Assembly (NCBI GenBank): GCA_964195735.1
Contig: CAXMQY010000021.1
Span: 1 to 63,916 of the forward strand
From: an uncultured Haliangium sp.
Lineage (GTDB): Bacteria; Pseudomonadota; Gammaproteobacteria; GCA-001735895
DNA length: 63,916 nt
Direction: 5' to 3'
The notes beneath the pieces are model-generated. The model had not been told where the DNA came from, did not search any database, and saw only the letters and a program-made list of their open reading frames with translations. The translations under genes were made by a program, and so were the position numbers. The number at the start of each line of letters is the position of its first letter. Position 1 is the first letter of the stretch. Below, piece by piece: positions 1-63,916 of this stretch.

Positions 1-1
1 T

Positions 2-172
2 GCCAGAGTGCAGGAGGATATCGACAACGGAGCTGCTATTGGGGTATCCGGCACACCTGCAGCATTTCTGCTGAGTACTAGCGGTGAGAGCAGGGTGGTT
101 GTCGGCGCACAACCGTTGGCTGAGTTGCAACGGGTGGTTGACGAACTGATAAATAACGGCTCAAATCAATGA
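2..172 (+). CDS. 3' end of a DsbA-family thioredoxin-fold protein (5' end outside the window)
   Basis: The frame is open from base 2 to the TGA at 170-172. The peptide ...AAIGVSGTPAAFLLSTSGES...LINNG resembles the G-T-P-x-F cis-Pro loop region near the C-terminus of DsbA-like proteins. Confidence 0.45.
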   Translation, partial: ARVQEDIDNGAAIGVSGTPAAFLLSTSGESRVVVGAQPLAELQRVVDELINNGSNQ

Positions 173-510
173 GGCTGGAGAAACAGGAAATTAGTTTCAT
201 GAACTACCAGTTCCATCACTCGATTGTACGTCGTCAAACCAGGTTGGACAGGCTGTGCTCTGATTTAAGAGACACTTCAATTCATCGGGTTGTGTAAATA
301 GTTTGGTTATCGTAATGCATTTTTCTGCGCATCGCCGAGGCGTTTTGCATTTCCTTTTCCTCTGATCAGGCACGCTTGCGCGGGTTGGCACGGACACATC
401 AATTCTGACACGCCGTGAGCGCGCGTAACCAGGGAGACCGACCTATCTCGATTAAGTTGTACCTGAAAGGCAGGGTGAGATTATCGTCGCTGAAATCGCC
501 CGATACTCAG

Positions 511-634
511 GTGATCTGCGCCGGGTTGCTCGGGGTCAATATTCTCCAAAGGAGACACTGAAAACTGCATCCTGGGCTTCCGAGAACGGGCGTGAAACGG
601 ACGCCGGATAACTACGGCGAGCAGCCGTTAACGA
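511..634 (-). repeat. Copy E of the cassette-boundary repeat family (attC-like or MITE-like imperfect palindrome)
   Basis: The reverse complement reads TCGTTAACGGCTGCTCGCC...GGCGTCCGTTTCACGCCCGTTCTCGG...CAGTGTCTCCTTTGGAGA...CCGAGCAACCCGGCG. Sixteen nt (619-634) are an exact reverse-complement match to 9532-9547 of copy C. The core is colinear with copies A-D. Confidence 0.7.
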
Positions 635-695
635 ACCAATGCGAACCGAGCAGACCGGATGCTGACTATTACAAATAATTACCTATCGATACCAC

Positions 696-1019
696 TCAGG
701 AAGACTCAATTAGCTCGACACCTGATGTCAGCAAGAACGCTATTCTACGAGCAAGTTCAATTTTATTAAACTCGTCTTCGATAACACCAACACTAGTAGT
801 ACGATTAATGGTCTGGGTTGATTTGCCGTAAGCTCGGTCTAGTATTTCTTTGCAGGCAGATACTCTGGTTTGTTCGCTATCTGCGTTATTGGCTAATCTT
901 GCTAATTCAGCCAAAGCCATAGGGCCATGCTGACCTGCTAACTCTCGAATTGTAGCGGTAGATTTATTGGGAGTACCCGCTACCCGTCCGCCTATTTTTG
1001 CCCCACCTTTCCTTGCCAT
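696..1019 (-). CDS. Small phage-like hypothetical protein (basic N-terminus GGRxxGxPNK)
   Basis: 107-aa ORF. The N-terminus MARKGGAKIGGRVAGTPNKST...ILDRAYGK follows a pattern I associate with small phage or prophage proteins. The family is not identified. Confidence 0.4.
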   Translation of the reverse strand: MARKGGAKIGGRVAGTPNKSTATIRELAGQHGPMALAELARLANNADSEQTRVSACKEILDRAYGKSTQTINRTTSVGVIEDEFNKIELARRIAFLLTSGVELIESS

Positions 1020-1276
1020 GATTACATCTATTTTTGTCTACTTTAGACTGACCGCACATCCGAATATTGCCTCGTTGCAACTGTAACATTATTCTCGTTG
1101 TGTTCTCAAATGGCAGACGCTCGATTTTGAGGGCCAGGAGTCCGAGATGTGCCCACAACGGACACCCGTAGCATTAAGGTGGGAGTCAATCTTCGGCCAA
1201 CAGCGGTCATTCGCGGGGCGGTGCATGAATGACTCTGAAGTGCCCTGGGGAGGCATCTGGAGGCAAATGCAATCGT

Positions 1277-3277
1277 CTAAGCAGGCAGGCCGGCCTTGCG
1301 TAATCCTTCGAGAAATCTTGCCTGATCGTTTGGGTCTTCGAAAATTATCAGCCGCGACCAATAAGCGCGCCAGCGCTCTAAATCGTTCTCATTGGGCACG
1401 CTTGGGTCGCCAGGCGCGAGCTTCCACACTTCTGCCGCAGCCGTCCGGGCCTGCTCGTCACGGCCGAGCTGGGCATAGCAGGCGGCGATCCAGGCTGGAC
1501 GGTGGAGACCCCAGCCACTCATCTTGCCAAAGGCCGTCAGCGCATCCTGGTATTGTCCGGCGATATATTTGGCCATGCCGACGGCGAACAGGCAGCCCTC
1601 TGGCACCAGCGGATTCAGGCGCATGGCCTCGATCGAGCAAGCGACGCTTTCGGACGTACTGTAGCCGACGAGAAACCACGATTTCGCACAGATGTTGTGA
1701 TAGTCATTCGGATTCAGCTCGAGCGCTTTTTCGATATGAACCAAAGCCAGTTCAGTTTGGCCACGATAGTAACAGGCTGACGCGATGGCATAGCGAGCCG
1801 GGCTGTCTGCGTCGTCGAGAGCAACGGCTTTCTGAGCGAGACTATAGGCGCGCTCGAGTGCCTCCTCGGGCACTTCCGACCAACTCGACTCATATTCGTG
1901 CATGTAGCTGATGGACAGCCCTGCATAGGCCGCGGCGTAATTGGGGCTGAGCTCCAGCGCTCGCTCGAAGTGGCGACGTGCTTCGAGTTCGCCATCGTTA
2001 GTGTAGCGGTTCGAACACTGGCGGCCCCGAAGCAGACAGTGGTAGGCCACCCTGTGTTCGACGGGTTTCGTTGCCACACGACGTAACTCCAAATGTTCGA
2101 TCTGACCCGCCAGTGTGGCGACGATGACATTGGTAATCTCGTCCTGGACGGCAAGAACATCGTCGAGATCGAGGTCGTAGTTCTGCGTCCAAAGGCGTTG
2201 ACCGGTCGCCGCGTCGACGAGCTGCGCGGTCACCCGCACGCGTTCACCGGCCCTGCGGACGCTACCCTCAACGACATGGGCAACACCGAGGGAGCGACCT
2301 ATTTCGCGAATATCGGCGGCTTGCTCGCGCGCAATCAGGATCGACTTCACGCCGATCACGAAAATCTCCTGGAACCGCGAGAGGCCGCTGATGACGTTCT
2401 CAGTCAAGCCGTCGGCGAAATAAGATTGATCGAGATCACCGCTCTTATTCTCAAACGGCAGAACGGCGACAGAGGGACCGTCCGGCAGTGGCGGATTCTT
2501 GAATGTATGCTCCAGCAACGAATCAAACTTGTCGTCTGCTGCGGCAACGCGTTGCTGGCGAATTTCGCGATAGAGTGCGATGGTCTCAGGTTCGGGCTCC
2601 ACGCCCAGTTCTCGCTTGAGGATGTCGCGGCAGGTCTCGAATTGCTTCAGCGCCAGGGTTTGGCGTCCCTGCGCGGCATAGGCACGCATCATGATGCGAT
2701 GCGCCGACTCACGCAGCGGATCAAGTGTTAACAGTCTGGCTGCCGTCTCGACGCAACGCTCGGTGTCTCCAACCTCGTCACAATGGGCGATTAATTTGGT
2801 GAACATGTCCGATGCCAGGTGTCGCAGGCGTTCGCGCTCGGCCCGGGCCCAGGCCTCGAACGGGTCCTCCTTGAGGCTGAAACCGTCGAGCAAATCACCC
2901 TTGTAGAGTTCAGCAGCGCGTTTCAGGGCTTCAGGGGTAGCCTCTGCGACGAGTTTCTCAAACATGGCAACATCGAGCTCGATGCCTGGTCCAGCGAGTG
3001 AGATTTGGTCACTGTCAGTGGCTAGATACGCATCCCCACCACTATTCAGGGCCTTCCTGAGTGATGACAGCGATTGTCGCAGATTGGCGCGCGCCTGTTC
3101 TTCGGTGCTGTTGCTCCAGAACAGTTCGGCGAGTTTCTCACGTGACTGGCCGCCGTCACCTCGTAGCGCGAGATAAGCGCCCAGCGCCCGGGTCTTCCTG
3201 GTCATTAAGGTTCGGGCTGTTATACCGTCGCCCGCTATCTTGAGACCATCGAAAAGCGCGATATGCAGTCTTGTCAT
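1277..3277 (-). CDS. SARP/BTAD-family transcriptional regulator fused to TolB-like and TPR modules
   Basis: 666 aa. It has an N-terminal winged-helix plus BTAD region (...LFWSNSTEEQARANLRQSLSSLRKAL...LDPLRESAHRIMMRAYAAQGRQTLALKQFETCRDILKRELGVEP), then PSVAVLPFENKSGD...YFADGLTE (TolB-like N-terminal module), then TPR-like repeats. Confidence 0.8.
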   Translation of the reverse strand: MTRLHIALFDGLKIAGDGITARTLMTRKTRALGAYLALRGDGGQSREKLAELFWSNSTEEQARANLRQSLSSLRKALNSGGDAYLATDSDQISLAGPGIELDVAMFEKLVAEATPEALKRAAELYKGDLLDGFSLKEDPFEAWARAERERLRHLASDMFTKLIAHCDEVGDTERCVETAARLLTLDPLRESAHRIMMRAYAAQGRQTLALKQFETCRDILKRELGVEPEPETIALYREIRQQRVAAADDKFDSLLEHTFKNPPLPDGPSVAVLPFENKSGDLDQSYFADGLTENVISGLSRFQEIFVIGVKSILIAREQAADIREIGRSLGVAHVVEGSVRRAGERVRVTAQLVDAATGQRLWTQNYDLDLDDVLAVQDEITNVIVATLAGQIEHLELRRVATKPVEHRVAYHCLLRGRQCSNRYTNDGELEARRHFERALELSPNYAAAYAGLSISYMHEYESSWSEVPEEALERAYSLAQKAVALDDADSPARYAIASACYYRGQTELALVHIEKALELNPNDYHNICAKSWFLVGYSTSESVACSIEAMRLNPLVPEGCLFAVGMAKYIAGQYQDALTAFGKMSGWGLHRPAWIAACYAQLGRDEQARTAAAEVWKLAPGDPSVPNENDLERWRAYWSRLIIFEDPNDQARFLEGLRKAGLPA

Positions 3278-3471
3278 TCGCTACCCCTAATATTTCTCTC
3301 GTAGTATTGCACGCGAACACCGGATTTTTAGAAATTAACGAACCAAAATTCCATATCGGGCCCGATTTCACGGATTTTTCACGCCCATAAATACGCGGTG
3401 GTAACGCAGCACCGGTATTCTGGTGTTCAGATCAATCTTTTAAATTACAGATTAAATCAATGGAGGTTCAC

Positions 3472-4104
3472 ATGGCCCATGTCGATTGGCAAATCAAGGG
3501 TACCAAGATCAGCGCCTGCAATTGCAACTATGGTTGCCCATGCCAGTTCTACGCACCGCCAACTTACGACAAGTGCGAAGGGCTGGATGTACTCGATATT
3601 GAAGAAGGCTATTTTGGCGACATTGACCTCGGGGGTATACGCGTCCTTATGATCACAGGCTGGCCGGGTGCGATCCACGAGGGCGACGGTGTCGGCCAGG
3701 TGATCGTCGATCAAAATACAAGCGAGGACCAACGTGAGGCGATCTATAAGATCGTCTCGGGCGAGGAACAGGAACCAACCACGGCGTTCAGCATCTACGC
3801 CTCGACCATGCACGAGGATTATGCGTCACTGGTCAAACCGATCGAAATGCGTTACGACCTCGAGGCGCGTACTGCCGGGTGCTTTGTCGCTGGAATTATC
3901 GAGGTTGAAGTTGAGCCAATCCGCAACACAGCTACCGGCGAACCGCACCACGCACGCGTCGTATTACCCGGTGGTTTTGAGTTTAACGAGGCTGAGCTAG
4001 CTAGCTCCACATTTACCGGGTTAGGCGATTGGCAGTTCGACTACAAAGATCGTACCGCCATATTTTCGCAGTTCGCTTACGGTCCACAGGGAATCCTGAA
4101 CTGA
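3472..4104 (+). CDS. DUF1326 family protein
   Basis: The Cys-rich N-terminus (ISACNCNYGCPCQF) is typical of DUF1326, and a DUF2182 gene lies in the same operon. The ATG at 3472 follows a GGAGG at good spacing; the ORF track begins at 3460. Confidence 0.7.
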   Translation: MAHVDWQIKGTKISACNCNYGCPCQFYAPPTYDKCEGLDVLDIEEGYFGDIDLGGIRVLMITGWPGAIHEGDGVGQVIVDQNTSEDQREAIYKIVSGEEQEPTTAFSIYASTMHEDYASLVKPIEMRYDLEARTAGCFVAGIIEVEVEPIRNTATGEPHHARVVLPGGFEFNEAELASSTFTGLGDWQFDYKDRTAIFSQFAYGPQGILN

Positions 4105-4123
4105 CTTTACTGCAAAGGATCAA

Positions 4124-4849
4124 GTGAAAAACGAAGTTCAGAGAGTTGCCCTGGTCACGGGCTCCAACAGAGGCCTGGGTCTGGAAACCTGCCGCCAGCT
4201 CGGCCGTCTCGGCTACAAGGTGATCTTGACAGCGCGGGTCGAGGCCGCCGGCGAAGCTGCGGCTGCAGAGCTGCGAGAAGAAGGTATGGATGCCCAGTAT
4301 CACCACCTGGACGTAACCGACCACGACGAGATTGGGTGTCTCGTTGAATCCCTGAAAGAGGCCCCCGGACGCATAGATGTCCTCGTTGCCAACGCAGGCA
4401 TCTTTCCCGAGGGTGTCAACTATCCGGATATCACTTCCGCCCTGGACGTCGATATGGCAACTGTACGGCTAACACTGGAAACCAACACCCTGGGTCACAT
4501 GGCCCTCTACCAGGCCGTGATTCCTGTGATGCAGGCTCAAGGTTACGGGCGAATTGCCATTCTCTCCAGCGTGGGTGGCCGATTATCGGATATGGGTGCC
4601 GGCATGCCGGGATATCGCATGTCCCATGTGGCGAACAACGCGTTGGCCAGAATTTTCGCGGCGGAGACAGAAGGTGACAACATCAAGATCAACACGGTCT
4701 GCCCGTTCTGGGTAAAGACCCGCATGGGTGGACCTGAGGCGTTACGCGAGGTTGAGGAAGGTGCCGAGACCATCACCTGGCTGGCCACCCTGCCCGACGA
4801 TGGCCCTACGGGCGGCTTCTTCCGCGATAAACAGCAGATGGAGTGGTAA
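4124..4849 (+). CDS. SDR family oxidoreductase (carbonyl-reductase-like)
   Basis: Rossmann motif VALVTGSNRGLGLE; 241 aa; GTG start preceded by AAGGA. Confidence 0.85.
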   Translation: MKNEVQRVALVTGSNRGLGLETCRQLGRLGYKVILTARVEAAGEAAAAELREEGMDAQYHHLDVTDHDEIGCLVESLKEAPGRIDVLVANAGIFPEGVNYPDITSALDVDMATVRLTLETNTLGHMALYQAVIPVMQAQGYGRIAILSSVGGRLSDMGAGMPGYRMSHVANNALARIFAAETEGDNIKINTVCPFWVKTRMGGPEALREVEEGAETITWLATLPDDGPTGGFFRDKQQMEW

Positions 4850-4890
4850 CGCCACAAAACAAATAGAAGCCGAAACACACCAATCGAGTC

Positions 4891-5670
4891 ATGAATAGCG
4901 CAAATACCCTGGAATTGTTCCTCAAACGCGACCGCGGGTTCGTGCTGGCCGCCCTGGCTGGCACAACGGCACTCGCCTGGACATATCTGGTCTCCATAGC
5001 GGCCGACATGGACGCTACTTTGATAAGCGCGATGACCAAAGCACAAGTTGCGCCGTGGAGCGTCCACGACTTCTGGCTGATGTTCATCATGTGGGTGGTA
5101 ATGATGGTGGGAATGATGCTGCCAAGCGCCGCGCCCATGATCCTGCTCTACGCAGCGGTCCGCCGCCGGCAACGAAGGCGCGGCCATGTCTTCGCACCGA
5201 CGGGAGTCTTTGTTGTTGGCTATCTGGTTGCGTGGACGGCTTTCAGCCTTGTCGCTACCACTATGCAGTGGTTGCTCGAACAGGCATCGCTGTTAACGCC
5301 GATGATGATTATCGCGAGCCCTTACCTCGGCGGAGCGCTGCTCATCGCCGCCGGTATCTACCAATGGACGCCGCTAAAACATGCCTGTCTGCAAAACTGT
5401 CGGGCGCCGGCTGAGTTCTTGTCTCGATCGTGGCGAAACGGGACGGGTGGCGCTGTCGCAATGGGTGTCCACCACGGCGCTTACTGCATTGGTTGTTGCT
5501 GGGTGCTCATGGGATTGTTATTTGTCGCTGGTGTGATGAACCTGTTGTGGGTCGCATCCATTACTGCCCTGGTGTTGATTGAAAAGATCGCATCCGGCGG
5601 CCATCTGTTCGCACGATTTGCTGGCGCGATGTTCGTCGCAGCCGGCGTTTACATGATGTTTCACACTTAA
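4891..5670 (+). CDS. DUF2182 family integral membrane protein (predicted metal-binding)
   Basis: Multi-pass hydrophobic 259-aa protein with MMxxMM-rich helices. It shows the usual genomic pairing with DUF1326. Confidence 0.65.
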   Translation: MNSANTLELFLKRDRGFVLAALAGTTALAWTYLVSIAADMDATLISAMTKAQVAPWSVHDFWLMFIMWVVMMVGMMLPSAAPMILLYAAVRRRQRRRGHVFAPTGVFVVGYLVAWTAFSLVATTMQWLLEQASLLTPMMIIASPYLGGALLIAAGIYQWTPLKHACLQNCRAPAEFLSRSWRNGTGGAVAMGVHHGAYCIGCCWVLMGLLFVAGVMNLLWVASITALVLIEKIASGGHLFARFAGAMFVAAGVYMMFHT

Positions 5671-5685
5671 ATCCACACCGAAAAG

Positions 5686-5870
5686 TCGTTCGGCTGGCAA
5701 TTTGCTCGACAAATTGCGAACGTCCGTTCAATGCCTTTCTCTGCCGTAGAAATTATTTCATCCAGAGTCCGGTGTGTGCCGTTCTCCGCCTCCCACCACG
5801 TTTTACTGAGCGTCTCCATTGGAGCAAGTCGAACTAAATAAAGTCAAATCAAAAACAGCAAACAAATGCG
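5686..5870 (+). repeat. Copy A (long form) of the cassette-boundary repeat family
   Basis: The 5' arm TCGTTCGGCTGG starts 16 nt after the DUF2182 stop. The core is GAGTCCGGTGTGTGCCGTTCTCCGCCTCCCAC (5765-5796), and GCGTCTCCATTGGAG lies 45 nt downstream of the first heptamer. Confidence 0.7.
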
Positions 5871-5915
5871 ATCTGCAGTACCGTGTCTTTATCATCCAAT
5901 GCTGGAGAATCCGAT

Positions 5916-6920
5916 ATGGAATGGTTTTCGATAGGCGAGCAGGTATGGTTGGATCAAGTTACTGAGGAAATCATTGAACCAGACCTGCCAATTATCGATC
6001 CACATCACCATTTGTGGAACTATTCCGACGTTGATTATTTGGCGGAAAGGTTCTATCTCGATACAAATTCCGGTCACCGAATCGAGAAAACCGTGTATAT
6101 CCAGTGTGGATCGGAATATCGTGAAGATGGCCCCGAATACCTGAAACCATTAGGTGAAACCGAATTCGTTGTTAGACAAGCCAAGCAAATCGAAGAGCTT
6201 GGAGGTGCAGTCATTGCTGGCATTGTAGGCGATGCAGATTTGCAACTAGGCGGTAAATTAGAAGATGTGTTGGACAAGCATCTAGAGTTAAGTGAAGGGA
6301 GGTTTAGAGGTATTCGTCATGTCGGAGCAAGAGCGAAATTTCCAGAAGCCTTGCATATCCCTGGCGATGCGCTTGAAGGCTTGTACGAAGATACAAAATT
6401 CAGAAATGGCCTAAGAATGCTCGGCCACAAGGGACTAACCTTCGACGCGTGGCACTATCACTACCAGAACCAGGCATTCACGGATATGGCAAGATCAGTG
6501 CCTGAGACCATCTTGATTTTAGATCACTTTGGGACACCCATAGGAGTCGGCCCATACGCGAATCAGAAAAAAGAAATTGTATCGCAACTGAAAAAAGACC
6601 TCAGAGAAATGGCGAAATGTGAAAATGTGGTAGTGAAATTAGGTGGTCTCGCGATGCCAGATAATGGATTCGGATGGGAGAAAAACTCTAGGCCACCAAC
6701 TTCAGATGAATTTGCTGCGGCTCAAAAGGAGTACTATCTCCATGCAATTGAATGTTTTGGGCCAGAACGTTGCATGATGGAAAGCAACTTTCCGGTCGAC
6801 CGGAATTCAATTTCATATGCTGTCTTGTTTAACGGGTTGAAGAAAATTGTCGCTGATTTTTCGGATGCTGAAAAAAGGCAATTATTCCATGATACAGCCG
6901 CCAGGGTATATCGACTTTAA
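5916..6920 (+). CDS. Amidohydrolase-2 family metal-dependent hydrolase
   Basis: The PIIDPHHHLW motif sits near the N-terminus. The ATG at 5916 has a GGAG about 9 nt upstream (ORF track start 5883). The gene is visibly AT-richer than the core genes. Confidence 0.75.
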   Translation: MEWFSIGEQVWLDQVTEEIIEPDLPIIDPHHHLWNYSDVDYLAERFYLDTNSGHRIEKTVYIQCGSEYREDGPEYLKPLGETEFVVRQAKQIEELGGAVIAGIVGDADLQLGGKLEDVLDKHLELSEGRFRGIRHVGARAKFPEALHIPGDALEGLYEDTKFRNGLRMLGHKGLTFDAWHYHYQNQAFTDMARSVPETILILDHFGTPIGVGPYANQKKEIVSQLKKDLREMAKCENVVVKLGGLAMPDNGFGWEKNSRPPTSDEFAAAQKEYYLHAIECFGPERCMMESNFPVDRNSISYAVLFNGLKKIVADFSDAEKRQLFHDTAARVYRL

Positions 6921-7089
6921 TCCCAGCTATTTTTTAAGTGGTGGCATAACTCAATAGTGCGATGAACAAAAGTACTTAGCCTGGATCGAGTGTCCGATAC
7001 GTGCCGTTCTCAGCCTCCCACGATGCGATTTCCAGTGTCTCCTACGGAGAAAACAGACGCTCAGATTCTGTTTGCCAGCGGCGGGAAAG
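6913..7089 (+). repeat. Copy B (long form) of the cassette-boundary repeat family
   Basis: The 5' arm CTTTAATCCCAGC overlaps the amidohydrolase stop codon. The core is GAGTGTCCGATACGTGCCGTTCTCAGCCTCCCAC (6988-7021), with GTGTCTCCTACGGAGA 45 nt on. The 3' arm CCAGCGGCGGGAAAG (7075-7089) is partly complementary to the 5' arm. Confidence 0.7.
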
Positions 7090-7119
7090 TGCTGCGGATT
7101 CAACCGATCGATGCAACGC

Positions 7120-7998
7120 CTACAACGCGGGGAGATTCATGGTTTTTCCGGCCAGTTCGGTGCGTAATTTATTGAGCGATTCAAGATTGGCGATAGTTTC
7201 TTTCGGGTGCTCAGTGGCCAGGCCGACCAGGAGCCCTTCAATAAGCGCCAGGGTGGCGGTATGCATGCTTAGCATATCTGCACGCCCACGCGCAACGGGA
7301 AGGACCAGGTCAACGCGGTTGCGCAATTTTGGGCCCAGCGTATCGGAAAAAAGCATTTTGGTCATGCTGCACCGGTCTGCCTGATTCAACAGCACCGTCA
7401 ACTCCCGGTACACCCGTCCATAAGCAAAGATTACCAGCAGATCACCCTCTCTAAACTTTTGCACGCCATCAGCTAGTAGTAGTCCGGTTTGCGTCAGGCT
7501 TAGCGCATCGATGCCAAAACGGCCCAGCTGGATCGAGAAATATTCCGCCATTGCGCTCGACGGCCCGATACCGAAGATAAACACCCGCCGCGCATCGACA
7601 ATCGACCGAACCGCGCTGCGGAAGTGACTCGGCGTAATGCTACGGCGAAGGTCTTCTAGTGACTTCTGATGAATATCTAAAGTCACGTGGAGGGCAGACA
7701 CCGGGTCATCGCTCACTTCACTGAGCGTTCGAGCCAGTCGACTGGCAGGTGAAATATTCTCTCTAAGCTCAATCGCAAGTGTGCGCCGCAACTCATCCAT
7801 ACCGGTAAAGCCGAGAGATTTTGCGGTACGCACCACGGTCGCATCACTCGTGCCAGTCTGTTTCGCGAGTGCGGCGGCAGAGGCTATAAGAACCTCTTCA
7901 CAGTTCTCCTGAAAATATCGGGCCACACGCTGTTCGGCCGGACTTATCTGGCCCAGGTAAGTATTCAACCGATCTTCGAAGGTAGAAAATACTTCCAT
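7120..7998 (-). CDS. MurR/RpiR family transcriptional regulator (HTH_6 + SIS domain)
   Basis: The N-terminus ...ISPAEQRVARYFQEN...SDATVVRTAKSLGFTG is HTH-like, and the C-terminal half is SIS-like. Confidence 0.85.
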   Translation of the reverse strand: MEVFSTFEDRLNTYLGQISPAEQRVARYFQENCEEVLIASAAALAKQTGTSDATVVRTAKSLGFTGMDELRRTLAIELRENISPASRLARTLSEVSDDPVSALHVTLDIHQKSLEDLRRSITPSHFRSAVRSIVDARRVFIFGIGPSSAMAEYFSIQLGRFGIDALSLTQTGLLLADGVQKFREGDLLVIFAYGRVYRELTVLLNQADRCSMTKMLFSDTLGPKLRNRVDLVLPVARGRADMLSMHTATLALIEGLLVGLATEHPKETIANLESLNKLRTELAGKTMNLPAL

Positions 7999-8110
7999 CG
8001 CACAAACCTCTATTGACTCTCGATGTTGCGTATACTACATCAAATTTGTATTATGTAGCAATTACTACATATGTTTTGCAGCATTCACTGAAACACAGAG
8101 TAAGTGAAAA

Positions 8111-9313
8111 ATGTTCTTTACCAAAAGCGAAGTGAAAATACCGACCGGCATTTGGGCGCTTGGGTTTGTCAGTCTACTCATGGATGCATCATCAGAACTG
8201 GTACACAGTCTCTTGCCGGCGCTGTTTGTATCGCTTGGCGTAGGCATGGCGACTGTCGGTTTTATCGAAGGCGTGGCCGAGGCAACCGCTTCCATTACCA
8301 AGTTATTTTCAGGCGCATTGAGCGACTGGCTCGGTAAACGCAAGATGCTTGCAGTCGTTGGGTATGGCCTGGCAACGATCACCAAACCGCTGTTTCCTCT
8401 GGCACAATCGGCAGAAGTACTGTTTATGGCCCGCTTTATCGACAGGATCGGCAAGGGCATCAGGGGGGCACCACGCGATGCGCTGATTGCGGACATTACA
8501 CCACCCGAAATTCGGGGCGAAGCGTATGGCTTGCGCCAGTCGCTCGATGCAGCAGGTGCATTCATTGGTCCGTTGCTGGCGATCGCCTTGATGGCTTTGC
8601 TGTCAGACAATATAAGCCTGGTGCTATGGTTTGCCCTGATCCCCGCCGTGCTATGCATGGCGTTTCTTGTCTTCGGGGTCCATGAGCCTGACGCGATTCC
8701 AGCTGGCAAAGACAAGGACCACAAGCCTGGCTTCTCTTTGCGAATTACTGATTTAGCGCAAATGGGAAGGAGTTTCTGGTTTATTACAACCATCGGCGCA
8801 TTGTTCGCATTGGCACGTTTCAGCGTGGCCTTTCTCGCCCTGCGCGCGATGGATTTGGGTCTGCCGATCGGCCTGTCACCGTTCGTACTGGTGTTGATGA
8901 GCGTTGTCTTTTCGCTGTCCTCCTATCCAGTGGGACTGCTGGCCGACCGTATCGCGCGGCGTTACTTGCTGGCGCTTGGGTTCGCCACGCTGATCCTCGC
9001 CGAATTGCTATTAGCCAAGGCTACTAGTTATCCCCTCGCAATGGTCGGTGTGGCGATCTGGGGCGTTCATCTCGGACTAACTCAAGGGGTACTTTCAGCC
9101 CTGGTAGCTGACTGTGCGCCAGATCATTTGCGCGGTACGGCATTCGGCATTTTCAATCTTATTAATGGCATCGCGTTACTTTTTGCAAGCCTGGTCGCTG
9201 GGATATTGTGGCAAATGCTAGGCGCATCAACGACCTTCTACGTGGGTGCAGCTTTTGCCGGGATTGCGCTGCTCCTTTTGCTCAACTTTTTCCATTCACG
9301 GCATTGGACTTAA
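8111..9313 (+). CDS. MFS transporter
   Basis: 400 aa with about 12 hydrophobic segments and an MFS loop motif, LSDWLGKRKM. Confidence 0.85.
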   Translation: MFFTKSEVKIPTGIWALGFVSLLMDASSELVHSLLPALFVSLGVGMATVGFIEGVAEATASITKLFSGALSDWLGKRKMLAVVGYGLATITKPLFPLAQSAEVLFMARFIDRIGKGIRGAPRDALIADITPPEIRGEAYGLRQSLDAAGAFIGPLLAIALMALLSDNISLVLWFALIPAVLCMAFLVFGVHEPDAIPAGKDKDHKPGFSLRITDLAQMGRSFWFITTIGALFALARFSVAFLALRAMDLGLPIGLSPFVLVLMSVVFSLSSYPVGLLADRIARRYLLALGFATLILAELLLAKATSYPLAMVGVAIWGVHLGLTQGVLSALVADCAPDHLRGTAFGIFNLINGIALLFASLVAGILWQMLGASTTFYVGAAFAGIALLLLLNFFHSRHWT

Positions 9314-9533
9314 TGCCATGGTAATAAGGTGGCTTTAAATTAATTGGTATTGTGGAGAATTGAACTAAATAAACTGCCCCATAATTCATGCTCATGGTTC
9401 CATCGTCATCTTCCTCAACATTCCAGTGCCATCCCAGCGAAGGCGTGGATCTTGTTATAATGCGCTGTTGTAAGATTCCCGCTTGCCCAAAAATGGCGCT
9501 ATGGTTTCACGATATCAGGGTCAGAGTAGGCTC

Positions 9534-9662
9534 GTTAACGGCTGCTCATCATAATTATCTGGGTGTCCGTTGTGTGCCGAAGATTGCCGCCTGGGTTGCG
9601 CTCATAAGCGTCCGTTATGGGGAAAGCAAACGCATAGGTCTAATGAACCAGCGGCGTTAAAC
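9534..9662 (+). repeat. Copy C (short form) of the cassette-boundary repeat family; the best attC-like copy
   Basis: It runs from 5' GTTAACGGCTGCTCATCA to TGAACCAGCGGCGTTAAAC 3', and these ends are imperfect inverted repeats with bulges. The 3' end GTTAAAC fits GTTRRRY. The core is GTGTCCGTTGTGTGCCG (9563-9579), with GCGTCCG 45 nt on. Confidence 0.7.
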
Positions 9663-9778
9663 GACCCTGCCTCGACGTTCGATATTGTGATTATCCTTGT
9701 TGCCCAGACAGTGCCTGATCCGATCAGTAGCAGACAAGACAACTGATACCGAACATGCCTTTCAGTGCATGATGTTTC

Positions 9779-10717
9779 TCACAGATCCTCGCCCAGGCCG
9801 ACATCGTTACTGGCCACAGCCCACATGGCCTTGCCCTCCTTCTCCGAGAGGCTGACCTCCGTCCTCGTCGCAGATTGGGAAATGTAATTCTCGTCCTTGT
9901 GCTTCTCCTCGTTGTAGATTGTGGTAACTGGCTCGCACAGGAAGTAATAGCCACCGCTCTGACCTTCTACCTCCTTCGAAGTGGCCAGGTGGATCGAGGT
10001 AAGCGCACCTTCCTCAACCGGTATCCCAGATTCATTGGTTCTGCCACCCTTTGTCCACAGGGCAGTGTTGACATTTCCAGGATGGAGCCCATTGCTCGTC
10101 ACCACGGACCCTGCAACCTTCAGTCGGCGGGCAAACTCGTTGGACAGCAGGATATTGGCTAGCTTGCTGCGCCCGTACGCGAACCACTGGTCATAACCAT
10201 CCTCGCTCTCGTGCTCCCTGGTGAGGAGTTCGTAATCGACTGCCTGAGGGTGAAGCCTGTGTGCCCCGGATGCAACATGGACAATACGGCCGGTCGGTCC
10301 CTCTGCGGTATTAATAGCCGGAAGAAGCAGGCGGCAAAAGTAGAAATGCCCGAGGACATTGACCTGCCATTGCTGCTCGAAACCATCACCCGTTTTGCAC
10401 CAGGGCAGAGCCATAACTCCCGCGTTGAGCACGCAGACGTTGAGCGTTCGTTTTGTTCCCAGGAAAGTACCCGCAGCCTTCTTGACCGACTCAAGTGAGG
10501 AAAGGTCGAGGACCAGCGACTCGGCTGTGCTCCCCTTTGGACCGCCCTGAAGCAGGCTCGTTACAGCTTCATCCGCCTTCTTTTGTGAACGAGCGCAGAC
10601 CACGAGGTGGAACCCTTCCTTCAGCAGTCCCTTGCATGTCTCAAGACCGATTCCTGCGTTGCCACCGGTCACTAAGGCGATGGGGGCGGCGACTTCCTTC
10701 TTCTCATCAGTTGACAT
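9779..10717 (-). CDS. SDR, retinol-dehydrogenase/WWOX-like subfamily
   Basis: Contains IALVTGGNAGIGLETCK, NAG and YGRSK motifs. The likely start is the ATG at 10717 (MSTDEKK); the ORF track GTG is at 10753. Codon choice strongly favours AAG and GAG. No Shine-Dalgarno is visible, and the ATG context is CCACCATG. Confidence 0.8.
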   Translation of the reverse strand: MSTDEKKEVAAPIALVTGGNAGIGLETCKGLLKEGFHLVVCARSQKKADEAVTSLLQGGPKGSTAESLVLDLSSLESVKKAAGTFLGTKRTLNVCVLNAGVMALPWCKTGDGFEQQWQVNVLGHFYFCRLLLPAINTAEGPTGRIVHVASGAHRLHPQAVDYELLTREHESEDGYDQWFAYGRSKLANILLSNEFARRLKVAGSVVTSNGLHPGNVNTALWTKGGRTNESGIPVEEGALTSIHLATSKEVEGQSGGYYFLCEPVTTIYNEEKHKDENYISQSATRTEVSLSEKEGKAMWAVASNDVGLGEDL

Positions 10718-10911
10718 GGTGGAGAAGCTAGCATGGCATTTCCCAGTTGTCACTCAGGTAGATGCTCTGAAAAATCCTTGAGCACCACGAGCACTGCTAT
10801 CACATCGTGTAGGAGGGAAAATGGTGGCTGCGCCCCTATTTGAACAGGGGATCCCTTTAATTATGAGTATTCCACCCCATTTCAATTCAATAATAATCTT
10901 AGATTCTGGCC

Positions 10912-11039
10912 TTTATTCGCTGCGAATTATTGAAGCCCAGGCGTCCGCTACGTGCCGAAAGTCGCCTCTCACTTAACTAATTCGAGTGTCTGCTTTGGTA
11001 GGGTATTGGCTGTTTTGAATATGTCCTGGGCGTTTGCTA
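10912..11039 (+). repeat. Copy D (short form, more degenerate ends) of the cassette-boundary repeat family
   Basis: Reads TTTATTCGCTGCGAATTATTGAAGCCCAGGCGTCCGCTACGTGCCGAAAG...GAGTGTCTGCTTTGG...CCTGGGCGTTTGCT. Internal spacing matches copy C (29 nt from arm to core, 45 nt between heptamers). Confidence 0.65.
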
Positions 11040-11171
11040 TCTGGGAAAAGACAGCGTTTGAGTGGTGTGATATGTACATCTTGATGGCCGAAAACTGCTA
11101 TTTTTAGCTGGCACAAATGAATCTAAGTGGCGCGTAGGTAACTGATTAATACAACACCTGGCCGAGATCGA

Positions 11172-11423
11172 TCAGCCCCCTTTGATCGGTGGCAGCAGTA
11201 CAACCTCGTCGTCACTGTGGATGGTGATGTCGGCATAGTCCTCACGCGATACTTTTACATCGTTGATGATCACGATATAGGCTTTTTGCGGGGGAATCGA
11301 CAGCTTGGCCAGCAACGCATCGAGACGCTCGCCTTCCGCGAGCGGAAGGCTGCATTTATTGAACGAACTGCCGGCGGGCAGGAAGTGACGCAGCCCGCCG
11401 AACAGGGTGACCGAAATATCCAT
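11172..11423 (-). CDS. MoaD/ThiS-family ubiquitin-like sulfur-carrier protein
   Basis: 83 aa ending ...LLPPIKGG. It lies immediately downstream of the AOR gene. Confidence 0.7.
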   Translation of the reverse strand: MDISVTLFGGLRHFLPAGSSFNKCSLPLAEGERLDALLAKLSIPPQKAYIVIINDVKVSREDYADITIHSDDEVVLLPPIKGG

Positions 11424-11438
11424 GCGAGGAACTGAAAC

Positions 11439-13247
11439 TCAGTTCAGGTTGAGACGCTGCAGAGTTTCCTCGGTGGGTACGCCTTCCGCATCCCAGCCGT
11501 TCAGCTGGTAGTACTCGGGTAGCATTTCATCGAGCTTACACACCAGGCCCTTGCCGGTGCCGACATCGGCAGGTTCGGTAAGAATGCGCTTCGGAAGCGT
11601 ATCGTCTTTCTTGCCGAGACCTGCTTTCAGGTTGAACAGCTTTTCCAGGTTCCAGATGCGTTCGCCGGTTTGCTGGCTGTCCCAGCTGCCGTCGCAGGCA
11701 CCGTTGACGAGTTCGATGTAATCGTCCATGCCCCAGCCGCAACCGCCCGGAAACAGGCATAGCCCGCTCGAGTCGATGAAGGCGACATCGCGCTGTGATT
11801 CGGCGACGACCTTGGCCTTGCCGGGGGTATCGGTGGTTTCGAAATCGTGTCCGTAGGGGTCGGCGCGCAGGTGACAGGCGCCGCGATTACTGGTTGCGTA
11901 GGCGAGCCCCATACCCTGCATCGAACGCCCGTCATAGGCGGCGAATTCCTGGCCCTTGACCGTCATTGACAAGTCCGGGTGGCCGTACTTTTCGCACAGG
12001 CGCTTCGATCCCATCGCGATGTCGACGCCGAATCCCTCGCCCTTGCCGGTGAGTTCGGCGATCTGGCAAAGCGCCTCGGCCGAGCCGAACTCCAGCTTGA
12101 TGCCGCCGGTAACGCTATCGTCGATCGCGCCAATATCGTAGAGCTCCATCGCCGCGGCGATGGTGCCACCCATTGAAATCGGGTCCATGCCGTATTCGTT
12201 GCAGATGAAACCGGCGAAGGTCGCCGCGTCTATATCGTCGACACCACAGGCAGCGCCCAGCGCGTAAGCCGTTTCATACTCGAGGCCACCGGAGGCGCCG
12301 TGGTACTCGGGCCTGTCCTTGACCGAAAAATGGGTCGGGTCGATCTTGCAGATACGACCGCAACCAATGGTGCAGCCGAAGCAGGCGCCGTTGGTGACGA
12401 TGTTGGTGTGGCCGTTTGCATTCGGCGTATGCATCGCCTCAGGGTTGAGCTTGTTGGCGCCTTCGAAGCGCACGCTACGATTATTGCGCGTCGGCAGGCT
12501 GCCGAAACCGTTGGTGACGTCCATCATCGCGAGCGTACCGTCGCGTGCCATTTCTTCCCGGTCAGTCATGCGCGCATTGACGGCATTGACGATGTCATAA
12601 AACGCCTTGGGGTTTTTGGCGCGTACGCCGCGCGTGCCACGCACCGCGATCGTCTTGAGCTTCTTGGAACCCATCACCGCGCCGACGCCGGAGCGACCGG
12701 CGGCGCGATGCTTGTCGTTGACCACGCAGGCGTAGCGGCACAGGGTTTCACCGGCCTGGCCGATGCCGGCGAAGCGCATCAGCGGGTCGCTGTACTTTTT
12801 GGCCAGCAGGTCCTCGGTTTCCCAGACAGTCTTGCCCCAGATATCGCTGGCGTCGCAGATTTCGACCTTGTCGTCTTCAATGTGCAGGTAAACCGGCTTG
12901 TCCGATTCGCCCTCGATGATCAGCATGTCGTAGCCCGCATTTTTCAATTCGCCACCGAATTTGCCGCCGGAATTGGAACAGGCGATGGCGCCGGTGAGCG
13001 CACCCTTGGTGACCACGGTGTAGCGGCCGCCGGTGGAGGCCATGGTGCCGGTGAGGGGGCCGGTTGCGAAGATCACCTTGTTCTCGGCCGACAGGGCATC
13101 CGCTGCGGGATCCATTTCCTCGTACAGGTACTTGCTGGCGAGCCCGCGAGAGCCGAGGAAAGCCTCTGCCCATTCCATGTTCAGCGGTTCGACATTGCAA
13201 CTACCCGTGCTCAGGTTTACACGCAGAATTTGTTTTTGCCAGGCCAT
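11439..13247 (-). CDS. Aldehyde:ferredoxin oxidoreductase family enzyme (tungsto/molybdopterin + 4Fe-4S)
   Basis: N-terminus MAWQKQILRVNLSTGS; Cys cluster GACFGCTIGCGRIC; DSSGLCLF motif. The ATG at 13247 is preceded by GGAGG; the ORF track start at 13370 is probably too long. Confidence 0.85.
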   Translation of the reverse strand: MAWQKQILRVNLSTGSCNVEPLNMEWAEAFLGSRGLASKYLYEEMDPAADALSAENKVIFATGPLTGTMASTGGRYTVVTKGALTGAIACSNSGGKFGGELKNAGYDMLIIEGESDKPVYLHIEDDKVEICDASDIWGKTVWETEDLLAKKYSDPLMRFAGIGQAGETLCRYACVVNDKHRAAGRSGVGAVMGSKKLKTIAVRGTRGVRAKNPKAFYDIVNAVNARMTDREEMARDGTLAMMDVTNGFGSLPTRNNRSVRFEGANKLNPEAMHTPNANGHTNIVTNGACFGCTIGCGRICKIDPTHFSVKDRPEYHGASGGLEYETAYALGAACGVDDIDAATFAGFICNEYGMDPISMGGTIAAAMELYDIGAIDDSVTGGIKLEFGSAEALCQIAELTGKGEGFGVDIAMGSKRLCEKYGHPDLSMTVKGQEFAAYDGRSMQGMGLAYATSNRGACHLRADPYGHDFETTDTPGKAKVVAESQRDVAFIDSSGLCLFPGGCGWGMDDYIELVNGACDGSWDSQQTGERIWNLEKLFNLKAGLGKKDDTLPKRILTEPADVGTGKGLVCKLDEMLPEYYQLNGWDAEGVPTEETLQRLNLN

Positions 13248-13347
13248 CAGGATACCTCCGAGATATTTGTTTTCTGGACACGATTGTATATGCTGCTGCA
13301 TTGTTTGAACACATGTTCGCGGCTGATATTCAGCCGAAATGAGGTAG

Positions 13348-13665
13348 ATGGAAATGATCAGGGTAATCATTGAGCGTGAAATCGCGGAAGGGCTCGAGGA
13401 ATTTTATGAATCCGAAATCGCTAACCTGCTCGGCGTCATGGCGAGTGCCGGCGGCTATCTGTCGGGCGAATCGCTGGTGGATATCCAGCGGCCAAACCGT
13501 TATGTCGTCGTGACCCGCTGGGCGGACGAAGCGGCCTGGGAGCGCTGGTACCGCTCCAGCGAACGCCAGCAAATGCTGGATGCGATCCGGCCGTTCCTGC
13601 TGCACGAAGAAAAGTTTACGCTGCTACGACAACTGATATTTCACCAGGGCCAGTCGGCGGCCTGA
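13348..13665 (+). CDS. ABM-domain (antibiotic biosynthesis monooxygenase-like) protein
   Basis: About 100 aa with the pattern ...YVVVTRWADEAAWERWYRSSERQ..., typical of the ABM ferredoxin-like fold. The start may be the ATG at 13354. Confidence 0.5.
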   Translation: MEMIRVIIEREIAEGLEEFYESEIANLLGVMASAGGYLSGESLVDIQRPNRYVVVTRWADEAAWERWYRSSERQQMLDAIRPFLLHEEKFTLLRQLIFHQGQSAA

Positions 13666-13748
13666 CCACCGCTACCCGGTGATCATGCGCGCATACCGGT
13701 GCCGGTAAAATCGGTCGACCAAAGCCCCGGATATCGGGTAGAATCGCC

Positions 13749-14104
<356 letters not shown>

Positions 14105-14109
14105 CCCGC

Positions 14110-14139
14110 GGGGGCGCATGTACATGCGCCCCCGTTTTG
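14110..14139 (+). terminator. Rho-independent terminator of rnpB
   Basis: Perfect 24-nt palindrome GGGGGCGCATGTACATGCGCCCCC followed by GTTTTG. Confidence 0.75.
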
Positions 14140-14258
14140 CGTGCATTGGCTTAGCCCCTGTTTTTATGACATCCTCGGCGAAATAAAGGGGTGCATCGCA
14201 GTGTCAGTGCGCTGGTGATCACCCGACACTTAAACCAGATACCCGCGGGTTATTCGCC

Positions 14259-17200
14259 ATGGCAACCAGCAAGCAATTCGACGCTCTTCACGCAAATCCC
14301 TTTCGTGCCGCGGTCAGGCAAAACTACGCTGCCGACGAAGCGGTGGTCCTCGGCGACCTGCGAGCACGGATTCGACTCGACCTGGACCAGCGCCTGGCGA
14401 TCGCCGCCGCGGCTGCGCAGACGGTCGAGCGCGTGCGCCGCGAGACTTCACCGTCGATGATGGAAAGCTTTCTCGCCGAGTACGGGCTGTCAACCGAGGA
14501 GGGCGTAGGCCTGATGTGTCTGGCCGAGGCCCTGTTACGTGTACCCGATGCAGAAACCATCGACGAGTTGATCTACGACAAGATCGAGCCCTCCAACTGG
14601 GGTGCCCACCTCGGACACTCGTCGTCACCCTTGATCAACGCATCTACCTGGGCCTTGCTGCTGACCGGTAAGGTATTGGAGGACGATCCGAACAAGCCCG
14701 CCGCGGCACTGCGCCGCCTGGTACGACGGGTGGGGGAGCCGCTGGTGCGCACCGCGGTGGCGCAGGCGATGAAATTGCTGGGTCGACAGTTCGTGCTCGG
14801 GCAGACCATCGACGAGGGCCTGCGCAATGCGCACGATCTCGAACAGGAGGGTTACACCTATTCCTACGATATGCTCGGCGAAGCCGCGCGTACCGAGGCC
14901 GACGCGGTGCGTTACCACCAGGCATATGCGATGGCGATCGACGTGATCGCGAAACAGGCATCGGGTGATGTCCGCTCCAGCCCCGAGATATCGGTCAAGC
15001 TGTCGGCCCTGCATCCACGTTACGAGTACACCCACCTTGCCGTCGTCATGGAAGAACTGGTACCGCGTGCTTTGAACCTCGCGCAACAGGCAGCGGCCGC
15101 CAACATCGGCTTTAACATCGATGCCGAGGAGCAGGACCGGCTGGACCTGTCGCTGGACATCATCGAGCGCTTACTGTCCGATCCCACGCTCGCCGGCTGG
15201 GACGGGCTCGGCATCGTGGTGCAGGCTTACGGCAAGCGCGCCGCGGCGGTAATCGAATCCCTTTACGACATGACCGAACGCAACGATCGCAAGATCATGG
15301 TGCGCCTGGTCAAGGGCGCCTACTGGGACACCGAGGTGAAACTGGCGCAGGAACTGGGCGTGGCGTCGTTCCCGGTATTTACCCGCAAGATCAACACCGA
15401 TGTCAGTTACATGGCCTGCGCACAAATGTTGATGGACCGGCGCGACCGCATATACCCGCAGTTCGCGACGCACAATGCGCATACCTGCGCCGCGGTGCTG
15501 GCGATGGCCGGCGACGACAAGGACAGCTTCGAATTTCAGCGCCTGCACGGTATGGGTGAATCGCTGCATGATATCGTGCGCAGCACACACGGCGCGCACT
15601 GTCGCATTTATGCGCCGGTCGGCGCGCATCGCGACCTGCTCGCCTACCTGGTGCGACGCCTGCTGGAAAACGGTGCCAACAGTTCTTTCGTTAACCAGGT
15701 CGTCGATGAAAGTATTCCCGCCGCCGACATTACCCGCGACCCGGTCGCGGAAGTCGAAGCGCTGGGCGATGCTATAGCCAGCCCGATGATTCGGCGACCG
15801 CTCGATTTGTTTGCGCCGCAACGCCGCAATTCGAAGGGTTTTCGAATTAATGAGCCGGCCTCGATCTCACCCTTGTTGCAGGCGCGTGAGAAGTTCGCCG
15901 ACCACGTCTGGACCGCCGCACCGATGATCGTCGGCGATCCCATGCCAGCGGGCGAGACGCGCCAGGTCTTTTCGCCCGCCGATAGCAGCCGTGTCGTCGC
16001 CGAGGTCCAGGATGCGACGGCGGCGGAAGTTGCGATGGCGTTGGATGCGGCCCTGGATGGTTTTGACGAATGGTCCGCCTGGCCGGTTGCCGAGCGTGCC
16101 GCTGTGTTGCGCCAGGTCGCCGACCTGTATGAGGACAATGTCGCTGAACTTACCGCGATCACCACCCGTGAGGCTGGAAAAACAGTGCTCGATGGCATCG
16201 CCGAGGTGCGCGAAGCCGTTGATTTCCTGCGCTACTACGCGGATGAGGCCGAACGTCTCGAGGACGAGATTCCTGGGATGCCCTGTGGGGTTTTTGTCTG
16301 TATAAGCCCGTGGAACTTTCCACTGGCGATCTTCAGCGGACAGATTGCAGCGGCGCTTGCCGCCGGCAACGCGGTGCTGGCCAAGCCGGCCGAACAGACG
16401 CCGGTGATTGCGGCCCGCGCGGTTGCCCTGATGCGCGAGGCGGGATTGCCACCTGCGGCGTTGCAGCTGTTACCCGGTGACGGGCCGACGGTGGGTGGCC
16501 CGCTGACTTCGGACCCGCGCATTGCCGGTGTCTGCTTTACCGGCTCGACCGAGGTCGCACAAATCATTCACAGGACGCTGGCGCAAAACGCCGGGCCCGA
16601 TGCGGTGCTGATCGCCGAGACCGGTGGACTCAATGCGATGATCGTCGACAGTACCGCGCTGACGGAGCAGGCGGTGCGCGATATCCTGATCTCGTCGTTC
16701 CAGTCGGCCGGACAACGCTGTTCGGCATTGCGCATGCTGTACGTGCAGGAAGAAGCACGCGAGCGACTGCTGGAAATGTTATACGGCGCGATGGAGGCGT
16801 TGACTATCGGCGACCCCTGGGATATTGCTACCGATGTATCGCCGGTTATCGATGTCGAGGCGCAACAGGACATCGACGCCTATGCCGCGACACAGCAATC
16901 CGCTGGCAAGCTGCTCAAGTCGTTGCCGATACCCGGGCAGGGCACTTATGTTTCACCGGCCGTGATCGAAGTCGATGGCATTGCCGATATGGAACGTGAA
17001 ATCTTCGGTCCGATATTGCACGTCGCCAGTTTCAAGGCGCGTGATATCGACAGGATAGTCGACGCCATCAACACGCGCGGTTATGGCCTGACCTTCGGCT
17101 TGCACACGCGCATCGACGACCGCGTGCAGCAGATCGTGGAGCGCATTCATGTGGGTAATGCCTACGTCAACCGCAACCAGATCGGCGCCATAGTCGGCTC

Positions 17201-17924
17201 GCAGCCATTTGGCGGCGAAGGACTTTCCGGTACTGGCCCGAAGGCGGGTGGGCCGCATTACCTGGAACGCTTCCGGCGCAGGGCGGCAAGCGAAGCGCTG
17301 GACGCACCGGATGCCAGTGCAGTCGACGCAAGCCTGGTCCAGGCGCAGATAGACGGGCTCGATGCGCGCAACTGGGCGGCGCGACCGGACCGCGTGGCGG
17401 TGTTGCGCAAGGCGCTCGGCGGTAGCGGTAGCATCATCCGCAAGGCGCTCGCGGAAACAGCTGCCTTTGACATGACGCCGCAAACGCTGCCCGGGCCGAC
17501 CGGTGAGAGCAACCGACTCAGTTTTCACCCGAAGGGAACCGTGCTGTGCCTCGGACCGACGGCCGAAATCGCAACCGCACAGGCGGCACAGGCATTGGGT
17601 GCGGGTTGCGCGGCCGTGATCGTGGCGCCAGCGGTCGGCAAGCTGGCCCAGCCATTGGCCGATGCCGGCGCACCGGTTGCCGTTGTCGATGGCACCGTCG
17701 CGGCCGAAAGTCTCGAGTCGCTGCGGGGTATTGCCGCGGTCGCCGCGGCCGGGGTCTCCGAGTGGACGCGTTCGCTGCGACTCGCGCTGGCGCAAAGACC
17801 CGGCGCCATCGTGGCGCTTGAGAACCAGATGATTGCGCCGGAGCGCTACGTACTGGAGCGCCACCTGTGCATCGATACCACCGCGGCCGGCGGCAATGCC
17901 AGCCTGCTGGCTGCGGTCGACTGA
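14259..17924 (+). CDS. putA: Bifunctional proline dehydrogenase / 1-pyrroline-5-carboxylate dehydrogenase
   Basis: 1221 aa. It has a PRODH barrel region (...VKGAYWDTE...RLLENGANSSF) followed by an aldehyde dehydrogenase domain (ISPWNFPLAI, ETGGLNA, QRCSA). Confidence 0.92.
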   Translation: MATSKQFDALHANPFRAAVRQNYAADEAVVLGDLRARIRLDLDQRLAIAAAAAQTVERVRRETSPSMMESFLAEYGLSTEEGVGLMCLAEALLRVPDAETIDELIYDKIEPSNWGAHLGHSSSPLINASTWALLLTGKVLEDDPNKPAAALRRLVRRVGEPLVRTAVAQAMKLLGRQFVLGQTIDEGLRNAHDLEQEGYTYSYDMLGEAARTEADAVRYHQAYAMAIDVIAKQASGDVRSSPEISVKLSALHPRYEYTHLAVVMEELVPRALNLAQQAAAANIGFNIDAEEQDRLDLSLDIIERLLSDPTLAGWDGLGIVVQAYGKRAAAVIESLYDMTERNDRKIMVRLVKGAYWDTEVKLAQELGVASFPVFTRKINTDVSYMACAQMLMDRRDRIYPQFATHNAHTCAAVLAMAGDDKDSFEFQRLHGMGESLHDIVRSTHGAHCRIYAPVGAHRDLLAYLVRRLLENGANSSFVNQVVDESIPAADITRDPVAEVEALGDAIASPMIRRPLDLFAPQRRNSKGFRINEPASISPLLQAREKFADHVWTAAPMIVGDPMPAGETRQVFSPADSSRVVAEVQDATAAEVAMALDAALDGFDEWSAWPVAERAAVLRQVADLYEDNVAELTAITTREAGKTVLDGIAEVREAVDFLRYYADEAERLEDEIPGMPCGVFVCISPWNFPLAIFSGQIAAALAAGNAVLAKPAEQTPVIAARAVALMREAGLPPAALQLLPGDGPTVGGPLTSDPRIAGVCFTGSTEVAQIIHRTLAQNAGPDAVLIAETGGLNAMIVDSTALTEQAVRDILISSFQSAGQRCSALRMLYVQEEARERLLEMLYGAMEALTIGDPWDIATDVSPVIDVEAQQDIDAYAATQQSAGKLLKSLPIPGQGTYVSPAVIEVDGIADMEREIFGPILHVASFKARDIDRIVDAINTRGYGLTFGLHTRIDDRVQQIVERIHVGNAYVNRNQIGAIVGSQPFGGEGLSGTGPKAGGPHYLERFRRRAASEALDAPDASAVDASLVQAQIDGLDARNWAARPDRVAVLRKALGGSGSIIRKALAETAAFDMTPQTLPGPTGESNRLSFHPKGTVLCLGPTAEIATAQAAQALGAGCAAVIVAPAVGKLAQPLADAGAPVAVVDGTVAAESLESLRGIAAVAAAGVSEWTRSLRLALAQRPGAIVALENQMIAPERYVLERHLCIDTTAAGGNASLLAAVD

Positions 17925-18119
17925 GGCCATTCATAAGAACCTGATTCCAATGTCACTTACATGAGCGACGTATCGGGATCTTGTGATGGCGGCAACTTGG
18001 CAAGCTCACGGCTCGGGGGTCGGGACGACTCCTCCGATTTTGTTAAGTGAGCGCCATTGAGGCCTGATCCCTTTTTACTCATCGAAAGCCTGGCGGCCTG
18101 CCCGAACAACTGCGGGGGT

Positions 18120-19670
18120 CTACATTGCTTGTTGTTTTCTGCTCCACAGGAGCAGCTTTTTATAATGAGGCTGTGCTCGACGAATGCAATCAAGGATGCG
18201 TTTATTGACCCATTTCCGAACAGCAACATGAAGATCCGGGCTTAGATCTTCATTGACCGCAACACTGATAAGATTCAGAGCCTTGCAGGCATCGTTTAAG
18301 TCACCCAGAGCATCTTGTACTTTTTCGAGGGACTGAAGAGCAAGACGGGTCTCTTCATCTTCGGCACCGGGGAATATTTCCACGGTGTAGCGAATTTTCT
18401 TTACCATGATCCGCATGGCATGGACTTCAGTCACCGATCGTGTGGGCGTTAGCGCACCCAGTTTCCCGAGCCGCTTCATATTTGCTTTTAGTGTCGATTG
18501 ACGCTGTTTAGAAATGGATGCTCCACCGGTATTGGGTTGCCTGGCTAGCCAACTCTGCAGATGCAGAATTAACCGTTGTGCTCTCCGTGAACCGTAGGTC
18601 TGTAAGGCTTGCGCAAGTTGTTTTCGATGCATTCGCAGGCACAATCCAACCAACTCGGCGCGCAATTCAGGATTCAGCCCTTTGATTTTCGGTAAGGTGT
18701 CAGTGCGCAAGACGTGCCAGTCCCGACACTCTCCTAATTTGGTCTGAAGCCAGCGCAATTCACCATTCAGTGCCTTGCGGTCCATATAATCGATCTGCCC
18801 TTTGAACGCCCTTAAAAACGCCCGCATCCTGCGGATGGCAACACGAGTCTGATGGATAGCCTCGGGCTTCGCTTTCAAAATCTGCGGACTGTTCGAAAAG
18901 AAATGGTCCATCGCATTAGCCATGGAGACCTGCAGCAATTCACAGGTGTTCATATCGGCAGGTATGACGAGTGGCTTATGTTTGACAGGTTTAAGCGCGT
19001 GGGCCGAACTGATTGCCGCAAACCAACGTTCAGCCTTACTGGAGACAAACTGAATCCAGGAGGTCTTTTCATTTAACCGGGCGAGGAAATCAAACATTCC
19101 TTCTGCCGGACCACTGATCAGTCTCGCCTCGATCTCGGAAATCTGCCCCATCCTCCTGCCGCGGCGCGCACAGGTCACATAGCCGGAATCGTAGACAAGT
19201 TCGAAGGAGGTCGAACGGTGTCGAAGAGGCATCTTTGTTCTTGTGAGTTCTGTCCAGACCAACGGCATGAATTGCCATCGAGCGGATCTCACAATGGACA
19301 GTTGCTTCAACGCATCTTGAACAAACACATTATCAAGCAAGCTATCCTTAAGTGTTCTCGATCCTTCGGTGCGATGCAACACCCCACAGCCAATGCGCTT
19401 CTCAGTTGTCAGGGTCTGCTCAATCCGGCCGCCAGCATGGCGTATCCTCAAAGAACAGCCATTTCTTCTCAACATATAACGGGGCGTATCAAAATAAATC
19501 GACTTTTCAAAAGCCGTTGTTACGTTTCCTGATAATGTGGACCTGACCAGACTGGTAGCGAGCAACTGTGCGGCTGAATCGGCCGGTATCAGGAATTTTA
19601 TCTCCGTAACCAGCGAGGTTCGCAATTCATTTTCGGCAAATGGCGTCACTGCCTTTGTCACTTCGAGCAT
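18120..19670 (-). CDS. CYTH + CHAD domain protein (triphosphate tunnel metalloenzyme-like / polyphosphate-associated)
   Basis: N-terminal ..VTEIKFLI.. resembles the CYTH ExExK strand. The C-terminal half carries CHAD-type helices (IHQTRVAIRRMRAFLRAF, VHAMRIMVKKIRYTVE). Confidence 0.7.
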   Translation of the reverse strand: MLEVTKAVTPFAENELRTSLVTEIKFLIPADSAAQLLATSLVRSTLSGNVTTAFEKSIYFDTPRYMLRRNGCSLRIRHAGGRIEQTLTTEKRIGCGVLHRTEGSRTLKDSLLDNVFVQDALKQLSIVRSARWQFMPLVWTELTRTKMPLRHRSTSFELVYDSGYVTCARRGRRMGQISEIEARLISGPAEGMFDFLARLNEKTSWIQFVSSKAERWFAAISSAHALKPVKHKPLVIPADMNTCELLQVSMANAMDHFFSNSPQILKAKPEAIHQTRVAIRRMRAFLRAFKGQIDYMDRKALNGELRWLQTKLGECRDWHVLRTDTLPKIKGLNPELRAELVGLCLRMHRKQLAQALQTYGSRRAQRLILHLQSWLARQPNTGGASISKQRQSTLKANMKRLGKLGALTPTRSVTEVHAMRIMVKKIRYTVEIFPGAEDEETRLALQSLEKVQDALGDLNDACKALNLISVAVNEDLSPDLHVAVRKWVNKRILDCIRRAQPHYKKLLLWSRKQQAM

Positions 19671-19861
19671 GCGTACACTTTTTGTTTCAACATAAAAACT
19701 TTATAACACTCCTATAAATCAATGGCTTAGTGGATTTTTGTCAAAAGCCCGGTATGGCGGCACTTAATTCTATGCTCCAATAATTGCACAGACATGCCCG
19801 TAAACAAAGGGTATGATAATCAACTGAAAATTCTGAGCAACCAGTGATCCCGGTCAACTAA

Positions 19862-20491
19862 ATGGCGTTTGTGCTAGTGACAAATTCGAAAGGGGGGGTG
19901 GGCAAGACAACGCTCACAGCCAGCCTCGCTTTAGCGGCTCAGAGTACCGGCCACCATGTTGCCTTGATCGACCTGGACCGCCAAAGAAGCCTCTCCCAGT
20001 TTGCCAAAATGGTCGATATTCCCTATCAGACCGGTTTGCAAGTGGGACCAAGAAAATTTGCCAAAAAGAAAGTCGCCGACCTTTTGCTGATCGATACGAA
20101 AGCCACATTGCGTGGTCGTAAGCTCGAGGAGGCGGTCGCACTCGCGGATGCCATCATCGTGCCTTGCACGACCTCGCACGTAGACATCGAAGCAACCTCC
20201 CGATTCTTAAAACAATTGCGCAGGGTCAAGGACCTGAAAAAGGGCCGGGCCCACCTCATTCCTGTACTAAACCGGATGCGAATGAACGCTTCTCTCAGCG
20301 ATCAGATTGCACAAGCCGAATTGAAGCTACATGCACCGATAGGGGCCTGGTTTCCCGCTACCAAGGCATTCGAGGAGGTACTTGAATCAGGTCGCAGTAT
20401 ACAGCGCAGCCGATATGCGCGGCGTAATGAAGTAACTGAAAATCTTCAAAAACTGCTTCATTTATGCGGGCTCAGCCACACGACTCGTTAG
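19862..20491 (+). CDS. Orphan ParA/MinD-family P-loop ATPase
   Basis: Deviant Walker A motif VTNSKGGVGKTT. At 209 aa it is the size of small ParA proteins. No parB-like gene is adjacent. Confidence 0.8.
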   Translation: MAFVLVTNSKGGVGKTTLTASLALAAQSTGHHVALIDLDRQRSLSQFAKMVDIPYQTGLQVGPRKFAKKKVADLLLIDTKATLRGRKLEEAVALADAIIVPCTTSHVDIEATSRFLKQLRRVKDLKKGRAHLIPVLNRMRMNASLSDQIAQAELKLHAPIGAWFPATKAFEEVLESGRSIQRSRYARRNEVTENLQKLLHLCGLSHTTR

Positions 20492-20571
20492 CCGCTGAGC
20501 TAATGGAGCGGTAGATCAATCAAAATGCACTGCTTCGGGTATAGGATCAATAACTGGCGCTCGCTTACGAC

Positions 20572-20592
20572 GGGGACAGACACTTCGCTTAA
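20572..20592 (+). repeat. Single copy of the 20-bp motif GGGGACAGACACTTCGCTTA
   Basis: Identical to the copies at 21865-21905. It abuts the truncated end of a gene remnant. Confidence 0.8.
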
Positions 20593-20712
20593 CATCAGCA
20601 TCACCGTGAAGGAGTAAGTAGAGGAGCCGAAAGACAGCGCGATGATGCGAATGAAAAGCACTTCGTAACCCATCGCCGCAAAGCCACTCAGAAACAGGGC
20701 GATCGAGGAGCG
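20593..20712 (-). pseudogene. Remnant of the N-terminal membrane segment of a spermidine-synthase-like (fused MFS/SpeE-type) gene
   Basis: The minus-strand frame reads IALFLSGFAAMGYEVLFIRIIALSFGSSTYSFTVMLM and then runs straight into the 20-bp motif. A stop lies immediately upstream and there is no start codon. The family assignment is by memory of the FLSGxxxLxYEVxW pattern only. Confidence 0.3.
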
Positions 20713-20902
20713 CCTTCACCTGCTAGATCGAGGGACGCTTGACGAGTTTAATTCCAGAGGTTCTGTTTTAGCGACGAAGGACCACGAGCACATATCAGGG
20801 AAAGACTATAGAGTTTAGTGGGCTACAGGAAGCATAAACACCCTTTTCCAAAAATCCGCTATTTGACACCGGGTCAGTTTTGGAAAATAGTTCCGGGTTA
20901 TC

Positions 20903-21808
20903 CTAAAGCACCCCAACCGCCCAACGCGCAAAATCTTCTAGCAGAGATTTTTTCGGGTGATCGGGCTGGTAAGCTATGTAGTAACCCCATCCCGCTATGC
21001 TTGATTCTGTGGCCTTGACCAGTACACCGGTCTCCAATTCATGCGCGACCAGTAAATTGCTAAATATACCGATTCCATGACCGGCTATAACCGCTTCTAT
21101 TGCGTGAAGTTCTTCCCTGAAATTCAACTGACTGACGTCATCAATGTCGAGGTCTGTCGAGTCTGACGACTGGGTTAACTCCAGCCACCATTGCCAGGGT
21201 GGTGGATGCTCTACCAATGATGACCAGTTCCAGTGAATCAGTGTTTTGCCTCTGAGATCTTCAAGATTCTCGATGCTCTGCCCGCTGGAGAGCATTGTCG
21301 GACTGCAGACCGGTATGTACCTGTCGCGGATGAGTTCATGCGAAACCAGATCGGTTGGTGCGGTTGGCATGTACCGGATCGCCAGGTCGCATTCGCCCGT
21401 TCGAAGATCCAGATTGGTGTCAGTGCTAATCAACTTCATTCGCACGCCAGGGTTTAACCCACGCCAATGCGCTAACCTGGGGACTAGCCAACGGCTCGCA
21501 AAAGCACTGGTCGTCGAAATAATAAGAGTACTTTTCTCAGAGCCCATCTGGATATCTGAGATAGTAGCTGCGAACGCATCGAGACCGTCGCGTACCACGG
21601 GGAGAAGCTGCGCACCCGCCTCGGTAAGCGCTAGTGGACGGGGACGGCGGCGGAACAGCAGGATGCCACAGTAGGCCTCAAGCAACTTGATTTGATGGCT
21701 GATAGCCGTTGCCGTCACCGCAAGTTCGTCACCCGCTGCCTTGAAGCTCAAATGCCTGGCAGCGGCTTCAAAAGCGCGTAGTTCAGCAAGAGGTGGCAAC
21801 TTTCTCAT
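20903..21808 (-). CDS. LysR family transcriptional regulator (GcvA-like)
   Basis: The HTH region is LPPLAELRAFEAAARHLSFKAAGDELAVTATAISHQIKLLE; 301 aa. Confidence 0.88.
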   Translation of the reverse strand: MRKLPPLAELRAFEAAARHLSFKAAGDELAVTATAISHQIKLLEAYCGILLFRRRPRPLALTEAGAQLLPVVRDGLDAFAATISDIQMGSEKSTLIISTTSAFASRWLVPRLAHWRGLNPGVRMKLISTDTNLDLRTGECDLAIRYMPTAPTDLVSHELIRDRYIPVCSPTMLSSGQSIENLEDLRGKTLIHWNWSSLVEHPPPWQWWLELTQSSDSTDLDIDDVSQLNFREELHAIEAVIAGHGIGIFSNLLVAHELETGVLVKATESSIAGWGYYIAYQPDHPKKSLLEDFARWAVGVL

Positions 21809-21864
21809 GCACTTAGTGTAGATGTAATTGATTCATCTGGAGCGTGAAATATAAGGGGCTACGT

Positions 21865-21944
21865 GGGGGACAGACACTTCGCTTAGGGGACAGACACTTC
21901 GCTTAGGTTGCAGGGCAATTACCGAACTACAGACACTTCGCTTA
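21865..21944 (+). repeat. Cluster of three copies of GGGGACAGACACTTCGCTTA (two abutting, one partial 24 nt later)
   Basis: Copies lie at 21865-21885, 21886-21905 and 21929-21944 (ACAGACACTTCGCTTA). They have the same orientation as the copy at 20572. Confidence 0.85.
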
Positions 21945-22271
21945 CGATGCCCTTTGTTTGGGATTGGTAGTAGGCCGTGTTGCCGGGTCGTGTCACCTCC
22001 TCATCAATTATGCCGGTGCTCTAAGGCGCACGGTTCGGGTGCTAGCAGTTAATCGGATCAATCGGACTGTTGTATATATGTCGGTTTCTGCGCCTGACGG
22101 GGACATAATTTTGTGAAAAATCGCACAAAATATCGCTTAACTTAACAAATCACATTAACACTTAGGGCTAAGTAACCGATTTGTTTGATGTATCCCTCGA
22201 TAGATTGTGGAAAATTCAGCTAAGTTATTGACGCCATTGAGAAAAGGCACGGAAATGCAGCCCATATTTAC

Positions 22272-22347
22272 TTGACTTGTGCTCAAAATCAGCCATATTA
22301 GTGTCATTAGGTGGGTAAAAGTGTCACGTTGTGGCATATAAATGGGT
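22272..22347 (+). promoter_or_regulatory. Candidate mraZ (dcw) promoter and MraZ operator boxes
   Basis: TTGACT (22272-22277) is followed 16 nt later by CATATT. Downstream are five direct GTGNN/TGGGT boxes at 22301 (GTGTC), 22311 (GTGGG), 22321 (GTGTC), 22331 (GTGGC) and 22342 (ATGGG). The first four are spaced by exactly 10 bp and the fifth sits 11 bp after the fourth. The array ends just before the mraZ GTG. Confidence 0.45.
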
Positions 22348-22352
22348 TAAGC

Positions 22353-22811
22353 GTGCATAAATTTCGAGGGGTTTCCAATCTGTCTCTGGACGCGAAGGGG
22401 AGAATAGTGCTTCCCGCGCGCTATCGCGAGCGTTTGCTTGAAATCTGCCAAAGCCAGATGATCGTCACCATCGATACCGATCAGCCCTGCCTGCTGATTT
22501 ACCCGTTGCCGGAATGGGAGCAAATCGAGGAAAAGATCGAGGCGCTACCAAGTTTCAACCCCACTACGCGACGCATTCAGCGTTTACTCATCGGCCACGC
22601 GACCGAGATCGAAGTCGATGGCAATGGCCGCATGCTGTTATCCAATCCGTTACGGGAATACGCCAGGCTCGGCAAAAAAGTCGTGCTTATCGGGCAGGGC
22701 AAGAAATTCGAGCTCTGGGATGAGGCGCTGTGGAGCGAGCGCATGGAATCCTGGTTGAGCGAATCCGACGACGCCGAAATGCCGGTCGCGCTGGCGGAGT
22801 TGACCCTGTGA
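22353..22811 (+). CDS. mraZ: Transcriptional regulator MraZ
   Basis: VHKFRGVSNLSLDAKGRIVLP matches the MraZ N-terminus. The GTG at 22353 gives the usual ~152 aa; the ORF track start is 22311. Confidence 0.9.
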   Translation: MHKFRGVSNLSLDAKGRIVLPARYRERLLEICQSQMIVTIDTDQPCLLIYPLPEWEQIEEKIEALPSFNPTTRRIQRLLIGHATEIEVDGNGRMLLSNPLREYARLGKKVVLIGQGKKFELWDEALWSERMESWLSESDDAEMPVALAELTL

Positions 22812-23743
22812 ATTCCGCGCACGCCCCGGTTCTGCACGACGAGGTGGTTGCAGCGTTTGCAATCAAGCCCAAGGGCAACTATGTCGACGGTACTTACGGG
22901 CGCGGCGGTCACGCACGTTCTATTCTTGCGGCGCTGGACGAGGATGGTCGCCTGATCGTCATGGACCGTGATCCGCAGGCTATCGCGGACGCGAGGGCTA
23001 GTCTCGGCACGGACAAGCGCGTCACCATCATCCATGACGACTATGCCAACCTGCATGCGCGCATCGCCGGTCTCGACCTGTTGGAACAAATCGATGGAAT
23101 CCTGCTCGATCTGGGCGTTTCCTCGCCGCAGCTCGATGACGCCGGGCGTGGATTCAGTTTTCAGCGCAATGGCCCGCTGGACATGCGCATGAACCCAGAG
23201 CAGGGTGAGTCGGCTGCCGGCTGGCTGGCGCGGGCGGAGGAGGCCGAGATCGCCCGGGTGTTGTGGGAATACGGCGAAGAGCGTCATTCGCGCCGTATCG
23301 CCAGGAAACTGGTGGAAATTCGCCAGTCAAGCAGCATCGATGACACCGCGACCCTGGCCTCGATTATTGGCTCGGTAGTGCCACGTCCGAAGAACAACCG
23401 TCACCCGGCCACGCGCAGTTTTCAGGCCATTCGTATTCATATCAACCAGGAACTCGCGCAGTTGCAGCAACTGCTGGAATCGGTGCTCGATATCCTGAAA
23501 ATCGGTGGGCGCCTGCTCATCATCAGCTTTCACTCGCTGGAAGATCGTCTGGTCAAACGTTTCATCAAAGCGCAGAGCACGCGCCCGCAGATACCGCGCC
23601 GCCTGCCGCTGCGCGATAGCGAAATGGACGTGCTGTTACGCCTCAAGGCTGGTGGCAAGGCGATCAAGGCCGGGGCCGCGGAACTGGCGACGAACCCGCG
23701 CGCGCGCAGCGCGATACTGCGCGTCGCCGAGCGGGCTGCCTGA
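22808..23743 (+). CDS. rsmH: 16S rRNA (cytosine1402-N4)-methyltransferase
   Basis: HAPVLHDEVV..., DGTYGRGGH and ISFHSLEDR motifs. The GTG overlaps the mraZ stop (GTGA). Confidence 0.92.
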   Translation: MNSAHAPVLHDEVVAAFAIKPKGNYVDGTYGRGGHARSILAALDEDGRLIVMDRDPQAIADARASLGTDKRVTIIHDDYANLHARIAGLDLLEQIDGILLDLGVSSPQLDDAGRGFSFQRNGPLDMRMNPEQGESAAGWLARAEEAEIARVLWEYGEERHSRRIARKLVEIRQSSSIDDTATLASIIGSVVPRPKNNRHPATRSFQAIRIHINQELAQLQQLLESVLDILKIGGRLLIISFHSLEDRLVKRFIKAQSTRPQIPRRLPLRDSEMDVLLRLKAGGKAIKAGAAELATNPRARSAILRVAERAA

Positions 23744-24006
23744 TGAGCGGCAAGATCTGGTTGTCGCTGCTGCTAACCCTGGTTCTCGGCAGCGCACTGA
23801 CGGTGATATACGTCAAGCACCAGAGTCGCGTGCTGTTTGCCGAACTGCGCAGCATTCAGAAGCAGCAGGACAAGCAGGTGATCCACTGGGGCCGGCTGCA
23901 GTTACAGAACACTACGCTCGCAACCCACAGCCACGTGGAATCGCGGGCGCGCCAGGACTTGAAAATGCGCCTGCCCGAAAATGTTGAGCTGGTGCAACTG
24001 CAATGA
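23743..24006 (+). CDS. ftsL: Cell division protein FtsL
   Basis: 87-aa single-TM protein in the canonical position between rsmH and ftsI. Confidence 0.85.
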   Translation: MSGKIWLSLLLTLVLGSALTVIYVKHQSRVLFAELRSIQKQQDKQVIHWGRLQLQNTTLATHSHVESRARQDLKMRLPENVELVQLQ

Positions 24007-25739
24007 AGCGCAAGGACAGTATCGACAAAGCGGAATACCGGCCGGAATTTCTCGCCGCACGCCATTTCCTCGTGTTGCTGGTGCTGTTCGGCCTGCTCGC
24101 CGCCCTTGTCGGCCGCGCACTTTATCTGCAGATCGTAGAACAGGACTTTCTCGCCGACCAGGGAATGCAGCGGCAGATACGCACCATCGAAACACCCGCC
24201 TACCGTGGCTCTATACTCGATCGCTTCGGCACTCCGCTGGCAATCAGCACGCCGGTCGATTCCATCTGGGTCAACCCGGCTGAAATCCTGCAAAACCTGA
24301 CAGCGTTGAAACAGGTGACTGACAAGCTCGATCTCAACTATCGCGATACCGTCACCTTGTTGAAACAGCGCGCCGACCGTGAGTTCGTCTATCTCAAGCG
24401 TCAACAGGAACCGGAGTTTGCGCAGGCCGTAGTCGCCGGCATCGAGGGGGTTTACCTGCAGCGTGAGTATCATCGTTATTACCCGGCTGGCGAAGTGGTT
24501 TCACACCTGGTGGGCTTTACCGACATCGACGACCGTGGCCAGGAAGGGCTGGAGCTTGCTTACCAGGACTGGCTCAGTGCGCAACCGGGGCAGCGACGTG
24601 TGATTCGCAACCGGCGCGGTGAAGTCATTGAAGAGCTGGCGCAGGTGAAGCCCGCCGAGGCGGGTCGTGATATCCATACCAGCATCGACATGCGCCTGCA
24701 GTACATCGCCTATCGCAGTCTTGCCAGGGCGATCAAGTACCATGCCGCCAAGTCGGGTTCTGCGGTGTTGCTCGATGCGCGCAGCGGTGAAATCCTCGCC
24801 ATCGTCAACCAGCCGTCCTACAACCCGAATCGGCGCCACAGTAAGGCTTCCGGGCAAATGCGCAATCGCGCCCTGACTGACGTGTTCGAGCCGGGTTCGA
24901 CGATCAAGCCGTTTACGCTGGCCGCCGCGATAGACCGTGGCCGCTACCATGTCGACAGTCGCATCGACACCTCGCCCGGGTACTGGATGGTGAGCGGACA
25001 CGCGGTCAAGGACGTGCGCAACTACGGCGTACTCAGCCTGGCCGATATCCTGCGCCGCTCCAGCAACGTCGGCGCATCGCGTATCGCCATGTCGATGCAC
25101 AAGCAGGAGTTGTGGGACAGTTTCAGAAACTATGGCTTCGGAGATCCCACGGGGGTGTCCTTTCCCGGCGAATCCTCGGGCTACTTCCGCCACTACAGCC
25201 AGTGGCAACCGCTCGATCACGCCATCATGGGCTTCGGCTACGGAATGTCGGTATCGATCACGCAGTTGGCGCGCGCCTATGCGGTCATCGCCAACGAAGG
25301 TCGCCTGCTCGATCTCAGCCTGATTCGCAAGCAGGCCGAAACGGCCCCGGGCAACCAGATTTCACGCCACGTGATGAAGGCGTCGACCGCGCGCCAGATG
25401 ATCCGCATGATGACGGAAGTGGTAGGGCCGAAAGGTACTGCGCAACGTGCGGCGATACCCGGATACCAGGTCGCGGGTAAAACCGGCACCGCCAAGAAGA
25501 GTGTCGACGGAGGTTATCAAAAAGATGATTACGTCGCCGTATTTGCCGGTATAGCGCCTGCCAGCAACCCACGCCTGGTGATGGCAGTGATGATCGACGA
25601 GCCAACCCAGAACGGTTACTACGGCGGCGTAGTGGCGGCGCCGGTTTTTCGCGATGTCATGTCCAACGCATTGCGTATTCTCGACATCCCGCCGGACGAT
25701 TTACCGACGCTGGTGCAAAACAGGGACCAGGGGGCATGA
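24003..25739 (+). CDS. ftsI: Peptidoglycan D,D-transpeptidase FtsI (PBP3)
   Basis: PBP dimerisation and transpeptidase domains with STIKP, SSN and KTGT motifs. Confidence 0.93.
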   Translation: MKRKDSIDKAEYRPEFLAARHFLVLLVLFGLLAALVGRALYLQIVEQDFLADQGMQRQIRTIETPAYRGSILDRFGTPLAISTPVDSIWVNPAEILQNLTALKQVTDKLDLNYRDTVTLLKQRADREFVYLKRQQEPEFAQAVVAGIEGVYLQREYHRYYPAGEVVSHLVGFTDIDDRGQEGLELAYQDWLSAQPGQRRVIRNRRGEVIEELAQVKPAEAGRDIHTSIDMRLQYIAYRSLARAIKYHAAKSGSAVLLDARSGEILAIVNQPSYNPNRRHSKASGQMRNRALTDVFEPGSTIKPFTLAAAIDRGRYHVDSRIDTSPGYWMVSGHAVKDVRNYGVLSLADILRRSSNVGASRIAMSMHKQELWDSFRNYGFGDPTGVSFPGESSGYFRHYSQWQPLDHAIMGFGYGMSVSITQLARAYAVIANEGRLLDLSLIRKQAETAPGNQISRHVMKASTARQMIRMMTEVVGPKGTAQRAAIPGYQVAGKTGTAKKSVDGGYQKDDYVAVFAGIAPASNPRLVMAVMIDEPTQNGYYGGVVAAPVFRDVMSNALRILDIPPDDLPTLVQNRDQGA

Positions 25740-27256
25740 TGACGAATCTGCGAGTTCCTGGAATGCCGTTGTCGGAACTGCTGGCAGGGTTTAGCACGCA
25801 GCAAGTGGTGCCGACGATTCCGATCTGTGATATCGCCAGTAATAGCGCCGCGGTGACCGCGAATTCGGCATTCATCGCGCTGCCCGGCATGCGCACGAAC
25901 GGCATCGACTATGCCATTGATGCGGTCAAGGCGGGTGCGGTCGCGGTGATCTACGATGCCACCGACGAGTACAGCCTAAAGCGCATACCGCTGTTGCGTA
26001 AGCAGATTGAAACCTGTTGGGTCGGCATCGAGCAACTGGAACGCGCCAATGGTCATATCGTTAGCCGCTTCTTCGGCGATCCCGCACAGGCAATGACAAT
26101 CGTCGGCGTTACCGGTACCGACGGCAAGTCCAGCGTGACCCACTTGCTTACCCAGGCGTTGACGCGCATCGGCAAGTCCTGCGCCAGCATCGGTACGCTG
26201 GGTTACGGTGTCGGCAACCAGTTGACCCCGGGCAGCTTGACCACGCCCGACGTGGTCAGCCTGCAATCGCGTCTACACCAGTTTCGTCAACAGCGCTGTG
26301 AATACGTGGTTATGGAGGTGTCGTCGCACGCACTCGAGCAATACCGCGTCAATGGCTGCGACTTCGATATCGCCGTGCTCACCAACCTCGGCCGAGATCA
26401 CCTCGATTATCACGGCGATCACGCAAACTATGCCGCGGCCAAGGCGCGCCTGTTCCACGACTTCAAGCTTTCCGGACGGGTTGTCAATCTCGACGACGGT
26501 TTCGGCCGGCAACTCATTGATTCGGTAGAGCGCGATAATCTGTTGCGTTACTCGGTCACGCAGCAGCAGGGCGTCGAGGTCGAGGTCAGCCTGATCGCAA
26601 GTGAGAAAACCGTCAACGGGCAAAACATTCGCGCTTCCACTCCACTCGGCGAAGTCACTGCGGTCACCGCGTTACTCGGCTATTTCAATATTGAAAACAC
26701 GCTCGCCTGTATCGCCACGCTGGTCGCATTGGGGCTCGATCACAACGAGATTGAACTGGCGCTCAAGGATTTGACGCCGATTCCCGGGCGCATGGAAAAG
26801 TTTAGCGGCGCCGGTGCGCGTGCACCCGCCCTGGTCGATTTCGCGCACACCGAACAGGCATTGCGCGCCTGTATCGCTGCGGCGCGGGAACATTGCGCCG
26901 GGCAGCTGTGGTGCGTTTTCGGTTGTGGCGGCGACCGCGACCGGGGCAAACGTCCCGGCATGGGCCGCGCGGTCGAGGAACTGGCCGACCGGGTCGTTAT
27001 AACCGACGACAATCCGCGCAATGAATCGCCGCAAAAGATCGTCGCCGAAATCCTCGCGGGCCTGCAGCAGCCAGACAAGGCCAGCGTGGTACACAATCGT
27101 CAGGCCGCGATCGAGTATGCGTTGTCGCAGGCCGGCGCCGATGACCTCGTCGTGATCGCCGGCAAGGGTCACGAACAGGAACAAATTGTCGGCAACGAGC
27201 GTCGTCCGTTCAGCGATCGCCACGTGGTAGCACGCCTGTTGCAGGTGGAATCATGA
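25736..27256 (+). CDS. murE: UDP-N-acetylmuramoyl-L-alanyl-D-glutamate--2,6-diaminopimelate ligase
   Basis: Mur ligase P-loop GVTGTDGKSS and a DNPR motif; canonical dcw position. Confidence 0.93.
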   Translation: MMTNLRVPGMPLSELLAGFSTQQVVPTIPICDIASNSAAVTANSAFIALPGMRTNGIDYAIDAVKAGAVAVIYDATDEYSLKRIPLLRKQIETCWVGIEQLERANGHIVSRFFGDPAQAMTIVGVTGTDGKSSVTHLLTQALTRIGKSCASIGTLGYGVGNQLTPGSLTTPDVVSLQSRLHQFRQQRCEYVVMEVSSHALEQYRVNGCDFDIAVLTNLGRDHLDYHGDHANYAAAKARLFHDFKLSGRVVNLDDGFGRQLIDSVERDNLLRYSVTQQQGVEVEVSLIASEKTVNGQNIRASTPLGEVTAVTALLGYFNIENTLACIATLVALGLDHNEIELALKDLTPIPGRMEKFSGAGARAPALVDFAHTEQALRACIAAAREHCAGQLWCVFGCGGDRDRGKRPGMGRAVEELADRVVITDDNPRNESPQKIVAEILAGLQQPDKASVVHNRQAAIEYALSQAGADDLVVIAGKGHEQEQIVGNERRPFSDRHVVARLLQVES

Positions 27257-28623
27257 TCTCGCTGTCATTGAAGACGCTGGCCGAGGTGCTCGGTGCGAAA
27301 CCCTGCGACCAGGCCGATACCCGCTTTCGCGGCGTTACCATCGACAGTCGTCAATCCTGCGAGGGCAAGTTGTTTGTCGCCATCAAGGGAGATAATTTCG
27401 ACGGCCATCAATTTGTCGAGACCGCCTACCGCAACGGTGCGGTGGTGGCGCTGGTGGAAACCCGCCTGCCCTGCGACATCGCGCAAATCGTAGTCGAGGA
27501 TTGCAAGCGCGCCATGGGTCGGCTGGCCAATTACTGGCGGCACCAGTGCGATCCCCGCGTCATAGCGCTGACCGGCAGCAACGGTAAGACCACGGTCAAG
27601 GAGATGCTCTACCAGGTGTTGGAGCGCCAGGCGCCGACGCTGGCGACGCAAGGTAATTTCAACAACGATATCGGCCTGCCATTGACGCTGTTTGGACTGG
27701 CGCCGACGCATCGATACGCGGTTATTGAAATGGGTGCGAACCACCGTGGCGAGATCGCGCGCCTGGCCGAGATCGCCGAGCCTGATATTGTTTATGTTAA
27801 TAATGTGGCCGCCGCTCATCTGGCTGGTTTCGGCGATATCCAGGGCGTCATCGAGGCCAAGGGAGAGCTTTACGCATACTGTGAACCGCGCCACATGGCC
27901 CTGTTCAATGTCGATGAAGTCGCGAGCCTTTACTGGCGCGAACACTGCGCCGCGGTGACGCAACTCGAGTGCGGGCTGGACAAGCCGGCCGATGTCAGCG
28001 CGAGCTGGGTCAATGGTTCCGATAACCTCGAGATCGAATTCAGTTACGGTGACGAAACGAATGCCTGTCAGCTCGCCGTTATCGGCGAACACAATGTGCG
28101 CAATGCGCTTGCCGCGGTATCGTTGGCCTTGCTGGCGGGGATTGAACTTGCGTCGGCGGTCGCTGGCCTTGCCGGATTTTCAGGCGTGAAGGGCAGGCTG
28201 CAGACGTTGCCCGGGCCAGGGGGTAGTCGCCTGATCGATGACAGCTACAACGCCAACCCGGAATCCCTCGATGCGGGGCTCAAGGTGCTGTGTTCGTTGC
28301 AGGGTTCGCCCTGGCTCGCGCTTGGCGACATGGCCGAACTCGGTGCGGAAGAGATCGAATTGCATCGTCAGGCGGCCCGTAGCGCGCGTCGCCACGGTGT
28401 CGAGAAATTTTTCGGTGTCGGCGAAATGAGTTGTATCGCCAGTCGCGAGTTTGGCGATGGCGGATCCTGCCACGACAATATCGAAGACATTGCGAACGCC
28501 ATCCTGGCGCAGATTCACGCCGGTGTGAACCTGCTGGTGAAAGGTTCGCGTGCCGCGAGCATGGAGCGACTGATCGCGCGATTAACGGAAACCAGTCATT
28601 CGGGAGATACCAATGCTTTATAG
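27253..28623 (+). CDS. murF: UDP-N-acetylmuramoyl-tripeptide--D-alanyl-D-alanine ligase
   Basis: GSNGKTT P-loop; Mur ligase family; canonical dcw position. Confidence 0.93.
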
Positions 28624-29695
28624 CCTGTCGGAGTATCTCACCCAGTATCACAGCGGTTTCAACGTATTCCAGTACCTGACCATGCGCACCATTTTGGGTG
28701 TGTTGACGGCATTGATCATCTCACTGATCGTCGGCCCGGTCATGATCAGTTACCTGAATAGCTATAATATCGGCCAGAACGTTCGCAGCGATGGCCCGGA
28801 AAGCCACCTCTCCAAGGCCGGAACGCCGACCATGGGCGGTGCCCTGATCCTGGTTGCAATCGTCACCAGCACGCTGCTGTGGAGCGACCTGTCGTCGCGC
28901 TTCGTCTGGGTGATCCTGTTCGTCACTATCGGCTTCGGCATAGTCGGCTGGGTCGACGATTACAAGAAGATCGTGTTCGGCAACTCCAAGGGTCTGTCGG
29001 CGCGGATGAAGATTTTCTGGCAATCGCTGATCGGCCTGAGTGCTGCGCTGGTGTTGTTTCACACCGCGCAGTTTCCAATTGAAACCCAGCTCATCGTGCC
29101 CTTTATCAAGGACATCCTGATCGACCTGGGCTGGCTTTACATCGTGCTGACCTATTTTGTCATCGTCGGCAGCAGCAACGCGGTTAACCTGACCGACGGC
29201 CTCGACGGGCTGGCGATACTGCCGACGGTACTGGTCGGCGGCGCGCTCGGCGTATTCGCCTATCTCACCGGCAACTTCAACTTCTCCAACTACCTCGGCA
29301 TTCCCTACGTTCCCGGCGTTGGAGAAATGGTCGTTTTCTGCGGTGCGCTGGTCGGTGCCGGGCTCGGTTTCCTTTGGTTTAACACCTACCCGGCGCAGGT
29401 GTTCATGGGTGACGTCGGTGCGCTCGCGCTCGGCGCGGCGCTCGGTACGGTGGCTGTCATTGTGCGCCAGGAGATCGTGCTGTTCATCATGGGGGGCATC
29501 TTTGTCGCGGAAACCTTTTCTGTGATGCTGCAGGTCGCATCCTTCAAGTTGACCGGGCGACGAGTATTTCGCATGGCGCCATTGCACCATCACTACGAAC
29601 TCAAGGGTTGGCCGGAACCGCGCATCATTGTGCGCTTCTGGATTATCACCGTGGTGCTGGTGCTGATCGGCCTGGCGAGCCTGAAATTACGGTGA
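28613..29695 (+). CDS. mraY: Phospho-N-acetylmuramoyl-pentapeptide transferase
   Basis: 360 aa, 10 TM segments, with [13 protein letters not shown] and HHHYE motifs. Confidence 0.95.
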
Positions 29696-31038
29696 TGTTT
29701 AACGTGAGGCAACAGACGACAGCATTAGCCGATGTAAACTACCTGGTCGTTGGCCTGGGTTTGAGCGGGTATTCCAGTGCGCGCTTTTTACTGCGTCACG
29801 GCTATTGCTGCCGGGTGCAGGATACCCGTGACCTGCCTCCGTACCTCGTCAGGCTGCGCGATGAGTTTGACGGGTTCGAATTTCTTGCCGGGCCGCTGGA
29901 CACCGAAATGACAGACTGGGCCGATGTGATCGTGGTCAGCCCCGGTGTTACGGTGCGCCAGGCGCCAATTCAGGAAGCCGTGGAGAGCGGCAAAACTCTG
30001 CTTGGCGATATCGAGCTGTTCGCACAACTGGTGGACAAACCGGTGGTCGCCATTACTGGCTCCAACGGCAAGAGCACGGTGACCACGTTGGTCGGCGAAA
30101 TGATCCGCTGCGATCAGCAGTCGGTCGCCATCGGCGGCAATCTCGGCACGCCGGCGCTGGATTTGCTCGAACAGGGCGCCGAGTACTACGTGCTCGAGCT
30201 GTCCAGCTACCAGTTGGAAACCACGACTTCGCTGCGCCCACGCGTGGCGGCGCTGCTCAACCTGAGTGAAGACCATCTCGACCGTTACCCCAGTTACGCG
30301 GATTATGTCGAGGCCAAGTTGCGTGTCTACGATAATGCCGAGATCTGTGTCAGTAATCTCGACGACGAGCTGACGCGCCACGACGCCCGCGATGTCAGCT
30401 TCAGCCTGGACCCGCACAGCAATGCCGAATTTCGTCTGATCGAAGATGGCGCCTATTGGCTCGGTCATCGTGACGAGCCCTGGCTGCCGGTCGACCGGCT
30501 CGGCATCAGTGGTCGGCACAACTGGTCGAATGCGCTCGCGGCTATGGCAATTGCGCATCGCCTGGGTATTTCGCGGGAGGCCATTGTCAGCGCCCTGCAG
30601 GATTTCCGCGGCATAGCGCATCGCAGCCAATGGGTTGCCGAGGTGAATGGCGTGGAATGGATCAATGATTCCAAGGCAACTAACGTCGGTGCGGCGCAGG
30701 CGTCGATCGACGGCCGCGATCGCCCGGTGATCCTGATCGCGGGTGGCCAGTCCAAGGGCGCCGATATGTCGCTCCTGCTCGACAGCCTTCGCCAAAAAGT
30801 GAAGCGGGCCCTGTTGCTCGGCGAGGATGCCGAGCGCTTGCAGCAGGCCTGGCAGGGCGCGACCGAGATCGAACGCGTCGACAGCATGCGCATGGCGGTG
30901 CAGCGCGCCAGCCAGGTAGCCGAGCATGGTGACTGCGTGCTGCTGGCGCCGGCTTGTGCGAGTTTCGACATGTACCCGAAATTCGAGGCGCGTGGCGACG
31001 ACTTCATGCAATGCGTGCGGGAGCTGGTTGATGGTTAG
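29695..31038 (+). CDS. murD: UDP-N-acetylmuramoylalanine--D-glutamate ligase
   Basis: The ATG at 29695 overlaps the mraY stop (TGATG). VVGLGLSGYS and GSNGKST motifs. The ORF track start at 29608 is too long. Confidence 0.92.
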   Translation: MFNVRQQTTALADVNYLVVGLGLSGYSSARFLLRHGYCCRVQDTRDLPPYLVRLRDEFDGFEFLAGPLDTEMTDWADVIVVSPGVTVRQAPIQEAVESGKTLLGDIELFAQLVDKPVVAITGSNGKSTVTTLVGEMIRCDQQSVAIGGNLGTPALDLLEQGAEYYVLELSSYQLETTTSLRPRVAALLNLSEDHLDRYPSYADYVEAKLRVYDNAEICVSNLDDELTRHDARDVSFSLDPHSNAEFRLIEDGAYWLGHRDEPWLPVDRLGISGRHNWSNALAAMAIAHRLGISREAIVSALQDFRGIAHRSQWVAEVNGVEWINDSKATNVGAAQASIDGRDRPVILIAGGQSKGADMSLLLDSLRQKVKRALLLGEDAERLQQAWQGATEIERVDSMRMAVQRASQVAEHGDCVLLAPACASFDMYPKFEARGDDFMQCVRELVDG

Positions 31039-32230
31039 TCAGGCGATTAGAACTGACAAGACGACACCGAATGTCGGGATCGAGCTGGCGGTGGGTTACG
31101 ATCGCGTTATCCTGTTGCTGTACCTGGTGCTGATTTGCCTCGGCCTGGTGATGGTGGCGTCGGCATCGATAGGCATAGCCGATCAGCAAACCGGCGATCC
31201 CTTCTTCTATGCCAAGCGCCAGTTCCTGCGCATTATGCTGAGCCTCGTACTGCTTTGGTTCGCCTGCCGCATCCCGCTCAGTTTCTGGAACCGCAATGGC
31301 ATGATGTTGATGCTCGGTTCAATCGTTTTGCTGGCCATCGTGTTGATTCCGGGCGTTGGGCATACTGTCAATGGCGCCACGCGCTGGTTGAATTTTGGAC
31401 TGTTCACCTTCCAGGTGTCCGAGATTGCCAAGCTGTTTCTGATTATTTACCTGAGCGGATACCTGCTGCGCCGTGGCGATGAAGTGCAGACCAATACCAT
31501 GGGATTCATCAAGCCGATGCTGATCCTGGCGATGGCCAGCGGCCTGCTGGTGCTGGAGCCCGATTTTGGCGCAGCCGCGGTGCTGCTGATGACCGGTCTC
31601 GGGCTGATATTCCTGGGTGGCGTGCGCTTTGGCCAGTTTCTGTTATTCGTGACCGGCACGCTTTGCATCATGGGCTTGCTGGCAGTGTCGTCGCCATACC
31701 GGCTGGCGCGCATCACCTCGTTCCTCGATCCCTGGGCAGATCCGTTCAACAGCGGCTTCCAGTTGACGCAATCGCTGATCGCGATTGGCAGCGGCGGCTG
31801 GTTCGGGTCGGGTCTCGGCGGTAGCGTGCAGAAATTGTTTTACCTGCCGGAAGCGCACACCGACTTCCTGTTTGCGATCTACGCCGAGGAATTCGGCTTT
31901 GTCGGCCAGGTTTGCCTGATCGCTCTGTTCGGCCTGTTCGCGCTGCGCTGTTTCGGCATCGCCAGGCTCGCGTTGCAGCGTGAGCAGCCTTTTGGCGCTT
32001 ATCTCGCCTATGGCGTCGGCCTGTTGATCACGCTACAGGCGGTTATCAACATCGGTGTCAACATGGGCGCGCTGCCCACCAAGGGCCTGACCCTGCCGCT
32101 CGTCAGTTATGGTGGCAATTCGATCATGGCCATGTCCTTTGCGGTCGGCCTGGTGCTGCGCGTCTACTTCGAGTGCGTGGTCGGTGACAGCGGCGCGCCG
32201 CCGCGCAAACACGTGACGGTGAGCGCATGA
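31031..32230 (+). CDS. ftsW: Peptidoglycan glycosyltransferase FtsW (SEDS family)
   Basis: Polytopic SEDS protein in the canonical position. The ATG at 31031 overlaps the murD end. Confidence 0.9.
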   Translation: MVSQAIRTDKTTPNVGIELAVGYDRVILLLYLVLICLGLVMVASASIGIADQQTGDPFFYAKRQFLRIMLSLVLLWFACRIPLSFWNRNGMMLMLGSIVLLAIVLIPGVGHTVNGATRWLNFGLFTFQVSEIAKLFLIIYLSGYLLRRGDEVQTNTMGFIKPMLILAMASGLLVLEPDFGAAAVLLMTGLGLIFLGGVRFGQFLLFVTGTLCIMGLLAVSSPYRLARITSFLDPWADPFNSGFQLTQSLIAIGSGGWFGSGLGGSVQKLFYLPEAHTDFLFAIYAEEFGFVGQVCLIALFGLFALRCFGIARLALQREQPFGAYLAYGVGLLITLQAVINIGVNMGALPTKGLTLPLVSYGGNSIMAMSFAVGLVLRVYFECVVGDSGAPPRKHVTVSA

Positions 32231-33321
32231 ATCGCGCCGTGCAACAACCCATCCTGGTGATGGCCGGAGGAACCGGGGGGCATGTATTTCCGGCCCTTGC
32301 GGTCGCCGAAGTGCTGCGCGAACGTGGCGAGCAAGTCATCTGGCTCGGCACCCGTGCGGGTATCGAGGCGCGCGTGGCGCCGACGGCGAACATTGCGATC
32401 GAGTGGCTCAATGTGCAGGGGTTGCGCGGCAAGGGATTTGCGACCCTGTTGCTGGCGCCGTTTCGATTGCTGCGCGCCTGCTGGCAGGCGCTCGGGATTT
32501 TACGGCGCATCCGACCCAAGGCCGTGCTCGGCATGGGCGGCTTTGTTTCCGGTCCCGGCGGTCTGATAGCCTGGATGCTGAACATACCCCTGTTTTTGCA
32601 CGAGCAGAATGCCGTCGTCGGCCTGACCAATCGAATTCTGAGCCGCTTCGCCACTGGCGTTTTTGTCGCCTTCCCGCAGGCGGCAGAGACGATTGCCGGG
32701 TCTGAGTGCATCGGTAACCCGATACGCGCCGGATTCGGGCGCGTGCTGGGCCCCAGCGAACGCCTGAAGGTACGCATCGACGCGCCACTGCAATTGCTGG
32801 TGATCGGGGGCAGTCTCGGAGCCGCTGCACTGAACCGGATCGTGCCACAGGCGGTAGCCATTCTCGAACGCGATCAGCGACCGCGCGTTTGGCATCAATG
32901 CGGCGACAAGCATCTGTCGGACTGCCAGCAAAACTACACACAGGCACGGGTCGAGGCCAACGTCGTCAGCTTCATCGACGACATGCCGACCGCCTATGCC
33001 TGGGCGGACCTCGTAGTATGCCGCGCCGGAGCGCTGACGATTGCCGAGTTGAGCGCGGTCGGGCTGGCCTCCTTGCTGATTCCGTTTCCCTACGCGGTGG
33101 ACAACCACCAGTACCACAACGCACGTCACCTGGAACAACAGGATGCGGCGCAGGTGCTGCTCGAAGAGAGCCTCAGCCCTGAAAGCCTCGCGCTTAAGCT
33201 GCAGTTCTTTCAGCAGAACCGGGCACGCCTGGTGGAAATGGCTATGAATGCGCGTGCCGGCTTCCAGGCAGATGCCGGCGAACGTCTGGCCACTGCAGTA
33301 ATTGCGGGGGCAAAAACATGA
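32227..33321 (+). CDS. murG: UDP-N-acetylglucosamine--N-acetylmuramyl-(pentapeptide) pyrophosphoryl-undecaprenol GlcNAc transferase
   Basis: N-terminus [18 protein letters not shown]; 364 aa. Confidence 0.93.
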
Positions 33322-34745
33322 CAGTTAGTTCAAAACACTTCATGCGGCGTATTCGCAACATCCATTTTATTGGCATAGGCGGCGCCGGCATGAGTGGCAT
33401 CGCCGAGGTTTTTCATAACCTGGGCTACCGCATAAGCGGTTCGGATATTGCCGAAAGCGCGATGGTGCGGCACTTGCGCGAGCTCGGTATCGAGATCGCC
33501 ATCGGTCATCGGCAGGACAATGTCGTCGAGGCGCATGTCGTCGTGGTATCGACCGCGATCGATGAAGACAACCCGGAAGTCGAGCATGCGCGCGAGTTGC
33601 GTATACCTGTGGTGCGACGCGCGGAAATGCTGGCCGAACTGATGCGTTTTCGCCGCGGCATCGCGGTTGCCGGCACGCACGGCAAAACTACCACGACGAG
33701 CCTGGTGGCGAGCGTACTCGCGCAGGGTGATATCGATCCGACCTACGTCATCGGCGGCAAGTTGATCAGCTCCGGTAGCCATGCCCGGTTGGGCTTGAGC
33801 GATTACCTGGTCGCCGAGGCGGACGAAAGCGATGCATCCTTCCTGTACCTGCAACCGATGATGGCAATCGTCACCAACATCGACAGGGATCACTTGTCGA
33901 CCTACGAGGGCGACTTCGAGCGGTTGAAGGCGACTTTTATCGAATTTTTGCATCACCTGCCGTTTTACGGGCTGGCGGTGTTGTGCATCGACGACCCGGT
34001 GGTGCGCGAGGTCATGCCTGGCGTGGCGCGGCCCATGCTGACCTACGGTGAATCCGAGGATGCCGACGTGCGCATTACCGACGTCGTAGCGCGCGGAGTG
34101 CGCACCAGCTTCAGCGTCACCCTGCCGGACAGTGACGACAAGCTCGATATCGAGCTCAACATGCCCGGCAAGCACAATGTGCTGAACGCGACGGCGGCGA
34201 TTAGTATCGCCTGGGAACTCGGCGTGGCGCGCAGCGCGATCGCCGAGTCGCTGTCGGTTTTTTCCGGCATCGGCCGGCGTTGCCAGATCAGCGATAATGT
34301 CGCGGTCGCCAATGGGCAGGTCATGCACATCGACGACTATGGTCACCACCCCAATGAAATAGCAGCAACGTTGTCGGGTATCCGCGCGGCCTGGCCGAAG
34401 AAGCGGCTGGCGGTGCTGTTTCAGCCGCATCGCTACTCGCGTACGCGCGACCTGTTCGAGGATTTCTCCCAGGTGCTGGCGGACGTCGATCAGTTGATAT
34501 TGCTCGATGTCTACCCGGCCGGTGAAAGTCACATCAAGGATGCCGATGGGCGCGCGCTGGCGCGCTCGATACGCGCGCGCGGCAAGGTCGATCCCGTTTT
34601 CGTGGAAGAACTGTCCGGACTCGACGAAGTCGTCGAAACCGTACTACAGGACGGCGATATATTCGTGACTCTCGGGGCTGGCAGTATCGGCGCCTGGGCC
34701 GCCGATTTCCTGGCTCGGCATCGGGCCGGGGGCGACGTTAAATGA
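33318..34745 (+). CDS. murC: UDP-N-acetylmuramate--L-alanine ligase
   Basis: [17 protein letters not shown] and [10 protein letters not shown] motifs. Confidence 0.93.
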
Positions 34746-35638
34746 ACGCGGCCCGCAACAAGCTGCCGATGCGCGGCAAACTGCTACTGAACGAGCCCAT
34801 GGCGAAGCACACCAGCTGGCGCCTGGGAGGGCCCGCCGATCGCTACTACGTTCCCGCGGATTTGCAGGATTTGCAGCATTTCCTCGCCTCGCTGGACGCC
34901 GACACGGAGCTGCTTTGGGTCGGTCTTGGTAGCAACCTGCTGGTGCGAGACGGTGGTTTTCGCGGCCAGGTAATCGCGCCTCTGAATGCGCTCAAGCGGA
35001 TGGAACTACAAATTGATGGCGACCTTTACGCCGAATGTGGCAGCAGTTGCGCACGGCTGGCGAAGTTTTGCCAGAAAAAGGGCCTCGGCGGCGCCGATTT
35101 CTTCGCGGGTATTCCCGGTACCGTCGGCGGTGCGCTGGCGATGAATGCCGGCGCCTTCGGTGGTGAAACCTGGACCGCGGTGAAACAGCTGATCATGATC
35201 GACCGGAAGGGTGAGTTGCATCAGCGCGAAGTCGACGAATTCGACGTGGGTTATCGCAAGGTGCGCTTGCCACGGGCGGAATGGTTCGCCGCCGCGCTGT
35301 TCCACTTCGCACCGCGTGATGCCAGTGAGGAATCCAACATCCGCCAACTGCTGCGCCAGCGCAACGCCACGCAACCAATCGGCGAACCCTCCTGTGGATC
35401 GGTGTTCAAGAATCCGCCAGGGCAACATGCAGCGCAATTGATCGAGGCGGCCGGCCTCAAGGGGCACAGGCTCGGCGGTGCGCGTGTGTCGGACAAGCAC
35501 GCCAACTTCATCATCAGCGACAGCGATACCCGTGCCGCCGATGTCGAGGCGCTTATCGATCACGTCCGTGAGTGTGTCGCGGCGCAATCCAGTGTCGAGC
35601 TCGAGACCGAAGTGCACATCGTGGGGGAGGCGTCATGA
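34742..35638 (+). CDS. murB: UDP-N-acetylenolpyruvoylglucosamine reductase
   Basis: FAD-binding MurB pattern ([17 protein letters not shown]). Confidence 0.92.
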
Positions 35639-36603
35639 CCCTGCAATTGCCGAGGCCCGCCGCCGATACCGCGGCAAAATGCGGTCGCGTCGCGGTGCTG
35701 ATGGGTGGCGACTCGGCCGAACGCGCAGTCTCGCTGAAAAGCGGCAACGCGGTCTACCAGGCTCTGCTCAGTGCGGGCGTGGATGCGGTGCCTTTTGACC
35801 TGCACGGCCACGTGTTTCACCAGCTAAGCGAACTCAGCGCTGACCGGGTGTTCAACCTGTTGCATGGACGTGGTGGCGAGGACGGTCGGATACGCTCGGT
35901 GCTCGACTTTCTCGGCATACCGAGTACCGGCAGCGACGTTTGTGCATCTGCGCTGACCATGGACAAGATCCTGACCAAGAAGGTCATTCGCTGCAGCGGT
36001 ATCCCCACGCCCGACTTCATCGAATTACACGATGAGTCCGATTGCGAGCGCCTGCTGGAGGAATTCGGTCTGCCGGTGTTCGTCAAGCCGGTTCTGGAAG
36101 GCTCGAGTATCGGCACCGCGCCGGTACACGAGGCCAGCGAGCTCTATCCCGCCTGGGATGCGGCACGCCGCTTCGGTGCGGTATTTGCCGAGCGCTTCGT
36201 CGATGGCGCCGAGTACACGGCAGGTTTTATCGGCGCCGAAGTGCTGCCGTTGATCAAGCTGGAGACCCCCAACGAATTTTACGATTACGAGGCCAAGTAC
36301 CTTGCAGACGATACCATTTATTCCTGCCCTTGCGGTCTCGATGACCAGCAGATCGCCGAGATCAACGACCTGGTGCTGAAAACCATGCGCGCCACCGGCG
36401 TAAGTGACTGGGGACGGATCGACCTGATGCTGGATCAGCAGCAGCGTCCGTGGATTATCGAGGTGAATACCGTGCCCGGCATGACCGACCACAGCCTGAT
36501 CCCGATGGCAGGGCGCGCCGCCGGGCTGGAAATGCCCGATCTGGTGCTCAGTATTCTGGCTGCAACCCTGACCGGAGATGAAAATCATGTTCAAGTTGCG
36601 TAA
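35635..36603 (+). CDS. ddl: D-alanine--D-alanine ligase
   Basis: VAVLMGGDSAERAVSLKSG, EGSSIG and EVNTVPGMT motifs. The ATG at 35635 overlaps the murB stop (ATGA). Confidence 0.92.
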   Translation: MTLQLPRPAADTAAKCGRVAVLMGGDSAERAVSLKSGNAVYQALLSAGVDAVPFDLHGHVFHQLSELSADRVFNLLHGRGGEDGRIRSVLDFLGIPSTGSDVCASALTMDKILTKKVIRCSGIPTPDFIELHDESDCERLLEEFGLPVFVKPVLEGSSIGTAPVHEASELYPAWDAARRFGAVFAERFVDGAEYTAGFIGAEVLPLIKLETPNEFYDYEAKYLADDTIYSCPCGLDDQQIAEINDLVLKTMRATGVSDWGRIDLMLDQQQRPWIIEVNTVPGMTDHSLIPMAGRAAGLEMPDLVLSILAATLTGDENHVQVA

Positions 36604-37393
36604 GCAGGGTAACAAGCAGGCGAAGCGCAACCTGAAGGCGGCCCCGTCGCCGTCGTTCTCGCTGGGCTGGCGCAAGTCTTACAACTGGGGACTGTTAATA
36701 GTGCCGGTGTTGCTGAGTGGTTTCTATCTCAACCAGGCAAAGCAGATCCTGCCAATTCGCAGCATCCAGTTGCAGGCCAATTTCGAGAACCTGAATCGGC
36801 GCGAAATCGAGGCAACCCTGCGCGACTATATCGGTCAGGGATTCTTTTCGCTCGATATCCATGAGTTGCAACAGGCGCTCAAAGCGAGGCCCTGGACCGA
36901 GTCGGTTTCGGTACGGCGTGTCTGGCCGGATACCTTGCGCGTGGTGATTCGTGAACGCAAACCGGTTGCCCGCTGGGACGAGCAACACTTGTTGAGCAGC
37001 ACCGCGACCGTATACCTGGCTGACAGCAGCAACTTCATGCAGTTGCCGCTGGTGCATGCCGCCAATCATTCGCCAGGTTGGGCGCTGCGTCAGTTCCAAC
37101 GCCTGCGGACGCGATTCGAGGCGGTCGATGAACGCGTGGTGGCGCTTAGCGTGGATAGCCGCGGCGCCCTCGATGTGGAGTTGATCAATGGCCTGCAGAT
37201 CAAGCTCGGCCGCGACGAAATCATACACAAGATCGATCGGCTGGTGCGCATCTATCAACAGCAGATACTGCCGCGCCGCGAACAGATCGAGCGACTGGAC
37301 TTACGCTACAGCAACGGGTTTGCCGTGGCCTGGAAAAAAGAAGTGCTGCAGGGCAGCGACAAGGCGTCAATCTGGAGTAACAGTAATGTCTAA
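36578..37393 (+). CDS. ftsQ: Cell division protein FtsQ
   Basis: Single TM followed by a POTRA/FtsQ domain; canonical position. The start could be 36578 or 36587. Confidence 0.85.
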   Translation: MKIMFKLRKQGNKQAKRNLKAAPSPSFSLGWRKSYNWGLLIVPVLLSGFYLNQAKQILPIRSIQLQANFENLNRREIEATLRDYIGQGFFSLDIHELQQALKARPWTESVSVRRVWPDTLRVVIRERKPVARWDEQHLLSSTATVYLADSSNFMQLPLVHAANHSPGWALRQFQRLRTRFEAVDERVVALSVDSRGALDVELINGLQIKLGRDEIIHKIDRLVRIYQQQILPRREQIERLDLRYSNGFAVAWKKEVLQGSDKASIWSNSNV

Positions 37394-38621
37394 AAAGACA
37401 TCCGGGAACCTGATCGTGGGACTCGATATCGGTACCTCGAAGGTGGTCGCCATCGTTGGCGAGGTCACGGTAGAGGGCGATATCGAAATCATCGGTATCG
37501 GAACCCAGCCCTCGCGCGGGCTGAAAAAAGGCGTGGTCGTCAACATTGAATCGACGGTGCAATCAATACAGCGTGCGGTCGAGGAAGCCGAGTTGATGGC
37601 GGGATGCCAGATCCGCTCGGTTTTCGCCGGCATTGCAGGCAGTCACATCCGCAGCATCAATTCGCACGGTATCGTCGCCATCAAGGAAAAAGAGGTGACG
37701 ACCGCGGACGTCGCGCGCGTGATCGAGGCGGCCAAGGCGGTTGCGATTCCGGCCGACCAGCGCATCCTGCACGTGTTGCCGCAGGAGTTCATCATCGACA
37801 GCTCCGAAGGTATCCGCGACCCGATCAGCATGTCCGGCGTGCGCCTCGAAGCCAAGGTGCACCTGGTCACGGGCGCCGTGAGTGCGGCGCAGAATATCAT
37901 CAAGTGTGTGCGCCGCTGCGGACTGGAAGTGGATGATGTCATTCTCGAGCAACTGGCATCGTCCTGTTCGGTGCTGACCGACGATGAGAAAGAGCTCGGC
38001 GTCTGCCTGGTCGATATCGGCGGTGGCACGACCGATATCGCCGTGTTTTCCGACGGTGCTATCCGCCACACTGCAGTGATCCCTATTGCCGGGGACCAGG
38101 TCACCAATGATATTGCGGTTGCATTGCGTACCCCGACGCAGTACGCCAACGATTTGAAGATTCGCTACGCCTGCGCCCTGCGCCAGCTCGCTACCGATGA
38201 CGAAACCATCGAGGTGCCTAGCGTGGGTGATCGCGAACCGCGCCGCCTGGCGCGGCAGACGCTGGCCGAGGTCGTGGAGCCGCGTTACGAAGAGTTGTTA
38301 AGCCTGGTGCAGGCGGAATTGCGCCGCAGTGGCTTCGAACAAATATGCGCTGCCGGGGTCGTGTTGACCGGCGGTAGCTCGAAAATGGAAGGCGTAATCG
38401 AACTGGCGGAGGAGATATTCCACATGCCGGTTCGATTGGGTTATCCACAGTATGTAACGGGACTTGTCGACGTCGTGCGCAACCCGATTCATGCAACGGG
38501 TGTTGGCTTGTTGCTGTTTGGAAACAGGCAGCAAGCCGGCTTGTCCGGCTACAAGCTGGACGATCAAAATGAAGCCGGTCTTATGGCTAGGATGAAAAGC
38601 TGGTTTCAGGGTAATTTTTAA
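37386..38621 (+). CDS. ftsA: Cell division protein FtsA
   Basis: LIVGLDIGTSKV actin-fold phosphate-1 motif. The ATG at 37386 overlaps the ftsQ end. The ORF track start at 37188 is too long. Confidence 0.93.
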   Translation: MSKKTSGNLIVGLDIGTSKVVAIVGEVTVEGDIEIIGIGTQPSRGLKKGVVVNIESTVQSIQRAVEEAELMAGCQIRSVFAGIAGSHIRSINSHGIVAIKEKEVTTADVARVIEAAKAVAIPADQRILHVLPQEFIIDSSEGIRDPISMSGVRLEAKVHLVTGAVSAAQNIIKCVRRCGLEVDDVILEQLASSCSVLTDDEKELGVCLVDIGGGTTDIAVFSDGAIRHTAVIPIAGDQVTNDIAVALRTPTQYANDLKIRYACALRQLATDDETIEVPSVGDREPRRLARQTLAEVVEPRYEELLSLVQAELRRSGFEQICAAGVVLTGGSSKMEGVIELAEEIFHMPVRLGYPQYVTGLVDVVRNPIHATGVGLLLFGNRQQAGLSGYKLDDQNEAGLMARMKSWFQGNF

Positions 38622-38642
38622 TATGCAAGAGGAGACAGTAAT

Positions 38643-39794
38643 ATGTTTGAACTGATGGATTCACACTCCAAAGACCCGATCATAAAGGTCATTGGTGTCG
38701 GTGGGGGCGGCGGCAACGCCGTACAACACATGGTTTCGGCGGGTATTGAAGGCGTCGAATACATTTGCGTCAACACCGACGTACAGGCGCTCAAGAAGAT
38801 GGATCTGCGCACCACTATGCAGATCGGATCCGGCATCACCAAGGGGCTTGGCGCGGGCGCCGATCCGGGTATCGGCCGACAGGCGGCGCTGGAAGATCGC
38901 GAACGCATCCAGGAGGCGATCGAAGGCGCCAACATGCTGTTCGTAACCGCGGGCATGGGCGGCGGCACCGGTACCGGTGCGGCGCCGGTGATCGCGCAGA
39001 TCGCTAAGGAAATGGGGATACTGACCGTGGCGGTCGTCACCAAGCCCTTCGCCTTTGAGCGCAGCAAGCGCATGTCGCAGGCGGACACGGGCATCAAGGA
39101 ACTGGCCAACGTGGTCGATTCGTTGATCACGATTCCGAACGACAAGCTGATGCCGGTACTGGGCAAGGAAACTTCGTTGCTGGAGGTGTTTGAAAAGGCG
39201 AACGACGTACTGCGAGGTGCGGTGCAGGGTATCGCCGAGCTGATTACCTGCCCGGGCCTGATCAACGTCGACTTTGCCGACGTGCGCACCGTGATGTCGG
39301 AAATGGGCATGGCGATGATGGGCACCGGCTCTGCGACTGGCGAAAACCGCGCCAAGGAAGCGGCCATGGCGGCGATCTCATCACCGCTGCTGGAAGACAT
39401 CAATATCGCCGGCGCCCAGGGCATACTCGTCAACATCACCGCCGGGCTTGACCTCGCCATCGGCGAACTCGACGATGTCGGTACCGCGATTACCGAACTG
39501 GCGTCTGCGGATGCCAATGTCGTGGTCGGCACGGTCATCGACTCCAATATGACCGACGGCGAACTGCGCGTCACCATGGTGGCGACCGGGCTCGGTGCTG
39601 ACAAGTTACTGGCGGATGTTCCGCTTGTGGCGATTCAGCCCGAGAGCAACGGCCAGGTCGATTACAAGAAGCTGGAGCGTCCGACCGCGATTCGCAACAA
39701 GAAGATGGCCGCCGGTAGCGTCGACGTGCCCGGTGACAAGAACAGCATGGAATATCTCGAGATTCCTGCTTTTCTGCGTCGCCAGGCCGATTAG
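38643..39794 (+). CDS. ftsZ: Cell division GTPase FtsZ
   Basis: GVGGGGGNA and the tubulin signature GGGTGTGAAPV, plus a C-terminal conserved peptide DYLEIPAFLRRQAD. Confidence 0.97.
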   Translation: MFELMDSHSKDPIIKVIGVGGGGGNAVQHMVSAGIEGVEYICVNTDVQALKKMDLRTTMQIGSGITKGLGAGADPGIGRQAALEDRERIQEAIEGANMLFVTAGMGGGTGTGAAPVIAQIAKEMGILTVAVVTKPFAFERSKRMSQADTGIKELANVVDSLITIPNDKLMPVLGKETSLLEVFEKANDVLRGAVQGIAELITCPGLINVDFADVRTVMSEMGMAMMGTGSATGENRAKEAAMAAISSPLLEDINIAGAQGILVNITAGLDLAIGELDDVGTAITELASADANVVVGTVIDSNMTDGELRVTMVATGLGADKLLADVPLVAIQPESNGQVDYKKLERPTAIRNKKMAAGSVDVPGDKNSMEYLEIPAFLRRQAD

Positions 39795-39871
39795 ACGGCA
39801 ATTCCTCTTGCTAAGGTGAGCAGTTCACGGATGAACTGCAGATCCTTTGTACGCCTCCGCGCGTCGCGACG

Positions 39872-40480
39872 ATGAGCGAAATGCTAAACCTGTCTCCGCA
39901 ATTACTGGTCGCCGAAGGTACGGCTCGCCGGTGTTTTCGGCATCCCGACGTAAGTGACTGTTGTATCAAGGTATTACATCCGGAAATGCGCCCCACTCGG
40001 GTATGGCGCGAGCTGCACTATTATTCCGGCTTGCAGCGACGCGGTGCCGACTTTACCCATCTGACCCGTTGTCGTGGGCCGATCGACACCAATCTGGGAG
40101 AGGGTGTGATGTTTGATCTCGTGCTCGACGACGATGACCGCATTTCGAAATCGCTGGCCTACTACCTGGCGCAAAACGATAGCCGCGTCAATGACTGGGT
40201 CGTCGACGAAATCGAGCGCCTGCGACAGGATCTGTATGAACAGTGGATCGTGTTTCACGATTTGAACCCGGACAATATCCTGGTGCAACGCGTCAGCTAC
40301 ATGGAGTATCGCCTGGTCGTTATCGATGGCGTCGGCGATGATCACTTCTTCCCGCTGGCGAGCTACAGTCCCGCCTACGCGCGCCGCAAGCTGGTACAGC
40401 TGTGGAATAGTTGCTATCACCAATGGTATGGTGCCTTCCCAATGGTTGTGCGCGCCCTCAGGCCTTACCCCGCTTACTAG
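39872..40480 (+). CDS. YrbL family (PhoP-regulatory-network, kinase-fold-like) protein
   Basis: Colinear by eye with E. coli YrbL. Paired segments are GTARRCFRHPDVSDCCIKVL / GTGRHRKCYAHPEDAQRCIKIV, RELHYYSGLQRR / RELKYYAHLGRR, LNPDNIL / LKPQNIL, and FPLASYS..RRKLVQLW. Confidence 0.75.
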   Translation: MSEMLNLSPQLLVAEGTARRCFRHPDVSDCCIKVLHPEMRPTRVWRELHYYSGLQRRGADFTHLTRCRGPIDTNLGEGVMFDLVLDDDDRISKSLAYYLAQNDSRVNDWVVDEIERLRQDLYEQWIVFHDLNPDNILVQRVSYMEYRLVVIDGVGDDHFFPLASYSPAYARRKLVQLWNSCYHQWYGAFPMVVRALRPYPAY

Positions 40481-40490
40481 TACTTTCCTG

Positions 40491-40632
40491 TATTATTCCG
40501 ACCTCCGCGCCGAGGCGTCGGACCGATGTATCCTTTACACCGTATTCTCCGTCATTCCGGCCTCCGAGCCGAGACGTCGGACCGCGGAATCCATTATTCC
40601 GTATTCGCGTTACTGAGCCGGGCGAAGCCCGG
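40491..40632. repeat. REP-like hairpin cluster
   Basis: Two 31-nt imperfect palindromes are present: ATTCCGACCTCCGCGCCGAGGCGTCGGACCG (40495-40525) and ATTCCGGCCTCCGAGCCGAGACGTCGGACCG (40554-40584). A hairpin CCGGGCGAAGCCCGG follows at 40618-40632. Confidence 0.7.
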
Positions 40633-40929
40633 ACAGGACCCCGGGGTCAAGGTGGACATACGCTTTTGAAATGAGGGAAGGTCAAGGGGGAGAGTGGCGC
40701 GCGCTTTTCAGAGAGTGTTTGTCCCTTCGACTGCATTCTTCTCCAAATCCGTGCCTGACTATCCGTAGAAACCGTCAACCTCCCTGTCGACGGCTACCCG
40801 GGTTCCGAACAACCAATGGTGATCGCATCGAAACCCCTGGGTTCTTCCAGAGTGAAAAGCTTCCGCTTAAAAAATACCGAAACCGCCGCTCGAAAAAGAA
40901 CGACGATCTCGGTAACCGGAGAGGCCTAC

Positions 40930-41652
40930 TCATGAAACCAGTGCTGCAGAATGATCGTTTTCGATAGTGTCCATGTCGAAAACCCGTGATCGATTCAGTT
41001 CAATCCAAAGCGCCTCGACAGGCTCGCGTTGACGATGAAGATACCGTTTACCCAGAGACACGAACCGAACTCTCGATTTGTCGCGTAGACTTTCTCGCGC
41101 CGCGCGGGAGACGCAGATACCACCCGAGCGGGCCAGTCCCTCCAGTCGGGCGGCGAGCTGTACTGCCCGGTCGAAATAGTCAGCCTGCCCAGAGTCGACT
41201 TCACAAAGACCAATACCAATGCGATATCTGATTTGCTGGTCAGCTTTGAGGCATGCATTTCCTTTACGCATCGTGATCTGAACGTTGGCAGCGCATTCAA
41301 TCGCGTCATCGACATTCTTGAATTCCGCGAGAGCGACATCTCCAGTGAAGTAAGCCAATTTACCCTGGAAAGTAGAGATGCAGGCTTTAAAAATCTTTTT
41401 TCCGTTGATAAGCCGATGGCAGGTTGTGGGCTCACCCTCGGCAGTCAAACGACTACTGTCGGCCACATCGGCATACAGAATCGCGACCTGGCGACAATTT
41501 TTACCGGCGATTCGAGATTCCGACCAATCCGGTTCTGACAAGCAGCTGTATCCCGCAACAATTGTGGCGTAAGTGTCTTGCGCTGAATGGATACGATCAA
41601 CCGAAAATAGGTTGTCCAGATAAGATACGGTAGTCTGAACGAGCGACTTCAT
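40930..41652 (-). CDS. Class III adenylate/guanylate cyclase domain protein (minimal, no recognisable sensor domain)
   Basis: VAILYADVADSS (metal Asp), FTGDVALAEF (second Asp), IGIGLCEV and VQLAARLEGLA blocks are colinear with the cyclase homology domain. Confidence 0.75.
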   Translation of the reverse strand: MKSLVQTTVSYLDNLFSVDRIHSAQDTYATIVAGYSCLSEPDWSESRIAGKNCRQVAILYADVADSSRLTAEGEPTTCHRLINGKKIFKACISTFQGKLAYFTGDVALAEFKNVDDAIECAANVQITMRKGNACLKADQQIRYRIGIGLCEVDSGQADYFDRAVQLAARLEGLARSGGICVSRAARESLRDKSRVRFVSLGKRYLHRQREPVEALWIELNRSRVFDMDTIENDHSAALVS

Positions 41653-42035
41653 AACTCTACTCCTTATTTGATCTCAAACCTGCTGTTGCAGGAACCTGAT
41701 TGGCCGCCTTAAATTTCGATGTGCCTGCAGCCAATCACTTTCATGACCTCTATTCTCGAAATATCAGGGATTAGGTATGTGGCATTTCTCACGCGCCCCA
41801 GAGTTAAGGTCGTTTTTGTGACCTAGTTCGAATTTTCAAGCGAAGCGGGGTAGCCATGACGGGTCGCGATAGCAAATGACATCAGGCAAAGGAAGGGACT
41901 TGCGGGAGGAGACGATTTTGGTAACAATCGAGAAATACTCGGTTGTCTGCAATGTTTTTCGAGTTTTCTGATTGACCGAGCTCGAGCCGGTATCGCGTAC
42001 AATAAAGCGAGAGTGACTTCAGGGCGAATCTAACA

Positions 42036-42740
42036 ATGAAAAATGATTGCACACCCAAAATCGATTCCAATACCGCATTGAAATGCATTGAGTTGTTTGC
42101 AAACCTGGACGACGAGGCCTGCAATAAGATTGCAAAACGCATCAAATGGAAGCACTACAAAAAAGACGCAGAAGTCGTGTCGCACCAGTCTGCGAGTGAC
42201 GAGGTTTACTTTATTGCCACCGGGCGAGTCAGGGCAACAATCTTTACCCTTTCCGGAAAGGAAATTTCTTACCAGGAACTGGGGGCGGGAAAAATGTTCG
42301 GGGAGCTATCGGCCATCGACAGAAAGCCGCGAACCGCGAATGTGATAACGGCGGAGCCTTCTCAGATCGGGGTCATTTCTGCTAGCGGCTATTGGAATCT
42401 GATCGAGCAAAACCCGGACATAGCCGCAGCAACCTTGAAACGAATGGCGAGTTTGGTGCGCTTCCTGATCGATCGAGTTTATCAATACGGCGCGCTCGAT
42501 GTGAAAGACCGGGTGCGCACGGAAGTGTTGCGCCTTGCCCGTGACAACATGACTGGTGAAGACACCGCCACCATTCAGGATTTCCCCACGCACAAAGAGA
42601 TCGCAAGCCGCGTAAACACCCACCGTGAAGCGGTAACCCGAGAACTGAACGAACTATCCAGAACCGGATTCATCGAGCAAGATCACCGCATTTTGAAGGT
42701 GACTTCGATTGACGATTTAAGTGGATTGCTACCTGAGTAG
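42036..42740 (+). CDS. Crp/Fnr family transcriptional regulator (cNMP-binding + HTH)
   Basis: FGELSAIDRKPRTANVITA is a cNMP phosphate-binding-cassette-like segment. The C-terminal HTH is THKEIASRVNTHREAVTRELNELSRTGFI. Confidence 0.85.
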   Translation: MKNDCTPKIDSNTALKCIELFANLDDEACNKIAKRIKWKHYKKDAEVVSHQSASDEVYFIATGRVRATIFTLSGKEISYQELGAGKMFGELSAIDRKPRTANVITAEPSQIGVISASGYWNLIEQNPDIAAATLKRMASLVRFLIDRVYQYGALDVKDRVRTEVLRLARDNMTGEDTATIQDFPTHKEIASRVNTHREAVTRELNELSRTGFIEQDHRILKVTSIDDLSGLLPE

Positions 42741-43047
42741 ATCTAACTTTGACCCCGGGGCCGAAAGCTATGGATAACCTATGTGCTATCCACTGACTTT
42801 CGGATAGGTAGTTTGCCAAGTCCCAGGTTCATACGCTTTCGATGGATTCGAACTGACCCTCCAGGGGACACACTTTCAAATAGGAGTTAAAGGGATACCA
42901 CTATCGAGGTTTCTCGGAGAGGCGGGCTTTTTTAGAACGAGTGTGCCCCTTGGGGAACCACGGATAAAGTCCGGTCTGGCTCAATCCGGCAGCGCAGCTG
43001 CGGAACTGGGTGGCTACCGGATGATTTGGAAAGGTGCTGACGAAGAC

Positions 43048-43515
43048 TTACGTTTGGTTGGTATTACCGAACTTGGATTTCAGCCATTGGTCGATCGAAA
43101 AAAAGCCCCCACCGTAGATGACATTGGTCAGCAGCATCGAGCCCCACATGTAGTGCCAGACCAGGCCGGCGCCCTTGGCAAGCGTCGCGTAATAGGAGAT
43201 CACCGCCATGAGATTGACGAAGGTCAGTGCGATCGCCGTTAAGCGCGTGCCGATTCCGGCGATCAGTAATACCGGGAATACCAGTTCACCGAAGGTTGCG
43301 AGATAGGCGGCCAGCTCGAAGTTCAGCAGCGGCACCTTGTATTCGTACTCGAACAGTACCAGCGTGGTTTCCCAGTCACCGATCTTGTGCATGCCGGATT
43401 TCAGAAAGACCCAGGCAACGTAGACGCGGAGGTACAGCAGGAAGGGTGATTGCAGTTTGGACAAGAGCTCGCTGGTGGTGCGCAGGGGCGTACCCAGACT
43501 TTCAACTAACCCCAT
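43048..43515 (-). CDS. DoxX family membrane protein
   Basis: The ATG at 43515 is preceded by GGAG. The 155-aa protein has 4 TM segments with a DoxX-like pattern. The upstream part of the 236-aa track ORF is non-coding-looking. Confidence 0.7.
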   Translation of the reverse strand: MGLVESLGTPLRTTSELLSKLQSPFLLYLRVYVAWVFLKSGMHKIGDWETTLVLFEYEYKVPLLNFELAAYLATFGELVFPVLLIAGIGTRLTAIALTFVNLMAVISYYATLAKGAGLVWHYMWGSMLLTNVIYGGGFFSIDQWLKSKFGNTNQT

Positions 43516-43624
43516 AGTGTGACTCCTCGAGTATTTTTTGTTGGGCGGTATCAGGTTGGAACCAGTGCCGGCAAAAAAGTTCAGTGCAGCCGACCCTGGG
43601 TGGGCCGGCTGAGGAGTAATGAGT

Positions 43625-46399
43625 TTAATCCTGGATGGATTCGATTTGTTGCAGTTGCGCGCGCAGGCTGGCGAGCGCGGATTCGGCGTCGGCGAGCTTT
43701 TCCCTTTCCTTGTCGACCACTTCTTTCGGTGCACGTGCGACAAAGTTCTCGTTGCCAAGTTTGGCGTTGATGCGTCCGGTGTCCTGCTCCAGCCTGTCGA
43801 TGTTCTTTTGCAGTCGTGCCTGCTCGGCCGCCTTGTCGATCAAACCTGCTAGCGGGATCAGCTGCCGCATCTCACCGACCAGCGAAGTCGCGGCTTGCGG
43901 CGCCTGTGCATCGTCATCGAGCCAGGTAATGGATTCGAGCCTGGCCAGTGATTCCAGCAGTGCGCGGTTGCGCTCGATGCGTTCGCGATCGAGATCGCTG
44001 CCGTGCTGGCACAACACCGGCACCGGCTTGCCGGGCTTGATATCCATCTCGGAACGAATCTGGCGCACGCCCATGATGAAAGCCTTGACCCATTCCAGTT
44101 CGTCCAGCGCATCGCCATCGACAAGCGTGGCATCGGCCTGTGGGTAACGACAACGCATAATAGTCGGCCCCTCCTTGCCAGCGAGTACCGAGACGCGCTG
44201 CCACAGTTCCTCGGTGATGTAGGGCATGATCGGGTGTAGCAATCGCAGAATTTCCTCGAGCACCTTGACCAGCGTGTGCCGCGCCGCCTGTTTAGACTCA
44301 TGCGGACTGGCGTCGTCGTAGATCACAGCCTTGGACAGCTCGATGTACCAGTCGCAGTAATCGTTCCACACGAATTCATAGAGGTCGCGTGCGACCAGGT
44401 CGAAGCGATAGCCTGCGATGTGGGTCTCGATGTCCTGGCTGACCTGTTGCAGGCGCGAGATAATCCAGCGGTCGGCAAGCGTCGGCGTTCCCGCGCTGCA
44501 GTCTTCTCCCTCGGTGTTTTGTAACACGTAGCGGGTCGCGTTCCACAGCTTGTTGCAGAAGTTGCGATAACCCTCGATGCGGCCCAGGTCGAATCGGATA
44601 TCGCGCCCGGTGGTGGCAAGCGCGGTGAAGGTGAAGCGCAGCGCGTCGGTGCCGTAGGCGGGGATGCCGTCAGGGAAATGCCTGCGCGTGGCCGACTCGA
44701 TGCGCGGGGCCATCTCCGGCTGCATCAGCCCGGTGGTGCGCTTTGCAATCAACTGCTCAAGGGTGATGCCGTCGATCAGGTCGAGCGGGTCGAGCACGTT
44801 ACCTTTGGACTTGGACATCTTGTTGCCATCAGCGTCGCGCACCAGTCCGTGGATGTAGACTTCGTGGAAAGGCACCTCGTCCATGAACTTGAGGCCGAAC
44901 ATGATCATGCGCGCGACCCAGAAAAAGATAATGTCGAAGCCGGTGACCAGCACGCTGGTCGGGTAAAAGGTTTTCAGTGCGGGGTCGTCGCCGTCGGGCC
45001 AGCCGAGTGTGCTGAAGGGCCACAGCGCGGAGGAAAACCAGGTATCGAGTACATCTTCATCCTGGGTCAGTTCCAGGTCGTCGGCGAGTCCGTACTTACG
45101 CCGAACTGCGTCGACATCGCTCGCCACGTAGAAATTACCGTCGTTGTCGTACCAGGCCGGAATGCGGTGCCCCCACCACAGCTGGCGCGAGATGCACCAG
45201 TCCTGGATGTTTTCCATCCAGTTGTAGTAGGTCTTGCTCCAGTTCTCCGGTATGAATTTGATGCGACCGTCTTTGACCGCCTCGATCGACGGCTTCGCGA
45301 GCGGCTCGGCGCGCACGAACCACTGGTCAGTTAGATAGGGCTCGATAACCACGCCCGAGCGGTCGCCGTAGGGACGCTTGTAGACGTGGTCCTCGATCTT
45401 GACCATCAGGCCTGCGGCTTCGAGGTCCTCGACGATCTTGTCGCGTGCGGCAAAGCGATCCATGCCCTGGTAGGCCGGTGGCGCGTTCTCGTTCATGACT
45501 GCGTCGATGGTAAACAGGTTGATCACTTCCATTTCATGGCGCTGACCGACCTCGTAATCGTTGAAGTCGTGCGCCGGCGTGATCTTCACGCAGCCGGTAC
45601 CAAACTCGGGGTCGACGTATTCATCGGTAATGATCGGAATGATGCGGGTCGTCATCGGCACCTGCACGCGCTTGCCGATGAAGTCGCGGTAACGCTCGTC
45701 GCCTTCGCTTACCGCGAGCGCGCCGTCGGCGAGGATGGTCTCGGGGCGCGTGGTCGCGATTTCGAGGTGGGTAACGCCGTTTACCGGGCCGTCGACCAGT
45801 GGGTAGCGTACGTGGTAAAGAAATCCCTTTTCCTCCACGTTCAGCACCTCGAGGTCGGATATCGCGGTGTGCAGCACCGGGTCCCAGTTGACCAGGCGTT
45901 TGCCGCGATATATCAGGTCTTCCTCGTACAGTTTGATAAACACTTCCTGCACTGCGGCGGACAGGCCTTCGTCCATGGTAAAGCGTTCGCGCGACCAGTC
46001 GGGGGAGGCGCCCATGCGGCGCAGTTGGCGCGTTATGGTGCCGCCGGACTCGGCCTTCCATTTCCACACGCGCTCGGTAAATTCCTCGCGCCCGAGATCG
46101 TGGCGCGTCTTGCCTTCCTGGCTCAGTTGGCGTTCGACCACCATCTGCGTTGCGATACCGGCGTGGTCCGTGCCCGGCTGCCACAGCGTGTTGTCGCCCT
46201 TCATGCGGTGGTAGCGGATCAGCGTGTCCATGATCGTGTCCTGAAACGCGTGCCCCATGTGCAGGCTGCCGGTCACATTTGGCGGCGGAATCACGATGCA
46301 ATAGGGATCACCTTCGCCCTGGGCGGCGAAATAGCCTTCGTCTTCCCAGCGTTGATACCAGGTTTCCTCGATCGAGTGGGGGGCGTAGGTTTTTTCCAT
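43625..46399 (-). CDS. valS: Valine--tRNA ligase
   Basis: [15 protein letters not shown] (HIGH), KMSKSKGN (KMSKS) and a C-terminal coiled coil. The likely start is the MEKTYAP ATG at 46399. Confidence 0.96.
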
Positions 46400-46481
46400 C
46401 GGGCAGGCGGCGCAAGTCAAAGGGCGCGATTATACCGTGCGTTCCCCAAAAAATGCACTGTTTCCCCACCAATTATCTCCT

Positions 46482-46577
46482 CCTCAAAGGCTCCTCAAAG
46501 GGACCTCAAAGGGATAGGCACTCTCCACATTCCGAGTTCTCAAAAATGATTCAAGTGCTTCAAGAGTGCTTCAAGAG
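46482..46577. repeat. Two sets of short tandem repeats
   Basis: CCTCAAAGG(G) occurs at 46482, 46493 and 46504, an 11-bp period. TTCAAG(AG)TGC occurs at 46550, 46559 and 46570, with spacings of 9 and 11 bp. The last unit runs into the left inverted repeat of the Y1 transposase-like unit. Confidence 0.7.
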
Positions 46578-47709
46578 GGACACACACCTGTTTACCACGC
46601 TCAAGATGGGGCACAGATCCTCTCATTCAATTTCGATGACTCACCAGATTTGAAAGGTACAAGTTAGCGGTCAGGGCTGAACGGAGGCAATCTTCGGCAG
46701 TGGACTCTCTGCCAGACTAAGCTACTGAATGAAGTCGGTTCAATATAGGTGGTAGGACATTTTCGAGAAAGCCAGGTTTATCTGTTCGAATGATTCGACC
46801 GGTCCAATCGACCAGTTTCAAATAGTCTTGAAAGGTGAAGAGAATTCCTGTGTGTGAGTCGGCGGTCAGGCTATTCTCGAAATGCAGTAGCGGTTTTAAC
46901 GGTGTCTTAAACTCCAGAATGTCACCATTTTCGATCTGATCCTTAATTGCCTGTTTCAAGTTAAATTCAGACTTGATTCGCTCTCGAATGCTGGTGTGCG
47001 CTGATGTTTCTGGATTGTCTACAATTCCCGCACGGATGGGATTGAGGTCGACATAAACCATGCAGGACAACAAGGCTTCTTCGGTCTTGAGTGCTTGTGA
47101 TGTGAACCTGGATTCCCAGAACTTGCCTGTGCAGTTGTCTTCCAGATTTGCCTTTCTGACAATAGGTTGATTTAGGCAGCGCATGAACCAGCTAATGCTC
47201 GAAAGCTTGCCACGCCATATTTTAACAATATCCGATACGGTTGTGCGCTCTGGGGCGGTGAGTTGGTCGCCTTTACGATAACGTTGAACTAACAACGGAC
47301 CTTTGAACAACGTGCACCAACGATCCATGATTTGATCATCGGAAAGATTGTTGAATTGCTCGGGGCTCAATTTGAGCACCAGATGGAAGTGGTTGCTCAT
47401 GACCGCGTAGGCGCAGACATCGATGGCGAATAAGGAGGAAAGCAGGCGAATCCGATCGACAACCCATTGCCGTCGATGTTCATAGTCCTGGCCTGAATAT
47501 GGATCAACCCCGCAGAGGAATGCTCGGCGTAGAGCCTGCCCCACGAAGTGTTTTGGGTACACAACGCGAGGTGATGTGGTAGTAGGGGGTGTCCGCGAGC
47601 GAGATTAATGCCTTCCTGGGTCGGGTCATCAGTCAAATCCGTTTGTCTGAGAATGTAGAAATGCTACGCCTTAAGGTCAGTCAGTGTCAACGAAAGAGTG
47701 TGTGTCCCT
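46576..47709 (-). mobile_element. Y1 (HUH) transposase-like gene bracketed by a perfect 12-bp inverted repeat
   Basis: AGGGACACACAC at 46576-46587 and its exact reverse complement GTGTGTGTCCCT at 47698-47709 flank the 46717-47562 ORF. Confidence 0.55.
46717..47562 (-). CDS. IS200/IS605-like Y1 HUH transposase family protein (RAYT-like), probably N-terminally shortened
   Basis: HUH motif in AVMSNHFHLVLK and catalytic-Tyr helix MVYVDLNPIRAG. The start is GTG, with an in-frame stop 14 codons upstream. Relatives I recall carry about 20-40 more N-terminal residues before the ...RRAFLCG segment. Confidence 0.7.
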   Translation of the reverse strand: MYPKHFVGQALRRAFLCGVDPYSGQDYEHRRQWVVDRIRLLSSLFAIDVCAYAVMSNHFHLVLKLSPEQFNNLSDDQIMDRWCTLFKGPLLVQRYRKGDQLTAPERTTVSDIVKIWRGKLSSISWFMRCLNQPIVRKANLEDNCTGKFWESRFTSQALKTEEALLSCMVYVDLNPIRAGIVDNPETSAHTSIRERIKSEFNLKQAIKDQIENGDILEFKTPLKPLLHFENSLTADSHTGILFTFQDYLKLVDWTGRIIRTDKPGFLENVLPPILNRLHSVA

Positions 47710-47754
47710 GGGGGAAAATGGTAAGCTTCGGCGGCGTTGAAATTGATTGGTTTT

Positions 47755-49722
47755 ATGATGGAAAACAAGTCTCATCTGGGTTGTTTGAAGCCTTTTTTTG
47801 TTTACCTGGTTCCGCTCCTGATAGTGCTCAGCCTGTCCCGTGCAGCGCTGGTTGGCTGGCAATATGATCGAATAGCCGAAACGGGTGGGCTCGGGTTCAT
47901 TCTCCTGCAAGGGCTGCGCTTTGACCTGGTGCTCCTCGGAATGCTTCTGTTCATTCCGGGTGTGTTACTGCCGCTGCTGGCAACCAATAGATGGACACAG
48001 CGCCCAGGCTTTCTCGTCATCAAGTATTACTTTCTACTGTTAACCGGTTTGCTGGTTTTCATGGAGCTGGCCACGCCGAATTTCATCATTCAGTTCGATT
48101 TCAGGCCAAATATCCTGTTTGTCGAGTACCTGAAATATCCCAGAGAAGTCATCACGATGTTACTCAAGGTAGTACCTCTGCAATTGGCGCTCGCGGTGTC
48201 TGCGACCGCCCTGGCGGTCTTCTTGATGTACAAGCTGCTGACCCCGGTTTTCCACAGCGCCCGGCAAAGCATCATCTGGACGGCTCCGGTATTGTCTTTC
48301 CTGATGCTTTTACTGTGCTTCATCGCCGCGCGCTCCACCCTCGATCATCGGCCGGTTAATCCGAGTACGGTAGCCTTTTCCTCCGATGCACTGGTCAATA
48401 CATTGCCGCTAAATTCGACCTACACGGCGCTCTACGCGGTTTACGAAAAGATCAGGTATGAAGGCGGAAAAAGCGCCCCTTACGGCGAAATGCCCGGCGA
48501 TCAAATGATCAGCGAAGTCCGCGTCACCGCTGGTTTACCCGACGCAGTCTTTTTTAATCCCGATATCCCAACCCTGCATCGACACCACAATTCTGCCCAG
48601 TATGCCGCCAGCAAACCGAAAAACCTGGTCATCATTCTCGAAGAAAGCCTGGGCGCGGATTACGTCGGCAGGCTCGGCGGCCTGGATATCACGCCGAATC
48701 TCGATGCCCTGGCAGACGAGGGAATCTGGTTCGAACAATTGTATGCAACCGGCACCCGGTCGGTACGCGGTATCGAAGCCGTCATCACCGGTTTTTTTCC
48801 GACTCCCCGGCCAAGCATCGTAAAACTGGGCGGCAGTCAGCGAAACTTTTTTACCATAGCCCAACTGTTGCGCCGGCAGGACTATGCGACCTCATTCATT
48901 TATGGCGGTGAAGCCCACTTTGATAATATGCGGCGGTTTTTTTCAGCCAATGGCTTCACTACCATCGTTGACGAGAAAGACTACATCAACCCTGTTTTCT
49001 ACGGATCCTGGGGAGCCTCCGATGAAGACCTGTTTAGCAAGGCCCACGAGATTTTCGGCAAACAACATGCATCGGGCCAGCCCTTTTTCAGCCTGGTGTT
49101 TACATCCTCCAATCATTCACCCTTTGACTTCCCCGAAGGGCGTATCGAACTCTATGATCAACCCGCGGCCACCGTTGCGAATGCGGTCAAATACTCCGAC
49201 TACGCGCTCGGGGAGTATATCCGCAAGGCAAAAATGTCTGACTATTGGGAGAATACCGTCTTCCTGATCATTGCCGACCACAGCGATCGTGTCTTCGGCT
49301 CGGACGCCGTTCCGATCGAACGCTTTCGCATACCGGGTTTGATCCTGAACGCCGACGGTAATCCACGCGTTGTCAAGCGGATCAGCAGTCAGGTAGACAT
49401 GCTGCCTACATTGTTTTCGATGATCGGGATTGAAGCCGATCACCCGGCGATGGGCATCGACCTGACGCGAGCGGATATCGACCAGGTTCCCGGCAGGGCA
49501 ATAATGCAATTTCACGGCACCCAGGCCTACATGGAAGGCGATGCCGTTGTCATATTGCAAGAGGATCGACAGCCACGACATTTTACCTATCAGCAGAAAA
49601 GGCTGATAGCGGCTGAAACCGGGAACCCGGCGCTGGAAAGCCGTGCGCTCGCCACTGCGATCTGGCCGATGATTGCCTATAGAGACAAGACTTACCGGCT
49701 GCCCGATAGAAACGAAAAATAA
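47755..49722 (+). CDS. LTA synthase / phosphoglycerol-transferase (sulfatase) family membrane protein
   Basis: An N-terminal block of about 5 TM segments is followed by an alkaline-phosphatase-superfamily domain (ILEESLGADYVG, ATGTRSVRGIEAVITG, SSNHSPF, IADHSD). The track start is a TTG at 47737. Confidence 0.8.
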   Translation: MMENKSHLGCLKPFFVYLVPLLIVLSLSRAALVGWQYDRIAETGGLGFILLQGLRFDLVLLGMLLFIPGVLLPLLATNRWTQRPGFLVIKYYFLLLTGLLVFMELATPNFIIQFDFRPNILFVEYLKYPREVITMLLKVVPLQLALAVSATALAVFLMYKLLTPVFHSARQSIIWTAPVLSFLMLLLCFIAARSTLDHRPVNPSTVAFSSDALVNTLPLNSTYTALYAVYEKIRYEGGKSAPYGEMPGDQMISEVRVTAGLPDAVFFNPDIPTLHRHHNSAQYAASKPKNLVIILEESLGADYVGRLGGLDITPNLDALADEGIWFEQLYATGTRSVRGIEAVITGFFPTPRPSIVKLGGSQRNFFTIAQLLRRQDYATSFIYGGEAHFDNMRRFFSANGFTTIVDEKDYINPVFYGSWGASDEDLFSKAHEIFGKQHASGQPFFSLVFTSSNHSPFDFPEGRIELYDQPAATVANAVKYSDYALGEYIRKAKMSDYWENTVFLIIADHSDRVFGSDAVPIERFRIPGLILNADGNPRVVKRISSQVDMLPTLFSMIGIEADHPAMGIDLTRADIDQVPGRAIMQFHGTQAYMEGDAVVILQEDRQPRHFTYQQKRLIAAETGNPALESRALATAIWPMIAYRDKTYRLPDRNEK

Positions 49723-49748
49723 CCTGCTACCAGCGGATAGAACCGGCT

Positions 49749-50081
49749 TCAGGAGCGGTCGAGGTGTTGCTGGATGGCGATCCGGATTTTCTGCCAGGCA
49801 AGTTCCATGTGCTCGTCGAAAATGCGGCGCACGGTTTGCTCCAGCGCCGGACTGATATCAGTTGGGCCGTGACCGACAGTATTGAGGTCGATATGGGGGG
49901 TGTCGAATGTCGCACCGGCGATCGGCGCGGCATTGTCGAAATCGATAGCAATGTCGCCGGTGCGCGTCTTTGCGTTCATGCCGAAGGCGGGATCGTCATC
50001 GAGTCCGAGATCAGACAGGGTGATATCGGGGCCGGAGTCGATGAGATCGGTCAGCACCGGGATGTCTTTCGTTTCACTCAT
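49749..50081 (-). CDS. Acidic conserved hypothetical protein (positional equivalent of the small gene between holC and valS in Pseudomonas)
   Basis: 110-aa ORF whose start overlaps the holC stop by 4 nt, which suggests translational coupling. No family was recognised. Confidence 0.55.
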   Translation of the reverse strand: MSETKDIPVLTDLIDSGPDITLSDLGLDDDPAFGMNAKTRTGDIAIDFDNAAPIAGATFDTPHIDLNTVGHGPTDISPALEQTVRRIFDEHMELAWQKIRIAIQQHLDRS

Positions 50082-50491
50082 AGGTTGACGTGGTTCAGCG
50101 GATAGCCGCGCTCCTTGTAGTAACTGTAATGTGCCCGCGCCTGCGCCTTGTTTTCCTCGGTGACCAGTTCGATGACACGCTCGAACTGGGCGAAGTAAGT
50201 TGGCACCGAGGTCGACAGGTTGATCAGCAACTGACGTTCTCCGGCCGGGTCCGGGTTATCGTGGATCAGTATGGGGGTGACGTAATCCGTGCTTTCCTCG
50301 CTGTCATGCGGCACAAAACTGTCGTCGACGAAGGTCCACAGCTTGTGATCGAGCAATTGGCTCTGCTGCGCATCCTGCGTCAACAGCAGCGTCAGCTTTT
50401 GGTTGTCGTAGGCTTTTTGACAGAGCCGACAAACCACCTGGTCGTATCGATGTCGGCCAGGGTCGAGCTGGTAAAAATCGACTCGCGTCAT
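50078..50491 (-). CDS. holC: DNA polymerase III subunit chi
   Basis: MTRVDFYQL...LDHKLWTF..SFVPH is the characteristic chi pattern. The gene is coupled to pepA. Confidence 0.88.
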   Translation of the reverse strand: MTRVDFYQLDPGRHRYDQVVCRLCQKAYDNQKLTLLLTQDAQQSQLLDHKLWTFVDDSFVPHDSEESTDYVTPILIHDNPDPAGERQLLINLSTSVPTYFAQFERVIELVTEENKAQARAHYSYYKERGYPLNHVNL

Positions 50492-51978
50492 GTCTTGATT
50501 TGATTGAGGATGTACTGGGTCAGCAAAGGCACCGGCCGCCCGGTCGAGCCCTTGTCATCCCCGGACTTCCACGCCGTGCCAGCAATATCCAGATGCGCCC
50601 ACTTGTAATCCTTGGTGAAACGCGCCAGGAAACAGGCGGCGGTGATGGTGCCGGCATCACGCCCGCCGATATTCGCCATGTCGGCAAAATTGCTTTTCAG
50701 TTGATCCTGGTAGTCATCCCACAGCGGCAGTTCCCAGATGCGGTCATCGATTTGCTGTCCCGACTGGATCAAATTGTTGATCAGCGCGTCATCGTTGCCG
50801 AGCACTGCCGACGGTATCTTGCCGAGCGCGATAATACAGGCACCGGTGAGCGTGGCAATATCGATGACGCAACGCGGCTTGAACTTCGCGGCGTAGGTCA
50901 GCGCATCGCAGAGTATCAGGCGTCCTTCGGCATCGGTATTCAGGATCTCGATCGTCTGTCCCGACATGCTGGTGACGATGTCACCCGGTTTGGTGGCGAT
51001 GCCATCGGGCATGTTTTCGGTGGCGGGAACGATGCCAACGACATTGATTGGCAGTTGCAGCTCTGCCACCGCCTTCACGGTTCCCAGTACCGAGGCCGCG
51101 CCGCACATGTCGAATTTCATCTCGTCCATCGCCTGGCCGGGCTTCAGCGATATACCACCGGTGTCGAAAGTAACGCCCTTGCCGACCAACGCAATCGGTT
51201 TGTCGGCAGCCGCGGCGCCACGATACTCCAGCGTGATCAGCTTCGCCGGTTGCCGACTGCCCGCACTGACCGACAACAGCGAGCCCATCTTCAGCCGTTT
51301 CATGTCGGCCTCTTCAAGCACGTTGACACGCAGGCGCTTGTTGCCTTTCGCGAGCTCGCGGGCTTGCCTGGCGAGATAGGCAGGGGTACAGATATTGGCC
51401 GGCAGATTGCCGAGGTCGCGCGCCAGCGACATGCCCGCGCTGATGGCAACGGCCTCGTCGATGGCCGTCCTGGCTTGTGCGGCGTCACCTTTCGGAACAT
51501 TGACGCTGAGCTTGCGCAGGCCTTTCGGAGCCGGGGATTTGGTGCTCTTCAGACGCTCGAAACGATACTCGCTATCGCTCAGCAATAGCGCCGCCTGGCG
51601 TACTTTCCAGCCGAGATCGCGCCCTTTAAATGTGATGTCGGCCGGGTAAAATTCCGCGTCACGTGCGCCGCTGTTCGCTAGCGCGCCGGCGATAGCCTTG
51701 ATCACGCGGGCGAAGTTGCGCTCGTTCATTTCGCTCGCATTGCCGCAACCCACCAGCAATATTCGCTGCGCACCAGCGCTGCCGGTAGACGGCAATAACA
51801 GTGTCTGTCCCAGCTTGCCGTCCATGTCGCCGCGTTTGAGGATGGCGCTGAGCAAGCCCTTGCCGGAACTGTCGATTAGTTGTCCGCTCGCAGACAATTT
51901 GCGCGGTTCGGTGACGGTGATGATCTGGCAGGCACTGCGGGCTTTATCGGCAGTATTGTGTTTAAGTATGAATTCCAT
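50488..51978 (-). CDS. pepA: Leucyl (cytosol) aminopeptidase
   Basis: M17 signature NTDAEGRL, plus VGKGVTFDTGG. The start is the ATG at 51978 (MEFILKH). Confidence 0.93.
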   Translation of the reverse strand: MEFILKHNTADKARSACQIITVTEPRKLSASGQLIDSSGKGLLSAILKRGDMDGKLGQTLLLPSTGSAGAQRILLVGCGNASEMNERNFARVIKAIAGALANSGARDAEFYPADITFKGRDLGWKVRQAALLLSDSEYRFERLKSTKSPAPKGLRKLSVNVPKGDAAQARTAIDEAVAISAGMSLARDLGNLPANICTPAYLARQARELAKGNKRLRVNVLEEADMKRLKMGSLLSVSAGSRQPAKLITLEYRGAAAADKPIALVGKGVTFDTGGISLKPGQAMDEMKFDMCGAASVLGTVKAVAELQLPINVVGIVPATENMPDGIATKPGDIVTSMSGQTIEILNTDAEGRLILCDALTYAAKFKPRCVIDIATLTGACIIALGKIPSAVLGNDDALINNLIQSGQQIDDRIWELPLWDDYQDQLKSNFADMANIGGRDAGTITAACFLARFTKDYKWAHLDIAGTAWKSGDDKGSTGRPVPLLTQYILNQIKT

Positions 51979-52123
51979 GATTTTCCTGGTGTCGATAGCG
52001 TTGATAACGCGATAAGATACGTGAAGCGTCAAAAAAAACCAGTCGTAAATGCCTAAAATTCAGCCTGCTTTAAGCCTGCGCATGCCAGGCTCGAAAGCCG
52101 AGATCGAAATACTCTATTCGTAA

Positions 52124-53215
52124 ATGACTCGTATCATCACCTCATACCTGGCGCGTGAAATTATCAAGACCAGCGGTGCCACACTGCTGATCCTGTACCT
52201 GATCCTGGTAAGCCACGCGCTCGGTCGAGTGCTCGGAGAGATCGCCATCGGCTCTGTCCCGCAACAGGCGCTCTGGCCGGTACTGCTGGCAGAGGCGGTG
52301 TTCCTGCTGGGGATGTTGTTGCCGGTCTCGTTTTTTCTCGGGGTCATTTTCGCTTTCGGGCGCATGTACAAGGATCATGAAATCGTGGTGATGAATTCCT
52401 GTGGCGTCGGCTACTGGGATTTTTACCGGCCGGTGTTGCTGGCGCTAATACCTTTCCTCGTGTGCAGCGTATACGCCAGTTTGTGGCTCAACGCGCAGGC
52501 GTTGCGCACGGCGCAGGTTGTAATCGACAAAGAGCAGGATATGCACGAGTTTCAGCTCCTCAGGCCAGGCCAGTTCAACGAGGATAAATCGGCCGGTATC
52601 GTTTTTTTCATGGACTCGATAAGTGAAGACAAGCTCGAATTACGGAAAGTCATTATCAGTCAGCCCGGTAGCGACAAAATGGTGATCGAAACAGCCGAAC
52701 GAGGTTTACAGGAAATCGACGACAAAACCGGGAGCCTGTTCCTGGTCCTCGGACCGGGGAACCGCTACGAAGGGCAGGCAGGTGACCCGCGCATCAAGCA
52801 CACCAGTTTCGACGAACACGGCATACTGATCGAGAAAAAGCAGAGGAAAACGAGGTTGGAACCGCACTCTGATCACATGACATTGACGGCACTATGGGCA
52901 TCCCCAAAGCAGAAACACCGGATTGAGTTGCACTGGCGTATCGCCATACCGATGGTGTTGCTGGTATTGGCACTACTCGCAGTTCCCCTTGCCTATATTG
53001 CACCGCGGCAAGGTCGCTATGGTAAGGTCGGTGTTGCCATGCTGGTATTTATTGTCTATCTCAACCTGATAGCGTTTACGCGCTCGCAACTCGAAGAAGA
53101 TGTAATCCCGATCGTGCTGAATTTCTGGTGGGTGCATTCATTATTCCTGCTGTTGACCCTGGTGCTTGTCTATCGGCGCAATCGAGGCGTGATACTGCGT
53201 GGGGCTGGGGCATGA
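52124..53215 (+). CDS. lptF: LPS export ABC transporter permease LptF
   Basis: N-terminus MTRIITSYLAREIIK. It belongs to the YjgP/YjgQ permease family and is divergent from pepA, as in other gammaproteobacteria. Confidence 0.9.
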   Translation: MTRIITSYLAREIIKTSGATLLILYLILVSHALGRVLGEIAIGSVPQQALWPVLLAEAVFLLGMLLPVSFFLGVIFAFGRMYKDHEIVVMNSCGVGYWDFYRPVLLALIPFLVCSVYASLWLNAQALRTAQVVIDKEQDMHEFQLLRPGQFNEDKSAGIVFFMDSISEDKLELRKVIISQPGSDKMVIETAERGLQEIDDKTGSLFLVLGPGNRYEGQAGDPRIKHTSFDEHGILIEKKQRKTRLEPHSDHMTLTALWASPKQKHRIELHWRIAIPMVLLVLALLAVPLAYIAPRQGRYGKVGVAMLVFIVYLNLIAFTRSQLEEDVIPIVLNFWWVHSLFLLLTLVLVYRRNRGVILRGAGA

Positions 53216-54318
53216 TCATCAACCGCTACATCCAGCGCAACATCTTTACGGGCACGGCCACCGCACTATTGCTTTTGGTCGGGCTCGCCCTGTTTTTCGA
53301 ATTTGTCGGTGAGCTCGATGATTTGGGCAAGGGCGAATATGGTCTGATACAGATATTCCAGCATATGTTGCTCAACGCGCCGGCGAAGATCGTCGAATTT
53401 CTGCCGTTGTCGGCTCTACTCGGCAGTATGCTCAGCCTGGGGGCGCTTGCCAGTAACAGTGAGCTGATTGCGATGCAGGCGTCGGGCGTTACCCTGCGGC
53501 GAATGCTGGCTGCCCTGATACAGGCGGCAATGGCGATTGCGCTGGTCGGATTTCTGCTGGCTGACTGGGTGGTGCCGGACAGTGATGCCACGGCGCGCAA
53601 AATAAAGAACCGCACTAGTCAGCAAACCAGTGCGTTGGAATCGAAGCAGGGGCTCTGGATAAAAGACGAAAAACGCGTCGTGCATATCCTTGACTTGCTC
53701 CCCAATGGATATGCGAACGGTATCGAGATCTATCAATTTGACGAAAGCGGCCGCCTGCTGTCGATGACCCGGGCGAAGAGTGCGGGGCCACTCGAGGGTG
53801 GCTGGGAGTTGCACGAGGTTGAGCAGACCACGATCGGCGCCGAGCAGTCGCAGGCTCGGCAATTCGAGCGCCTGGTCTACCAGGGCAACCTGTCGCACCA
53901 GTTGCTGCAGGTGCTGCAGATAAGTCCCTGGCGAATGTCGAGCCGCGACCTGTGGGCCTACCTGAGTTTCCTCGACGAGAACCGGCTGGATGCGAGGGCC
54001 GAAAGCCTGATTTTCTGGCAGAAAGTTTTTTCCCCACTGACGGTCGTGATCATGTGCTTGCTGGCTTTCCCGTTTGCACTGGGTTCGCAGCGGCAATCCA
54101 ATGCAGGCAAACGCTTGCTCATTGGCATTCTTATCGGGCTTGCCTTTGTCGCGATCAATCGTGTGGTGACGCAACTCGGCACGCAAATGGGGATTGACGC
54201 GATGTTGTCTGCGCTCACACCTAACTTGTTATTCTTCGCGCTCGCGATTTTCCTGATCTTCCGCCGGCAAGGCGGGGGTCCCGGTCGACGCCTGTTTCCC
54301 GGACTTGTGAAAAGCTGA
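53212..54318 (+). CDS. lptG: LPS export ABC transporter permease LptG
   Basis: MIINRYIQRNIF start overlapping the lptF stop (ATGA). YjgP/YjgQ family. Confidence 0.9.
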   Translation: MIINRYIQRNIFTGTATALLLLVGLALFFEFVGELDDLGKGEYGLIQIFQHMLLNAPAKIVEFLPLSALLGSMLSLGALASNSELIAMQASGVTLRRMLAALIQAAMAIALVGFLLADWVVPDSDATARKIKNRTSQQTSALESKQGLWIKDEKRVVHILDLLPNGYANGIEIYQFDESGRLLSMTRAKSAGPLEGGWELHEVEQTTIGAEQSQARQFERLVYQGNLSHQLLQVLQISPWRMSSRDLWAYLSFLDENRLDARAESLIFWQKVFSPLTVVIMCLLAFPFALGSQRQSNAGKRLLIGILIGLAFVAINRVVTQLGTQMGIDAMLSALTPNLLFFALAIFLIFRRQGGGPGRRLFPGLVKS

Positions 54319-54735
54319 CACATCGATAACACGCGTGTGGCTGAGTCGGTCATGCCAGGTAAAAGGTTTGAACAAGCGCCACAGGTAACCGAGGCCCAGG
54401 CACAGCCACGACAGCAGCGCGAAACACAGGCGCAGGTAACAGATACCCCAGCCCGGGTTATTTCCTGCATCGTCAATGATGCGAATTTTCCAGACGCGCA
54501 TCCCCAGGGTTTGCCCCGACCTTTGCCAGAACCAGGCGTAGAAAGTGAATACAACGAACAACAGGTAAAAACTGAATACAGGGCTCGAATCGATCGCTTC
54601 GCCATGGTTGAAAATCATCGCTATAGCGCTGGCGAGAAACAGCATTGCGAAAATCAACAGGCTGTCATATAACATGGCGACAAGTTGCTTGAGCAGACTC
54701 GCCGGGGGACATTCAGAAAAAGTCGGGTCAGACAT
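54229..54735 (-). CDS. RDD family membrane protein
   Basis: YDSLL..., GQTLGMRVWKIRI and HDRLSHTRV are the RDD family pattern. The 3' 90 nt overlap the 3' end of lptG on the opposite strand. Confidence 0.75.
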   Translation of the reverse strand: MSDPTFSECPPASLLKQLVAMLYDSLLIFAMLFLASAIAMIFNHGEAIDSSPVFSFYLLFVVFTFYAWFWQRSGQTLGMRVWKIRIIDDAGNNPGWGICYLRLCFALLSWLCLGLGYLWRLFKPFTWHDRLSHTRVIDVSAFHKSGKQASTGTPALPAEDQENREREE

Positions 54736-54961
54736 GAGCTTTGAACATAAGACTGGGATCAGGGCTTCGGCGTTAGTCGAACCCGGCGTTCACGAATGCC
54801 GGGTTAGTGCGCAAAAAAATTCACAGGGTTTTTAAAATTCAGGCAACTATAATACAGAACGCCGGCGAGGTCCGTGCATTCGTATCATATGCAAACCGAA
54901 TATTGTATAATCGCTCGGTTTTTAATAATCACACCCACAGTTTAATTTAGGAGACTGGATA

Positions 54962-55651
54962 ATGGCGACAGAAGATCAAGCAGCAACGTCGACTGCCAAA
55001 GCGAAGAGAGCAACCAAAGCAAAACCCGCAGCCAAAAAAGAGGCTCTGCCGGCAGTGAAAACGGAAGCGGCCAATCCCGCAGTGAAAACGGAAACGGCCA
55101 AACCCGCAGTCAAGAAAGCAGCTGTAAGAAAGAAGGCTTCCCGACCCGCGGTCAAGAAAGCTGCGCCCGGGAAAGCAGTCACAAAGAAAGCAGTCACAAA
55201 GAAAGCAGTCGCAAAGAAAGCAGCTCCCAAGAAAGCGGTGGCTAAAAAAGCTGTAGCAAAAAAGGCAGTCACGAAGAAGGCAGCGCCCAAGAAAGCGGTA
55301 GCTAAAAAAGCTGTGGCGAAAAAGGCTGTCGCCAAGAAAGCGGCACCCAAGAAAGCAGCAGTGAAGAGATCAGTGGGTCGGCCCGCAGTCAAGAAGACTG
55401 CAGTGCCTAAAAAGGCCGCGGCAGGATCGGCCGCCAGGGCCCGGATTAAGTCACTTCAGGCCGACATCATGGATTTGAAGAAGCAAGTCAAGGGACACAA
55501 GAGCGATGCCCGCGCCGCCATCAAGCGTGCTGACGCCCTTGGCAATCTCTCCGCCAAGCGCACTGCCGCAATCGCAAGATTTGTCGGTGGCTGGGACAGT
55601 AAAGCCCACGCAGCTGTCGGTAAGATGACGAAGGCGAAGAAGAAAAGCTAG
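54962..55651 (+). CDS. Lys/Ala-rich histone-H1-like (AlgP-like) protein
   Basis: About 120 aa of KKAV(A/T)/KKAAP repeats, followed by a short helical C-terminal domain. Confidence 0.7.
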   Translation: MATEDQAATSTAKAKRATKAKPAAKKEALPAVKTEAANPAVKTETAKPAVKKAAVRKKASRPAVKKAAPGKAVTKKAVTKKAVAKKAAPKKAVAKKAVAKKAVTKKAAPKKAVAKKAVAKKAVAKKAAPKKAAVKRSVGRPAVKKTAVPKKAAAGSAARARIKSLQADIMDLKKQVKGHKSDARAAIKRADALGNLSAKRTAAIARFVGGWDSKAHAAVGKMTKAKKKS

Positions 55652-55680
55652 CCGCAGCTAATGACGCGACAACTCGAAAA

Positions 55681-55706
55681 GGCACAGCTCGCTGTGCCTT
55701 TTTTTT
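55681..55706 (+). terminator. Rho-independent terminator
   Basis: GGCACAG-CTCG-CTGTGCC hairpin followed by T8. Confidence 0.8.
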
Positions 55707-55710
55707 GCCC

Positions 55711-56622
55711 ATGAAAAAAAAACAGAGCGCGGAAATAGATCCGGCTATCGATCGATTCATCGATAGCCTGTGGGCGCAGAAGGGGCTCGCCGAGCTCACC
55801 TTGAGCGCCTATCAGCAGGACCTGGTTCTATTCTCACGCTGGCTTGCAAAAAAAGATCGCGATCTTCAAGGGGTCGACCAATCCAGCATCCAGCAGTTTC
55901 TCGCAGAGCGCTTTGATCGCGGCGCTTCGGCGCGTTCGAATGCGCGCCTGTTGTCGACACTCAAGCAATATTATCGACACCTGGTGCGGCAGGGCGATCG
56001 CCAGGATAATCCCACTGCGCTCATCAGTGCGCCGAAGATTCATCGCAGTCTGCCGCAGGCAATGACCGAAATCGATGTTGAAAAATTACTGCAGGCCCCG
56101 GACCTCGACAGCGACTACGGATTGCGGGACCGCTGCATGCTGGAGTTGATGTACAGCTCGGGGCTGCGCGTCAGCGAACTGGTCGGCTTGCAGGTGAGCC
56201 AGGTCAATTCGCGGCTGGGGCTGGTGCGCCTGGTCGGCAAGGGCAGCAAGGAGCGCGTGGTGCCGGTGGGAGAGGAAGCCCTGTACTGGCTGAATCGATA
56301 TCTAAAACAGGCGCGACCCGCGTTACAGCATAAAGCGTCAGTTAGCGACGCGTTATTTCTATCAAGCCGCGGCAGCGCGATTACGCGCCAGGCCTTCTGG
56401 CAGAACATCAAGAAACACTTGCTCACGGGGGGTGTAAAAACAGCGTTCTCGCCGCACTCGTTACGGCATGCTTTCGCTACGCATCTGCTCAACCACGGCG
56501 CCGATCTGCGCACCGTGCAAATGCTGCTTGGCCACAGCAGCCTGTCGACCACGCAGATCTATACCCACATTGCGCAGACGCGACTGCAGTCGATCCACGC
56601 CCAGCATCATCCGCGCGGTTGA
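55711..56622 (+). CDS. xerD: Site-specific tyrosine recombinase XerD
   Basis: Core-binding domain (LSAYQQDL), catalytic R..HxxR..Y pattern (HSLRHAFATHLL, LGHSSLSTTQIYTH). The ATG at 55711 lies just after the terminator T-run. Confidence 0.88.
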   Translation: MKKKQSAEIDPAIDRFIDSLWAQKGLAELTLSAYQQDLVLFSRWLAKKDRDLQGVDQSSIQQFLAERFDRGASARSNARLLSTLKQYYRHLVRQGDRQDNPTALISAPKIHRSLPQAMTEIDVEKLLQAPDLDSDYGLRDRCMLELMYSSGLRVSELVGLQVSQVNSRLGLVRLVGKGSKERVVPVGEEALYWLNRYLKQARPALQHKASVSDALFLSSRGSAITRQAFWQNIKKHLLTGGVKTAFSPHSLRHAFATHLLNHGADLRTVQMLLGHSSLSTTQIYTHIAQTRLQSIHAQHHPRG

Positions 56623-56643
56623 TCACTTAACGTCATCCCCGCT

Positions 56644-56695
56644 CCCTTTTATAGTCATCCCCGACCGCATGCGGTCGGGGATGACTATAAAAGGG
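56644..56695. repeat. 52-nt perfect palindrome (REP-like or bidirectional terminator)
   Basis: CCCTTTTATAGTCATCCCCGACCGCA|TGCGGTCGGGGATGACTATAAAAGGG lies between the convergent xerD and thioredoxin-TPR genes. Confidence 0.85.
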
Positions 56696-56707
56696 ATGAC
56701 AGAAGAG

Positions 56708-57571
56708 TTAGTGCAGCAGCGTAAAAAGCTTGCGGCGATAGGCCTGCACGCTGGGGTGTTCGCCGCCGAGCAAGTCGAACAATTCGAGCAGGCTGACGCG
56801 GCCGATATCATCTTCGAAGCCGCGATCGGTGCGTATGATCGTGAGCAAGCACTCCATGGCGTTGTCGACATCGCCGTGCGCGGTCAGGTGGCGGCTTTTC
56901 TGCAATAGAGCTTCGAGGTCCAGCGGGTTTTGCGCCAGGCGTTGCTCGATGTCTTCGAGAGCGGGCAGGTCGGCAAGTTGCTCGGTGAGCTTGATTTCGG
57001 CACGTAACTTGATCGCGGTGTCGAGCTTGCTGCCTTCCTCGTCGAGACTGTCGAGCAGCGCGGTCGCAGATGCGCTGTCGCCCTGGGTGTTTACCAGTTG
57101 CGCGATCGTGACCTTGAGTTCGGCATTGTCGGGATCTTTCGCGAGTGCGGTGTTGAGCATTTCCAGCGCCTGCTCGGTGTGTCCCTGCTGGTAGGCCATC
57201 ATCGCGGCCTGCATGAACTGGTCGGACTCCGACACGATGTGCTTGTCCAGCATCGCGCGAATTTCGGATTCGGGCACCGCGCCGAGTTTTTCGTCGACGA
57301 TTTTTCCCTGGTAAAACAGCTTCATCGTCGGCAGGCTTTTGATGCCGAAATGGGCGGCCAGTTCCTGTTCCTGGTCGGCGTTGACCTTTGCCAGTTCGAA
57401 CTTGCCGCCGTACTCTTCGGCCAGTTTTGCCAGCATCGGCATGATGGTTTGACAAGGTTGGCACCAGTCGGCCCAGAAATCCACCAGCACAGGTTTGTTG
57501 ACCGATTTTTCCAGCACCAAATTCTGGAAATTCTGCATGCTGACATTGTGAATATAGGGTGACTCGCTCAT
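56708..57571 (-). CDS. Thioredoxin-domain + TPR co-chaperone (YbbN/CnoX-like)
   Basis: The N-terminal thioredoxin fold has an intact WCQPC site. The C-terminal half is TPR-like. Confidence 0.8.
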   Translation of the reverse strand: MSESPYIHNVSMQNFQNLVLEKSVNKPVLVDFWADWCQPCQTIMPMLAKLAEEYGGKFELAKVNADQEQELAAHFGIKSLPTMKLFYQGKIVDEKLGAVPESEIRAMLDKHIVSESDQFMQAAMMAYQQGHTEQALEMLNTALAKDPDNAELKVTIAQLVNTQGDSASATALLDSLDEEGSKLDTAIKLRAEIKLTEQLADLPALEDIEQRLAQNPLDLEALLQKSRHLTAHGDVDNAMECLLTIIRTDRGFEDDIGRVSLLELFDLLGGEHPSVQAYRRKLFTLLH

Positions 57572-57673
57572 AATAGAGAACCTGAAAAAAGATGCGCATT
57601 ATATCAGGCCAATGGCCATAGATTACAAGGGTCTGTAGCGGCGCAATCGCTTGCGACTCAGGAATCATCACAG

Positions 57674-59560
57674 TTGAAAAACCAGTACGACGCCGCCTCG
57701 ATCGAAGTCCTCACGGGGCTCGAACCGGTCAAGAAACGACCTGGCATGTATACCGATACGACCCGTCCCAATCACCTCGCACAGGAAGTGATCGATAACA
57801 GTGTCGACGAAGCGATCTCCGGTTACGCCACCCAGATCGGCGTCATCCTGCACGCCGACCAGTCGCTCAGCGTGATCGACGATGGCCGTGGCATGCCAGT
57901 CGACATGCATCCGCAGCAGAAGATCCCGGGCGTCGAAGTCATCCTCACCAAGCTACACGCCGGCGGCAAGTTTTCCAACAAGAGTTACCAGTTTTCCGGC
58001 GGTCTGCACGGTGTTGGCGTTTCGGTGGTGAATGCGCTGTCGAGCCAGCTCGATGTGCGTGTGCGTCGCGAAGGCAAGGAGTACACCATCGGATTCGAGA
58101 ACGGCGACAAGACCAGCGAGCTGAAACAGACCGGCACGGTCGGCAAGAAGAATTCGGGCACTACGCTGCGATTCTGGCCGAACGCGAAATACTTCGACAG
58201 CCCGGTATTCTCGGTTACCCGGCTGAAGCACGTGTTGCGCGCCAAGGCGGTGCTGTGCCCGGGGCTGCGGGTCAAGTTTTACGTCGAAAAGACCAAGGAA
58301 TCGTCGGAGTGGCACTACGAGGAGGGCCTCGCCGACTACCTGATGGAATTCTTGTCCGGATTCGAATTAATACCTCCGCTACCATTCATCAATTCGCTGC
58401 AGGGCGAACACGAGGCAGTGGACTGGGCCGTGATCTGGTTGCCGCAGGGCGGTGAATCGATTACCGAGAGTTACGTAAACCTGATTCCGACGGCGCAGGG
58501 CGGCACCCATGTCAACGGTTTGCGCACCGGTATAACCGACGCGATCCGCGAGTTTTGCGAATTCCGCAGCCTGCTGCCGCGAGGCGTCAAGATCGCGCCC
58601 GACGATGTCTGGGACAAGGTCAGCTACGTGCTGTCGGTGAAAATGGAGGAGCCCCAGTTTTCCGGGCAAACCAAGGAGCGCTTGTCCTCGCGCGAAAGCG
58701 CCGCTTTTGTCTCCGGTGTCGCCAAGGATTCGTTCAGCCTGTGGCTGAATCAGCACGCCGATGTCGGCGATTTACTCGCGCAGCTGGCGATCGCGAGCGC
58801 GCAAAGTCGCCTGAAGACGGCGAAGAAGGTGATTCGCAAGAAAGTCACCACCGGTCCGGCACTGCCGGGCAAGCTGGCCGATTGCAGCAGCCAGGATGTC
58901 GGCCGCACAGAACTGTTTCTGGTCGAGGGTGATTCAGCCGGGGGGTCGGCAAAGCAGGCGCGCGATCGTGCTTTTCAGGCGATCATGCCGTTGCGTGGCA
59001 AGATCCTGAACACCTGGGAAGTGCCCTCGGACCAGGTGCTTGGTTCGCAGGAGGTACACGACATATCGGTCGCGATCGGCGTCGAGCCGGCCTCGGACGA
59101 CCTGAAGAACCTGCGTTACGGCAAGATTTGCATTCTCGCCGATGCCGATTCCGACGGCGCGCACATCGCGACGTTGCTGTGCGCGCTGTTTCTGCGCCAC
59201 TTCCTGCCGCTGGTGGAGAAAGGCCACGTCTACGTCGCCAAGCCGCCCCTGTATCGCATCGACGTTGCCAAGGACAAGTACTATGCGCTGGACGAGGCCG
59301 AGCGTGACGGCATACTCGACCGCATCACCGCGGAAAAGCGCAAGGGCAAGGTATCGGTCACCCGCTTCAAGGGGCTGGGTGAAATGAACCCGCTGCAATT
59401 GCGCGAGAGCGCGATCGCGCCGGAAACCCGGCGGTTGGCGCAATTGACGATCGAGCCGGGCGATAAAACATTCAAGATCATGGACATGATGCTGGCCAAG
59501 AAACGTGCATCGGATCGCAAGGACTGGTTGCAGACCAAGGGAGATCTGGCCGAGGTATGA
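57674..59560 (+). CDS. parE: DNA topoisomerase IV subunit B
   Basis: [30 protein letters not shown] and PLRGKILN motifs. At 628 aa it is ParE-sized and lacks the GyrB insert. TTG start. Confidence 0.92.
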
Positions 59561-61809
59561 ACAAGAACATGGAATTGAATTACGATGGCGTCGAAAAGCA
59601 GCCGCTGCACCAGTTTACCGAAAAGGCCTACCTCGATTACTCGATGTACGTCATCCTCGACCGCGCGTTACCGCACATCGGCGATGGCCTCAAGCCGGTG
59701 CAACGCCGCATCATCTACGCCATGTCCGAGCTCGGCCTGTCGGCCAGCTCCAAGCACAAGAAGTCCGCGCGCACCGTCGGCGACGTACTCGGTAAGTACC
59801 ACCCGCACGGCGATTCCGCCTGTTACGAGGCGATGGTGCTGATGGCGCAGCCGTTTTCCTACCGTTACCCGTTGATCGACGGGCAAGGTAACTTCGGCTC
59901 GTCGGACGACCCGAAATCGTTCGCGGCGATGCGCTACACCGAGTCGCGCCTGTCCGACATCGCACGCGTGCTGTTGCAGGAACTGGGCCAGGGAACGGTT
60001 GACTGGGTCGCCAATTTCGACGGCACCATGCAGGAGCCATCCCTGCTGCCGGCGCGCCTGCCGCACATCCTGCTAAATGGCACCACCGGTATTGCAGTGG
60101 GCATGGCGACTGACTTGCCGCCGCAGAACCTGCGCGAGATCGCGCGCGCCACCATACTGCTGCTGGACAAGGCGAAGACACCGCTGCAGGAATTGCTCGA
60201 GGTGGTCGAAGGGCCCGACTACCCGACCGAGGCCGAAGTGATAACGCCGCGTGAAGACTTGCGTAGCATGTACGAGACCGGTAGCGGCTCGATCCGCATG
60301 CGTGCGGTGTACGAGCGCGAGGACGGTGATATCATCGTCACCGCGTTGCCGCACCAGGTATCCGGCGAGCGTGTGCTGGAGCAGATTGCGCAGCAGATGA
60401 TGGCGAAAAAACTGCCGATGGTCGATGATCTGCGCGACGAATCCGATCACGAAAACCCGACGCGACTGGTGATCGTACCACGCTCCAACCGTGTCGATGT
60501 CGACCTACTGATGGGGCACTTGTTCGCAACCACCGATCTCGAGCGCACGTATCGCGTAAACATGAACATGATCGGCACCAACGGGCGGCCACAGGTGAAG
60601 AACCTGAAGCAGATCCTGCAGGAATGGATCGCCTTTCGCATCGTCACGGTGCGGCGCCGTTTGCAGTGGCGCCTCGACAAGGTCGACAAGCGATTGCACA
60701 TTCTGGAAGGTTTGCTGCTCGCGTTCCTGAACCTGGATGAAGTCATCCGCATCGTGCGCTACGAGGACGATCCCAAGGCAGAGTTGATCAAGACTTTCAA
60801 GATCAGCGACATCCAGGCGGAGGCGATCCTGGAGACCAAGCTGCGTAACCTCGCCAAGCTCGAGGAAATGAAGATTCGCGAGGAGCAGGAAGAACTGAGC
60901 CTGGAGAAGCAGGAACTGGAAACCTTGCTCGGCTCGGAGCGCCGCATCAAGACCATGATCAAAAAGGAAATCGAGTCCGATGCCGAGACTTACGGCGACG
61001 ATCGGCGCTCACCGATCGTCAGCCGCGACGCCGCGCGCGCCCTCGATGAGACCGACCTGCTGCCGTCGGAGCCCATCACCGTGGTGTTGTCGACGCGCGG
61101 TTGGGTACGCGCCGCAAAGGGTCACGATATCGACGTGCGCGCACTCAGCTACAAGTCCGGCGATGCTTTTCAGGACATGGCGCAGGGCAAGAGCAATCAA
61201 AGCGTGGTGTTCATCGATTCCTTCGGCCGCGCCTATGCGTTGACGGCGCACTTGTTAGCGTCGGCACGCGGGCAGGGCGAACCGCTGACCGGGCGCTTCA
61301 AGCCTGCCAGCGGCGCCGAGTTCAAGAGTTGCCTGATGGGGCACGATGACGACCGCTTCCTGCTGGCGTCGTCGCACGGCTATGGTTACGTGTGCAAGTT
61401 TGAAGACATGCTGACTCGCAGCAAGAACGGCAAGGCGCAGATCAGTCTGTCTAACGGCGCCGGGCTGTTGCCGGTTGCAAGGCTACGCGATTACGACGAA
61501 GACCAGGTTGTCTCCATCACCAGCGACGGCTATATCGCGCTGCTGCACATCAACCTGGTGGCGCAGCTGGCTCGCGGCAAGGGCAATAAAATTCAGGGCA
61601 TTCCGCCGAAGCGGATCAAGGCCGGGGAAGAGTCGGTTGCGTTCATCGCCTGTTTATCGGGCAAGCAGAAACTGGTGATTCATTGCGGCAAGAAGCACAA
61701 GTCGATGAACCTGCGCGAACTCGAGGACTACCGCATCGAGCGTGGCAAGCGCGGTCGCAAGCTGCCGCGTGGTTACCAAAACGTCACTGCCATCGAAGTC
61801 GTCGAGTAG
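59557..61809 (+). CDS. parC: DNA topoisomerase IV subunit A
   Basis: [12 protein letters not shown] and [10 protein letters not shown] (catalytic Tyr). The gene is coupled to parE. Confidence 0.93.
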
Positions 61810-61835
61810 CAGGCTGCTAGCCAGGTGACGGCGAC

Positions 61836-63916
61836 CTACATCGAGCTGAAGTCGTAGTTCAACTCCGCTTGCGGGGTCTGTAGAAAATCGCCCTGGATGA
61901 AATCCACGTTCAGCGTCCACAGCACGCTGAGCACCGCGGCATCGGCGACACCGGGCATGATCGTCTTCAGCGCCATTTCGCCGGCGCGATAAGTGAGTTC
62001 GCGAATGCTTTCCTGGTTTCCTGCGTTCTGCGCCAGGCCTTCAAGGAAGACGCGATTGATGCGCACGTATTCGGCGCTGATGTGTTTGACCAGCTGGAAA
62101 GGATTGAGCCCGGTGCCGAACTCGTCGATGGCGAACTGGCACTTGAATTGCTTGAGCGCTTTCGCGAGCGTCTTCGTCTCTTTCAGCTGGTTGACTGCCT
62201 GCACCTCGTTGACCATGAATACCAGTTGCTGGCCGTTGATCCTGGCCTTGCCGATATTTTCCGAGACCCACAGGGGCAGCCCGGGGTCCTTGATCGAGTC
62301 GGCGCTCAACGGGATGAAAAAGTCGATCGAATGGCCACTTTTGTGGGTTTCCGCTACCTTCTTGATCGCGTGCAGTATTTTCCAGCGATCCAGCATCTTT
62401 GCGGTGCCGGTGCGTTCCGCAGCACTATTGTATTCGGCTTCATTCAGCAGCCGGCCATCCTCGGTGGTGATTTCGATGCTCGACTGATAGCGCGCGCCAA
62501 CCTGGCCCTTGACGCCGACCAGCGGTTGGTACAAACCCTTGATTCGCTTGTTGTTGAGCGCGTCCCTGATCAGGTCGGCGGTGATGCCGTCCTCCTCGTT
62601 ATTGGTCATTTCGCCCTCTTTGAGGACGTAGGTTATCGCTTGATTACCGCCCAGGATCTGCAATTCTTCGCAGGTTTTCTCGGCGCGCAGAATCATGGCA
62701 TTGGGGTTGTTGGGTGAGTTTTCGTCGATGAATACGACCGCTGCGCTACAGGTGACACTGATCGACTGGTTGCCGATTTCACAAATATGCTGTTCGACCA
62801 GGGGCGGGAGCGCAGCGGAAAAAGCTTCCGCGTCCTGTTTTTCCCCAAGCGTTCCCAGGCATATATAGGAGTAAGCGCCGAAGCGCGCAACGATGTAATC
62901 CGGATCGGCGTTCTCGGTCAGTATTCTCGCGATATTGCCGATCAGGATGTCACAGCCGGTAATGCCGATGCTTTCGCGGATCGACTGAAAGTTGTCGATG
63001 CTGATGTAAGTGATGGCGTACTGCCCGATGCCGTTGATCGCCTGGGTGATCGCGGTCTTCAGTTCGGCCATGAAATACTGGCGATTGTAGAGCCCGGACA
63101 CGAGATCATGCTGGTGCAGGTAGTTGATTTGCTCCTCCAGTTCCGAGGTGTCCCCTACGCTCGAGCGAATCAGTATCTGCGTGCAGGGTTCGCCATCATA
63201 GCTGGCGGCGGCGAACTCCAGCGTCGCCGTCAGGCCTTCGCCGCTGCTGTGGATCAATTGCAAATCGAGTTGCGTGGTGTCGTTGCCCTGGTCGCCGAGG
63301 TCGCGCAGGAAAGTTTTCAGTTCGGATTGTTGCGACGCATCCACCATGTCGATGATGGAGCTGCCCTTGAGCTCGTCGAGATCCGTGTGGCCGAACATCT
63401 CCATGTACGCCTGGTTGGCGAAAATGTGCATGCCCTCGTGTACGTAAGCGACCGCGTCCCTGGAATTGGCGAGCAGGTTCTGGCAGCGTTTCTCGCTCTC
63501 CTGAAATTGAAGTTCGAGGCGTCGCGCGCGTCTCCACATCGAGATCGCGCTGGCTTCTCGATCGATGACCTGGATCAGGTGCTCGGTGCTGGCGCTGTCG
63601 ACGGCATCGCGGGCACCATTTGCTATGGCCTCGATGGTAACCGCGGTGTTCACCTTTTGCGCCAGCGCAATCAGCGCGACATGTTGCCCGCACTCCTGGA
63701 TCAGCTGGTTTGCCTGGGCAAGCTTAAAATCTGGCAAATCGGTCGAAAACAACACCAGGTCGAAAACCTTTTTCCCCAGCATTTCGCCCATGTCTTCGCT
63801 GTCTTCGGCGAATTCCGCGCGCACCTGCATGCCCGTTGCGCGCAACGAGCTGGTGATCTGCTCTGCCTTGTGAAAACCTTCATCAACAATCAGCAGGCGA
63901 ATCAGTTTTTCTTCGT
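61836..63916 (-). CDS. FimX-like REC-PAS-GGDEF(degenerate)-EAL(degenerate) c-di-GMP protein; 5' end outside the window
   Basis: The frame stays open through base 63916 (..EEKLIRLLIVDEGFHKAEQ..). The GGDEF position reads RFGAYSY. The EAL signature region reads YQSSIEI, with DEFGTG in place of DDFGTG. Confidence 0.6.
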   Translation of the reverse strand, partial: EEKLIRLLIVDEGFHKAEQITSSLRATGMQVRAEFAEDSEDMGEMLGKKVFDLVLFSTDLPDFKLAQANQLIQECGQHVALIALAQKVNTAVTIEAIANGARDAVDSASTEHLIQVIDREASAISMWRRARRLELQFQESEKRCQNLLANSRDAVAYVHEGMHIFANQAYMEMFGHTDLDELKGSSIIDMVDASQQSELKTFLRDLGDQGNDTTQLDLQLIHSSGEGLTATLEFAAASYDGEPCTQILIRSSVGDTSELEEQINYLHQHDLVSGLYNRQYFMAELKTAITQAINGIGQYAITYISIDNFQSIRESIGITGCDILIGNIARILTENADPDYIVARFGAYSYICLGTLGEKQDAEAFSAALPPLVEQHICEIGNQSISVTCSAAVVFIDENSPNNPNAMILRAEKTCEELQILGGNQAITYVLKEGEMTNNEEDGITADLIRDALNNKRIKGLYQPLVGVKGQVGARYQSSIEITTEDGRLLNEAEYNSAAERTGTAKMLDRWKILHAIKKVAETHKSGHSIDFFIPLSADSIKDPGLPLWVSENIGKARINGQQLVFMVNEVQAVNQLKETKTLAKALKQFKCQFAIDEFGTGLNPFQLVKHISAEYVRINRVFLEGLAQNAGNQESIRELTYRAGEMALKTIMPGVADAAVLSVLWTLNVDFIQGDFLQTPQAELNYDFSSM

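Follow-up and report, generated by a model that had tools for sequence, protein, structure and literature searches.

Integrons combine a tyrosine recombinase with arrays of co-oriented sites, 0.5–3 kb apart, that enclose diverse, often single-gene and compositionally foreign cargo, and some of their arrays stand without a recombinase in cis (CALINs). The repeat family described here, found in the first ~11 kb of a 63,916-nt stretch of DNA that was analyzed as a whole (the window), shares this organization, and excision would likewise yield a circle with a complete site. The differences lie in the sites, which are conserved in sequence, not structure, and do not fold, and which exchange in GTGCC(G/C) rather than at G/TT; in the recombinase, which at ~205 aa is without an N-terminal domain and does not reach the cutoff of the integron-integrase model; and in the genes, which occur in either orientation, in arrays that may run on both sides of the recombinase.

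At the level of the single site, the nearest parallels are dif/XerCD, loxP/Cre and FRT/Flp, in which two short inverted boxes also flank a 6-bp exchange spacer within ~24 bp in total. The dif/XerCD-type systems and the pdif modules of Acinetobacter offer further likenesses, namely modules bounded by such sites and a recombinase kin to the Xer catalytic domains; the pdif sites of Acinetobacter plasmids, however, alternate in orientation and use the host XerC/D, whereas the present sites are co-oriented, lie inside 70–190 bp composite repeats and go with a minimal recombinase of their own. REPtrons similarly comprise an enzyme gene, that of a RAYT transposase, bracketed by inverted copies of a short sequence that is multiplied elsewhere in the genome as many solitary intergenic repeats (REPs or REPINs), but a RAYT belongs to the HUH/Y1 single-strand transposases (PF01797) and a REP is a hairpin of 20–40 nt, while here the enzyme is a PF00589 recombinase and the repeats, without hairpin selection, stand in co-oriented local arrays. 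The neisserial dRS3/RS mosaic and minimal mobile elements resemble the present family in having composite intergenic repeats, with short inverted boxes around 50–150 bp blocks, that serve as hot spots of recombination or integration between gene modules open to exchange. There is no sequence relationship between them, filamentous phages use dRS3 sites through an IS110-like recombinase, and neisserial modules are exchanged via homologous recombination after transformation.

The window holds one repeat family, with five copies (A–E) that have a common colinear core and a sixth, F (Table 1). The pattern GTCCGNTNNGTGCCG-N6-GCC...AGYGTC matches A (5767–5814), B (6992–7039), C (9565–9612) and D (10943–10990), all on the + strand; these are its sole matches in the window, with 0.00 expected from shuffles. 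Copy E was found on the - strand (530–609) by profile HMM. The five cores lie where the earlier note had placed them, and the heptamer spacing that it gave, 45 nt (46 nt in E), is correct, as is its report that the other 53 kb hold no copy: the profile HMM finds nothing beyond 11 kb. Its count was incomplete in lacking the truncated copy F, and the inverted outer arms that it had described are not family features, as C's GTTAAAC aligns with B's GGAAAGT. The shorter motif GTCCG-N4-KKGCC occurs five times in the window, all within the array and on one strand, against 0.95 expected. In copy E the left part continues into R4, an alternative right-hand family that reaches down to ~399; the same junction occurs at two further loci (L088, L002).

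Table 1. Repeat copies, their parts and the gene modules between them, in window coordinates.
Feature	Position	Strand	Details
Copy E, left part only	541–640	-	nhmmer E = 2e-08 and 4e-09; 5' extension GTTAACGGCTGCTCGCCG
Copy E box GTCCG	602–598	-	
Copy E degenerate core ACGCCC	593–588	-	
Copy E second unit	546–541	-	ends in GGAGAA
Module E–F	641–1112	-	one 107-aa ORF 696–1019, no family match; GC 0.44, GC3 0.33
Copy F, 5'-truncated, right part only	1113–1209	+	ext HMM, 65 bits, E = 2.8e-18
Copy F R1-like GCAGACGCTC	1114–1123	+	
Copy F complete palindromic site GTCCGAGATGTGCCCACAACGGAC	1140–1163	+	GTCCG-AGAT-GTGCCC-ACAA-CGGAC
Copy F extension module	up to 1191–1198	+	up to CTTCGGCC
Module F–A	1210–5721		four genes
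BTAD+TPR protein	1277–3277	-	module F–A
DUF1326	3460–4104		module F–A
SDR	4124–4849		module F–A
PpoB2/DUF2182	4891–5670		module F–A
Copy A, left part only	5722–5834	+	HMM positions 17–91, E = 6e-17
Copy A degenerate upstream unit GTCCGTTCAATGCC	5722–5735	+	
Copy A main site GTCCGGTGTGTGCCG	5767–5781	+	core GTGCC 5776–5780
Copy A second unit GAGCGTCTCCATTGGAGCAA	5808–5827	+	family similarity stops after it
Module A–B	5835–6985	+	single amidohydrolase_2 gene 5883–6920; GC 0.445, GC3 0.42
Copy B, full length	6986–7094	+	E = 2.5e-29
Copy B site GTCCGATACGTGCCG	6992–7006	+	core 7001–7005
Copy B second unit	7033–7052	+	right part ACAGACGCTCAGA... from 7053
Copy B second core-like GTGCT	7090–7094	+	
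Module B–C	7095–9528		divergent pair: RpiR regulator 7120–7998 (-), MFS transporter 8111–9313 (+)
Copy C, full length but diverged	9529–9684	+	HMM positions 2–145, E = 3e-24
Copy C 5' extension CGTTAACGGCTGCTC	9533–9547	+	
Copy C site GTCCGTTGTGTGCCG	9565–9579	+	core 9574–9578
Copy C second unit	9606–9623	+	degenerate right part 9624–9662
Module C–D	9685–10919	-	single SDR gene 9779–10753 (-)
Copy D, left part only, last of array	10920–10998	+	HMM positions 3–81, E = 1.9e-13
Copy D site GTCCGCTACGTGCCG	10943–10957	+	core 10952–10956; pattern match with 1 mismatch

The modules differ in composition, as had been claimed: besides the amidohydrolase and ORF 696–1019, whose low GC3 values are given in Table 1, the other modules have GC3 of 0.57–0.68, and core genes 0.71–0.76. 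The BTAD+TPR protein of module F–A belongs to a ~600-aa family whose genes show strong enrichment next to these repeats. A Logan contig from a separate assembly spans 7049–9561, with one end inside B and the other just before the core of C. The small recombinase described below was sought and has no copy in the 64 kb, in line with the earlier statement that the window has no integrase; this absence counts against the reading favored below.

In metagenomes the family comprises >230 repeat copies at >130 loci, in marine-sediment contigs and in Halieaceae or gammaproteobacterial MAGs; most of these data come from short contigs. Adjacent copies are co-oriented 60:6 and lie 0.6–3 kb apart (median gap ~1.3 kb), an orientation and clustering that do not fit the ordinary MITE raised as an option in the earlier note. 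Cargo varies widely and frequently amounts to one gene, and one locus (L133) has ten copies with one gene in each interval. About a third of the copies lack the right half, and at GGAGAAA the left parts continue into at least four alternative right-hand families, which points to a second putative exchange point and weighs against the reading favored below. A 1393-bp two-gene cassette that is 98.8% identical in L099 and L103 lies in different neighbourhoods, as does a 1.7-kb oxygenase cassette in L059 and L109; together with near-identical metagenome contigs that diverge at repeats, these cases bear out the idea that the repeats delimit independently assorting gene modules. The related suggestion that every copy lies immediately 3' of a gene fails across the family, the upstream gene being co-oriented with the repeat in 66 cases and opposite in 67. 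Near-random gene orientation of this kind, unlike that of integron cassettes, speaks against reading the repeats as recombinase sites.

The copies had been proposed to be attC sites in a CALIN, which in the canonical case would recombine in folded single-stranded form through an IntI from another locus. Co-oriented arrays, cassette-like spacing, the GNAT and other typical cassette genes among the cargo, and the 3' GTTAAAC and 5' TTAAC of copy C are what such sites would lead one to expect, but the family keeps sequence and not structure, the opposite of attC. DNA folding of nine copies gave none that beats its shuffles (z-scores -0.95 to +0.98), and the R boxes are not conserved: across 117 copies neither GTTRRRY nor RYYYAAC is enriched at any position. 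Among 209 metagenome copies, RNAalifold found no consensus structure on either strand and there is no long-range covariation, the consensus inverted repeat pairing exactly at the rate expected from column composition. Rfam has no match in 1–12500, although it is uncertain whether Rfam includes an attC model. With the GTGCC exchange point and the TIGR02249 score given below also against it, an attC identity is very improbable.

Equally improbable is an origin as decayed coding fragments, such as gene ends duplicated by successive island insertions, about which the earlier note had entered a caveat. The minus-strand consensus translates to RLLSPKETLKIASWEAANGTHRTPR followed by a stop, and copy A has an intact 51-aa ORF, but B, C and D are interrupted by stops in this frame. 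Averaged over columns modulo 3, information is 1.05, 1.10 and 0.90 in 89 copies not selected by the search pattern, which shows no codon periodicity. Of 126 ungapped copies, at most 99 are open in one and the same frame, and that frame lies on the other strand.

Where exchange takes place is indicated by eleven junctions at which 97–99.97% identical contigs of different assemblies diverge inside or beside a repeat. Ten fall at the hexamer GTGCC(G/C) (nine) or at the GGCC variant CTTCGGCC (one), and the eleventh (L221/L222) lies off the hexamer, at the start of a truncated repeat. Contig pairs part directly after GTGTGCCG or AAGTGCCC, and when the right side is shared identity starts at GTGCC; exchange is thus confined to ~6 bp, with the caveat that identity-based breakpoints tend to fall at the edges of conserved blocks. 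The hexamer lies within the site GTCCG-N4-GTGCC(G/C).

The candidate enzyme is a tyrosine recombinase (PF00589) of 205 aa that consists of the catalytic domain only; read from the sequence, it retains the motifs in which the catalytic R, H-x-x-R, H and Y are expected. Its nearest solved relatives are XerC-like, XerD and XerH catalytic domains, and it is not an integron integrase, given a TIGR02249 score of 20 bits where the cutoff is 265. The closest clade (79–100% identical) has a repeat within ~500 nt in seven of seven independent contexts and ≤45 nt from the recombinase ORF in four (L052, L133, L213, L220). Inverted repeat copies bracket the recombinase in L213, and orientation flips at the recombinase in four contexts, the flip being absent in L220. 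Relatives in Pseudomonas and Stutzerimonas have inverted G.CCGCTTT|TGGCC|GGTTAGCGACC sites ~81 nt upstream and 24 nt downstream of the gene, variable outside TGGCC and conserved inside it, with the same architecture as the repeat core. The Pseudomonas module so formed, ~0.75 kb long, is bounded by inverted inner arms plus core, and its outer flanks vary yet resemble the box. Most relatives outside the closest clade lack arrays, so the recombinase could be a mere passenger carrying its own ends.

The repeats might instead be regulatory DNA, either operator arrays or conserved 3'/5' untranslated regions bound by the neighbouring BTAD- or cyclase-TPR proteins. The ~600-aa family, with a winged-helix/BTAD or cyclase-like N-terminus and TPR repeats, accounts for 34 of 427 ORFs in repeat-bearing loci and is often flanked by repeats on either side; direct heptamer repeats are what BTAD/SARP regulators bind, and GNGTCYS heptamers stand 45 nt apart in the element. 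Such a gene is nevertheless missing from most cassettes, four of the five in the window among them, and repeats of either orientation occur at the 5' as well as the 3' ends of genes. A regulatory role would also leave unexplained both the confinement of junctions to one hexamer and the homology to recombinase-flanking sites, and we consider it improbable.

We favor, with a probability of roughly 0.58, the view that the repeats are double-strand, sequence-specific sites for the ~205-aa catalytic-domain-only tyrosine recombinase acting in trans, the window holding a recombinase-less array. The functional core would be lox/dif-like, with a GTCCG box, 4 nt and a 5–6 bp crossover hexamer GTGCC(G/C) (TGGCC in one related lineage), and, on the far side, either N4-CGGAC as a second inverted box or TTCGCTGCC as a weaker inner arm; the 70–190 bp element would consist of two or three units of this kind and a ~90 bp spacer. 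Each gene-bearing segment would have outward-facing strong boxes at its bounds and a directly repeated hexamer, such that hexamer-by-hexamer recombination would free it as a circle. The circle would carry a perfect GTCCG-N4-GTGCCC-N4-CGGAC site and the array would keep a weak/weak hybrid site, and cassettes would be inserted by the same reaction run backwards. Hybrid sites such as this model predicts are present: the weak/weak form GACCGAGAA-GTGCC-GTTCGCTGCC occurs in L025 and L031, and L022 has a cassette end there. The recombinase presumably catalyzes these exchanges, and circle formation and the direction of the reaction are likewise putative.

Alternatively, the mobile unit could be the ~90-bp spacer between two hexamers, a gene-less miniature of the recombinase module that would end at the hexamer and insert into intergenic palindromic GTCCG-N4-core-N4-CGGAC targets, the "cassettes" being ordinary DNA. 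The spacer carries the same inner arms as the Pseudomonas module and has the hexamer directly repeated on its two sides, the variable but box-like outer flanks of that module fit a target-seeking element, and other insertion sequences have also landed in these repeats (L035, L103). Palindromic targets without an insertion are, however, exceedingly scarce in the 557 kb of flanking sequence, and the co-orientation and tight clustering of copies are not expected of scattered insertions. The presence of whole gene segments in different neighbourhoods and the many copies without any right half are further difficulties. DNA flexibility makes a 90-bp circle a poor recombination intermediate. On balance we regard the spacer as an unlikely mobile unit.

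With the repeats read as sites for the minimal recombinase, the array seems to be a new variant on the integron theme with a mechanism that we infer, and the 11-kb stretch of a marine gammaproteobacterial chromosome appears to be split into gene modules that strains exchange with one another.

The repeat family reported for the first 11 kb of the window proved to be sound. A pattern derived from its core retrieves copies A, B, C and D, where 0 matches are expected by chance in the whole window, and has none in the other 53 kb; copy E was added by a profile HMM, and a sixth copy, F, completes the set (see table). Alignment of five copies is gap-free through G.GTCCG.T..GTGCCG-N6-GCC...AG.GTC. 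For the short site GTCCG-N4-KKGCC the 64 kb yield five matches (1140, 5767, 6992, 9565 and 10943), always on the + strand, against 0.95 expected, and copies F, A, B, C and D form an array in that single orientation. The modules between adjacent repeats have GC3 values unlike one another and unlike those of core genes.

Coordinates and features of the repeat copies, associated genes and neighbouring elements (positions without a locus handle refer to the window; L-numbers denote metagenome contigs or genomic loci)
Feature	Position	Strand	Description	Next module
Copy F	1113-1209	+	sixth copy, 5′-truncated; weak/strong site, attL-like	BTAD-TPR, DUF1326, SDR, PpoB2
Copy A		+	strong/weak site; left part only	amidohydrolase
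Copy B		+	full length	RpiR + MFS
Copy C		+	full length	SDR
Copy D		+	left part only	last copy, array ends
Copy E		-	solitary, in inverted orientation; its right-hand partner is of a different family	
Right-hand family of E	399-576; L088:119-226, 804-1023; L002:737-778, 1300-1407			
Short match pair	9349-9373; 5818-5842		first member downstream of the MFS gene	
RpiR-MFS module matched by L008	7049-9561			
~600-aa protein family	1277-3277	-		
~600-aa protein family	L022:1331-3121; L025:7950-9728; L133:15334-17379; L213:7846-9627; 30 others			
Insertion sequences at repeats	L035:1151-2762; L103:3230-4399, L023, L061, L070; L005:1095-2555			
Phage-like genes	L213:1-5607		beside one recombinase context	
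Recombinase relative L212	474575-475195 (record positions)		megaplasmid pPA942-IMP45	
RNase P RNA	13749-14104		bacterial class A, 335 bits	
Low-GC stretches	18000-23000; 41000-43000; 46000-49000		GC 0.49-0.53 vs ~0.60 nearby	
Apparent dcw cluster	~24-40 kb		read from ORF sizes and order	
Weak recombinase match	55705-56622		ORF	

The sequence joined to E (ATTGACCCCGAGCAACCCGGCGCAGATCACCTGAGTATCG...) is a repeat family itself, with several copies in contigs L088 and L002, and belongs to a set of four or more alternative right-hand sequences to which the left part of the element is joined at GGAGAAA. Conservation of E's right flank in both contigs led us to reject the notion that E and F are one element halved by inversion. 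The short match of ATTGTGGAGAATTGAACTAAATAAA, downstream of the MFS gene, to ATTGGAGCAAGTCGAACTAAATAAA may mark the end of a further, much degenerated copy, with the unusual right flank of copy A.

A scan of metagenome contigs found at least 120 with repeats, and matches from the genome scan fall in MAGs of Halieaceae and other Gammaproteobacteria; no copies turned up in the viral contig collection. The family consensus spans 125 nt (AATTatCTGAGcGTCCGtTGTGTGCCGTTCGCTGCCTCCCACGATGCGcTTTTCAGTGTCTCCTTTGGAGAAAGCAGACGCTCAGATTtgATTtgTCAGaGGCcGagAAGTGCCCAaAGCaGACa), and the element consists of diverged ~45-nt units, each opening with GNGTCYS, its right part being an inverted, diverged version of the left and some copies carrying extra units on either side. 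Adjacent pairs (HMM score of at least 40) are co-oriented in 60 cases and opposed in 6, at a median gap of ~1.3 kb. Gene orientation relative to repeat orientation is near random. Cargo genes are diverse and encode, among others, GNAT acetyltransferases, SDRs, methyltransferases, LysR regulators, a universal stress protein, a metallo-beta-lactamase-fold protein, a kinase and a rhomboid protease. A family of ~600-aa proteins, in which a BTAD, winged-helix or adenylate/guanylate-cyclase-like N-terminus precedes TPR repeats, is enriched in repeat-bearing contigs, where it supplies 34 of 427 ORFs. Unrelated insertion sequences of the DDE_Tnp_1/DUF772 type, IS30-like and, in one case judged by eye, IS110-like lie in or right beside repeats, that of L035 sitting mid-element between GAGAGC and AGAC.

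The earlier note had interpreted the copies as attC-like sites delimiting cassettes in an array that lacks an integrase (CALIN), or else as a MITE family. The idea of such cassettes survives, and the arrays do present at least two co-oriented sites at cassette-sized spacing. The attC identity itself was not borne out: attC sites are hairpins with paired R″/R′ and L″/L′ boxes whose structure is conserved while the sequence varies, whereas the repeats display no hairpin signal, no covariation and no conserved R boxes. Single-stranded DNA folds of nine copies (z from -0.95 to +0.98 against dinucleotide shuffles) reveal no extra stability, RNAalifold returned no consensus structure on either strand for 100 full copies, and APC-corrected mutual information across 209 distinct copies contains neighbour correlations only. 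Pairing is no higher than column composition predicts in the consensus inverted repeat (CTGAGCGTCCG / CAGACGCTCAG) or in a small TCTCC-TTT-GGAGA hairpin, and the variable hexamer, GTGCC(G/C), does not covary with the opposite arm within an element. The GTTRRRY and RYYYAAC boxes recognized in copy C are without enrichment at any fixed position in 117 copies, the GTTAAAC of C aligning to GGAAAGT in copy B. Rfam scans yielded nothing at the repeats at gathering threshold in the whole window and no match at permissive settings (Rfam 15, E up to 10) in positions 1-12500. Crossover in attC occurs at G/TT, whereas repeat junctions lie at GTGCC(G/C). IntI integrases comprise ~320 aa and match TIGR02249 with an IntI-specific insertion, in contrast to the recombinase associated with the repeats (205 aa; 20.1 bits vs a cutoff of 265), and the window holds no IntI candidate.

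REP elements are 20-40 nt hairpins headed by GTAG or CGTC and moved by an HUH (Y1) transposase (PMC3733652), whereas the repeats show no selection for a hairpin and their enzyme belongs to PF00589, not Y1_Tnp. On the minus strand the consensus resembles a peptide, strikingly so in five copies, but the caveat of a decayed coding origin was rejected given stops in that frame in B, C and D, the absence of 3-base periodicity in 89 copies chosen independently of the search pattern, and the lack of any frame open throughout all 126 ungapped copies. The proposed rule that each copy sits just 3′ of a gene also fails.

The site of exchange was located by comparing contig pairs 97-99.97% identical, which lose identity inside repeats. 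The break falls directly after GTGTGCCG or AAGTGCCC, and once at CTTCGGCC, and in pairs that share their right side identity starts at GTGCC; exchange is therefore confined to ~6 bp. Nine of 11 junctions lie at GTGCC(G/C), one at a GGCC variant and one (contig pair L221/L222) where a truncated copy starts. At the junction in contig L025, the right-part end of one element meets the left-part interior of another and the partners have only GTGCC in common, which rules out homologous recombination and a k-mer assembly artefact for that junction. Two cassettes were found in differing neighbourhoods. A single crossover at GGAGAAA/GCAGAC, first placed there since this is where left parts meet several different right-hand families, was abandoned because the junctions map to GTGCC; GGAGAAA may mark another point of exchange, of greater age. 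Many metagenome contigs terminate inside repeats. L008, an independently assembled Logan contig from a public read set that is 100% identical to the RpiR-MFS module, has one end within copy B and the other 3 nt short of the core of copy C; lying off the hexamers, these ends are probably graph breaks caused by repeats and were not counted as junctions.

The two arms around the hexamer differ: on the gene side stands a strong box (GTCCG-N4 or N4-CGGAC), on the spacer side a weaker sequence (TTCGCTGCC or GGCCGAGAA). Strong/weak sites predominate (146), followed by weak/strong (17), weak/weak (2) and strong/strong (2), one of the last being F, although the weak type gives a slightly higher score for its left arm. 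The palindromic form G.CCG-N4-KKGCC-N5-CRGAC appears 11 times in 557 kb vs 0 in shuffles, with an instance in the window at 1140-1163. Two inverted boxes enclose the hexamer, as they do the 6-8 bp exchange spacer of a lox/dif-like core site. The main rival to mobile cassettes swaps the roles, so that the 90-bp spacer between two hexamers would be the mobile part. A MITE has terminal inverted repeats, a target-site duplication, copies scattered in either orientation and a related autonomous element. Here the 90-bp spacer lies between inner arms and between direct repeats of the hexamer, and there is a related recombinase module; the repeats, however, are clustered, co-oriented and in many cases missing one end.

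A 205-aa PF00589 protein is encoded on four repeat-bearing contigs; its similarity to Xer-type recombinases is confined to their catalytic domain. Its gene is nearly always found on 1-3 kb contigs and adjoins a gene of the ~600-aa family in several contexts; in locus L213, small and large terminase subunits, DUF3987 and a serine resolvase lie nearby. Repeats occur beside 1 of 79 genomic relatives, namely the closest (L133, 85% identity), whose locus runs from three + copies through the recombinase gene to seven - copies, an interval holding roughly one gene; at this locus TGGCC stands where GTGCC does elsewhere. For three more close relatives with flanks, a repeat was in each case ~30-45 nt away from the gene; inverted copies bracket the gene in L213, and the array in locus L220 keeps the same orientation on both sides.

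Around distant relatives, no repeat arrays were seen in four long loci. In Pseudomonas/Stutzerimonas (70-73% identity), where arrays are likewise absent, the gene, labeled in databases as "tyrosine-type recombinase/integrase" and nothing more, is flanked by inverted sites ~81 nt upstream and 24 nt downstream. Among 70 loci, the upstream site is present in 31, the downstream site in 34 and both in 25. Each consists of a variable box-like outer arm, TGGCC and a conserved inner arm (GGTTAGCGACC), and is built in the same way as the repeat core. One relative, L212, resides on the 506-kb P. aeruginosa megaplasmid pPA942-IMP45 directly after a ptxD/phn phosphite-phosphonate operon and a LysR gene; the protein, under the same sole label, is 95.6% identical to the Stutzerimonas query (L149:10001-10612).

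No recombinase of this family is encoded in the window, where the sole weak match is an ORF taken to be a housekeeping Xer recombinase. The array lies in a core chromosomal neighbourhood, given the RNase P RNA ~2.7 kb past its end and an apparent dcw (cell-division) gene cluster farther along. Three other low-GC stretches of the window contain no repeats. Exact-protein look-ups of window genes returned short contigs only, or no match.

Junction positions, hybrid sites, the association with the recombinase gene and site homology together make double-strand site-specific recombination at GTGCC(G/C), with the small recombinase acting in trans, the best-supported mechanism that we infer. More broadly, the ~205-aa recombinase may run a second gene-capture system independent of integrons, a reading to which we assign a probability of roughly one in three (0.35). 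Its gene would be flanked by outward-facing half-sites, and the enzyme would assemble arrays of cassettes, in some cases to either side of that gene, through lox-like recombination of double strands at GTCCG-N4-GTGCC(G/C); an excised cassette would be a circle with a perfect palindromic site. The enzyme would belong to the same family as that of a 0.75-kb minimal element predicted to move through Pseudomonas, Stutzerimonas, Methylococcales, Thauera and megaplasmids. The literature searched yielded no account of a system like this.

To our knowledge, among well-described bacterial systems integrons alone use a site-specific recombinase to stockpile and shuffle cassettes of single genes, and surveys of cassette diversity rely on attC recognition. 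Should an unrelated minimal tyrosine recombinase prove to operate these arrays through sequence-specific double-strand sites, a mobile cassette pool in abundant coastal-sediment Gammaproteobacteria would be escaping current tools. The 205-aa recombinase and its 24-bp site would then make an attractive small tool for genome engineering, and a widespread recombinase family, with members on Pseudomonas aeruginosa megaplasmids, would acquire a role.
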